NCBI GenBank assembly: GCA_964016885.1
Contig: OZ024741.1
Coordinates: 277,760,001 to 277,824,000, forward strand
Direction of reading: 5' to 3'
Origin: Eledone cirrhosa
Taxonomy: Eukaryota
Length of the DNA: 64,000 nucleotides
Within the stretch, counting starts at the first letter, position 1, and every line of letters begins with the position of its first letter. Position numbers and translations under genes: made by a program. Shown here in pieces: positions 1 through 64,000 of the stretch. Below the pieces are notes generated by a model. That model saw nothing but the letters and a program-made list of their open reading frames with translations. It did not search any database and was not told where the DNA came from.

Positions 1-3000
1 GTCGAGGGTTTGATGCCTGGATCGGAGCGGCGTGTTGTGTTCTTGGACTCACAATAATAAGGTCGAGGGTTTGATGCCTGGACCGGAGCGGCGTGTTGTG
101 TTCTTGGACTCACAATAATAAGGTCGAGGGTGTGATGCCTGGATCGGAGCGGCGTGTTGTGTTCTTGGACTCACAATAATAAGGTCGAGGGTGTGATGCC
201 TAGACCGGAGCGGCGTGTTGTGTTCTTGGACTCACAATAATAAGGTCGAGGGTGTGATGCCTGGATCGGAGCGGCGTGTTGTGTTCTTGGACTCACAATA
301 ATAAGGTCGAGGGTGTGATGCCTGGATCGGAGCGGCGTGTTGTGTTCTTGGACTCACAATAATAAGGTCGAGGGTGTGATGCCTGGATCGGAGCGGCGTG
401 TTGTGTTCTTGGACTCACAATAATAAGGTCGAGGTTGTGATGACTAGACCGGAGCGGCGTGTTGTGTTCTTGGACTCACAATAATAAGGTCGAGGGTGTG
501 ATGCCTGGACCGGAGCGGCGTGTTGTGTTCTTGGACTCACAATAATAAGGTCGAGGTTGTGATGCCTGGACCGGAGCGGCGTGTTGTGTTCTTGGACTCA
601 CAATAATAAGATCGAGGGTTTGATGCCTGGACCGGAGCGGCGTGTTGTGTTCTTGGACTCACAATAATAAGGTCGAGGGTGTGATGCCTAGACCGGAGCG
701 GCGTGTTGTGTTCTTGGACTCACAATAATAAGATCGAGGGTTTGATGCCTGGACCGGAGCGGCGTGTTGTGTTCTTGGACTCACAATAATAAGGTCGAGG
801 GTTTGATGCCTGGACCGGAGCGGCGTGTTGTGTTCTTGGACTCACAATAATAAGGTCGAGGGTGTGATGCCTAGACCGGAGCGGCGTGTTGTGTTCTTGG
901 ACTCACAATAATAAGATCGAGGGTTTGATGCCTGGACCGGAGCGGCGTGTTGTGTTCTTGGACTCACAATAATAAGGTCGAGGGTTTGATGCCTGGACCG
1001 GAGCGGCGTGTTGTGTTCTTGGACTCACAATAATAAGGTCGAGGTTGTGATGCCTGGACCGGAGCGGCGTGTTGTGTTCTTGGACTCACAATAATAAGAT
1101 CGAGGGTTTGATGCCTGGACCGGAGCGGCGTGTTGTGTTCTTGGACTCACAATAATAAGATCGAGGGTTTGATGCCTAGACCGGAGCGGCGTGTTGTGTT
1201 CTTGGACTACAATAATAAGGTCGAGGTTGTGATGACTGGACCGGAGCGGCGTGTTGTGTTCTTGGACTCACAATAATAAGGTCGAGGGTGTGATGCCTAG
1301 ACCGGAGCGGCGTGTTGTGTTCTTGGACTCACAATAATAAGGTCGAGGGTTTGATGCCTAGACCGGAGCGGCGTGTTGTGTTCTTGGACTCACAATAATA
1401 AGGTCGAGGGTGTGATGCCTGGATCGGAGCGGCGTGTTGTGTTCTTGGACTCACAATAATAAGGTCGAGGGTGTGATGCCTGGATCGGAGCGGCGTGTTG
1501 TGTTCTTGGACTCACAATAATAAGGTCGAGGGTTTGATGCCTAGACCGGAGCGGCGTGTTGTGTTCTTGGACTCACAATAATAAGGTCGAGGGTTTGATG
1601 CCTAGACCGGAGCGGCGTGTTGTGTTCTTGGACTCACAATAATAAGGTCGAGGGTTTGATGACTAGACCGGAGCGGCGTGTTGTGTTCTTGGACTCACAA
1701 TAATAAGGTCGAGGGTGTGATGCCTGGATCGGAGCGGCGTGTTGTGTTCTTGGACTCACAATAATAAGGTCGAGGGTGTGATGACTAGACCGGAGCGGCG
1801 TGTTGTGTTCTTGGACTCACAATAATAAGGTCGAGGGTGTGATGACTAGACCGGAGCGGCGTGTTGTGTTCTTGGACTCACAATAATAAGGTCGAGGTTG
1901 TGATGCCTGGACCGGAGCGGCGTGTTGTGTTCTTGGACTCACAATAATAAGGTCGAGGGTTTGATGCCTAGACCGGAGCGGCGTGTTGTGTTCTTGGACT
2001 CACAATAATAAGGTCGAGGGTGTGATGCCTAGACCGGAGCGGCGTGTTGTGTTCTTGGACTCACAATAATAAGGTCGAGGGTGTGATGCCTAGACCGGAG
2101 CGGCGTGTTGTGTTCTTGGACTACAATAATAAGGTCGAGGGTTTGATGACTAGACCGGAGCGGCGTGTTGTGTTCTTGGACTCACAATAATAAGGTCGAG
2201 GGTGTGATGACTAGACCGGAGCGGCGTGTTGTGTTCTTGGACTCACAATAATAAGGTCGAGGGTTTGATGCCTGGATCGGAGCGGCGTGTTGTGTTCTTG
2301 GACTCACAATAGTAAGGTCGCGGATTTGATTCCTGGACCGGAACGGCGTGTTGTGTTCTTGGACTCACAATAATAAGGTCGAGGGTGTGATGACTAGACC
2401 GGAGCGGCGTGTTGTGTTCTTGGACTCACAATAATAAGGTCGAGGGTGTGATGCCTAGACCGGAGCGGCGTGTTGTGTTCTTGGACTCACAATAATAAGG
2501 TCGAGGGTGTGATGCCTAGACCGGAGCGGCGTGTTGTGTTCTTGGACTCACAATAATAAGGTCGAGGGTGTGATGCCTAGACCGGAGCGGCGTGTTGTGT
2601 TCTTGGACTCACAATAATAAGGTCGAGGGTGTGATGCCTAGACCGGAGCGGCGTGTTGTGTTCTTGGACTACAATAATAAGGTCGAGGGTTTGATGACTA
2701 GACCGGAGCGGCGTGTTGTGTTCTTGGACTCACAATAATAAGGTCGAGGGTGTGATGACTAGACCGGAGCGGCGTGTTGTGTTCTTGGACTCACAATAAT
2801 AAGGTCGAGGGTTTGATGCCTGGACCGGAGCGGCGTGTCGTGTTCTTGGACTCACAATAGTAAGGTCGCGGATTTGATTCCTGGACCGGAACGGCGTGTT
2901 GTGTTCTTGGAGTCACAATAATAAGGTCGAGGGTGTGATGCCTAGACCGGAGCGGCGTGTTGTGTTCTTGGACTCACAATAATAAGGTCGAGGGTTTGAT

Positions 3001-6000
3001 GCCTGGACCGGAGCGGCGTGTTGTGTTCTTGGACTCACAATAGTAAGGTCGCGGATTTGATTCCTGGACCGGAACGGCGTGTTGTGTTCTTGGAGTCACA
3101 ATAATAAGGTCGAGGGTGTGATGCCTAGACCGGAGCGGCGTGTTGTGTTCTTGGACTCACAATAATAAGGTCGAGGGTTTGATGCCTGGACCGGAGCGGC
3201 GTGTTGTGTTCTTGGACTCACAATAGTAAGGTCGCGGATTTGATTCCTGGACCGGAACGGCGTGTTGTGTTCTTGGAGTCACAATAATAAGGTCGAGGGT
3301 GTGATGCCTAGACCGGAGCGGCGTGTTGTGTTCTTGGACTCACAATAATAAGGTCGAGGGTGTGATGCCTAGACCGGAGCGGCGTGTTGTGTTCTTGGAC
3401 TCACAATAATAAGGTCGAGGGTGTGATGCCTAGACCGGAGCGGCGTGTTGTGTTCTTGGACTACAATAATAAGGTCGAGGGTTTGATGACTAGACCGGAG
3501 CGGCGTGTTGTGTTCTTGGACTCACAATAATAAGGTCGAGGGTGTGATGACTAGACCGGAGCGGCGTGTTGTGTTCTTGGACTCACAATAATAAGGTCGA
3601 GGGTTTGATGCCTGGACCGGAGCGGCGTGTTGTGTTCTTGGACTCACAATAGTAAGGTCGCGGATTTGATTCCTGGACCGGAACGGCGTGTTGTGTTCTT
3701 GGAGTCACAATAATAAGGTCGAGGGTGTGATGCCTGGACCGGAGCGGCGTGTTGTGTTCTTGGACTCACAATAATAAGGTCGAGGGTTTGATTCCTGGAT
3801 CGGAGCGGCGTGTTGTGTTCTTGGACTCACAATAGTAAGGTCGCGGATTTGATTCCTGTACCGGAGCGGCGTGTTGTGTTCTTGGACTCACAATAATAAG
3901 GTCGCGGGTTTGATTCCTGGACCGGAGCGGCGTGTTGTGTTCTTGGACTCACAATAATAAGGTCGAGGGTTTGATTCCTGGACCGGAGCGGCGTGTTGTG
4001 TTCTTGGACTCACAATAATAAGGTCGAGGGTTTGATTCCTGGACCGGAGCGGCGTGTTGTGTTCTTGGACTCACAATAATAAGGTCGAGGGTTTGATTCC
4101 TGGACCGGAGCGGCGTGTTGTGTTCTTGGACTCACAATAATAAGGTCGAGGGTTTGATTCCTGGACCGGAGCGGCGTGTTGTGTTCTTGGACTCACAATA
4201 ATAAGGTCGAGGGTTTGATGCCTGGACCGGAGCGGCGTGTTGTGTTCTTGGACTCACAATAATAAGGTCGAGGGTTTGATTCCTGGACCGGAGCGGCGTG
4301 TTGTGTTCTTGGACTCACAATAATAAGGTCGAGGGTGTGATGCCTAGACCGGAGCGGCGTGTTGTGTTCTTGGACTCACAATAATAAGGTCGAGGTTGTG
4401 ATGACTAGACCGGAGCGGCGTGTTGTGTTCTTGGACTCACAATAATAAGGTCGAGGGTGTGATGCCTGGACCGGAGCGGCGTGTTGTGTTCTTGGACTCA
4501 CAATAATAAGGTCGAGGGTTTGATTCCTGGACCGGAGGGGCGTGTTGTGTTCTTGGACTCACAATAATAAGGTCGAGGGTGTGATGCCTAGACCGGAGCG
4601 GCGTGTTGTGTTCTTGGACTCACAATAATAAGGTCGAGGTTGTGATGACTAGACCGGAGCGGCGTGTTGTGTTCTTGGACTCACAATAATAAGGTCGAGG
4701 GTGTGATGCCTGGACCGGAGCGGCGTGTTGTGTTCTTGGACTCACAATAATAAGGTCGAGGTTGTGATGACTAGACCGGAGCGGCGTGTTGTGTTCTTGG
4801 ACTCACAATAATAAGGTCGAGGGTTTGATGCCTAGATAGGAGCGGCGTGTTGTGTTCTTGGACTCACAATAATAAGGTCGAGGGTGTGATGCCTGGATCG
4901 GAGCGGCGTGTTGTGTTCTTGGACTCACAATAATAAGGTCGAGGTTGTGATGACTAGACCGGAGCGGCGTGTTGTGTTCTTGGACTCACAATAATAAGGT
5001 CGAGGGTGTGATGCCTAGACCGGAGCGGCGTGTTGTGTTCTTGGACTCACAATAATAAGGTCGAGGGTGTGATGCCTAGACCGGAGCGGCGTGTTGTGTT
5101 CTTGGACTCACAATAATAAGGTCGAGGGTGTGATGCCTGGATCGGAGCGGCGTGTTGTGTTCTTGGACTCACAATAATAAGGTCGAGGGTGTGATGCCTA
5201 GACCGGAGCGGCGTGTTGTGTTCTTGGACTCACAATAATAAGGTCGAGGGTGTGATGCCTGGATCGGAGCGGCGTGTTGTGTTCTTGGACTCACAATAAT
5301 AAGGTCGAGGTTGTGATGACTAGACCGGAGCGGCGTGTTGTGTTCTTGGACTCACAATAATAAGGTCGAGGGTTTGATGCCTGGACCGGAGCGGCGTGTT
5401 GTGTTCTTGGACTCACAATAATAAGGTCGAGGGTGTGATGCCTGGATCGGAGCGGCGTGTTGTGTTCTTGGACTCACAATAATAAGGTCGAGGTTGTGAT
5501 GACTAGACCGGAGCGGCGTGTTGTGTTCTTGGACTCACAATAATAAGGTCGAGGGTTTGATGCCTGGACCGGTGCGGCGTGTTGTGTTCTTGGACTCACA
5601 ATAATAAGGTCGAGGTTGTGATGACTAGACCGGAGCGGCGTGTTGTGTTCTTGGACTCACAATAATAAGGTCGAGGGTTTGATGCCTAGATCGGAGCGGC
5701 GTGTTGTGTTCTTGGACTCACAATAATAAGGTCGAGGTTGTGATGACTAGACCGGAGCGGCGTGTTGTGTTCTTGGACTCACAATAATAAGGTCGAGGGT
5801 GTGATGCCTGGACCGGAGCGGCGTGTTGTGTTCTTGGACTCACAATAATAAGGTCGAGGGTGTGATGCCTGGACCGGAGCGGCGTGTTGTGTTCTTGGAC
5901 TCACAATAATAAGGTCGAGGGTGTGATGCCTGGACCGGAGCGGCGTGTTGTGTTCTTGGACTCACAATAATAAGGTCGAGGTTGTGATGACTAGACCGGA

Positions 6001-9000
6001 GCGGCGTGTTGTGTTCTTGGACTCACAATAATAAGGTCGAGGGTTTGATGCCTAGATCGGAGCGGCGTGTTGTGTTCTTGGACTCACAATAATAAGGTCG
6101 AGGTTGTGATGCCTGGACCGGAGCGGCGTGTTGTGTTCTTGGACTCACAATAATAAGGTCGAGGGTGTGATGCCTAGACCGGAGCGGCGTGTTGTGTTCT
6201 TGGACTCACAATAATAAGGTCGAGGGTGTGATGCCTGGATCGGAGCGGCGTGTTGTGTTCTTGGACTCACAATAATAAGGTCGAGGTTGTGATGACTAGA
6301 CCGGAGCGGCGTGTTGTGTTCTTGGACTCACAATAATAAGGTCGAGGGTGTGATGCCTGGATCGGAGCGGCGTGTTGTGTTCTTGGACTCACAATAATAA
6401 GGTCGAGGGTTTGATGCCTGGATCGGAGCGGCGTGTTGTGTTCTTGGACTCACAATAATAAGGTCGAGGGTGTGATGCCTGGACCGGAGCGGCGTGTTGT
6501 GTTCTTGGACTCACAATAATAAGGTCGAGGGTGTGATGCCTGGACCGGAGCGGCGTGTTGTGTTCTTGGACTCACAATAATAAGGTCGAGGGTGTGATGC
6601 CTGGACCGGAGCGGCGTGTTGTGTTCTTGGACTCACAATAATAAGGTCGAGGTTGTGATGACTAGACCGGAGCGGCGTGTTGTGTTCTTGGACTCACAAT
6701 AATAAGGTCGAGGGTTTGATGCCTAGATCGGAGCGGCGTGTTGTGTTCTTGGACTCACAATAATAAGGTCGAGGGTGTGATGCCTGGATCGGAGCGGCGT
6801 GTTGTGTTCTTGGACTCACAATAATAAGGTCGAGGTTGTGATGACTAGACCGGAGCGGCGTGTTGTGTTCTTGGACTCACAATAATAAGGTCGAGGGTGT
6901 GATGCCTGGACCGGAGCGGCGTGTTGTGTTCTTGGACTCACAATAATAAGGTCGAGGGTGTGATGCCTAGACCGGAGCGGCGTGTTGTGTTCTTGGACTC
7001 ACAATAATAAGGTCGAGGGTTTGATTCCTGGATCGGAGCGGCGTGTTGTGTTCTTGGACTCACAATAATAAGGTCGAGGGTGTGATGCCTGGACCGGAGC
7101 GGCGTGTTGTGTTCTTGGACTCACAATAATAAGGTCGAGGGTGTGATGCCTAGACCGGAGCGGCGTGTTGTGTTCTTGGACTCACAATAATAAGGTCGAG
7201 GGTTTGATTCCTGGACCGGAGCGGCGTGTTGTGTTCTTGGACTCACAATAATGAGGTCGAGGGTTTGATGCCTAGACCGGAGCGGCGTGTTGTGTTCTTG
7301 GACTCACAATAATAAGGTCGAGGGTTTGATTCCTGGACCGGAGCGGCGTGTTGTGTTCTTGGACTCACAATAATAAGGTCGAGGGTTTGATGCCTAGACC
7401 GGAGCGGCGTGTTGTGTTCTTGGACTCACAATAATAAGGTCGAGGGTGTGATGCCTAGACCGGAGCGGCGTGTTGTGTTCTTGGACTCACAATAATAAGG
7501 TCGAGGGTGTGATGCCTAGACCGGAGCGGCGTGTTGTGTTCTTGGACTCACAATAATAAGGTCGAGGGTTTGATGCCTAGACCGGAGCGGCGTGTTGTGT
7601 TCTTGGACTCACAATAATAAGGTCGAGGGTGTGATGCCTAGACCGGAGCGGCGTGTTGTGTTCTTGGACTCACAATAATAAGGTCGAGGGTGTGATGCCT
7701 AGACCGGAGCGGCGTGTTGTGTTCTTGGACTCACAATAATAAGGTCGAGGGTTTGATTCCTGGATCGGAGCGGCGTGTTGTGTTCTTGGACTCACAATAA
7801 TAAGGTCGAGGGTTTGATGCCTAGACCGGAGCGGCGTGTTGTGTTCTTGGACTCACAATAATAAGGTCGAGGGTTTGATGCCTAGACCGGAGCGGCGTGT
7901 TGTGTTCTTGGACTCACAATAATAAGGTCGAGGGTTTGATTCCTGGACCGGAGCGGCGTGTTGTGTTCTTGGACTCACAATAATAAGGTCGAGGGTTTGA
8001 TTCCTGGATCGGAGCGGCGTGTTGTGTTCTTGGACTCACAATAATAAGGTCGAGGGTTTGATTCCTGGACCGGAGCGGCGTGTTGTGTTCTTGGACTCAC
8101 AATAATAAGGTCGAGGGTGTGATGCCTAGACCGGAGCGGCGTGTTGTGTTCTTGGACTCACAATAATAAGGTCGAGGGTTTGATGCCTAGACCGGAGCGG
8201 CGTGTTGTGTTCTTGGACTCACAATAATAAGGTCGAGGGTTTGATGCCTTGATCGGAGCGGCGTGTTGTGTTCTTGGACTCACAATAATAAGGTCGAGGG
8301 TTTGATGCCTTGATCGGAGCGGCGTGTTGTGTTCTTGGACCTACAATAATAAGGTCGAGGGTGTGATGCCTAGACCGGAGCGGCGTGTTGTGTTCTTGGA
8401 CTCACAATAATAAGGTCGAGGGTTTGATGCCTTGATCGGAGCGGCGTGTTGTGTTCTTGGACCTACAATAATAAGGTCGAGGGTGTGATGCCTAGACCGG
8501 AGCGGCGTGTTGTGTTCTTGGACTCACAATAATAAGGTCGAGGGTTTGATGCCTAGACCGGAGCGGCGTGTTGTGTTCTTGGACTCACAATAATAAGGTC
8601 GAGGGTTTGATGCCTTGATCGGAGCGGCGTGTTGTGTTCTTGGACTCACAATAATAAGGTCGAGGTTGTGATGACTAGACCGGAGCGGCGTGTTGTGTTC
8701 TTGGACTCACAATAATAAGGTCGAGGGTGTGATGCCTGGACCGGAGCGGCGTGTTGTGTTCTTGGACTCACAATAATAAGGTCGAGGGTGTGATGCCTAG
8801 ACCGGAGCGGCGTGTTGTGTTCTTGGACTCACAATAATAAGGTCGAGGGTTTGATTCCTGGATCGGAGCGGCGTGTTGTGTTCTTGGACTCACAATAATA
8901 AGGTCGAGGGTTTGATGCCTAGACCGGAGCGGCGTGTTGTGTTCTTGGACTCACAATAATAAGGTCGAGGGTTTGATGCCTAGACCGGAGCGGCGTGTTG

Positions 9001-12000
9001 TGTTCTTGGACTCACAATAATAAGGTCGAGGGTTTGATGCCTAGACCGGAGCGGCGTGTTGTGTTCTTGGACTCACAATAATAAGGTCGAGGGTTTGATG
9101 CCTAGACCGGAGCGGCGTGTTGTGTTCTTGGACTCACAATAATAAGGTCGAGGGTGTGATGCCTAGACCGGAGCGGCGTGTTGTGTTCTTGGACTCACAA
9201 TAATAAGGTCGAGGGTTTGATGCCTAGACCGGAGCGGCGTGTTGTGTTCTTGGACTCACAATAATAAGGTCGAGGGTTTGATTCCTGGACCGGAGCGGCG
9301 TGTTGTGTTCTTGGACTCACAATAATAAGGTCGAGGGTTTGATGCCTAGACCGGAGCGGCGTGTTGTGTTCTTGGACTCACAATAATAAGGTCGAGGGTG
9401 TGATGCCTAGACCGGAGCGGCGTGTTGTGTTCTTGGACTCACAATAATAAGGTCGAGGGTTTGATGCCTAGACCGGAGCGGCGTGTTGTGTTCTTGGACT
9501 CACAATAATAAGGTCGAGGGTTTGATTCCTGGACCGGAGCGGCGTGTTGTGTTCTTGGACTCACAATAATAAGGTCGAGGGTTTGATGCCTAGACCGGAG
9601 CGGCGTGTTGTGTTCTTGGACTCACAATAATAAGGTCGAGGGTTTGATTCCTGGACCGGAGCGGCGTGTTGTGTTCTTGGACTCACAATAATAAGGTCGA
9701 GGGTTTGATGCCTAGACCGGAGCGGCGTGTTGTGTTCTTGGACTCACAATAATAAGGTCGAGGGTGTGATGCCTAGACCGGAGCGGCGTGTTGTGTTCTT
9801 GGACTCACAATAATAAGGTCGAGGGTTTGATGCCTGGACCGGAGCGGCGTGTTGTGTTCTTGGACTCACAATAATAAGGTCGAGGGTGTGATGCCTAGAC
9901 CGGAGCGGCGTGTTGTGTTCTTGGACTCACAATAATAAGGTCGAGGGTTTGATGCCTAGACCGGAGCGGCGTGTTGTGTTCTTGGACTCACAATAATAAG
10001 GTCGAGGGTGTGATGCCTAGACCGGAGCGGCGTGTTGTGTTCTTGGACTCACAATAATAAGGTCGAGGGTGTGATGCCTAGACCGGAGCGGCGTGTTGTG
10101 TTCTTGGACTCACAATAATAAGGTCGAGGGTGTGATGCCTAGACCGGAGCGGCGTGTTGTGTTCTTGGACTCACAATAATAAGGTCGAGGGTGTGATGCC
10201 TGGATCGGAGCGGCGTGTTGTGTTCTTGGACTCACAATAATAAGGTCGAGGGTTTGATTCCTGGACCGGAGCGGCGTGTTGTGTTCTTGGACTCACAATA
10301 ATAAGGTCGAGGTTGTGATGACTAGATCGGAGCGGCGTGTTGTGTTCTTGGACTCACAATAATAAGGTCGAGGGTTTGATTCCTGGACCGGAGCGGCGTG
10401 TTGTGTTCTTGGACTCACAATAATAAGGTCGAGGGTTTGATTCCTGGACCGGAGCGGCGTGTTGTGTTCTTGGACTCACAATAATAAGGTCGAGGGTGTG
10501 ATGCCTAGACCGGAGCGGCGTGTTGTGTTCTTGGACTCACAATAATAAGGTCGAGGGTTTGATTCCTGGATCGGAGCGGCGTGTTGTGTTCTTGGACTCA
10601 CAATAATAAGGTCGAGGGTTTGATTCCTGGATCGGAGCGGCGTGTTGTGTTCTTGGACTCACAATAATAAGGTCGAGGGTTTGATGCCTAGACCGGAGCG
10701 GCGTGTTGTGTTCTTGGACTCACAATAATAAGGTCGAGGGTGTGATGCCTGGATCGGAGCGGCGTGTTGTGTTCTTGGACTCACAATAATAAGGTCGAGG
10801 GTTTGATGCCTAGACCGGAGCGGCGTGTTGTGTTCTTGGACTCACAATAATAAGGTCGAGGGTTTGATTCCTGGATCGGAGCGGCGTGTTGTGTTCTTGG
10901 ACTCACAATAATAAGGTCGAGGGTTTGATGCCTAGACCGGAGCGGCGTGTTGTGTTCTTGGACTACAATAATAAGGTCGAGGGTTTGATGCCTAGACCGG
11001 AGCGGCGTGTTGTGTTCTTGGACTCACAATAATAAGGTCGAGGGTGTGATGCCTAGACCGGAGCGGCGTGTTGTGTTCTTGGACTCACAATAATAAGGTC
11101 GAGGGTTTGATTCCTGGATCGGAGCGGCGTGTTGTGTTCTTGGACTCACAATAATAAGGTCGAGGGTTTGATGCCTAGACCGGAGCGGCGTGTTGTGTTC
11201 TTGGACTCACAATAATAAGGTCGAGGGTTTGATGCCTAGACCGGAGCGGCGTGTTGTGTTCTTGGACTCACAATAATAAGGTCGAGGGTTTGATTCCTGG
11301 ACCGGAGCGGCGTGTTGTGTTCTTGGACTCACAATAATAAGGTCGAGGGTTTGATTCCTGGATCGGAGCGGCGTGTTGTGTTCTTGGACTCACAATAATA
11401 AGGTCGAGGGTTTGATTCCTGGACCGGAGCGGCGTGTTGTGTTCTTGGACTCACAATAATAAGGTCGAGGGTGTGATGCCTAGACCGGAGCGGCGTGTTG
11501 TGTTCTTGGACTCACAATAATAAGGTCGAGGGTTTGATGCCTAGACCGGAGCGGCGTGTTGTGTTCTTGGACTCACAATAATAAGGTCGAGGGTTTGATG
11601 CCTTGATCGGAGCGGCGTGTTGTGTTCTTGGACTCACAATAATAAGGTCGAGGGTTTGATGCCTTGATCGGAGCGGCGTGTTGTGTTCTTGGACCTACAA
11701 TAATAAGGTCGAGGGTGTGATGCCTAGACCGGAGCGGCGTGTTGTGTTCTTGGACTCACAATAATAAGGTCGAGGGTTTGATGCCTTGATCGGAGCGGCG
11801 TGTTGTGTTCTTGGACCTACAATAATAAGGTCGAGGGTGTGATGCCTAGACCGGAGCGGCGTGTTGTGTTCTTGGACTCACAATAATAAGGTCGAGGGTT
11901 TGATGCCTAGACCGGAGCGGCGTGTTGTGTTCTTGGACTCACAACAATAAGGTCGAGGGTTTGATGCCTTGATCGGAGCGGCGTGTTGTGTTCTTGGACT

Positions 12001-15000
12001 CACAATAATAAGGTCGAGGTTGTGATGACTAGACCGGAGCGGCGTGTTGTGTTCTTGGACTCACAATAATAAGGTCGAGGGTGTGATGCCTGGACCGGAG
12101 CGGCGTGTTGTGTTCTTGGACTCACAATAATAAGGTCGAGGGTGTGATGCCTAGACCGGAGCGGCGTGTTGTGTTCTTGGACTCACAATAATAAGGTCGA
12201 GGGTTTGATTCCTGGATCGGAGCGGCGTGTTGTGTTCTTGGACTCACAATAATAAGGTCGAGGGTTTGATGCCTAGACCGGAGCGGCGTGTTGTGTTCTT
12301 GGACTCACAATAATAAGGTCGAGGGTTTGATGCCTAGACCGGAGCGGCGTGTTGTGTTCTTGGACTCACAATAATAAGGTCGAGGGTTTGATGCCTAGAC
12401 CGGAGCGGCGTGTTGTGTTCTTGGACTCACAATAATAAGGTCGAGGGTTTGATGCCTAGACCGGAGCGGCGTGTTGTGTTCTTGGACTCACAATAATAAG
12501 GTCGAGGGTGTGATGCCTAGACCGGAGCGGCGTGTTGTGTTCTTGGACTCACAATAATAAGGTCGAGGGTTTGATGCCTAGACCGGAGCGGCGTGTTGTG
12601 TTCTTGGACTCACAATAATAAGGTCGAGGGTTTGATTCCTGGACCGGAGCGGCGTGTTGTGTTCTTGGACTCACAATAATAAGGTCGAGGGTTTGATGCC
12701 TAGACCGGAGCGGCGTGTTGTGTTCTTGGACTCACAATAATAAGGTCGAGGGTGTGATGCCTAGACCGGAGCGGCGTGTTGTGTTCTTGGACTCACAATA
12801 ATAAGGTCGAGGGTTTGATGCCTAGACCGGAGCGGCGTGTTGTGTTCTTGGACTCACAATAATAAGGTCGAGGGTTTGATTCCTGGACCGGAGCGGCGTG
12901 TTGTGTTCTTGGACTCACAATAATAAGGTCGAGGGTTTGATGCCTAGACCGGAGCGGCGTGTTGTGTTCTTGGACTCACAATAATAAGGTCGAGGGTTTG
13001 ATTCCTGGACCGGAGCGGCGTGTTGTGTTCTTGGACTCACAATAATAAGGTCGAGGGTTTGATGCCTAGACCGGAGCGGCGTGTTGTGTTCTTGGACTCA
13101 CAATAATAAGGTCGAGGGTGTGATGCCTAGACCGGAGCGGCGTGTTGTGTTCTTGGACTCACAATAATAAGGTCGAGGGTTTGATGCCTGGACCGGAGCG
13201 GCGTGTTGTGTTCTTGGACTCACAATAATAAGGTCGAGGGTGTGATGCCTAGACCGGAGCGGCGTGTTGTGTTCTTGGACTCACAATAATAAGGTCGAGG
13301 GTTTGATGCCTAGACCGGAGCGGCGTGTTGTGTTCTTGGACTCACAATAATAAGGTCGAGGGTGTGATGCCTAGACCGGAGCGGCGTGTTGTGTTCTTGG
13401 ACTCACAATAATAAGGTCGAGGGTGTGATGCCTAGACCGGAGCGGCGTGTTGTGTTCTTGGACTCACAATAATAAGGTCGAGGGTGTGATGCCTAGACCG
13501 GAGCGGCGTGTTGTGTTCTTGGACTCACAATAATAAGGTCGAGGGTGTGATGCCTGGATCGGAGCGGCGTGTTGTGTTCTTGGACTCACAATAATAAGGT
13601 CGAGGGTTTGATTCCTGGACCGGAGCGGCGTGTTGTGTTCTTGGACTCACAATAATAAGGTCGAGGTTGTGATGACTAGATCGGAGCGGCGTGTTGTGTT
13701 CTTGGACTCACAATAATAAGGTCGAGGGTTTGATTCCTGGACCGGAGCGGCGTGTTGTGTTCTTGGACTCACAATAATAAGGTCGAGGGTTTGATTCCTG
13801 GACCGGAGCGGCGTGTTGTGTTCTTGGACTCACAATAATAAGGTCGAGGGTGTGATGCCTAGACCGGAGCGGCGTGTTGTGTTCTTGGACTCACAATAAT
13901 AAGGTCGAGGGTTTGATTCCTGGATCGGAGCGGCGTGTTGTGTTCTTGGACTCACAATAATAAGGTCGAGGGTTTGATTCCTGGATCGGAGCGGCGTGTT
14001 GTGTTCTTGGACTCACAATAATAAGGTCGAGGGTTTGATGCCTAGACCGGAGCGGCGTGTTGTGTTCTTGGACTCACAATAATAAGGTCGAGGGTGTGAT
14101 GCCTGGATCGGAGCGGCGTGTTGTGTTCTTGGACTCACAATAATAAGGTCGAGGGTTTGATGCCTAGACCGGAGCGGCGTGTTGTGTTCTTGGACTCACA
14201 ATAATAAGGTCGAGGGTTTGATTCCTGGATCGGAGCGGCGTGTTGTGTTCTTGGACTCACAATAATAAGGTCGAGGGTTTGATGCCTAGACCGGAGCGGC
14301 GTGTTGTGTTCTTGGACTACAATAATAAGGTCGAGGGTTTGATGCCTAGACCGGAGCGGCGTGTTGTGTTCTTGGACTCACAATAATAAGGTCGAGGGTG
14401 TGATGCCTGGACCGGAGCGGCGTGTTGTGTTCTTGGACTCACAATAATAAGGTCGAGGGTTTGATTCCTGGACCGGAGCGGCGTGTTGTGTTCTTGGACT
14501 CACAATAATAAGGTCGAGGGTTTGATTCCTGGATCGGAGCGGCGTGTTGTGTTCTTGGACTCACAATAATAAGGTCGAGGGTTTGATTCCTGGACCGGAG
14601 CGGCGTGTTGTGTTCTTGGACTCACAATAATAAGGTCGAGGGTGTGATGCCTAGACCGGAGCGGCGTGTTGTGTTCTTGGACTCACAATAATAAGGTCGA
14701 GGGTTTGATGCCTAGACCGGAGCGGCGTGTTGTGTTCTTGGACTCACAATAATAAGGTCGAGGGTTTGATTCCTGGACCGGAGCGGCGTGTTGTGTTCTT
14801 GGACTCACAATAATAAGGTCGAGGGTTTGATTCCTGGATCGGAGCGGCGTGTTGTGTTCTTGGACTCACAATAATAAGGTCGAGGGTTTGATTCCTGGAC
14901 CGGAGCGGCGTGTTGTGTTCTTGGACTCACAATAATAAGGTCGAGGGTGTGATGCCTAGACCGGAGCGGCGTGTTGTGTTCTTGGACTCACAATAATAAG

Positions 15001-16752
15001 GTCGAGGGTTTGATGCCTAGACCGGAGCGGCGTGTTGTGTTCTTGGACTCACAATAATAAGGTCGAGGTTGTGATGCCTGGACCGGAGCGGCGTGTTGTG
15101 TTCTTGGACTCACAATAATAAGGTCGAGGGTTTGATGCCTTGATCGGAGCGGCGTGTTGTGTTCTTGGACCTACAATAATAAGGTCGAGGGTGTGATGCC
15201 TAGACCGGAGCGGCGTGTTGTGTTCTTGGACTCACAATAATAAGGTCGAGGGTTTGATGCCTAGACCGGAGCGGCGTGTTGTGTTCTTGGACTCACAATA
15301 ATAAGGTCGAGGGTTTGATGCCTTGATCGGAGCGGCGTGTTGTGTTCTTGGACCTACAATAATAAGGTCGAGGGTGTGATGCCTAGACCGGAGCGGCGTG
15401 TTGTGTTCTTGGACTCACAATAATAAGGTCGAGGGTTTGATGCCTAGACCGGAGCGGCGTGTTGTGTTCTTGGACTACAATAATAAGGTCGAGGTTGTGA
15501 TGACTAGACCGGAGCGGCGTGTTGTGTTCTTGGACTCACAATAATAAGGTCGAGGGTTTGATGCCTGGACCGGAGCGGCGTGTTGTGTTCTTGGACTCAC
15601 AATAATAAGGTCGAGGGTGTGATGCCTGGACCGGAGCGGCGTGTTGTGTTCTTGGACTCACAATAATAAGGTCGAGGGTGTGATGACTAGACCGGAGCGG
15701 CGTGTTGTGTTCTTGGACTCACAATAATAAGGTCGAGGGTTTGATGCCTGGACCGGAGCGGCGTGTTGTGTTCTTGGACTCACAATAATAAGGTCGAGGG
15801 TTTGATTCCTGGACCGGAGCGGCGTGTTGTGTTCTTGGACTCACAATAATAAGGCCGAGGGTTTGATGCCTGGACCGGAGCGGCGTGTTGTGTTCTTGGA
15901 CTCACAATAATAAGGTCGAGGGTTTGATTCCTGGACCGGAGCGGCGTGTTGTGTTCTTGGACTCACAATAATAAGGTCGAGGGTTTGATGACTGGACCGG
16001 AGCGGCGTGTTGTGTTCTTGGACTCACAATAATAAGGTCGAGGGTGTGATGCCTGGACCGGAGCGGCGTGTTGTGTTCTTGGACTCACAATAATAAGGTC
16101 GAGGGTGTGATGACTAGACCGGAGCGGCGTGTTGTGTTCTTGGACTCACAATAATAAGGTCGAGGGTTTGATGCCTGGACCGGAGCGGCGTGTTGTGTTC
16201 TTGGACTCACAATAATAAGGTCGAGGGTTTGATTCCTGGACCGGAGCGGCGTGTTGTGTTCTTGGACTCACAATAATAAGGCCGAGGGTGTGATGCCTAG
16301 ACCGGAGCGGCGTGTTGTGTTCTTGGACTCACAATAATAAGGTCGAGGGTTTGATGCCTGGACCGGAGCGGCGTGTTGTGTTCTTGGACTCACAATAATA
16401 AGGTCGAGGGTTTGATTCCTGGACCGGAGCGGCGTGTTGTGTTCTTGGACTCACAATAATAAGGTCGAGGGTTTGATGACTAGATCGGAGCGGCGTGTTG
16501 TGTTCTTGGACTCACAATAATAAGGTCGAGGGTTTGATGACTAGATCGGAGCGGCGTGTTGTGTTCTTGGACTCACAATAATAAGGTCGAGGGTTTGATG
16601 ACTAGATCGGAGCGGCGTGTTGTGTTCTTGGACTCACAATAATAAGGTCGAGGGTGTGATGCCTAGACCGGAGCGGCGTGTTGTGTTCTTGGACTCACAA
16701 TAATAAGGTCGAGGGTGTGATGCCTGGACAGGGGTAGAGTGTGTGTTCTTGA
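1..16752 (+). repeat. 61-bp satellite tandem array (~274 monomers; starts before the window), derived from a tRNA/CORE-SINE head
   Basis: Monomer GGACTCACAATAATAAGGTCGAGGGT(T/G)TGAT(G/T)CCT(G/A)GA(C/T)CGGAGCGGCGTGTTGTGTTCTT repeats continuously, with occasional 60-bp monomers (GGACTACAA). The last unit reads on into GTGTTCTTGAGCAAAATCTTTTATTTTAC. Confidence 0.98.
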
Positions 16753-17539
16753 GCAAAATCTTTTATTTTACTTTTCTCCTTCTACCAGGAGTTACAATTG
16801 TTAGATAGTATAAGCACGTGTGAAGACCAATCGAAACATTGTTTCCTTGCTCCGAGCTCCGATCTAACGATCGGCTATTTTCTATTCCCATTGTGAAGTC
16901 ATGTGGCCTTGTGGTTATATTGTGTTTATAATTTACGTTGCTCTTTCTGTCAGGAGTCGTGACCAACAGATAGTATCAAAAATAGAAAGATTAATGGAAA
17001 TAGTGTTTCCTCGGTCTGATCTGACAATCGACTCCTTTTTTTTTCTTTTCTTTTTTCTTCTTTAGTGGTTCTGAGTTCAAATACGGTAGGGGTCGACTTT
17101 GCCTTTCATCCTCCTGGCATCAATAGTCTCAATCTTAAATCGGACCGAGGAAACTGTCTTTCTATTGCTGGTACTATCTGTCGGTCGCAACTCCTAGTTG
17201 AATCATCACAGCACTTCCGGTGACATGAGATGTGATTTGAACCTAGAATGGTCACAACTAGAGCAGAGACTCCAAACCATCCTATCCGAAACTTTATCAA
17301 TTCCGCAAGTTCAACTCACACCACACTACTACTTTCTTCGTCCCCTAAAGAAAAATGAAGATCAAATCGATCAACAACTGAGGAAGTCGTAAGGGATCCA
17401 CTTTGACATACGACGTTTCTTGGGCATTTTAAAACCTGATGGTGCCTATCCCTCTCCAGGTCTAAATATAGCAGATTTCTTCCAGAGAATGATAATGAGT
17501 GAGAGAATGGAAGTGAGAAAGAGATATAGAGGAAGAATT

Positions 17540-17695
17540 GACCCCAGTACTTGAACTGGTACTTTTTTTACCGATCTCAAATGGATGGAAAGCAAAGTTG
17601 ACCTCGGCAGGATTTGAACTCAGAGTGCAGAGAACCGAAACGAATACTGCAAAGCATTCTATCCGACGTTCTAACTACTTTGCCAATTCGCCGCC
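17540..17695 (-). mobile_element. tRNA-derived SINE (abundant octopus-type family)
   Basis: Reverse complement of GGCGGCGAATTGGCA...TCTGAGTTCAAATCC...GAGGTCAACTTTGCTTTCCATCC...AGTACCAGT; same family as 23412 and 40243. Confidence 0.8.
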
Positions 17696-18294
17696 TCAAA
17701 CGCATATATATATTCGCTTTTTATCACTCCTTTCTCTGACTCTTCTTTTCTTACTTTCTTCCCTCTCCTTTACTTCTGACCCAGGTCACTTACGGGTCAT
17801 CATTTTTCTTTTCACTGATTTCCCTCTTCCCAAGCAGACCAATAATATAGTCTGCCGACCTACAAATTCTCTCCCAGCTCTTTTTATTTGCATCTGCCTT
17901 CGCGTTTGACCACGATTTAACGACTGTTATAAATATGTAATTATTCATTGTATATTTATTTTATAATTCTTTTTGAGATTTACCAATGTTCCGACGTCTC
18001 CATTGTTCATTCAGATATAGTTTTCGTTCTGTTAATGTTATATGTTCGGTTCGTTTATAGTTTTCATTGTGTTAATGTTATATGTTCGTTTCGTTTATAG
18101 TTTTCATTCTGTTAATGTTATATATTCGTTCGTCTATTTCCTGGGCAGTGATATATTTGGTACTCCACGTTCCATCTCGATAAGGCACAACCCTGTCCAA
18201 AAATATGCGAAACTGTCTCCGATGGAGGCCAGCTGATGACCAGGATCTTCATGTTGTTTTCCTTGCATTTGTTTACCGTTCGTTTAGTGCTTCA

Positions 18295-18396
<102 letters not shown>

Positions 18397-18426
18397 AAAG
18401 AATAGAGGTGTAACACACGAGTTATG

Positions 18427-18798
18427 ATATATTGGTAAACGGAAAAGAAAATGCTGAGCAAATTGTTCGCAGTGAAAAATAGTTTAATTAGGAATAAGTG
18501 AAAATTAGTAATAGTATTGGTTAGTATTCAGTTTTGGTTTTCAGTTTTACCGGTTGCGCATTTCTAATGCTTTTCAAAAATAATTTTGAGATAGAGCGTC
18601 CGTGATGTTTGCTCCAAACATCACGGGCACTCTATCTCAAAATTATTTTTGAAAAGCGTTAGAAATGCGCAAACGGTAAAACTGAAAACCAAAACTGAAT
18701 ACTAACCAATACTATTACTAATTTTCACTTATTCCTAATTAAACTATTTTTCACTGCGAACAATTTGTCAGCATTTTCTTTTCCGTTTACCAATATAT
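18427..18798. repeat. ~370-bp fold-back palindrome between (TA)n tracts
   Basis: Arms are reverse complements with a few mismatches; centre GTTTG-CTC-CAAAC at 18613. Confidence 0.93.
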
Positions 18799-19619
18799 AT
18801 ATATAGGAGGTGTACTTGTCTGGCAAGTGATTTGATATGAGACCGTTTGTTAAAATTAAAGCAATTAACACCGTGAAAGAGTTATTTTATTCATTCAAAA
18901 ACACACAAAACCAGTTAACTTAGATTTATATTTTTGGGGATGATGTCAAAATGTTCGTCACTCTCTGCGACCTGGTCACTAACACAGCTCCATCGCAGAC
19001 CATGTGACGGAAATCTTGACACCAAACAATAAATATAGAATGAAATTGACAATATACATATGTACATATGTGTTGGGGGTAACTGTGTGTGTCTGTCTGT
19101 CGGTCTGTCTGTGTGTGTGTCTGTCTATCTGTCTGTCTGTGTGTGTGTGTGTGTGCACATCTCTATTGTTTTCCACTTTAACTCCAACACATAGGCACCG
19201 TATTTTCTTAGACATATGTTAACGAAAGGGTTGAATAAAAATTGAAAAACAAATAAGATCGTTCTAATGTGTATATATAGAAGGTTATTTTATAAATCTG
19301 CATATGCGTTTCGACTAGTCAAGATTGATCGGGGTATTTATTGTCTCATATTTATCACTTTGTTTGTCATATTTCTAATGAAAAACACTGCCTATTATTT
19401 CCAATAATTTTGAAAATAATCAAGAATTTGGAGAGACTTGCAACTGATAATCCGGCACCTTTTTATAATCCGTACGTGAGCGGATACTTGAATTTCTCGC
19501 ATCTCACCAGATAAGTTAATTCACTTTAGGAGGTTACTTCGTGGTGTCATGTTTAATGTCAAGCCTTTGCTCCTTTATATTATTATAGTTGAGATGTAAG
19601 AACAATGGATTAGTAGACT

Positions 19620-19812
19620 CTTTACAATGTTGGACAAAATGCTATGCGGCATTTGTTCCGGTTCTTTACGCTCTGAGTTCCAATACCGAGGTCAACTTTG
19701 ACATTCATCATATCGGGTTCGATAAAATAAAGTACTAGTGAAGTACTAGGGTGCGATTTAATCTATTTTCCACGTTCCCCTCAAATTGCTGGCCTTGTAA
19801 CAATGTTAGAAA
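19620..19812 (+). mobile_element. tRNA-derived SINE, probably nested in a Tigger/pogo-like MITE (~19445-20155)
   Basis: CTCTGAGTTCC...GAGGTCAACTTTGAC...AAATTGCTGGCCTTGT; flanked by ATAATCCGGCACC / GGTGCCGGAAAAT inverted motifs. Confidence 0.65.
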
Positions 19813-20329
19813 TAATATATAGGACACAGACAACGAGGCATAGAGACACCAAACGAACGGTAAACGAAAGCAAGAAAAACAACGCGGAGATCCTGGTCAG
19901 CAGCTGTCCTTCATCGGGTACAGTTTCGCATAATTCTGGACAGGGTTGTACTTTATCAGGATTGAACGCTGGAATATGCAGTACCAAATCTATCACTGCT
20001 CAGGAAATAGACTAACGAATATATAACATTAACAGAACGACAACCATAAACGACTTCGTAATATGTTTCAAGTGAATTATTATACAGACGAGCAAAATGG
20101 ATTATCCGGCATGCGTCAGCAATGAAGGGTGCCGGAAAATCGGTGTTATACCTGTGTAACTAACTTTCTCCTTTCTTATTAAGCGGTTTGAAGCATAACT
20201 TAAAGGTTCTCACGTGAAATTAGAATGAAATGTTGTCTTATACATACTCATATTATACATAAACATATTGTTCGTATATTCCTTTGTACTGTGGATACAG
20301 CTATAATTTATTTATATGTAAAATAATAA

Positions 20330-20373
20330 CTGCACACGCTGAAGAGTCTTAGAGAGACGAAACGTGTCTGCAG
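20330..20373 (+). ncRNA. Hammerhead ribozyme motif (type I, stem I imperfect)
   Basis: CTGAAGA-GTCT(tagag)AGAC-GAAA-CGTG-TC; the downstream CTGCAGATTTATAAAATAAC has an inverted relative at ~19284-19312. Confidence 0.6.
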
Positions 20374-20501
20374 ATTTATAAAATAACTCTTTAAATACAT
20401 ACAAAGTAGGTTAGTCTTGTACTCATTATGTCTTTTTTCTTCAATTTTTATATTATTAAGAAAATAAATTACCAGCCTCCCTCTTTAGAATATATGAACG
20501 A

Positions 20502-20558
<57 letters not shown>

Positions 20559-20617
20559 GTGTATCTTTGCATGTATGTATGCACATGTACGTATAAATAC
20601 ACACACACATATATATG

Positions 20618-20697
<80 letters not shown>

Positions 20698-21269
20698 TAT
20701 ATACATACATATATATACACATATATATATACACATATATATGTATAAAATCTTTCACATCTCTAAATATTATTACATAATGTATATATATATGCGTGTG
20801 TGTGTGTGTGTGTGTTTGTGTGTGTCAGTATCTGTATGTGTGCGTGCGTATGCGTGTGTATGTGTATGTCTGTATGCCTGCATGTTTGTTCGTACGTCTT
20901 TTGACCCCTCAAAAGCAATATGGTGAGGGGGGGAGGGGTATGGAGAACTAAAGACGGAACTAGAAGACATCCGATTGGTTGATTCGTTGGTGACTGGTGA
21001 CTGGTGACTGGTGATTGGTGACTGGTGACTTGTGACTGTTATTACGAAATTATAATTAGTTGCAGGTTCTATCGCTATGGAAACGCTTCCAGCGGATAGC
21101 TCGTTTGGAGATGGAGACGGTGAGGGGGGAGAAAGGGTGGTGGGGTTGGTGAGGGGGAAGAAATGGTGGTGGTGTTGGTGAGGGGGGAGAGTAGGAGGGG
21201 AAGAAGAGGGGAAGGAAAATGCTGACATATTTCATAATTTTTTTTCTCCTTTCATTTTAATGTCTTTTT

Positions 21270-22070
<801 letters not shown>

Positions 22071-22279
22071 TTGTAACAGAATCGCCCCAGAAATATGTTT
22101 GAAATATATATTTGAAAAACAATTTCTCTACAGAATGTTGTTTGTACGTGTTGGATGTGGGTTGGGAAGGTTAAAGGTTGGGGAGAGTTGCAAAGGTCAT
22201 TGCACGACGACGACACCAACAACAATGTGTATTTGTCTTGGAACTCCGTCGGTTTCGACGATGAGTGTTGCATTTGTAA

Positions 22280-22600
22280 AATGGAGAAAAATCATGGTCG
22301 GCATCACCTTACACGACAGGAAGAGTAACACATGGATTCAGCAGCAGACTGGCATGAGGGACATAATCGAGACTATGAAGAAGGGCAAACATAGACGGGG
22401 CTTGTTAATTCGTTTGTCTCAGAGACAACAGGTGGTGACAGAGTGGTGGACACCAAAGTAGTGGAAAATAACCAGAAGGAGGCCAAAGGCAAGATGATAT
22501 GATGATGTGACCCGATGCCTCGGTCCTCCACATGGCCCAGTATGGCCAGAGATGGAAATCGGTGGAGTTCAACCGGGGAGGGATTCCTCCAACATGAATA
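22280..22600 (+). mobile_element. Decayed 3' end of an RTE-type LINE
   Basis: Translation [27 protein letters not shown]...VTEWWTPK resembles the RTE ORF C-terminus; frameshifted. Confidence 0.65.
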
Positions 22601-22737
22601 AGAAGGTCCTGGATTTGGATTTGAGAATTCCATAAACACGTGTACTTTTAACTTAGTCCTGAAGCAGATTCAATGTGACAAGACTGGCCCATTGAATTAC
22701 AAGTACAGCCTATTTTTTCTAGCTAGAGTAACCGGAA

Positions 22738-22821
<84 letters not shown>

Positions 22822-23411
22822 ATATATATATATACAGTGTACCACCGACATTCACGGTACTGCTTATTCAGGGAATTTTCCTTATAACATAACTAATAAT
22901 TGTTCGTGGAAGCCACCATATATTCGCGGAATCGTAAATATCTTCGGCGATCTTTTTAATAGCTTTTTTCGTGGCAATATATATATTTTTTTGACGCTAA
23001 ATTATTACAACTAGCAGAAAAACCACCCTTCGGGAGGTTTTCTGCTGACATGTGTAGTGTGTATATTGATATTATACGCAAGTATATATACATGTAGATA
23101 TGATACATCAAATAAAATGGTAATTGACAATATACACAGAAATTAAACGAAGACTGCGTTACACTCTCTTATGTAATCAGTAACGTAATCCATGATACAT
23201 TAAAAAAAAGACCATATTATATATAAACTGCATTAGGAGAAAATTAGTGACGGAAATATATGAATGTTTATTTATCGCTAACCGGAAGTGTTGACATTTG
23301 AAAATGTTAAAGAAGTGAATCTTTAAATAAGCAATAAAATATATTTAATCAAAAGCTACGAAATTTAGCAGATAAATTATGTAATATTCATTCATTATTT
23401 ATTCAAAGTAA

Positions 23412-23599
23412 AGGGCGGTGGATTGGCAGTATCGGTAGAGGGTCGGACGCCATGCTTTGACGCATAGAGTTACGGCCCTTGCCATTCTGAGTTCAAATCC
23501 CGCCGAGGTTAACTTTGCCTTTCATCCTTACGAGGTCGATAAAATAAAGTACCAGTAATACACTGGTTAATTGCTGGCCTTGTGCCAAAAGTAGAAACA
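23412..23599 (+). mobile_element. SINE with 18-bp target-site duplication
   Basis: ATTATTTATTCAAAGTAA at 23394-23411 and 23600-23617; the empty site is present in the inverted mate (~30490). Confidence 0.92.
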
Positions 23600-23849
23600 A
23601 TTATTTATTCAAAGTAATCCAACTTATTTTACAAACGGGATAAAAAAACATTATATTCTGGATGCAGTCCCGCACTCCTTTCTTTGTTATAGTTAAGATA
23701 TACAGTATTTCCCGGTCTATAGGACGCTCCTTTATTGTTTTTACGTTATATTTTGACATTTATATGCATTTTTATGGACCACGTCCTATATTCGCGGGTG
23801 CTCTAGGAAAATAATCCCCCGCGAACACCGGGTGATAACTGTAAATATA

Positions 23850-24200
23850 TTGGAAAGGCACCTAAGCAATGGCAATCGGGAGGGATAATCCCAATTTTCA
23901 AACAGGAAGACAAGAGAGATTGTTCGAATTACAGAGAGATTTTGTTAAGCCTCCTCGGTAAGGTCTATACTAAGTGTCTATACTTGTCGAATCCAAGCTA
24001 GCTGATGAACAGTGTCGTTTTCGCCCCGGATACAGCACAGCTGACCAAATATTCACAGTGCAACAGGTCTGCGAGAAATAGTGGAAGTATTGCCAAGAAG
24101 TATATTGTTGCTTTGTCGACCTTGAAAAGGTATATAACCGCATTCCTCGGGACCTGCTGTGGAAGATTTTGCAGAAGTATGGGATCGATAATCAGCTTCT
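23850..24200 (+). pseudogene. RTE-clade LINE reverse transcriptase fragment
   Basis: Frameshifted translation PKQWQSGGIIPIFKQEDKRDCSNYR...EQCRFRPGYSTADQIF...FVDLEKVYNRIPRDLLWKILQKYGI (N-terminal RT domains). Confidence 0.88.
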
Positions 24201-24416
24201 TGCTGATATACGTCTCAGCATGGCCTCAGCCTGTCGGGTGGGGCACGTAATAGAGTAATATAGGTATATATATATATATATATTATGTGTGTGTGTGTGT
24301 GTGTGTGTGTTAGGTAATTCCGAAGAAAAGGCAATGGAAAAAAGTGTGCTCTATGTATAGAACAGAGCTATATAATTAGATTTTAAATCTCATTTCATAT
24401 TTTCTATTTTTAACAT

Positions 24417-24484
24417 CTCTGTCTGATGAACGATCCAGACGTATATTAACATTGTCTAAGATTCAGAAACCTTTGGTAATGGAG
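24417..24484 (+). ncRNA. Type I hammerhead ribozyme (family C)
   Basis: CTCTGT-CTGATGA-stem II (GATC.AGAC...GTCT..GAT)-GAAA-CC(TTT)GG-TA|ATGGAG; GUA cleavage triplet. Confidence 0.8.
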
Positions 24485-24510
24485 TAGTTATATATTGTGT
24501 TGTTCACTTT

Positions 24511-24587
<77 letters not shown>

Positions 24588-24736
24588 TAACAGATTAAAG
24601 TTTAAGCAAAGAATCGCTGCTTTCACCCTTAGCGGGATCTTCTGAAACTAACAAAGTCAATCTGTAAACGCAGAACTGGATATTTCAAAAAACGTTCGAG
24701 TCCTCTTTGGATTTTAGTCTTCAATTTTATTATTAT

Positions 24737-24771
<35 letters not shown>

Positions 24772-24980
24772 TTTTAGAATAAATATATATTAATTTTAGA
24801 ATTCGTCCAAGATCGCCGTTTGCCACTCCCTCCATGCTTTTACATTTTTATATAGTAATCAAATAATCACCAAGATTTCAGTACTGATGTGAAGTCCTTT
24901 TGAGTTGCTTAAACTGGTTTATCTTCGCGGCGTTACGACGTAACGTCCATAAATAAACACCCTTATATATATATATATAT

Positions 24981-25658
24981 ATTGAGTTAAGAACTCAGGA
25001 TAGTCCCTTACAATTAAATAGCTCTAAGAAAAAAGCTTTTCCGAGTCGTACAATATAATTGAATAAACAAGAGAGATGAACACTAATATAAACATACATG
25101 TGTTCGAATCGTAAGGACTAAAATTTGCTAGGGTGAAAGAATACTAACTACAGCAATATTGTTATCCTTAACTTTAAATATTAAATTTAAAAAATAACAG
25201 ACCTATATTGGGCAAATATGCCTGGTAACAACTAGACGGTGTTGGAGACTGTTTCGCAATGACTTATTAAGTGAAGTTCTCACGTCTCTCTGCTCCTCAG
25301 TAGTTGTTGAGAAATTAGTGATCCTTTCACTTCTAAAAATATTAGAGAATGAATTGTGTACGATATGAATTATCGCACGTGTCATTCGGAACCCAGCTTG
25401 TCTCGAAATTCCCTGCCGCTAAAATTAGCAGCCTGGCTGACAGAACAATAAAATTTAGCTCTACATGATGGAGCCGACAAATATATATTGAGTTAAGAAC
25501 TCAGGATAGTCCCTTACAATTAAATAGCTCTAAGGAAAAAGCTTTTCCGAGCCGTACAATATAATTGAATAAACAAGAAAGATGAACACTAATATAAACA
25601 TACATGTGTTCGAATCGTAAGGACTAAAATTTGCTAGGGTGAAAAAATACTAACTTCA

Positions 25659-25661
<3 letters not shown>
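24981..25661 (-). mobile_element. ~506-bp retrozyme-like unit, 1.3 tandem copies, in (TA)n
   Basis: 24981-25155 is repeated at 25487-25661; one hammerhead per unit. Confidence 0.8.
25227..25308 (-). ncRNA. Type I hammerhead ribozyme (family D)
   Basis: rc: AACAACTA-CTGAGGA-GCA...TGC-GAAA-CAGT(ctccaac)ACCG-TC|TAGTTGTT; perfect 8-bp stem I. Confidence 0.82.
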
Positions 25662-25742
<81 letters not shown>

Positions 25743-25906
25743 GGAAACTATATTTATAAAACCATATTTATTCTATTATATATATTTCAAGGGTACCAAA
25801 ACTTTGGTACGCTTTCAAAACTTGTCGAGTGCTCTGAATCAGTTATAAACATTTATATTTGTTGAATTACCAACAAATTGAATATCCGTTTTACTTATAT
25901 ATATAT

Positions 25907-26267
25907 ATATTAATTCAAAATATTAATAAATATAGACATTCATGTAATCAAATATATTTTATTATATATATTTCGGCGGTACTGTGCTGTTTCCTCAGTA
26001 CGTCCTCATCAGATAAAATATATAAATTGATGTATGACATACCTCAACTGTGCTGATCGTTCAATTCCAGTCTTGGCAGTCAAGACTGGAATTACTGCCA
26101 AGACTGGAATTGAACCATCAGCACAGTTGAGGTATGTCATACATCAATTTATATATTTTATCTGATGAAGACGTACTGAGGAAACAGCACAGTACCTCCG
26201 GAATATATATAATAAAATATATTTGATTACATGAATGTCTATATTTATTAATATTTTGAATTAATAT
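25907..26267. repeat. Fold-back palindrome with a hammerhead in each arm (family E)
   Basis: Centre ~26087 with a short duplicated CAAGACTGGAATT at the junction. Confidence 0.92.
25952..26023 (-). ncRNA. Type I hammerhead ribozyme (family E; mutated mate at 26151-26222 +)
   Basis: rc: ATATATTTTAT-CTGATGA-GG..GTACTG...CAGTAC..CC-GAAA-TATATA-TA|ATAAAATATAT; 11-bp stem I and palindromic stem III. Confidence 0.82.
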
Positions 26268-26359
26268 TAATAACTCCAGAAAACTTTTTTGTTGAGTGCT
26301 TCTAATCTATTGTAAAACTATATTCATTGATTAATCAATGAACCTTGTTTAACTTTTGG

Positions 26360-26394
<35 letters not shown>

Positions 26395-26402
<8 letters not shown>

Positions 26403-26785
26403 TAAAAGGAATTCCAACTTTGTCTGATTCACTCGTTTTATTTACAATCCTTTGAAATTTATAATGGTATTAGAATGAAATAGTATGGTAGAATATTAAA
26501 TGTTAAGTGTTAATTGAACAAGTACTTTCATGCTTTCGCAATCTTCAGGTTCATATTATGTGGTGACAGTCAAGTTTGCAATTTTCAACTGTTGAAAATT
26601 GCAAACTTGACTGTCACCGCACATTATGAACCTGAAGATTGCGAAAGCATGAAAGTACTTGTTCAATTAACACTTAACATTTAATATTCTACCATACTAT
26701 TTCATTCTAATACCATTATAAATTTTAAAGGATTGTAAATAAAACGAGTGAATCAGACAAAGTTGGAATTCCTTTTATTAATATA
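26395..26785. repeat. Fold-back palindrome with a hammerhead in each arm (family F)
   Basis: Near-perfect inverted arms with a 1-nt loop at 26590. Confidence 0.95.
26627..26665 (+). ncRNA. Minimal type I hammerhead (family F; mate 26515-26553 -)
   Basis: TGAAC-CTGAAGA-TTGC(GAAA)GCAT-GAAA-GTAC-TT|GTTCA; palindromic stem III AGTACT. Confidence 0.85.
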
Positions 26786-26844
26786 ATCTTCTATACACAA
26801 TCATACACACCCGTGTATATTTATCTATCTCTCTCTATATATAT

Positions 26845-26880
<36 letters not shown>

Positions 26881-26988
26881 GAAGGAAGTGTTGTAAGGAA
26901 CCAGGTGGACCATAACGCACCAGAATACTCAAAACTTTGGGTAGTAGAGTGGGTAATATGAAAAGGTTCAGGACCCCGACGGCAGAGC

Positions 26989-27330
26989 TCAAGCCGTTTC
27001 GACGGCTATTTCTGGACTAAATTCAATTTTTAGCGTGGTATCCGGGGAGTTACACCTCCTGTTCGGTTCTCCACTAATGTCTAGGTTGTTTCTTCCGTAG
27101 GAGTTGAGTTTCTTGTTGTTTGAGGAGGCGATGTTTTGTGCGAAGTTGGGTGTGGTGCTGTAGGAGAGTTTGATAGTGTTTTTGTTGATTATGTTGTGGT
27201 AGCGGTGTTGTGGTGGGAAGTGTTTTTCGAGGAGCCTAAAGAAGATTTTCCTGATTGGTGTTGCAACCTCGGCATTGTGGGGAGAGTTGAACCACGTTAC
27301 ATCCTTTTCCCTCTTTCGCTTATCCTGAGG
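26989..27330 (-). pseudogene. Penelope-like element (Neptune-type) ORF fragment, RT-to-GIY-YIG linker region
   Basis: KDVTWFNSPHNAEVATPIRKIFFRLLEKHFPPQHRYHNIINKNTIKLSYSTTPNFAQNIASSNNKKL matches the PLE WFNPP...KHFP...KLSYS.MPN pattern; flanked by inverted pLTR-like sequence (26980-27040 vs 27737-27798). Confidence 0.85.
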
Positions 27331-27708
27331 CAGCCCATCGGACTTTTGTAGCCTCAGTACACCCACCCCCGTGAATTCTATATAACATTAGCTGAAAACG
27401 CAACACCAGCTAAAAATATAGCAGCTGTTTTAGACTCTATTTTTTTTATTTTATAATTTTCAGATTCCTGTATAATTCTATTTTTGCTTGCTTTCTAGCT
27501 AGCCTATTTCATCCCCACTCCTTAGAATTTGCTGTATAGGATTTACTTTTAACGCTTGACCGGCTTCACCCACTCCCTCTTTATTCTACAGGCAAGTTAA
27601 GCCACCCCCTCCACCTACCAACTGCCATGAAAGATTTAACTGTGTTTACAAAAAACTTCGACCAATCCTTTTGAAATACCTGATTACCGCATGCCGATAT
27701 ATGGAATT

Positions 27709-27799
27709 ACCCCTTGAAAAGCTCGGCTATTTCATTACCACGCTAAAAATTGAATTTAGTCCAGAGATAGCCGTAGAAACGGCTTGAGCTCTGCCGTCG
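27709..27799 (+). ncRNA. Degenerate hammerhead of the PLE pLTR (family G)
   Basis: ACCCC-TTGAAAA (2 mismatches to CUGANGA)-CGGCTATTTC...GAGATAGCCG-GAAA-CGGC(ttgagctct)GCCG-TC; stem I 3' strand GGGGT is seen in copies at ~26973 (-) and ~31200 (+). Confidence 0.65.
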
Positions 27800-27951
27800 T
27801 CCAAGATCACCGTTTGCCACTCCCTCCATGCTTTTATATCAAGTAATCACCAACATTTGACTGGGGATACATTACTGATGTGAAGTGCTTTTGAGTTGCT
27901 TAAACTGATTTATTCTCTCGGCGTTACGACGTAACGTCCATAGATAAACAC

Positions 27952-28017
<66 letters not shown>

Positions 28018-28024
<7 letters not shown>

Positions 28025-28510
28025 CGTATACATACTTATATTTAGGTATCAGCCGTACTAAGAGTGAGAAATGAAATTTCGTTTCATTCTTTTCCATTTA
28101 TCGTTTCGGTATGCCCGGCCAACTAACTCACTCGATATGCAAATTAGGCTGCTCAGCCGTTAATATGCATAAGGAAAGTATATACTTTCACCGTTCAATC
28201 ATCTGACAGAAAGGTATACGATGCTGACGATAGATAATAAGCTTGAAACTAGTACATCGTTCCTGTGTCAGTGTTGAAATAAAGGGCGACGATGGTTGCC
28301 GAGCACTGTACGGCGTAATTCGGGCTGTTTGTTTACAAACAAACCGAACATTATAATAAATGTTCTGCAAACCCATACGTACATATATATATATATGTGG
28401 GCATGTATATATATATATATATACATAGTACTGTGCATCTGTACACATATATGTATGTACGTATACATACTTATATTTAGGTATCAGCCGTACTAAGAGT
28501 GAGAAATGAA
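28018..28510 (+). mobile_element. Diverged copy (~435-bp period) of the 422-bp retrozyme family A
   Basis: Terminal ~55 bp repeated; hammerhead at 28218-28260: ACGATG-CTGACGA-...-GAAA-CTAG-TA|CATCGT. Confidence 0.85.
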
Positions 28511-28568
28511 AAAAGGTTCAGGACCCTATTTGCCTGTTTGTTAAAATTTATATATATATATATATATA

Positions 28569-29481
28569 TAAATATAAATCAATATATATGATGAAACACA
28601 GATACCAACATATCTTTGTTTATATTGCAAAAGGAATTAAGTTAGCTAGAATGAAATATACTAATTATAATATTACAGCCTGCCTACATCGATTTAAAAT
28701 AATAAATCAACACAAACAAACAGTATTGGCAAATGGCCATGGTGTTTAAACAAATTTAAATTTCAAAATCAAACCTGTTCCGTAGATAAGTTTAAACTTT
28801 AAAATCCAAATGTTTCGAGATAAATAAGTGTAAGGATATCATGTCCCGCTCTCTTCAGTAAACACCCAGAACAAATGGATATGCTTCACTTCCAAATATT
28901 TTAAAAGACTGTTTAACGCACATGGTTTTACAGTTTCTAGCCAGCCTCATACACGTACTGCTAGAAATAACAGCCGTATATATGGGGCTACTATCAGCTC
29001 AACCTAAGGAGCAATTTTATTAAGTGTAATGAGTTCAAATCTCAACCATGTGCATTAAACAGTCTTTTAAAATATTTGGAAGTGAAGCATATCAATTTGT
29101 TCTGGGTGTTTACAGAAGAGAGCGGGACATGATATCCTTACACTTATTTATCTCGAAACATATTTGGATTTTAAAGTTTAAACTTATCTACGGAACAGGT
29201 TTGATTTTGAAATTTAAATTTGTCTAAACACCATGGCCATTTGCCAATACTGTTTGTTTGTGTTGATTTATTATTTTAAATCGATGTAGGCAGGCTGTAA
29301 TATTATAATTAGTATATTTCATTCTAGCTAACTTAATTCCTTTTGCAATATAAACAAAGATATGTTGGTATCTGTGTTTCATCATATATATTGATTTATA
29401 TTTATTACACGGCCCAGAAATATTCTTTTCTTTGAGCTATTTTCATTGTAAAGGAATGCTTGAGATTTGAACTCATTACAC

Positions 29482-29485
<4 letters not shown>
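28569..29485. repeat. Inverted-arm element (arms 28569-28927 / 29044-29404) with degenerate hammerheads (family H)
   Basis: ~360-bp reverse-complement arms; CTGAAGA-GAG...CTC-GAAA at 28804-28864 (-). Confidence 0.88.
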
Positions 29486-29520
<35 letters not shown>

Positions 29521-29526
<6 letters not shown>

Positions 29527-29788
29527 AAAATGAACAACACAATATATAACTACTCCATTACCAAAGGTTTCTGGATCCTAGACAATGTTAATATACGTCT
29601 GGATCGTTCATCAGACAGAGATGTTAAAAATAGAAAATATGAAATGAGATTTAAAATCTAATTAAATACTTCTGTTCTATACATAGAGCACTCTTTTTTC
29701 CGTTGCTTTTTCTTCGGAATTACCTAACGCACACACACACGCGCGCGCGCGCGCGTATATATATATATATACACGCGCGCGCGCGCGC

Positions 29789-29828
<40 letters not shown>

Positions 29829-31032
29829 ATATTACTCTATTACGTTCCCCTCCCGACAGGCTGAGGCCATGCTGAGACGTATATCAGCAAGAAGCTGATT
29901 ATCGATCCCATACTCCTGCAAAATCTTCCACAGCAGGTCCCGAGGAATGCGGTTATATACCTTTTCAAGGTCGACAAAGCAACAATATACTTCTTGGCAA
30001 TACTTCCACTATTTCTCGAAGACCTGTTGCACTGTGAATATTTGGTCAGCTGTGCTGTATACGGGGCGAAAACGACACTGTTCATCAGCTAGCTTGGATT
30101 CGACAAGTATAGACACTTAGTATAGACCTTACCGAGGAGGCTTAACAAAATCCCTCTGTAATTGGAACAATCTCTCTTGTCTTCCTGTTTGAAAATTGGG
30201 ATTATCCCTCCCGATTGCCATTGCTTAGGTGCCTTTCCAATATATTTACAGTTATCACCCGGTGTTCGCGGGGGATTATGTTCCTAGAGCACCCGCGTAG
30301 AGTGAAAAACCGCAAATATTGGACGTGTTCCATAAAAATGCTTATAAATGTCAAAATATAACGTAAAATATAATAAAGGAGCGTCCTCTAGACCGGGAAA
30401 TACTGTATATCCTAACTATAACAAAGAAAGGAGTGCGGGACTGCATCCAGAATATAATTTTTTTTATCCCGTTTGTAAAATAAGTTTTATTACTTTGAAT
30501 AAATAATGAATGAATATTACATAATTGTTCTGCTAAATTTCGTAGCTTTTGATTAAATATATTTTATTCCTTATTTAAAGATTCACTTCTTTAAAATTTT
30601 CAAATGTCAACACTTCCGGTTAGCGATCGCTTAAATAAACATTCATATATTTCTGTCACTAATTTTCTCCTAATGCAGTTTATATATAATATGGTCTTTT
30701 TTTTAATGTATCATGGATTACGTTATTGATTACATAAGAGAGTGTAACGCAGTCTTCGTTCAATTTCTGTGTATATTGTCAATTACCATTTTATTCGATG
30801 TATCATATCTACATGCATATATACTTGCGTATAATATCAATATACACACTACACATGTCAGCAGAAAACCTCCCGAAGGGTGGTTTTTCTGCTAGTTGTA
30901 ATAATTTAGCGTCAAAAATATATATATTGCCACGAAAAAAGCTATTAAAAAAATTGCCGAAGATATTTACGATTCCGCGAATATATGGTGGGTTCCACGA
31001 ACAATTATTAGTTATGTTATAAGGAAGATTCC
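29521..31032 (-). repeat. Right arm of the inverted duplication (hammerhead C at 29553-29620, RTE fragment ~29890-30240)
   Basis: Reverse complement of 22872-24516, lacking the SINE. Confidence 0.95.
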
Positions 31033-31045
31033 ACCTAGCCACCTG

Positions 31046-31990
<945 letters not shown>

Positions 31991-32114
31991 GAAATTATTA
32001 AATTGATAATATAGCTTTATGTTTATGTTATTTTTATAAGAATACAGCTTTTTGTCTGTTATTATATATGCGTTTTTTTAAACCATAAATCTGTCCTCAA
32101 ATACCTACAGGTAT

Positions 32115-32292
32115 ACATATAAAATCCGTTATAACGAATACCAATATAACAAATTTTTCAGTATAATGAACTTTTTTTTCCAATCCCCGGCCACACGCTC
32201 GATTTGTTAGGTCGATCTCGTTATAAAGAATTTTTCATAACAACGAATTTTTTTATTCCCCGTCAATTTCGTTATAACGGAATTTCACAGTA
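32115..32292. mobile_element. pogo/Tigger-like MITE
   Basis: TIR-like ends AAATCCGTTATAACGAA / TTCGTTATAACGGAATTT. Confidence 0.65.
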
Positions 32293-32308
32293 TATATATA
32301 TATATATA

Positions 32309-32393
<85 letters not shown>

Positions 32394-34729
32394 GAGAGGA
32401 ATAATGACACCAGCAACATCATCACCAACAAAATACAAAATGGCAACATCAAAACCAATGATAACAATAACAACAATAATAATAATAACAACAACAACAA
32501 CGATAACAATATTAGCAGCGGTATTTTTAAAGCGTTGAACAGAGATGCCTTGCGGTATTTTATTCCGATTCCTTATGTTCTAAGGTCTTCAGTGGCAGAC
32601 ATAAGATGTCACCTTGTTTAACATTAACTCACAACTCTCGTTTTTTTTTTTATTATTTTTATTTCATGTTCAATGTATTCTGATCCCATTGCCCCTTGAC
32701 GTTTATATATTTCTTCCATTAAACCGCTGACTCCCTAAATGGGTGTTTCTTCCCCCACCCCACCCCTAAGGGTACTGGGAGATTCAAGGAGAGAACTGGA
32801 AGGCAAGGGTTCGGTTGGAGGTAGGGTTGGGAGTGGGGCAATGGAATGCAAGGGGTGGGGTGAGGGAGGAAAGAAACAAGGAATATAAATTAGTAGAGGC
32901 TCGTAAACCTGTCACTTTTAGTTATTCAACAAATTGTTATTCTATTATTTTTTTACTTGTTTTTAGTCGTCTGACTGTGGCCATGTTGGGGCACCGCCCT
33001 AATTTAGTCGCCCATATCGACCCTACTGCATATTTTCTCCAAGTCTGTGACTTGTTTTATCGAGCTCTCCTCTGCTGAAGCTCTATATCCGAGACATGAA
33101 CACAGATATGAATGTAAACATAGACACATACATAAATACATAGATACATACATAGATACATACGCACATACATTCATACATACATGGTGGCTGCCAACTC
33201 GTTTCCGAGTACGGCCACTACTTTATATCCATGTAGGAGAACCCCTACTGATGCGCTGAACAAGTGTGACTTTTTAGTCCAGCCAGCGACTTGAAAACTC
33301 GGGTACAAACACTACACTTGTGACAATGATTGACACATAGTGCTGGGCCCATGGTACCATGTGACGACAAGTACAGAGAGATCTCCAGATATAAAGCAAT
33401 GCCTGTGCCGTGAAGCTTTTATAGTGAGAAAAGGCACTGCACAAAGCCAGTCCCACTCTCTTAACCAAGATGATATTTACCAAAAAGAAGAACAAGTCAA
33501 CATCATTGGATACTATCAGGGTTGCAGGTGTTATATCAGAGTTTTCCTTCTAAAATTCTGCCTTGACAAAGGCTAAGGGGTCATCTCTTCCGGTGATTTT
33601 GGATGGCCATTGACTCTTAAGAGCTCCTTTGCCCTTTGACAGGTTTTGTTTTTAGTCCTGCAGGATGTCCAAAGTCACCCTCCTCACCAAGAAACCTTGG
33701 CGGGGTTGCCAGTTTAGTCACCAACGACCCGACCATGAGACAGGTTGTACTGGGATACATGTTACCAGTAGCACCAACTGGTGACCTGACATACATACAT
33801 ACATACATACATACATACATACATACATACATACATACATACATACATACATACATACATACATACATACATACATGTATATATGTGGGGGGAGGATTAG
33901 CAAGGGATTCCTAGTCTTCATTAAGGCATCTATCTAGGAAGTAACTCTTATATAAAACGTACGACTTCGTTTGTATCCAATGATGTAGTCCAGTTCTTTT
34001 TGGGGGGTAAATGCATTCAATGGAGAGTGGAATTGGTTTCGTACAAAGCCTTTCCTCGCTTAAAAAGCTTCAAGCGCAGGCATCGCTTGATATGTGACAT
34101 CTTTTTTTTTTTTGCGATGCAAGGTATTGCTGGCTATAGGCAGGTCCCTAGCAAGACTAAAATGCCACTTCTGTGATGCTCATGCTTAAGTATCAAGCGA
34201 TGGCATTACTTGTAACGATGATGGTGGCAGTGGTACCCCACCACTACCACTATCTACAACCAGGGACTGATTAAGCATACATGGTGCCTGCGTATTATTA
34301 ACGCCGAGGTTGACTTTGCCTTTCATCCTTACGGGGGTCGATAAAATAAAGTACCAGTAATGTACTGGGTAATTGTTGGCCTTGCGCCAAAAGTAGAAAC
34401 AATTATTAATGAATACATCGCTAAACTTCTTTGATGTGTCGCAGCGTTGTGGAAATATCCAAAGAGGTAGAGAGGGTCGTATGGTGTTATGACCTATCAT
34501 ATGATTTGACATGGGTGAGTGTGGACTGTGTAGTGGGGAATTCAAGTTTTTTTTTATTTTGTTTGTTTGTTTTTGTGTGGTCAGAGCAAAAATTAGATTC
34601 ATCAGCTTACCAAACTCTAAGGTGAAATTATTCTATTTAGGAAAATTTTTCTATTTAAAAAAAAAACAATGAGTAGTACGTTCAAAGTACATCTTATTCT
34701 TGGGGGAAGACAGAAAGGTCATGGTTGTA

Positions 34730-35235
34730 AAGCTAGCTTAGGGTGTTAAATACTCAGGTACACATTGTAGAACTATCTTAGGCTGCTAAGTACCCAGGTA
34801 CACATTGTAGAGCTAGTTTAGGGTGCTAAATACCCAGGTACACATTGTAGAGATGGCTTAGGGTACTAAATACCCAGACATATTGTAGAGCTAGCTTAGG
34901 GTGCTAAATACCCAGGCACACATTGTAGAGCTAGCTTAGGGTGCTAAATACCCAGGCACACATTGTAGAGCTAGCTTATGGTACTAAATACCCCTGGTAC
35001 ACATTGTAGAGCTAGCTTAGGGTGCTAAATAACCCAGGTACACATTGTAGAGCTAGCTTATGGTACTAAATACCCAGGCACACATTGTAGAGCTAGTTTA
35101 TGGCGCTAATTCCTCAGGCACATTGCAGAGCTAGCTTACGGTACTAAATACCCAGGCACACATTGTAGAGCTAGCTTGGGGCGCTAAAACCCCGGGCACA
35201 CATTATAGAAATGGCTTGGGATTCTAAATACCCAG
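34730..35235 (+). repeat. ~40-bp minisatellite (~12 copies)
   Basis: GAGCTAGCTTAGGGTGCTAAATACCCAGGCACACATTGTA repeated. Confidence 0.95.
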
Positions 35236-35503
35236 CAGCAGTAGCAGCAGTTACAACAGTAGTAGCAGTAGTAACAGTAGCAGCAGCTTCAGTTGCAGTA
35301 GTAAGTGGTCTGCGTTAGTGGTGATATTTTTACTGTTTCCGTCATCCACGATCTTCAAACGTCAGAAGATTGCCCTTTAGTGGGAAACTGGAGTAGCGAG
35401 AAAGAAACCTCAGTTTAAATTTAAATATATACTTTACTCATGTATTGAGTACCCCACCCCTACTTTCTTTATCATTCGTTTACAAAAAGTAATGTTTGAA
35501 CAG

Positions 35504-35535
<32 letters not shown>

Positions 35536-35579
35536 CATATATACATATATGTGGTGTGTGTGTGTGTGTGTGTGTGCGT

Positions 35580-35631
<52 letters not shown>

Positions 35632-35728
35632 TTATTTTATATATATATATAGATATATATTTATTTTATATATATATTTATACATGTATGTATATATATA
35701 TATATATATACATATAAATATATATATC

Positions 35729-35787
<59 letters not shown>

Positions 35788-35863
35788 ATGTGTGTGTGTG
35801 AGTGCTTTGTGTCGCTATTTTCGCTTATCTCCGAACCACCTAACTGCCATCAGGCGTCTTTAG

Positions 35864-35963
<100 letters not shown>

Positions 35964-36177
35964 ACAGACACACACACACATGCAGGCACAAATACACACA
36001 CATGCACTTAAGTAAGTAAATAAATAAATAAATACATAAAATACCGTTTGTCCTGGAATTCGCCCTTTTCACATTCCATTTCTGCTCCTACGCTAATTCT
36101 TCAAAACTCTTGTAAATTCTTAAACCTGGAAGGGAAGTATAAAGATTTATTTACTAAAAAAAAGTCCCTCCTGTTCT

Positions 36178-36209
<32 letters not shown>

Positions 36210-36296
36210 TCTATCTATCTATCTCTCTTACTCTCATTTTCTCTTACTCTATCAATCTATCTCTTCCTTCTTTCTCTCTCTCTCTCTCCCTCTTTC

Positions 36297-36341
<45 letters not shown>

Positions 36342-37094
36342 ATCTATCCATCTCTCTCTATATGTATATCTAACTATCAATCTCTCTCTCTCCCCCGCTC
36401 TTTCTCTCCCTCTCTCTTTCCCCCCTCCCCCCTCTCTCCCTCCCTCGGCCTATCTCTCAAGCCATCTATCAATCCATATTTCCCTTTCTCATTTTTCTCT
36501 TTCTATCTATCCGGGTAGTAGTGGCAGGGACAGGGAGAAGGGTAGAGTTGTTGTTATCGTTCACCTTGTTGTTATTGTTTTTTGTTGTTGTCGATGGTGG
36601 TGGTGTTGGTGGTGGTGTTGGTGGTGGCGGTGGTGGTGTTGGTGTTGGTGTTGGTGATGGTGTTGATGGTGTTTGTTGTTGTTAGTGGTGGTGGTCGTAT
36701 TGATACCTTGTGGTATTCGTTCTGAGTTCAAACACCACCATGATCTAATTAGTGGGGTGGGGGGACTTAATCCGTTGCTTGGTTTGACACCATCACCTGG
36801 CTCCTGGGCTGCTATCCCTCAACAGTCTCGGAAGATCTGGACAAAGACCATCGATACTGTCCTTCATCCTTCACTAAACAGTAAAAGTTATATGTGTGTG
36901 TTTTCTGTCTCGAAGGCGGTCGGCTGTGATTTGTGAGAGATTTGGCTGCTATTTCAGGCGTGTTGGGCAACTATCACACTCCACCGTTTTGTTGCAAGCA
37001 TTCAGGCCAGATCTTCTATCGTCCCTGGATAGTTAAGCCCTTTCACGTGTCTCAGAAGCTCTTTTTTTCTTCAAATCCGGATATTACTTCAGTC

Positions 37095-37530
37095 CTTAAT
37101 AATTTCTGATCCCTTTATACAAAGTTCAGGTAAGGGCTACAATGGAGTACTACTCTTATATCTGGGACGGTGCTGCTACCTACCCACACACAAATAACCT
37201 AAAGTGTAACTAGAAAAGGGCCTCTCTCGACTGATTTGCATAAAATCCCTGACAGACACTCCAGCCTCCGGCCCACACACGTTCATTCTTCTCTCTATAT
37301 CTTTTTCTACCACTACCACTATGGCCTCTTCTCCCCAGACCTGATTGACCTCATTCCACCTCTACACAGATGCTCCCGCCACATTCGTCTCTTCTCCTCT
37401 CATCATCTATATTGTGTTCACCCCATCCCAACCCGACTCCACTCTAAACACTACTCCCAGCCCTCCCTCCCCCGAACGTTGCCCCTCTGAAATTCTCTCC
37501 TAGCATACATCTTTCGTGCAGGAGTCAACG
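37095..37530 (+). mobile_element. Decayed 3' end of a CR1/Jockey-like LINE
   Basis: ILYK(V)QVRATMEYYSYIWDG-like motif followed by a pyrimidine-rich C-terminal segment. Confidence 0.55.
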
Positions 37531-37827
37531 TTTAAACTGAAAATCTACAGCTTCGATCTCATCGATCCCGGGAAGGAACAGGGGGAAGGAAATATCATTG
37601 GCATACAGACCCTTCCTCCAGATCCAGCCAATATATAGAAAGTAGGCAATGCCCTTCTCTCTGTAACTAACAACATAAATAAATATAGCATTGAGTTCGA
37701 TCGACAAGATCCCAGACCTCATTCACTTACCGAGTGGGGTGGAACTCATCAAATCGGACCAAGAAAACAATGTTTCCATTGGTCTTTTCATTGCTGATAC
37801 TATCTACCAGTCACAACCCCTGGCAAA

Positions 37828-37878
<51 letters not shown>

Positions 37879-38384
37879 AGGATGCATTTGAAATTGTATT
37901 CCTACATAGCACTAAAAAGGACGAGATTGTCACAGCTGGAATCAGTGATGGATTAAGGAGGAGAGGGAGGCTGGGTGAGATGTAGATACCTGGGGGCACA
38001 ATATTTAAACTGCTAAAAATTAATTATTTTGCTACCATGGCCTCTGATGGAATTTTCGGCCAAGGGACTCAGCCAAGGGGCCCAGCCAAGGGACCCTAGC
38101 TAAGGGCCTCAGCCAAGAAATCCAACCAAAGACCCCATCCAAGGACCCCTGCCAAAGGACGGAGCGAAGGACTTCCAACAAAGGGCCCTCAAAAAAGGCC
38201 CCCCCCCCCCAGCCAAGGGCCCTAGCCAAGCGCCCTAGCCAAGCTTAATACGTCCCTACTTGGAATATCATTGATCATAGGTCTGCTGGATCAAGGCTGA
38301 CCTAAAGGTAAACAACAACAACAGCGGCAACAACAACAACATTAACAACAACAACAACAACAATAATAATGATGATGATATCAA

Positions 38385-38593
38385 ATTTCGGCACAAGGCC
38401 AGCAATTTGAAGGGGAGGGGAAAGCCGATTAAATCGACCCGAGTTCATTACTGGTTCTTTATTTTATCGACCCCATAAGGATGAAAGGAAAAGTTAATCT
38501 CGCGGGATTTGAACTCAGTACATAAAGCGCCGTAACTCTGTGCTGCTAAACATGGTGTCTGACGCTCTACCGATATTACAAATCCACCGCCCT
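38385..38593 (-). mobile_element. tRNA-derived SINE
   Basis: Reverse complement of the 23412 family (GGGCGGTGGATT...CTGAGTTCAAATCCCGC...). Confidence 0.85.
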
Positions 38594-38971
38594 AACAATA
38601 ATAATTGTTTCTACTTTTGGCACAAGGCCAACAATTACCCAGTGCATTACTGGTACTTTATGTTATTTGAACTCAGAACGTAAAGGGCCATAACTCTTAA
38701 TAATAACCAAACAGAAAGGGGAGCGGTAGAATCTGCGGAAACCAGTGACCGAATTATTAAAACATTAACTTCACAATCGTAAGGTCGCGGGCTCGAGTCC
38801 ACTGTGCGGCATCTTGGGCATGTGTCACAATAGCCTCCTGTCGAACCAAAACCTTATGAGTGAAATTTGAAAGACGGAAACTGTTTGAAAGGCCGTCAGA
38901 TGTTCTCTACCTGTAATTCAAAGGGCCAAACTTATCACACACACTTTCATGTTGAATCTCCCTGAGAATTA

Positions 38972-39179
38972 CGAGGGTCGACTAAAAGGTTCATAGACTG
39001 ACTATGAACGAGTGATGCTGTGAAATCTTGAATGCATTAATTTCAACTCTTCTTATTAATAACTGCATTGTTTCTTTCCAGAGAATAGGTTGAAAAATAA
39101 ACTCCATTTGGTCATTCCATGAGAGTATCTTGGTCATCCTATGGACTTTTCAACGTATGAACTTTTCAGCCGACCCTCG
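38972..39179. mobile_element. mariner-like MITE with TA TSD, inserted in a tRNA/CORE SINE (~38770-39260)
   Basis: TA-CGAGGGTCGACTAAAAGGTTCATA ... TATGAACTTTTCAGCCGACCCTCG-TA. Confidence 0.85.
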
Positions 39180-39563
39180 TACATTAAGGATGCATGTGTC
39201 TATGGAATGCTCAGCCACTTACACGTTAATTTCATAAGCAGACTGCTCCGTCGATCGAACAAAACCAGAATAGATTTTTACGACTGAGACAATCAATTCC
39301 AGTACATCACTGGTAATTATTCTATTGACCTCAAAATAATGACAAACGTGATCTGAGCGGGATTTGAACGCAGAATGCAGAAAAACGGAGCAAATGGCGC
39401 AGGGATTTATTCACCATTTTAATTATTCCACGTATCCAGTATCCACCTCCCCCTCCCCACCCACTGAGTGACAAATAATAAAGGGTAATATAATAAACAG
39501 ACCAAATATACATATAATGTGTGTGTGTGCGTGTGCGTATATGTGTGTGTGTGTGTATATACT

Positions 39564-39702
<139 letters not shown>

Positions 39703-40242
39703 TATCAATCTACACCTCTCTGTTGATATTTGGTAAAATTCTACTATGGCAAACATAACGTTCTTACTGTTACTCATATATCAATAACCATAACATATAT
39801 ATGTGTGTGAGTGTATATATACACATATGTATGTAAAAGGTAAACAGACATATGTATGCTTAACTATTTATGTTTCGATTATAAACACAATTTATATTTA
39901 TATTCCAGACAAAAGTACTTCTGTAAAACTCCAGAAAGTAAATAAAGTTAACAGCTCTACTTCTCTGTATTGAGTCCTTTAATGTATAACTGACCTACTC
40001 AATCCTAAGATTGGTGTATCCTATCAGTTATATCCAATATCCAGCATTCAAAATCCAGCGTCTTCTCACTCCTGTTGGAGGAACCCCTCCCTAGTTGACT
40101 TCCACTGCTTCCTACCTCTAGTCATATTGGGTCAGATCATCCCGCCATCAGGCCTTTCGCCGTCATCTGCTTCTTCTCCACCGCCTTAGTGTCCACTCAG
40201 TTATATATCTTAAAATATATAACTTAAGCATATATAGTTTAT

Positions 40243-40415
40243 AAGGCGGCGAATTGGCAGAGTCGTTAGAACGTCGGATAAGATGCTTTGCGGTATTCGT
40301 TTCGGCTCTCTGCTCTCTGAGTTCAAATCCCACCGGGGTCAACTGCCTTTCATCCATTCGAGATAAATAATAATAAAAAAAAAAGTACCAGTTTAGTACT
40401 GGAGTCGATTCTTCC
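40243..40415 (+). mobile_element. tRNA-derived SINE
   Basis: GGCGGCGAATTGGCAGAGTCGTTAG (A-box-like) ... GAGTTCAAATCC (B-box-like) ... AGTACCAGT. Confidence 0.85.
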
Positions 40416-40509
40416 TCTATATGTCTTTTCTACTTTCTATCCTTCTCTGAAAGAAATCTGCTATATTCAAATCTTCGCTAAGTTTTAAAATGCCCTCCTT
40501 CAAGAGTTA

Positions 40510-40738
40510 TAGGACCATGCATGCATATATTTCATAGTTTATTTAAGTTGGTATGATGTGGGTTCAAATTATTGGTATACTAAATTAGGACCATGCATGC
40601 ATATATTTCATAGTTTATTTAAGTTGGTATGATGTGGGTTCAAATTATTGGTATACTAAATTAGGACCATGCATGCATATATTTCATAGTTTATTTAAGT
40701 TGGTATGATGTGGGTTCAAATTATTGGTATACTAAATT
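40510..40738 (+). repeat. 76-bp tandem repeat x3
   Basis: TAGGACCATGCATGC... recurs at 40510, 40586 and 40662. Confidence 0.95.
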
Positions 40739-41277
40739 TTGAAGGAAAAATGTGAAAGCCAATAATGCACGTGATGAGAACAATCACTATTTTATACTTT
40801 TTATCATTGTCATTGTTCGGCTTTCAAATCATTCCTCCAAAATATCATATATATATATATAATCCAAAATATCATATATATATATATATATAATTGTCGG
40901 ACGGAATTCCCGTTGAGAAAGCTCTTCCTCGTCCCCCCTTCTCTAGAAGTCTCATATATTTTTTATGTGGGCTGATAGTGATTGGAATAAGGAATTGCAG
41001 AAACCCAAGAAGCTAGATTTAACATCCTTCTAGCGGGTCCGGGTGAGTTTTTACATTCATTTAATTTATTGATTTATTGATATTTTATTTGAGTGACCCG
41101 AATCTTCCTGGTCGTTCTTTTTCGGTTGTACGGGTGATTTTAGACATGATCTCTATGTGTTGGTATTTTAACGATAGTTATAGCTCTGATTTATCCAAAT
41201 TATTGAGCCCTCTGCCACACATATCGGATATTGTTTATCGTTAATTCGTAAACTGTTTTTCCGATTCTCGATTATTC

Positions 41278-41377
<100 letters not shown>

Positions 41378-41489
41378 TTTCAGTTGCTTAGAGGACTAAT
41401 ACCACACCTCTGGATATGAACATATCAATGAATTAACAAGGTAAAATCTATTACAACATTATGTTTTCCTGTTTTTTCTGTTCAAGTTC

Positions 41490-41552
41490 TTACTGCCTGA
41501 TGAGGTCATAGCTGTTGAATAATGGCTATTACTGAAATATATATAGCACTGA
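41490..41552 (+). ncRNA. Type I hammerhead (family I) in a (TA)n-flanked element 41376-41603
   Basis: TTACTGC-CTGATGA-GGT.ATAGC...GCTAT.ACT-GAAA-TATATA-TA|GCACTGA. Confidence 0.78.
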
Positions 41553-41599
41553 ATATGAATAAACGAGGCTAATTATACCCTGTTGACTTACATTTCTTG

Positions 41600-41671
<72 letters not shown>

Positions 41672-41674
<3 letters not shown>

Positions 41675-42028
41675 TTTCTGAATTTGTTTAGCAACATTCT
41701 TTATCTGAAAACGTGTGTTGAAACCGATATTGTTATACTTTTGGAGGGTCATGTTGCCAATAAGAAACACACGCACCACAGGCGTAGGACAGAACAAAGG
41801 AGAGTCACAAAAACAAAGAAAAGAATCCCAGTCACTGAAGAGGTCACAGAATGTGTGACGAAAGAACTTTGACAATATATAAACAATCATCTGGTTGTGG
41901 AACCAACCAACCAACCGGAAATTTATAAATTCCTAAATTTATAAATTTATTATAATAAATTGAAGTGAAAGCAACTGGTGCGCGTGTTTCTTATTGGCAA
42001 CATGACCCTCCCAAAGTATAACAATATA
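41672..42028. mobile_element. Asymmetric fold-back element, family J (hammerhead 41830-41873 +)
   Basis: AGTCA-CTGAAGA-GGTCAC...GTGAC-GAAA-GAAC-TT|TGAC; inverted ends 41727-41778 / 41975-42027; homologous to 56848-57428. Confidence 0.88.
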
Positions 42029-42051
42029 TATATATATACATATATATATAC

Positions 42052-42113
<62 letters not shown>

Positions 42114-42115
<2 letters not shown>

Positions 42116-42885
42116 TAGCTAAAGTACCCGTCCTTTGGACGGTTCAAGTAGCTTTCGATGTAGCTCATTAAACTAAAGAAAGTAAATTTGAATACATAGA
42201 AGAAAAACGTACTTTATGTAAACATGAAAACCTTAGGCACTATTCCAGCGAAATAATTAATATGTGAGCTCGGTGTCATCCGTTATCCCATGTAACAACA
42301 GAAATCCAGTCTAGGTATAAATTTTTTTGACAACAGTAAAAGCGCATCATGAAATAGAGAAGTGAAATGAATAGTAGTCACTATTGAGTACATAGGTTTG
42401 GATAACAATACAGATTGGACATAACGGGGGGGGAACTGATGGATGAGCAAATCGTTATAAAAAGAGATGGATGTTGGGTGGGAGCACTCATTGTCTTTTG
42501 GATTATTGAAGAGCAGATTTATACACAACATTTTTGGTTTTCCCGCCAGGAGCATAAATAAATAGGTTTTCAGGATTACCAACTCGAGAACAACTAACGT
42601 CATCAAAAATGCGTTCCTATTGTATTGACGAAAGATAACTCTTGTCTTACTTAATCACGAAAATTGACACAAATAACCGAAATTTTTTAATGTCTCCAAA
42701 GGCCCCAACATCGATTTTCAAAAGCCTTTGTAGATCATGTACAGGTTTTGTGCAAGGAGAAGCTCTGTAAAAAATTTAAAAGAAATCGCATGAATGGTTT
42801 AGAATATATGAGCCCTCATTAAAAATTGTCCACACACACATACACACACACACACAGAAAACTTCATCTTTATGTATATACAGAT
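42114..42885 (+). mobile_element. Non-autonomous Helitron-like element
   Basis: Starts TACTAGCTAAAGTACCCGTCCTTTGGACGG (hairpin) and ends in (CA)n...AAAACTTCATCTTTAT, the typical Helitron-N layout; recognised by pattern only. Confidence 0.5.
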
Positions 42886-43124
42886 ATATATACACATATA
42901 TACACACACAGACATATATATATATATATAAAGAGAAAGAGAGAGAGGGAGAGAGAAGGTGAAGTTGGAAATAGCACGGAAAATATATTTAAGGGTCTGT
43001 TTTTCTTTTTTTATCCTTTCTTTGATTCATCAAAGTGACATTATTGAAAAGATGACATTATTGAAAAAATGAGAGGGACAATTCTTTTTAAAAAAAGTTT
43101 TATAATGTATATAAAGTATATTAA

Positions 43125-43172
43125 GTAATAACCGGTTTCGATGTATTATTAAAATACATCTTATCAAATGTT
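43125..43172 (-). ncRNA. Degenerate hammerhead motif
   Basis: rc: TTGATAA (2 core mismatches)-GATGTATT(ttaat)AATACATC-GAAA-CCGG-TT. Confidence 0.5.
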
Positions 43173-44506
43173 GAGTATTGAAATAAAAAAATTAAAAAGA
43201 ATTAATAGGAGTTAAAAACTAAAAATTAAAGATTTAAAATTAAAATTAAATGTTGGAGTAAGTTTTTTTCCCATCTTTCTTGCTCAGATTTTGGCTGGAT
43301 AATGAGTTCTTGTTAATAGAGAGGTAGTGAAGACAGCAGCAGCTATGTTTCTTCACAGAACAAAGTTGTTTTTTTTTGGGGGGGGGGGGGGGGCAAAGGA
43401 AACATCCTGTAAATATGTGTGTGTATATCTGATTGTGTTAATTGACTGGTCAAGAGTTCAAAAGGGAATGGTAAGCTAGAGGTAAGTTCTACAGCAGCAG
43501 GAGTGTAAATTCTATTATTGGAATATGGTTTGAGGAGTGTGTGTATATATATAGTGTGATGGCGTATATATAACAATACACTCACGTGTGTGTGGTTTCA
43601 GCTTGTCTGTCACAGTCCCTTTAGCAATACACACATGTGGGGGGTGTATGTGTGGTGTATGTGTGTGTGTGTGTGTGTGTTTCAGCCTGTCTGTCACAGG
43701 TCCCTTTGTGGGAGGAAATTAAAAAATAAATTTTCTTCAAAATTCAAAAAAATTCAAAAAAACTTTTTTTTTTTTTTTTAAATCCAAAGGATTCTCAAAA
43801 TTTAAAAAATAAAAAAAGCCAGAGTAGTGTATCAGTAGTGGACCTGGGATAGTAACTTCTGGAATGAGTAATTTTTTCTCTCTTATTTTGTGGTGTGTGT
43901 GTGTGTGTATAACATTGCACATATGTGTGTCTGGGGGTTTGTGTGTGAGTGTGTTTATATATATATATGATGGCTTCAACACGATTTCGACTAATGCCAT
44001 CACTTGAATGACTGAAATGCCTTTCATCGTAGGTCTGTTGTATCAGGGTTGATCTGGCATTCAACAACAACTTCACTGAAACATTAATTGATCTTCTTAA
44101 ATAATTAGGTGGTAGATTTAATTAATCCATCACCTGGTTCAATACCATCATCTGGTTGGCCGTTGGATTTCTTTAGCAGTGGTCACTTGGTTGCACTCAT
44201 TTGGGTTAGGTCTTCGATTTGAGAATAGTTTCCTCCCTTTCTGAGAGGCCGTGGAAAAAGTCATCATCTTTGATTTTCCGCAGCAATGCAGATCAAGAAG
44301 TTAAAGGGTCGTAACTCTTGGAAGTCTTGTAAACGGTCATTGTCACTGACTTATCCCAGCACCGCAGACTAAGATCAAAGGCCAGTAACTCTTGGTGGCG
44401 TTGTAGTGACAGCTCTGACACACGGCTTAATATGGGCAATTTTGTTTAACCTAGCAGAGCTCATCTCTCTCTCCCTCTCTCTCTCCTTTTCCCGGTCTCA
44501 ACACAG

Positions 44507-44566
<60 letters not shown>

Positions 44567-45130
44567 TGGAAGCAGACAAGAAGAGAAAGAGTGAGTGAGC
44601 GAGAAAAAGAGAGAGAGCGAGAGGCTGAAAGAGATATATGGAAAACAGAGAGAGCGAGAGAGAGAGGGGGAAGAGGGAGAGTGAAAGAGAGATGGAGAAA
44701 CAGAAGGAACGAGAGAAAGAGAAAGAGGGAGGAGGAGAGGGAGAGAGAAAGAAAAAAAACCAGCTTCATTACTGGATTAGTACTTTATTTATCAACTTCG
44801 AAAGAATGAAAGGCAAAGTTGACCTCGGCCCGGCCGGATTCGGTCTCAGAGCGCAGTGAACCAGAATAGACACTGATCCATTTTTAATCCGATGCCCTAA
44901 TGATTCTGTTGTTTTCTATTCATGTGTGATGCCATTTCTTTTAATTTACGGCGCTAAATACATATATAACATTCCATGCATGTTTGTGTGTGTAAACTTT
45001 AAAGAATTACATATATATATATATGTGTATGTGTAATTGTCTGATATATATATATATATATATTATATGTTATGGAATACTGTTAGCTTCTCGCTACAAC
45101 AATTTCTATACTTTTCATTTATATATATAT

Positions 45131-46526
<1,396 letters not shown>

Positions 46527-46591
46527 ACACACGTTTTCAGATAAAGAATCTTGCTAAACAAATTCAGAAACGAAATATATATATATATATA

Positions 46592-46742
<151 letters not shown>

Positions 46743-47292
46743 CATATCGGATCTAGCTGTCGAAGCGGCCGGAGCCCAGCTGCGTGGGCATTACTAGGGT
46801 TCAAGCAGAAAGTTTCTCAAAACTGGATATGTAATCAATGCCACTTCAGCTCCGACTTCGCATGTCAGAACCTAACTCTGACGTTCAGATCTCTGTTGAC
46901 GATTTTGCCGCTGCCCTCCGGGATTGCCTAATTTGAAACTCATAAATAGGATCCCAAAGGGAGCTCAGACCTGTTCCCCTGTGCTCTCTCCAGGCTGCTG
47001 AAGAACATCTGCCTATACAACAAATTCTCGGATTGGCAGAAACTATTCTTGTTTCTGTTAGTCTCTCTCCGAGTGTCCAACGCGAAATCTGGATATCTCA
47101 CATCTTCCCTAAAACAGCAGTTCGAGTTGTTTCTACTGAAGTGTACAGCTGCCTGGAAGACGGAGCAAGGGAGACAACTTCTACGAACGTTTATTTGTTT
47201 ATTTTGCAAGACTCTTGGTGTGAAATTGTCTGTTAAAACAGATATTGTTATAAGGGCATTAACTCTAATGTAGCTTTGTATATGAAATACGT

Positions 47293-47491
47293 GAATGTGT
47301 ATATCTGGCGATATACGGTATGTTTATAAATAAACATTTTCAAAGCCTTCAGCTATGAATTTGAAAACTGATGTCTTAGCGCCATCTGGTGTGTTCCAAC
47401 AAAAGTTTGGAACACACTAGATGGCACTACGCCATCAGTTTTCAAAATGTTTATTTATAAACATACCGTATATCGCCAGATATACAAATTC
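47293..47491. repeat. Imperfect palindrome (MITE-like)
   Basis: GTATATCTGGCGATATACGGTATG... / ...CATACCGTATATCGCCAGATATAC; centre ~47403. Confidence 0.85.
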
Positions 47492-47500
47492 AGATATCGT

Positions 47501-47663
47501 TATATTTGGGAATGGTTATCCTACCAATAAAAACACACTACTCGATTTTTACTTCTAAATTTATTATTAGTTATTAGTTAGTTCGTCAAAGCTTTGATGA
47601 ACTAACTAATAACTAATAATAGTGCATGCGTTTTTATTGGCAGAATAACCATTCCCAAATATA
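47501..47663. repeat. Imperfect palindrome
   Basis: TATATTTGGGAATGGTTAT... / ...ATAACCATTCCCAAATATA; centre AAGCTT at ~47591. Confidence 0.85.
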
Positions 47664-47831
47664 GAAATATATATCTTCAAGAGAGAGAGAGAGAGAGAGA
47701 GAGTGTGTCGTAGAGACAGCGTCTTCAAACACTTCTTCCAGCGGGTCCTGTCAGAAGAAACAGTTTACAGCTGATCTGACTGGATTCCCAAGCGAGATCA
47801 GCCGAGCTCATGGAAAGGGAGGATTTGCCTC

Positions 47832-48098
47832 TTGAAGCTTAGGCTGAAAGACAGGCCTCTGTGTGTCGTGCAAATTTATGCCCTAGACAAAGAGTTCGAA
47901 TACAGACCATTCCTTAATGAAGTTACTGCTGCCTTAGATCTAATTAAGACTGAACCATATATCGCAATGGGAGACTTCAATGCACATATTGGCACTGACC
48001 ACCTGATATGGAAAAAGGTGACTGGAAGGAATGACGATCCCAATCTAAATATAAATGAAAAGACTTTGTTAGACTTCTGTTCTAGCAATGGACCCTAA
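47832..48098 (+). pseudogene. LINE AP-endonuclease fragment (RTE-like)
   Basis: VVQIYA...MGDFNAHIG...LLDFC; a diverged inverted copy of its end lies at 48108-48170. Confidence 0.85.
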
Positions 48099-48359
48099 TA
48101 ATAGAGTTCATTGTTAGAACAGAAGTCTAACAAGGTCTCTCCATTTGTATTTAGATCAGGATCAGCGTTCCAGTGTTTTGATAATTTGCCTAGTATAAGC
48201 AGTATTTTAAACCGAGTTTTACAATAACATTGTAGATAGTGATTTTAAGACATAATCGATTGCATACTAGACAATGAAACATATATTAATGCTTGGAATA
48301 AAACCCTATTGTATCGCTTATCCGTGTTAATCATCATTCATTCGATATATATATATACA

Positions 48360-48801
<442 letters not shown>

Positions 48802-48913
48802 TTATTGTTCTGCAACCCCATGCATTGAACCACAATGTTACTAAGACAAAACCTATATATTTGCTGGCATTGATATGCATCTGTATGTATATAAATGTTA
48901 CTAGATATAAATT

Positions 48914-48950
<37 letters not shown>

Positions 48951-48955
<5 letters not shown>

Positions 48956-51900
48956 GGAAAAAATGAAACGATATTTCATTTCCCACTCTTAGTACGGCTG
49001 TTACTTAAATATAAGTATGTACACGTACATACATATATGTATACCGACGTACAGTAGTATGTATATATATATATACATACATGCACACATATATATATGC
49101 ACGTATGGATTCACCGAACATTTATTATAATGCTCGGTGTGTTTGTAAACAAACATCCCGTATTAAGCCGTAGTGTCTAGCAACCACCGTTGCTCGTTTG
49201 TTCAACACTGACAAAGGAACGCTGTACTAGTTTCAAGCTTGTTAGCTATCGTCAGCAACGTATACCTTCCTGCCAGATTGTTGAACGTATATACTTACCT
49301 TATGCATATTAACGGCTGAGTAGCCCAATTTGCATATCGAGTGGGTTAATCGGCCGGGTGCACCGAAAACGATAAACGGAAAAAATGAAACGATATTTCA
49401 TTTCCCACTCTTAGTACGGCTGTTACTTAAATATAAGTATGTACACGTACATACATATATGTATACCGACGTACAGTAGTATGTATATATATATATACAT
49501 ACATGCACACATATATATATGCACGTATGGATTCACCGAACATTTATTATAATGCTCGGTGTGTTTGTAAACAAACATCCCGTATTAAGCCGTAGTGTCT
49601 AGCAACCACCGTTGCTCGTTTGTTCAACACTGACAAAGGAACGCTGTACTAGTTTCAAGCTTGTTAGCTATCGTCAGCAACGTATACCTTCCTGCCAGAT
49701 TGTTGAACGTATATACTTACCTTATGCATATTAACGGCTGAGTAGCCCAATTTGCATATCGAGTGGGTTAATCGGCCGGGTGCACCGAAATCGATAAACG
49801 GAAAAAATGAAACGATATTTCATTTCCCACTCTTAGTACGGCTGTTACTTAAATATAAGTATGTACACGTACATACATATATGTATACCGACGTACAGTA
49901 GTATGTATATATATATATACATACATGCACACATATATATATGCACGTATGGATTCACCGAACATTTATTATAATGCTCGGTGTGTTTGTAAACAAACAT
50001 CCCGTATTAAGCCGTAGTGTCTAGCAACCACCGTTGCTCGTTTGTTCAACACTGACAAAGGAACGCTGTACTAGTTTCAAGCTTGTTAGCTATCGTCAGC
50101 AACGTATACCTTCCTGCCAGATTGTTGAACGTATATACTTACCTTATGCATATTAACGGCTGAGTAGCCCAATTTGCATATCGAGTGGGTTAATCGGCCG
50201 GGTGCACCGAAAACGATAAACGGAAAAAATGAAACGATATTTCATTTCCCACTCTTAGTACGGCTGTTACTTAAATATAAGTATGTACACGTACATACAT
50301 ATATGTATACCGACGTACAGTAGTATGTATATATATATATACATACATGCACACATATATATATGCACGTATGGATTCACCGAACATTTATTATAATGCT
50401 CGGTGTGTTTGTAAACAAACATCCCGTATTAAGCCGTAGTGTCTAGCAACCACCGTTGCTCGTTTGTTCAACACTGACAAAGGAACGATGTTTGTTTACA
50501 AACACACCGAGCATTATAATAAATGTTCGGTGAATCCATACGTGCATATATATATGTGTGCATGTATGTATATATATATATACATACTACTGTACGTCGG
50601 TATACATATATGTATGTACGTGTACATACTTATATTTAAGTAACAGCCGTACTAAGAGTGGGAAATGAAATATCGTTTCATTTTTTCCGTTTATCGTTTT
50701 CGGTGCACCCGGCCGATTAACCCACTCGATATGCAAATTGGGCTACTCAGCCGTTAATATGCATAAGGTAAGTATATACGTTCAACAATCTGGCAGGAAG
50801 GTATACGTTGCTGACGATAGCTAACAAGCTTGAAACTAGTACAGCGTTCCTTTGTCAGTGTTGAACAAACGAGCAACGGTGGTTGCTAGACACTACGGCT
50901 TAATACGGGATGTTTGTTTACAAACACACCGAGCATTATAATAAATGTTCGGTGAATCCATACGTGCATATATATATGTATGTATATATATATATACATA
51001 CTACTGTACGTCGGTATACATATATGTATGTACGTGTACATACTTATATTTAAGTAACAGCCGTACTAAGAGTGGGAAATGAAATATCGTTTCATTTTTT
51101 CCATTTATCGTTTTCGGTGCACCCGGCCGATTAACCTACTCGATATGCAAATTGGGCTACTCAGCCGTTAATATGCATAAGGTAAGTATATACGTTCAAC
51201 AATCTGGCAGGAAGGTATACGTTGCTGACGATAGCTAACAAGCTTGAAACTAGTACAGCGTTCCTTTGTCAGTGTTGAACAAACGAGCAACGGTGGTTGC
51301 TAGACACTACGGCTTAATACGGGATGTTTGTTTACAAACACACCGAGCATTATAATAAATGTTCGGTGAATCCATACGTGCATATATATATGTGTGCATG
51401 TATGTATATATATATATACATACTACTGTACGTCGGTATACATATATGTATGTACGTGTACATACTTATATTTAAGTAACAGCCGTACTAAGAGTGGGAA
51501 ATGAAATATCGTTTCATTTTTTCCGTTTATCGTTTTCGGTGCACCCGGCCGATTAACCCACTCGATATGCAAATTGGGCTACTCAGCCGTTAATATGCAT
51601 AAGGTAAGTATATACGTTCAACAATCTGGCAGGAAGGTATACGTTGCTGACGATAGCTAACAAGCTTGAAACTAGTACAGCGTTCCTTTGTCAGTGTTGA
51701 ACAAACGAGCAACGGTGGTTGCTAGACACTACGGCTTAATACGGGATGTTTGTTTACAAACACACCGAGCATTATAATAAATGTTCGGTGAATCCATACG
51801 TGCATATATATATGTATGTATATATATATATACATACTACTGTACGTCGGTATACATATATGTATGTACGTGTACATACTTATATTTAAGTAACAGCCGT

Positions 51901-52300
51901 ACTAAGAGTGGGAAATGAAATATCGTTTCATTTTTTCCGTTTATCGTTTTCGGTGCACCCGGCCGATTAACCCACTCGATATGCAAATTGGGCTACTCAG
52001 CCGTTAATATGCATAAGGTAAGTATATACGTTCAACAATCTGGCAGGAAGGTATACGTTGCTGACGATAGCTAACAAGCTTGAAACTAGTACAGCGTTCC
52101 TTTGTCAGTGTTGAACAAACGAGCAACGGTGGTTGCTAGACACTACGGCTTAATACGGGATGTTTGTTTACAAACACACCGAGCATTATAATAAATGTTC
52201 GGTGAATCCATACGTGCATATATATATGTGTGCATGTATGTATATATATATATACATACTACTGTACGTCGGTATACATATATGTATGTACGTGTACATA

Positions 52301-52304
<4 letters not shown>
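48951..52304. mobile_element. 422-bp retrozyme-like tandem array folded into a 3.35-kb palindrome (family A)
   Basis: 3.6 units on - strand (48951-50487), then 4.3 units on + strand; hammerheads at 49219, 49641, 50063 (-) and 50805, 51219, 51641, 52055 (+); (TA)n on both sides. Confidence 0.95.
50805..50847 (+). ncRNA. Minimal type I hammerhead (family A, 7 copies in the array)
   Basis: ACGTTG-CTGACGA-TAGC(taacaa)GCTT-GAAA-CTAG-TA|CAGCGT; palindromic stem III ACTAGT and a GUA site. Confidence 0.92.
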
Positions 52305-52383
<79 letters not shown>

Positions 52384-54219
52384 ATAAGAATATTTATATT
52401 TATATGTTTGATACAACTATAAATACGGAGGGTCGTACTAAGTACTAGCCGGTTACCGGTATGATAAAAGGCTCAATGCAAATTTTCAAGTGTTTTACAG
52501 AGCCGAGATACAAAGTGTTAAAACGATCAAATTTTAGATTAGAACATTTATTTGCTGACAATTGTTTCTTCCAGAGGGAAGTCTGGAATCATCGGAGCAT
52601 AACGAATGTCGAAACATGTTACTAAAATCCTAGTCATTTAGAACATTTAGGGTACATAATTGTTGTTAGTGTCATAGGCATCATGTGGAGAGTCAGGAGT
52701 TAAAAAGATGTTCAGCTTGAAAGAACACAATTACAGGCAGCAATGGTTGAAAGTGTAAGAGGTATAATTAAAAAGCACAAGCAAAAAAACACAGGCAAAA
52801 AAGTTATAAGCAAGTTTACCAACAGCCTAATAACGGTTAATACAAACCCTAGAAAACATAATTTGTTGATAAAAAATGCATAAGATAATATACCTACAAT
52901 AACAACATGGCCAGTAATTCGGTGGAATTTACATTTAACAAACAAACACCTATTGACTATAAACGACTCAAAGTAATCCCATGCTTAATAGCTGTGAGTT
53001 ACAAACAACACATACACATGCATACGAACTACAACACAAAAACACTTAAATGAAAATCACATATCCAACTCTATCACGTGCTTTGCATTACACCTTACAT
53101 AACAAATACCTATATTATCACCACATGCCTCTCTAACAAATTGCACACTGTCTTAAACATCTATAACAATTATAACATGCTTTAACACCCCTCACAAAAT
53201 ATGTTTATTTCAACTGCATTATAACTCTTTCCTCATACATGCCTTATTGACTGTATTGACTCCTGCATTGTACACCAATTTTCCTTGCTTATAAATTTTT
53301 TGCCTGTATTTTTTTGCTTGGAGAGGGTCACATTGTTGTAATAATATTGCCAGAAATAATAACAGAACACACTCACTGTTTGGTTGGTTTTCGCTTCTGT
53401 ATCTTTTATATCTCCATAGTTAATTTATTTGGCAATCAACGTTTATCATTGATTGACCAATGGTTAAAAATACAGATATAAACATATATATATAGTCTAT
53501 CAAAGTTCTTTCGTTGCACATCTGCAACATCATCAGTGGTACTATTATGTTCCCTCCTATTGTATTGTATTGTAATGTCTACGCCATTTTTATTTACCTG
53601 TAATTCAAAAGGCCAGCCTTGTCACACAGTGTGTCATTCTGAATGTCCCCGAGAAGTGCGTACCCGTGTACCCGTGTCTGTAGAGTGTTCAGCCACTTGT
53701 ATATTAATTTCATGAACAGGTTACCCCATTGCTCGAACAACTAAAACACGCATCGTCGTAACCGACGAAAATCCATAAACACAAACAATAATCTGTGTGG
53801 TAGTGCGAAGGCCATTAATTCATATATTGTCCGGACAACTGGAACAATCGCCGTAGTAACCGACTGAGGCGCAACATTCTGTGCGGTGACTTAACGTTAA
53901 TTTTATGAGCAGGCTGGTCCATTGATCAAACAGCTGGAGCAATTATCGTCAGAACCGTGGAAGATAGTGTGGATTCAATCACTACAATCTATCACTACCT
54001 AAAACAGCTCTCAGCCTTTGTCCTTCCGTTCCCCCAACACCCCCGCCTCATTCCAAGGTAGCTAACTTATATCCACCTATCTCTCCCTTCCCCATCCATT
54101 GTCGGATTCAGTTGAAATTAGCCCTATTCATCCCCTTATTCACTCCACCACTCCCGTAACAGCTAGCCTGGCTCCAACGTCACCTTCCCCTTAACCGAGT
54201 CAGTGAATCAGAGGACCCC

Positions 54220-55800
54220 TCACCTTTACCAGTTTCCTCCTATCCGACACAGGTGTCCCACAGGGTGTCCTGCTCGGACTTGCTCTTTTCGCACTGAGCA
54301 TTGATGACGTCACCAAGATGGGAATTGACCTGGATCTGTATCTGGATGATGCCTGCTTGGGGGGCGGGGGGGGGGGGGGTTCTCCAAACAAGGTCGATGA
54401 TTAAGGGACTGGATCGTAGTAGCCTTCACGTCAACAATCCCAAATGCGAGCTCTGGCTCCTCAACCACCCAGCTTCACATCAGCAGACTGTTGACCTATT
54501 CAGAGTCCTTCCCCTCCATCGCGTTTCTTCCCTCATCAGCGTGGTGCTCCTTTGGGGCCCCAATTACTGACCAAGCCTATGAGTCCATCTTTCGATCTTA
54601 GTTGACTAAGCTCGAGCAACTTTTAAAAAACCTCGAAGTTAGTGAGCCTCACCAAGGTTTTTTTTATACTTCGGAATTATTTGTCAATCCCTAAGTTGTT
54701 GTATTTACTCAGAGTTAGTGCCTCTTACTAATTATTGTCCTCTCTCCAACGCTTTGACGAACTGATATTCAGTGTGCTTGAGGGTCTGGTCACTGTCCGA
54801 CTCTCTCCAGAGTCCCGCGACCAAGCTTCCTTACCCAAAACGGTTTGGGGGTATCGGTCTGCGCAAATGCAAGTCTTTGTCGCTACCTTGCTTTCTTTCT
54901 TCTATTCACGCTTGCTCCCTTTTAGTGGGTGACATCCTTTCCTTTTCAATATGGACTAGTTCCACCAGGGAGACGGATGATGCTTTACTACAGTGGGGAG
55001 AGCTGGGTTTGTCAGTTCCTGTTACTGATGAGAATAGACGGAAGTAGAAAGTATGGGAAAATCTGCGTTCGAGAGGAAACTTTTCACTCTCTCGTTAATC
55101 ATTCCGATCAATTTTCTAGTACCGCTTACTTTCTTCAAATGCAAAGTTCTCGGGGGACTGGATTGATGCCCTGCCTGTGGCCAACATTGGTGATCTTCTC
55201 AGACAGGACGAGCTTCGCATCTCCATTGCACTTCGAGTGAGAGCCGATGTTTGTGGGAATCTAAGATGTCGCTGTTGTAGATCCCTCGACCCCACATGCC
55301 TACATGGTTTGTCCTGCTGGTCGTTTCGTCCGCCACACTGAGCTAAACCTGATCGTTAAACGAGCTTTGGCTCGGGTAAATATCCCCTCAGTTCTGAGCC
55401 GGTTAGATTATCCAGAAATGATGGGAAGAGACCAGACGGCGTTACTCTTTGTCTCTGGGTAAGAGGCAGGTGTCTTATCTGGGACGCCATAGTCAGTGAC
55501 TCTTTTGTTCTCTCCCACATCATGGATGTCGCGGCCAATGTGTGTGTGGGGGGGGGGGGGGGGGGTAACTGCTTCCGTTGCTGAACGGAATAAAATTCGA
55601 AAATACCTGGATTTATCTAATAATTATTTTTTCCAGCCTGTGACGTTCGAGACGTTTGGTGGGGTTGGGCTGCTGACAGCGAAGTTCTTGTCATCGCTGG
55701 CGGCTCGCCTTACTAAGGTGTCAGGTGATACCTGTAAGAATGCCTAATTGTTTCCGCACCTTAGCTTCGCTATCACCCGTGGTAATGTTGGCTTGCCTCA
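54220..55800 (+). pseudogene. Decayed CRE-like non-LTR retrotransposon (RT + zinc finger + restriction-like endonuclease)
   Basis: GVPQG..LG.ALF, YLDD, CC...HGLSC, RH..LN, GKRPDG..L..W..GRCLIWD, KIRKY, PVTFETFG and AITRGN motifs across frameshifts. Confidence 0.85.
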
Positions 55801-55883
55801 AAGTGTTCTGTTGACCCTTATGATGTGCGGCCGATTATCGCACTTGGTGGTGGATTGATGGCCGTTTTCGTTTTTGTTTTTAC

Positions 55884-55951
<68 letters not shown>

Positions 55952-56181
55952 TCTCTCTCTCTCCCTCTCTATCTTTTTTTTCTCTAAATTCGTTTATAAA
56001 TGTACTGCTATTGGCAAAAAGCTGTTGCTGTTAATAAATGCACCTCTCCACATGCACTCATACGGAGACTTTCTACTAACTTGTATTCTACCTTATAATG
56101 CTTATTTTGATTCCAGAGTGTGTATACTCTGTATATAAAACCATTGGAGGACATTTTAAAGTTTTTATCTAGAACAGGTAA

Positions 56182-56360
56182 TGGAGGCTCGTGGCTTAGT
56201 GGTTAGAATGTTCGGTTCACGATCGCAAGGTTGTTTGTTCCGCGGCGTCGCATTGCGTCCTTGGGCGAGATATTTTATCTCACGTTGCTCCAATTCACTC
56301 AGCTAGAAAGGACGGAGTTGTACCTGTAATTCAAAAGGCTAACCTTGTCGCACACTATTC
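56182..56360 (+). mobile_element. tRNA-head/CORE-type SINE
   Basis: GGAGGCTCGTGGCTTAGTGGTTAG (A box)...TCACGATCGCAAGGTT...TTGCGTCCTTGGGCGAGATATTTTATCTCAC. Confidence 0.8.
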
Positions 56361-56399
56361 ACCTATAGATACCGGTGTAATGGAAATCGTCCAGATTGA

Positions 56400-56672
56400 G
56401 TAGGCAACCATTGTTGGCCACAGGCAACTCATCAAGCCCGTCCCCTGTGAGAGTTTTGCACTCGTAAAAAGTAAGCGGCACCTTGAGAAAATTTCTCTCG
56501 AACATAAGTCGTCCCAGACTCTCTGTTTTTATCTATGCTGTTCTGTATCAGTAACTGACAAACGCAGCTCCCTCCACTGTTGTAAAGCTTCATCCACATC
56601 CATGTAGGGGCTATATCGTATTTGAAAGGAAAGGATGTTACACACCAGAGGGAACAGACAGAGACGAGCATT
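56400..56672 (-). mobile_element. Second, diverged CRE-like fragment
   Basis: Reverse-complement homology to ~54905-55190 (ORF LYNSGGSCVCQLL vs LYYSGESWVCQFL). Confidence 0.7.
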
Positions 56673-56815
56673 TATGTAGACCTAGACCTCCAAATTGTTT
56701 GAGCAATGCTCCCTGGTCCTAGCTTTAATAACCAAGCACCCTTGCAGTCATCACCTGATGAGTAAATGGGAAACTCGAATCTTTCTAGAATTCCGACGAA
56801 AGCAGAGCATAATCG

Positions 56816-56847
<32 letters not shown>

Positions 56848-56851
<4 letters not shown>

Positions 56852-57428
56852 CGTTTCTGAATTTGTTTAGCAAGATTCTTTATCTGAAATCGTGTGTTGA
56901 AACCGATATTGTTATACTTTGGGAGGGTCATGTTGCCAATAAGAAACACACGCACCAGTTGCTTTCACTTCAATTTATTATATATTAATAAATTTATAAA
57001 TTTACAAATCTACAAACTTATAAATTTCTGGTTGGTTGGTTGGTTGGTTCCACAACCAGATAGTTGTTTATATATAGTCATAGTCCTTTCGTCACACACT
57101 CTGTGACCTCTTCAGTGACTGGGGCTTCCTTTCTTTGTTTCTGTGCCTTTCCTTTCTTCTGTCCTGCGCGTAGGACAGAAGAAAGGAAAGGCACAGAAAC
57201 AAAGAAAGGAAGCCCCAGTCACTGAAGAGGTCACAGAGTGTGTGACGAAAGGACTATGACTATATATAAACAACTATCTGGTTGTGGAACCAACCAACCA
57301 ACCAGAAATTTATAAGTTTGTAGATTTGTAAATTTATAAATTTATTAATATATAATAAATTGAAGTGAAAGCAACTGGTGCGTGTGTTTCTTATTGGCAA
57401 CATGACCCTCCCAAAGTATAACAATATA
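56848..57428. mobile_element. Fold-back palindromic element, family J, with hammerheads at 57076-57120 (-) and 57217-57261 (+)
   Basis: Arms 56906-57428 with centre 57168/9; AGTCA-CTGAAGA-GGTCAC...GTGAC-GAAA-GGAC-TA|TGACT; (TA)n flanks. Confidence 0.93.
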
Positions 57429-58134
57429 TATATATAATTAGGAGATGAAGCAAGTCGAATATATATAGTATACTACAGATAAATTCACACTTAATGTGTG
57501 ACGAATCAGCGTAACAGAATAATGTGTGACAAAGCTGGACCTTTGAATTACACATACAGGTTTCTATATAGTTTCCACCTACCCAATTTTACTCACAAGA
57601 TTTGAGTCAGCCCGATACCTAAGATAAGATTTCATACAGTTGGATCTAACGCACCTCATAATTGCAAGGCGCATTTCTTCTCGGACTATATATAAACGGG
57701 CTACATCACTAACTGTTACACCGCCACAACGCGTCCTTACAAAGTCGAAACTCGTAAGTCATTTCACAAAGTTTCTCAATGATAAATGTAAATTAATTTA
57801 CATCTCTTCTTGGAATTTAGCAATATTTCGTTGTGTGAAAAGCAAATTAGACGCTACCGTTGTTTCTTATATTTTACATTTCATTCAAGTCGTTTTGCTT
57901 GGGAAACATTCCCGATTTGACGAGTTGTAGTGCACCTGAGCACTTTACACAATAATTTCATTATATATATATTTACCACGTGTGAGCTATCTGGATAAAG
58001 TTAAATATGGAAATTTTCACCATCAAAATTTATTCAATTTTATATCTCTTTGTTTTTTTTTTATTGATACAGAACAACTTTATTTTATTACTATTTCTAA
58101 AATCAAATATTTTTCATGAATACAAATATATGAT

Positions 58135-58165
<31 letters not shown>

Positions 58166-61084
58166 CTGTCACGGAGAAAAAAAGATATATTTTATTTGGT
58201 GGATCTTAAGAAACCCTAATAAAATATGCTGACAATACGCATACATATATATGTATGTATGTATATATATACATATATATAATATTTACCTACATATATG
58301 TTATAAATATATACACACGTGTGTGTATGATATTCAAGTTTGGGACACCATTTCATTTCCGTTGTAAATTTACAGATTGGTTTAACAAAAAAAAATATTT
58401 ACAAAGGGCTAGTTCATTCTCAAAATTGGTTGTTTATTTGGTTACGAAAATATTTCTCAATTTATTCGTATTTGTACTTAGTTCTTTCTCTGTATATGTT
58501 TATGCTAAATGTTTTAAACTTCCGACATTAACCGGTGATTTTGCTATATTAACCATTTTGATAACCCTACCGCATCCGGCTCTGGCTTTATGAAACAAAA
58601 CCTCCCATTTAAAACTCTTCCTTAACTAATTGAAATAGAGTGAATGAAACTAAATAATTATTCTGCGTTTTCAATATTAATTAATACTACTCCGAAATCT
58701 TTCATTTTATTTTTGTTACCTCAAAGATGGAAACTCATTTATATAATCAGCTTATGTAGTTTTATCATATATAATATTTATAATCAAGCTTAGCTTGGCA
58801 ATTTTTCGTTTTAGGTACGTAAAATAAAACTTTGCGAATATGTTTAAATTTCACTAAGTTTTGGTTTCCGTCAGTTTAAATATCTCCTTTGTGAGATTTC
58901 GCTTCTTTTGAAATAAATTTTTGTTTTTCTGGATTTTTTTTATTTATACCTAAAACGAAATATTACCCTTAGTTTTATATCATATATATTGTTATATTTA
59001 TGTTTAATTGATAGTCTTTATTCAATTTCTTTTTCAGGTGTGTTTCTACGTTAGAATATTGAATTATCTTCTACAGGTATTGTAATATACGCAACTATTC
59101 TTTTTTTCACTTTGTGTGTAGACCAGTGGTGAGCGGGAGGATGCAAAAGGGGGTTCCTTTAGTAGAGATTACCTTTTTTTATAAATAATTTTATTTGTTT
59201 TATAATATTCTGATACTTATAAGTACACTATGTATATACCTATAATCATGATAATCGTTTAACATCTGCTTTTCCTGCTAGCAAGGGTTGGATGGGTCTA
59301 CATAGATCAAGTCAGTACTGAATCAGGGCTACTGACCTCCCAACAGGCCGGATCTTTTATCTTACATACGGTCTCATCTTCTACTGAGTGCACAAGCGAG
59401 GTTGTCATGTCTTTGACAAAACTGGAGGGTCCTCCCAAATCCTTTGATTGGCAAGCTTTCTATGGTTGTATACCCTTCCTATCACCAAACATTTTGCAGT
59501 CTGTACTGAGGGTGTTTATCCTGTAGATCACCAACACTAAGGAGGTTGTCATTCCCTTGACACAACTGAAGGGCCTCCCAACCATTTGTTTGGCAAGCTT
59601 TCTATGGCTGGATGCCGTTCCTATCACCAACCACATTACAGCGAGTATTGGGTATATTTATCATGTAGATCAGCAGCAATAAAAGACGAATGAGCCTCCC
59701 TCAAATTCATAGCTCTGTGCTAAGTGCCCCTCCCTTTTTCACCTCGGTTTCATCTGACTATATAGACAAAAAGAATGTATTTTATTACACAATACATGAG
59801 TAATTTCTTAATCTAAAATATTTATCTTCTACTGTGTGACAAATTAACAGGATCTTTAGAATGTTGGATAAAATGCTTTGCAGTATTTGTTCCAACTATC
59901 TGACTCTCAAACCTTACTACGGTCAACTTTGCTTTCATCCTTTCAAGGTCGATAAAAAAAACATACCTGTCCAATCCTCTATATCTCTTTCTCACTTCCT
60001 GTTTCTCTCTCTCTCTCCCCTTCTCTGGAACAAATCTCCTACATTCAAGCCTGGACTAGGTTTAAAGTGCCTAAGAATTATGTCCTTGTGGCACCTCAAC
60101 AACTATGACAGGAGTTACAGGTCCATATATACATAACTCTTCTACTGCATTACATAATGTAATTATAAGAAAAATTATATTCATGGTGCATAAAGTTTTC
60201 CTTGTGAAATTTGTAGATCACTTGGAAAAGGTCTTGTATCACTGGTCAAAATGTCTTATTTTTTTTACCTATTTAGTCAGGGAGATGAAGGCCAGTATCT
60301 ATAACCCATGGAAAATAATATAGTAGCTTATATATTTTAAGCTGGGTCTTCTTGAGTCACTACTCAGTTTCTCATTTCCAATGTTCAGTTATCCAAACAA
60401 GATCTCAAAGTCCTGGGAATATTTAATTAGTGGTTGGCATTAGGAAGGACATCTACTGAATATTTAATTAGTGGTTGGCATTAGGAAGGACATCCACTGA
60501 ATATCTAATTAGTGGCATCCAGCAATCAAAATCATGTCAAATATGGAACATATGAGTAAAAGACAGTTATCTTATCTGTTTGTCTAACCTCAGAATGTGG
60601 CTACCTGTCTACCCATGCTACATGCAAAATAGACATAAAGCAATGATGAGGAGGATAATACTGTGTGTGATACCTCTGCTTGATAATAATATTGGTGCTA
60701 CCATTTTGTCTTTTGTTTAAAATTGTTCCAAATAAATTTGAAATACTGAAGAACATGTAAAAATGTTGGATCAAAGTAGTGTTATCAATACTGTTGTCCA
60801 GATTGCATCTTTTGTTTCCTGTGATCAAAAGCATCTACCATCGAACAATCAATCCTCTAGTTTAATCTTAGTTGGTCACTTTAACCCTTTCATTACCATG
60901 CTTGCATTCATGGCCCTGTAACTCCTGAGGGAGTCGTAGTGGCACCGTGTTGACATACAGCATTTCTAGGGCATTTTTTAAACCTGGCGGAGCCCATCCA
61001 TCCCCTCTCCAGGTCTGAATACAGCAGATTTCTTCCAGTAAAGGATAGAGAGAGATATAGAGGGATCAGATGTTGTTTACTCGA

Positions 61085-61810
61085 GAGAAGGCTACGTTGG
61101 TACGGTCACGTGATGCGCATGAAAGACGACAGCTGTATAACAAAGTGCAGGGCTATAAAGATAGACGGTAGCCACGGAGTAGGCAGACCCAGAAAAACAT
61201 GGGACGAGCTGATAAATTCCGACCTCACACGCTTACACCTCTCCAAGACAATGTCACTGGACCGAGACCTTTGGCGGTACTCAGTAATAGAGAAGACCCG
61301 CCTTACCTAAATACAAAGTAAAAACCTACTACAGTCAGTAGGCATCTCTATCAAAACACCCCCCACCCCACCCCACCCCCCGTCCCACCCCATCCACACC
61401 GCCCCTTTCAATGTACAGTTATGTTGGTCCCACAACATCCAGGCCGAAACAAATGAGATCGTGTAGGTGTCACGACAAAAAAAACACACAGTCCACGCTG
61501 TAAATGTGGCCGTGTAGGCAACACGGTAAAAACCTCCTAGCCCCACACTGTAAATGTGGTTGGTGTTAGGAAGGGCATCCAGCTGTAGAAAACCCGCCAG
61601 ACAGTCCATGCTGTAATGTGGCCGTGTAGGCAACACGGTAAAAACCTCCCAGCCCCACACTGTAAATGTGGTTGGTGTTAGGAAGGGCATCCAACTGTAG
61701 AAAACCCGCCAGACAGTCCTATGCGAGCAAGACAACCACTCTTGCCTCAAGTGGGAAAACCCCCGTCCAAACCCATGCAAGCGTGGAACACGGACGCTAA
61801 ACCTGATGAT
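61085..61810 (+). mobile_element. RTE LINE 3' end plus a SINE-like tail with an internal ~120-bp duplication
   Basis: RLRWYGHVMRMKDD...GRPRKTWDELI...DRDLWR; GGTGTTAGGAAGGGCATCC repeats; (GAT)n tail. Confidence 0.8.
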
Positions 61811-62948
61811 GATGATAGAGGAAGAATAGGCCCCAGTACTAGACTAGTACTTTTTTTTTTGTGTTGACCTTGAATGGATGAAAGGCAAAATTGACCTCTT
61901 CCATTACCATATTTCTAGTAAAAAAAACACTGCTTATATAAGTTTGGGAATAATCAATAATTTGGAGGGATTTAGTAATATAGATGGATTTATTTTTTTT
62001 ATGTTAAGCTGGTGTTTGGATCATAACAAAATGTTCTTACATAAAATGCTGAGATATTTAAATATAAACACTTCAAAAGAAACAATTTTGTATTGAAGAA
62101 CCAGAGCCGGTTTGAGGCAGCTTGGTATCTTGAGTTATACAGGTTTGAAATATAATTTTAACATAGATATATCATCATCACCGTTTAACGTCCACTTTTC
62201 CACGCTGGCATGGGTTAGACAAGTTATCCTATTGTTAGCAATGCCAGATCACGTGACCATGTCTTGCTCATACAGAACTTAATTTGGCTTGGTTTCTATA
62301 GCTGGATTCCCTTCCTAGCGCCATCTTCATTTACAGTGAGTACTAGGTGCTTTTTGTTGTGATGCCTACACGACCATTTTACAGTATGGACTGGGTGCTT
62401 TTTGTCATGACGCCTACACGCCACACTTTACAGAGTGGGCTGGGCGTGTTTTTGCCATGTCGCCATCACGACCACTTTACAGTATAATATAAATATAATA
62501 TAAACATAATACAATTGTAACATAAACATGACTAGTATGCAGACTCTTGGCTTCTGTGGGAGCAGCACAAAGAGTAAAGAATCATTAATAAGGTCACAAA
62601 CTGTAATGAAAGGACTTTGATGATTAATTGATAAACTGATTAACCAGTGATGACTGGATTAATTACCTGATTAATAATAAAATCCAAAGTGAAAGTCAAC
62701 TGGTGCATGTGTTTTTATTGACAGCATGACCCTCCCAACATACAACAACTGCTTCAACACATGATTTCACATCCAGAACATTTGCAAAAACAAATACGAC
62801 AATATGAAGTACCACATCCATTATACTATAAAGAAACTGTAAAGTCCTATCTCAGAATATTCTATTTCTTCTTCGTTTTCTTTGGTTTAGTTTAATTGGA
62901 AGAATAACTGGCTGTGTCTTGTTTCTTAGCAGAAGTTAGGAATCGACA

Positions 62949-63176
62949 ATGGATGCAGCGTCTGACTTTGAGAATTTGTCTGAAGAAGAAATCAGGTCTC
63001 TGATCTTGAAAGCGACTCAGTCAGTCGAAAAATGTCCTGATGTTAAAAGGAAGCATTCAACTAGGAAAAGTAAAATTAATTTTGTCGAAGTAATCACTGA
63101 AATATCTCGAAGAGTAGAAGGGATTTGCCAGAAAGATATTCTCATTGACAAGTTATTTGTTCCAAAACCTTCTTAA
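62949..63176 (+). CDS. Possible first coding exon of an unidentified host gene
   Basis: Non-repetitive 75-aa ORF MDAASDFENLSEEEIRSLILKA... preceded by an acceptor-like TGTTTCTTAG; no recognised homology and no clear donor. Confidence 0.3.
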   Translation: MDAASDFENLSEEEIRSLILKATQSVEKCPDVKRKHSTRKSKINFVEVITEISRRVEGICQKDILIDKLFVPKPS

Positions 63177-63769
63177 TATTTTTATTTTTTACCTTTATTT
63201 ATTTATTCACTTTTTGTTATTTTGTTGATTTATTATTAAGTTTGGTGGATGGGCAAGAATCAGTAGAGTGACTGATATCAAGTGCCTTGTTCTGTATTTA
63301 ACTATGCCTTATTTTTATTTTTTACATATTTGACTTTTTAATACAGTCGAGGTGTCGACTTTGTCTTTCATCCTTTCGGGAGGGTTTGAGGGGGACAGGT
63401 TGATTAAATAAGTACCAATTTAGTACTTGGGTCAATATAATTGACTGTCCCCCTTCTTGCCACTCCTCCTGAAATTTGTGGCTCCATTGCCTAATTTACA
63501 AGTTATTATTATTATTTAAATGTTATCATGACTGTTGTTACTGTTATGAAATATATTTAAAACATATGAGACAACAACAAGCATTTTCTGGCCACTTTCT
63601 GAGACAATGTTTTACAGCTGGCTGCCCTTCTTGTTGCAAACATTTTTAGTCATCATTTGATATGGCGTCCCTATTCTAAATCCGATACGCATAAGAGTAC
63701 ATGTATAGTACTGGTGGTGTTGAGACAATCATCTGTCCTCCCCACCACAAAATTTGTTGCTGGTGGATT

Positions 63770-63950
63770 GGTAGCTTGGGTTAGAGTGTCAGTCAACATG
63801 ATTTGCAGCATACATTTACGTTCCTTTGTATTCTGAGTTCAAATCCTGCTAAGGATAGCTTTGCCTTTCATCTTTACAGGGTCAATAAAACCACTAACGC
63901 ACTGGAGTCAATTTAATCAACTTGCCCCTCCCCAAAATTATTGGCCTGGT
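63770..63950 (+). mobile_element. tRNA-derived SINE (further copies ~34300, 39290, 44760, 59850, 63240)
   Basis: TTCTGAGTTCAAATCC...CTTTGCCTTTCATC motif. Confidence 0.75.
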
Positions 63951-64000
63951 AGTTGATTGGCAGAATTGGTAGAGCATTGGATAAAATACTTTGCAATATA

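What the first reader, a model, noticed from the sequence alone, without database searches (positions are those of the whole stretch)
48951..52304. 3.35-kb palindromic retrozyme multimer whose inversion point falls at the ribozyme cleavage site
Seen: the left arm ends ...AAAGGAACG at 50487, where the unit would continue CTG|TAC, i.e. 3 nt from the predicted GUA cleavage site of the minus-strand RNA. It then switches, through GCTGT/GATGT near-microhomology, to the opposite strand ~65 bp back. Inference: reverse transcriptase copied a multimeric or circular RNA, ran off the self-cleaved 5' end, snapped back and continued. That would be a genomic footprint of in vivo cleavage.
Basis: partly seen in the sequence, partly recalled or inferred. 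Interest (0 to 1): 0.75.

Follow-up and report, generated by a model that had tools for sequence, protein, structure and literature searches.

The report
Two-armed retrozyme insertion, Penelope-type ends
This 3.36-kb back-to-back array is one young copy of an abundant repeat that carries a predicted self-cutting RNA motif; its inversion point lies 3 bases from the predicted cut site, probably by chance, and the fixed outer ends seen across the family suggest that a Penelope-type transposon enzyme likely copied uncut or circular RNA onto both sides of a DNA break at once.

Summary
The palindrome is real: 3.65 and 4.3 copies of a 422-nt unit, head-to-head in (TA)n. Each full unit has a type I hammerhead fold with covariation. 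The left arm stops 3 nt short of the predicted cut. The proposed mechanism is not supported. In 140 other loci, 5' ends are scattered: 5 of 187 lie near the cut site (6.5 expected), and arms read through it 234 times. A genome-wide pattern count shows no clear excess. The arms are not mirror copies: the right arm is longer and holds two private 414-nt units, and 27 of 61 other pairs cannot be self-copies. The outer ends are fixed instead: one arm ends at unit base ~275 and its partner at ~216 (64 of 79 uncut partners). An ORF-bearing Penelope-like element in this genome shows the same layout. Best reading: two cDNAs primed at two internal RNA sites and joined by microhomology. A small run-off class at the cut site is not excluded (post hoc p=0.049). 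This scan reported the same pattern earlier for other families in this genome.

The parts
48917..48952 (.). (TA)n target microsatellite, left flank
   Evidence: overlaps the arm end by ATA
48950..50487 (-). Left arm: 3.65 units, all 422-nt type; RNA-sense 3' end at unit base 275 (long, tail-bearing end) at 48950; 5' end at unit base 4 at 50487
48950..49008 (-). ~59-nt tail (unit bases 217-275) present at this end only
   Evidence: same arrangement as the 60-nt tail of the ORF-bearing Penelope-like element in L170
49209..49275 (-). Type I hammerhead motif, predicted cut 49225|49224
49631..49697 (-). Type I hammerhead motif, predicted cut 49647|49646
50053..50119 (-). Type I hammerhead motif, predicted cut 50069|50068
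50487..50491 (.). Head-to-head junction: unit base 4 (antisense) joined to base 68 (sense); 1 exact shared base, 4 of 5 with one mismatch; a fourth cut site would lie at 50491|50490
50487..52307 (+). Right arm: 4.3 units in the order 422-type, 414, 422, 414, 422-type; 3' end at unit base ~212-216 (short end; TATAT ambiguity 52303-52307)
50791..50857 (+). Type I hammerhead motif, predicted cut 50841|50842; further copies cut at 51255|51256, 51677|51678, 52091|52092
50842..51255 (+). 414-nt unit (8-nt deletion in the TA-rich hairpin), with two extra substitutions
   Evidence: the variant occurs only twice in the assembly, both here
51678..52091 (+). Second 414-nt unit
52303..52380 (.). (TA)n target microsatellite, right flank

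Best explanation
This is a young insertion of a non-autonomous, hammerhead-bearing tandem repeat (an animal non-LTR retrozyme) that was likely put in place by a Penelope-like element (PLE) protein, which likely primed two separate cDNAs from the two ends of a cut (TA)n target. Shown: head-to-head layout, both outer ends in (TA)n, one arm ending at unit base ~275 and the other at ~216 across the family, scattered inner ends with short microhomology, arms of independent length that share a haplotype. Inferred: a GIY-YIG endonuclease cuts both strands of AT-rich DNA. One 3' end starts reverse transcription at the distal internal site (275), the other at the proximal site (216), which leaves a ~59-nt tail on one arm only. 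Each cDNA runs a random distance through intact hammerhead sites, so the template was a ligated circle or an uncleaved multimer. The two cDNA 3' ends then anneal on 1-4 bases and are filled in. The junction's closeness to the cut site at this locus is most likely chance.
For: Outer-end rule: 34 of 38 uncut partners of 275-ended arms end at 209-219, and 30 of 41 uncut partners of 216-ended arms end at 268-275; only 3 pairs have two ends of the same type. Independent arms: the 275 arm is longer in 31 of 61 pairs and the 216 arm in 30; 27 of 61 pairs fit neither arm being a copy of the other; in 5 pairs each arm holds unit bases absent from the other, one pair sharing none. Microhomology of at least 1 nt in 34 of 36 insert-free junctions (chance 45%), at least 3 nt in 18 of 36 (chance 7%). 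No stop at the cut site: 5 of 187 ends in 418-10 against 6.5 expected, 234 read-throughs; genome-wide rate ratio to two control sites 1.22 raw (95% CI 0.89-1.67), 1.0 after dropping indel look-alikes. Arms share variants (0.32 against 0.06 in permutations, maximum 0.125; 11 of 48 pairs share a variant seen in no other sampled insertion), and whole arrays carry one private haplotype in every unit (L035, L090, L093). An ORF-bearing element with a weak GIY-YIG match and a hammerhead pLTR has the same layout, with a 60-nt tail on one arm (L170). In vitro a PLE protein cuts and extends both strands, starts at two internal sites that bound the tail, and does not need hammerhead cleavage (PMC11167929).
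Against: No autonomous partner sharing sequence with the unit was found; the L170 pLTR matches it only over 12 AT-rich bases. 60 of the 140 loci show no inverted partner or no usable anchor arm at the thresholds used (45 single arms of at least 88% identity; 23 of these are followed by TA repeats), and 15 of 79 uncut partners end elsewhere. Ends exactly at the cut site are mostly first-pass (13 of 16 against 26 of 48 controls, one-sided p=0.049, post hoc; 12 of 16, p=0.12, in the unselected first 30 hits), as cleaved linear monomers would give. Haplotype sharing could partly reflect subfamily age or later gene conversion. In this locus the two arms differ (414-nt units), which needs a second template or a later deletion plus duplication. 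In PMC11167929 the start sites did not differ between strands and were not homologous to the target, whereas both ends here have TA-like microhomology. Circle and uncleaved multimer are not told apart.
Confidence: 0.75

Rival explanations
1. Same two-ended insertion, but at this locus the left cDNA really did run off a hammerhead-cleaved 5' end (base 1) and annealed through GCTG(T)/GATG(T) to the second cDNA, the mismatch being repaired to the right arm.
For: The imperfect match extends exactly to bases 1/422. Ends at the cut site elsewhere are mostly first-pass (13 of 16), and several share partner positions (base ~12 or ~270), which hints at a minor class of cleaved templates.
Against: No overall excess of ends at the site. 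This arm first reads through three intact sites, unlike the first-pass class. TGT occurs often in the unit, so such near-matches arise easily.
Confidence: 0.13
2. One reading: one reverse transcriptase ran off the cleaved end, snapped back on its own cDNA and copied it; later deletion and an 836-nt duplication changed the right arm.
For: The junction geometry (base 4 to base 68) is fold-back-like. PMC3846280 reads palindromic PLE junctions as self-priming. The 414-nt unit is private to this locus, so later change is possible; some arrays do expand after insertion (L049/L050, L142).
Against: A self-copy would end at 275, not at the family's other fixed site 216. 27 of 61 sampled pairs cannot be self-copies, and 5 have mutually exclusive sequence. 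There is no clustering at the cut site. It needs two extra events at this locus.
Confidence: 0.06
3. DNA-level origin: a tandem satellite array was inverted later by recombination or replication fold-back, or the palindrome is a chimeric-read assembly artefact.
For: Short-read contigs did not confirm the junction either way. Long arrays can change after insertion.
Against: A fold-back read would mirror the flank and the variants; the arms and flanks differ, and the two outer ends obey a rule seen in 64 other insertions. Head-to-head junctions are the norm in the sample.
Confidence: 0.04

Closest known systems
Animal non-LTR retrozymes (Cervera and de la Pena 2020, PMC7229834, passages read; Li, Clavereau, Pollet, bioRxiv 10.64898/2026.07.22.740005, parts 1-3 of 5 read)
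   Same: Tandem, non-coding, low-GC units of a few hundred bases, each with a type I hammerhead with a short palindromic helix III; a U-U mismatch at the base of helix II as described for axolotl HHR_Amex2; highly self-paired unit (z = -8.1); co-occurs with PLEs.
   Different: Unit slightly longer (422 nt) than the 170-400 nt circles reported. Head-to-head two-armed insertions with fixed 275/216 ends were not in the passages read. Expression, cleavage and circles are not shown for this family.
Inverted insertions of endonuclease-bearing Penelope-like elements (Craig et al. 2021, PMC8557442; Arkhipova et al. 2013, PMC3846280; passages read)
   Same: Inverted 5'-truncated copy next to the 5' end, head-to-head; tail on one end only; (TA)n targets that hide any target-site duplication; junction palindromes or microhomology.
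   Different: No ORF; both arms are multimers of one unit; tail ~59 nt rather than 30-40 nt. The data favour two independently primed arms over the self-priming on an antisense template proposed in PMC3846280.
PAc Poseidon element in vitro (Frangieh et al. 2024, PMC11167929, parts 1-2 of 4 read)
   Same: Two adjacent internal start sites that bound the tail; both target strands cut and extended; AT-rich targets; hammerhead cleavage not needed, unprocessed RNA used.
   Different: In vitro no strand preference for either start site was seen, whereas these insertions nearly always pair one long with one short end; PAc start sites are not homologous to the target.
L1 twin priming (recalled; PMC2837659 seen as search listing only)
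   Same: Two primers on opposite target strands give an inverted arm joined head-to-head with microhomology.
   Different: In L1 the second primer anneals at a variable site and the two parts are nearly contiguous on one RNA; here both start sites are fixed and the arms overlap freely.

Membership tests
Animal non-LTR retrozyme | Tandem non-coding units of about 150-450 bp | tested here: met
   422/414-nt units
Animal non-LTR retrozyme | Type I hammerhead in each unit | tested here: met
   7 of 7 full units here; core motif intact in 427 of 481 hammerhead regions in fetched loci (overlapping loci not merged); covariation; no Rfam hit
Animal non-LTR retrozyme | Dispersed multicopy family | tested here: met
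   1830 exact 36-nt core matches; 389 and 1193 exact end-plus-TA matches
Animal non-LTR retrozyme | Self-cleavage of the RNA | not testable with these tools
   Needs an in vitro assay or RNA end mapping
Animal non-LTR retrozyme | Abundant linear and circular RNA in tissues | tested here: inconclusive
   No RNA holder listed; not evidence either way
PLE-mobilised insertion (EN+ Penelope-like machinery) | Head-to-head inverted 5'-truncated arm | tested here: met
   This locus; 82 of 136 anchored loci have an adjacent inverted partner
PLE-mobilised insertion (EN+ Penelope-like machinery) | Two fixed 3' ends with a tail on one end | tested here: met
   64 of 79 uncut partners end at the other site
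PLE-mobilised insertion (EN+ Penelope-like machinery) | AT-rich or (TA)n target | tested here: met
   Both flanks here; partner ends run into TA repeats in nearly all rows (anchor ends were selected for TA)
PLE-mobilised insertion (EN+ Penelope-like machinery) | Sequence shared with the pLTR of an autonomous PLE | tested here: inconclusive
   No match to the one pLTR compared directly (L170) and none to a PLE among fetched loci; no genome-wide search for a partner was run; one arm abuts a PLE ORF in L174
Autonomous Penelope-like element | RT plus GIY-YIG ORF | tested here: not met
   No stop-free stretch of 170 aa or more passing the composition filter in the array
Footprint of hammerhead cleavage (5' ends at the cut site) | Junction and truncation ends cluster at base 1 | tested here: not met
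   a small first-pass class is not excluded

The most novel reading that the evidence does not exclude
A PLE dimer loads one small hammerhead-made RNA circle and rolls round it from both ends of a double-strand cut, one subunit always starting at base 275 and the other at base 216. The family's hundreds of palindromes are then a genomic record of rolling-circle reverse transcription of retrozyme circles, and of how Penelope elements make inverted copies and one-sided tails without self-priming. A rare class of first-pass arms that stop at base 1 would record the cleaved linear monomer.
Probability: 0.35. Interest if true: 0.7.

Novelty: new variant of a known kind. Interest (0 to 1): 0.45.

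Why it matters
How PLEs form inverted copies and one-sided tails is called undefined in PMC8557442, and PLE-driven copying of retrozyme circles is proposed but not shown (PMC7229834). This family gives a countable test set. It argues for two-ended priming at two fixed RNA sites, against self-priming, and shows that the hammerhead cut site does not set insertion boundaries. The specific claim that this junction records in vivo cleavage does not hold up, so the locus itself is an ordinary member of its family.

Tried and rejected
DNA-mode search of the own genome with the unit returned nothing (very common words are skipped), so patterns were used. Run search: no RNA holder listed. Laying short-read contigs on the junction was inconclusive because contigs in this repeat are ~31-80 nt and an older subfamily mimics four junction bases. 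A pile-up of arm lengths at one unit (circle completion) was tested and not found: 17 observed, 13.0 expected, p=0.16. Arm lengths correlate weakly at best (rho 0.23, p=0.07). The 414-nt unit is not a circulating subfamily (0 of 160 fetched loci, 2 copies genome-wide), so a common heterodimer template was rejected. No autonomous partner was identified. A scripted tally of the printed end letters was not run; those tallies (14 and 4 indel look-alikes, 15 of 52 against 18 of 91 ends at the last two positions, p=0.15) are counts by eye. Literature searches for the two-armed retrozyme layout listed no paper whose title or abstract start describes it; subscription journals are not covered. No supplements were read; Fig. 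S2 of PMC11167929, Fig. S9 of PMC7229834 and the bioRxiv supplements may bear on novelty.

Full report
Observation. The array is as described. I number the 422-nt unit from the first base after the predicted hammerhead cut (window 51256). The left arm (48950-50487) reads antisense on + and runs from unit base 275 at the left (TA)n to base 4 at the junction. The right arm (50487-52307) reads sense from base 68 to base ~216 at the right (TA)n. So the two RNA 5' sides meet in the middle and both RNA 3' sides face the target DNA. The hammerhead is type I, with an extended stem I, a 4-bp stem II closed by U-U, and a 2-bp stem III around a palindromic CTAG. On 17 chosen family copies (7 recurrent variants, 10 divergent) 93% of cells pair and 7 of 21 pairs change on both sides; 0 of 500 shuffles reach this, and slid controls pair 33-44% (related sequences can exceed the shuffles). 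Rfam gives no hit at gathering score. Cleavage itself is predicted, not shown.

The arms are not mirror images. The left arm has only 422-nt units; the right arm alternates 422 and 414, and the 414 variant occurs twice in the assembly, both here. A snap-back copy of the left cDNA from base 68 could be at most ~1474 nt and would end at base 275; the right arm is 1821 nt and ends at 216. The same facts argue against a fold-back read artefact. Short-read contigs did not settle the junction.

The family. The hammerhead core has 1830 exact matches. I anchored on the two outer ends: 389 exact matches for the 275 end plus TA and 1193 for the 216 end plus TA. I fetched 80 and 60 of the first 100 listed of each (contig C1 and the start of C2). 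Of 79 anchored 275 arms, 40 have an adjacent inverted partner; 2 were cut by the fetch and 34 of the other 38 end at 209-219. Of 57 anchored 216 arms, 42 have a partner; 1 was cut and 30 of 41 end at 268-275. Three pairs have two ends of one type. Three pairs with an internal break (L159, L163, L164) were dropped from length and hazard counts. In the remaining 61 pairs either arm may be longer (31 against 30), 27 fit neither arm being a copy of the other, and in 5 each arm holds at least 25 unit bases missing from the other. The arms are therefore copied independently from a template, each starting at its own fixed site.

Test of the cleavage-site claim. Among 187 arm 5' ends (arms at least 88% identical; this locus not included), 5 fall in bases 418-10 against 6.5 expected from bases at risk, and 0 fall in 1-5 against 2.2. 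For inversion junctions alone it is 3 of 142 against 4.9. Arms pass the cut site 234 times, and 136 of 187 pass it at least once. Genome-wide patterns that catch ends in a 7-base window gave 66 hits at the cut site and 44 and 51 at two control sites. Scaled by the frequency of each 26-mer in fetched loci (310, 286, 258), the ratio is 1.22 (0.89-1.67), or 1.0 (0.71-1.41) after dropping 14 and 4 indel look-alikes judged by eye. One result leans the other way: ends at bases 422-2 with an intact 3' end are first-pass in 13 of 16 cases against 26 of 48 controls (p=0.049, post hoc), which a cleaved linear monomer would produce. That class would be small, and this locus (fourth pass) is not typical of it. 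By chance, 2.4-7% of insertions have an end within 5-15 nt of the cut.

Junction and template. Of 60 junctions, 36 have no inserted bases; 34 of these share at least 1 nt (chance 45%) and 18 at least 3 nt (chance 7%); 24 have 1-101 extra bases. The two arms of one insertion share variants far more than arms of different insertions (0.32 against 0.06, 48 pairs, 2000 permutations), and 11 of 48 share a variant found in no other sampled insertion. Several young arrays carry one private haplotype in every unit of both arms. This fits rolling round a monomer circle, but also an uncleaved transcript of a uniform array; arm lengths show no peak at one unit.

The enzyme (inferred). L170 holds a 4.2-kb head-to-head element with RT-like and GIY-YIG-like coding sequence (Pfam GIY-YIG E=4e-4, below cut-off), a hammerhead in its 3' repeat, (TA)n at both ends and a 60-nt tail on one arm only. 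That is the layout of this retrozyme. PMC8557442 (passages) describes inverted 5'-truncated copies, one-sided tails and (TA)n targets as PLE hallmarks. PMC11167929 (parts 1-2) shows a PLE protein cutting and extending both strands from two internal RNA sites that bound the tail, independent of hammerhead cleavage. PMC3846280 (passages) explains head-to-head junctions by self-priming on an antisense template; the non-overlapping arms here do not fit that. The partner element was not identified.

Comparison and novelty. The repeat meets the sequence criteria for an animal non-LTR retrozyme (PMC7229834, passages; PMC4209133, passages; bioRxiv 10.64898/2026.07.22.740005, parts 1-3). Expression, cleavage and circles are untested. 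Eight searches listed no paper on two-armed retrozyme insertions or the one-long-one-short rule. Earlier notes of this scan describe the same layout for 310-, 468- and 500-nt families in this genome; I had written my reading before opening them, they are unchecked, and none matched this unit by sequence. The host was not identified.

Verdict. Observation confirmed; retrozyme identity supported; run-off and snap-back at the cleaved end not supported. Best explanation: two-ended PLE-type priming on uncleaved or circular RNA (0.75). Interest 0.45.

Noticed in passing
window 45234-46578: 2.7 copies of a 483-nt unit from another abundant family (2185 candidates; head-to-head copies with fixed ends 109 nt apart; a hammerhead-like core on the minus strand) are joined directly to the last 54 nt of the tail of the L170-type Penelope pLTR, in the opposite sense, between two (TA)n tracts. 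It may be one insertion whose two arms came from different RNAs.
   Followed up: partly
window 56846-57427 and 41667-42027: Head-to-head pairs of the L170-type PLE pLTR with hammerheads; one arm carries the 60-nt tail, the other does not.
   Followed up: partly
window 27955-28511: Older copy of the same 422-nt family, about 85% identical, 1.3 units.
   Followed up: partly
window 25900-26280 and 26400-26780: Two more short head-to-head palindromes with hammerhead-like cores on both arms, from other families.
   Followed up: no
window 22872-24552 and 29485-31032: A 1.7-kb inverted pair about 5 kb apart, 90-96% identical, with a hammerhead-like core near the TA-flanked inner ends.
   Followed up: no
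window 48452-48802: 72-nt inverted repeat pair around 207 nt, directly left of the array, starting at a (TA)n tract.
   Followed up: no
window 1-16751: 61-bp satellite, about 275 copies, 96% matches.
   Followed up: no
L174:501-1762: A 216-ended arm of this family is joined, in the same sense, to the GIY-YIG-side coding sequence of another PLE family (97% to L091): a template switch onto a candidate partner RNA, or an insertion into it.
   Followed up: partly
L049-L050, L142, L156: Arrays of 10-36 units at 91-94% identity, L142 with a strict two-unit period: insertions of this family grow into local satellites.
   Followed up: partly
L225, L228 and L229, L230: Independent insertions with similar junctions (antisense end at base 422 joined to sense base 11-12 or 269-270), with either outer end on either arm.
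   Followed up: partly
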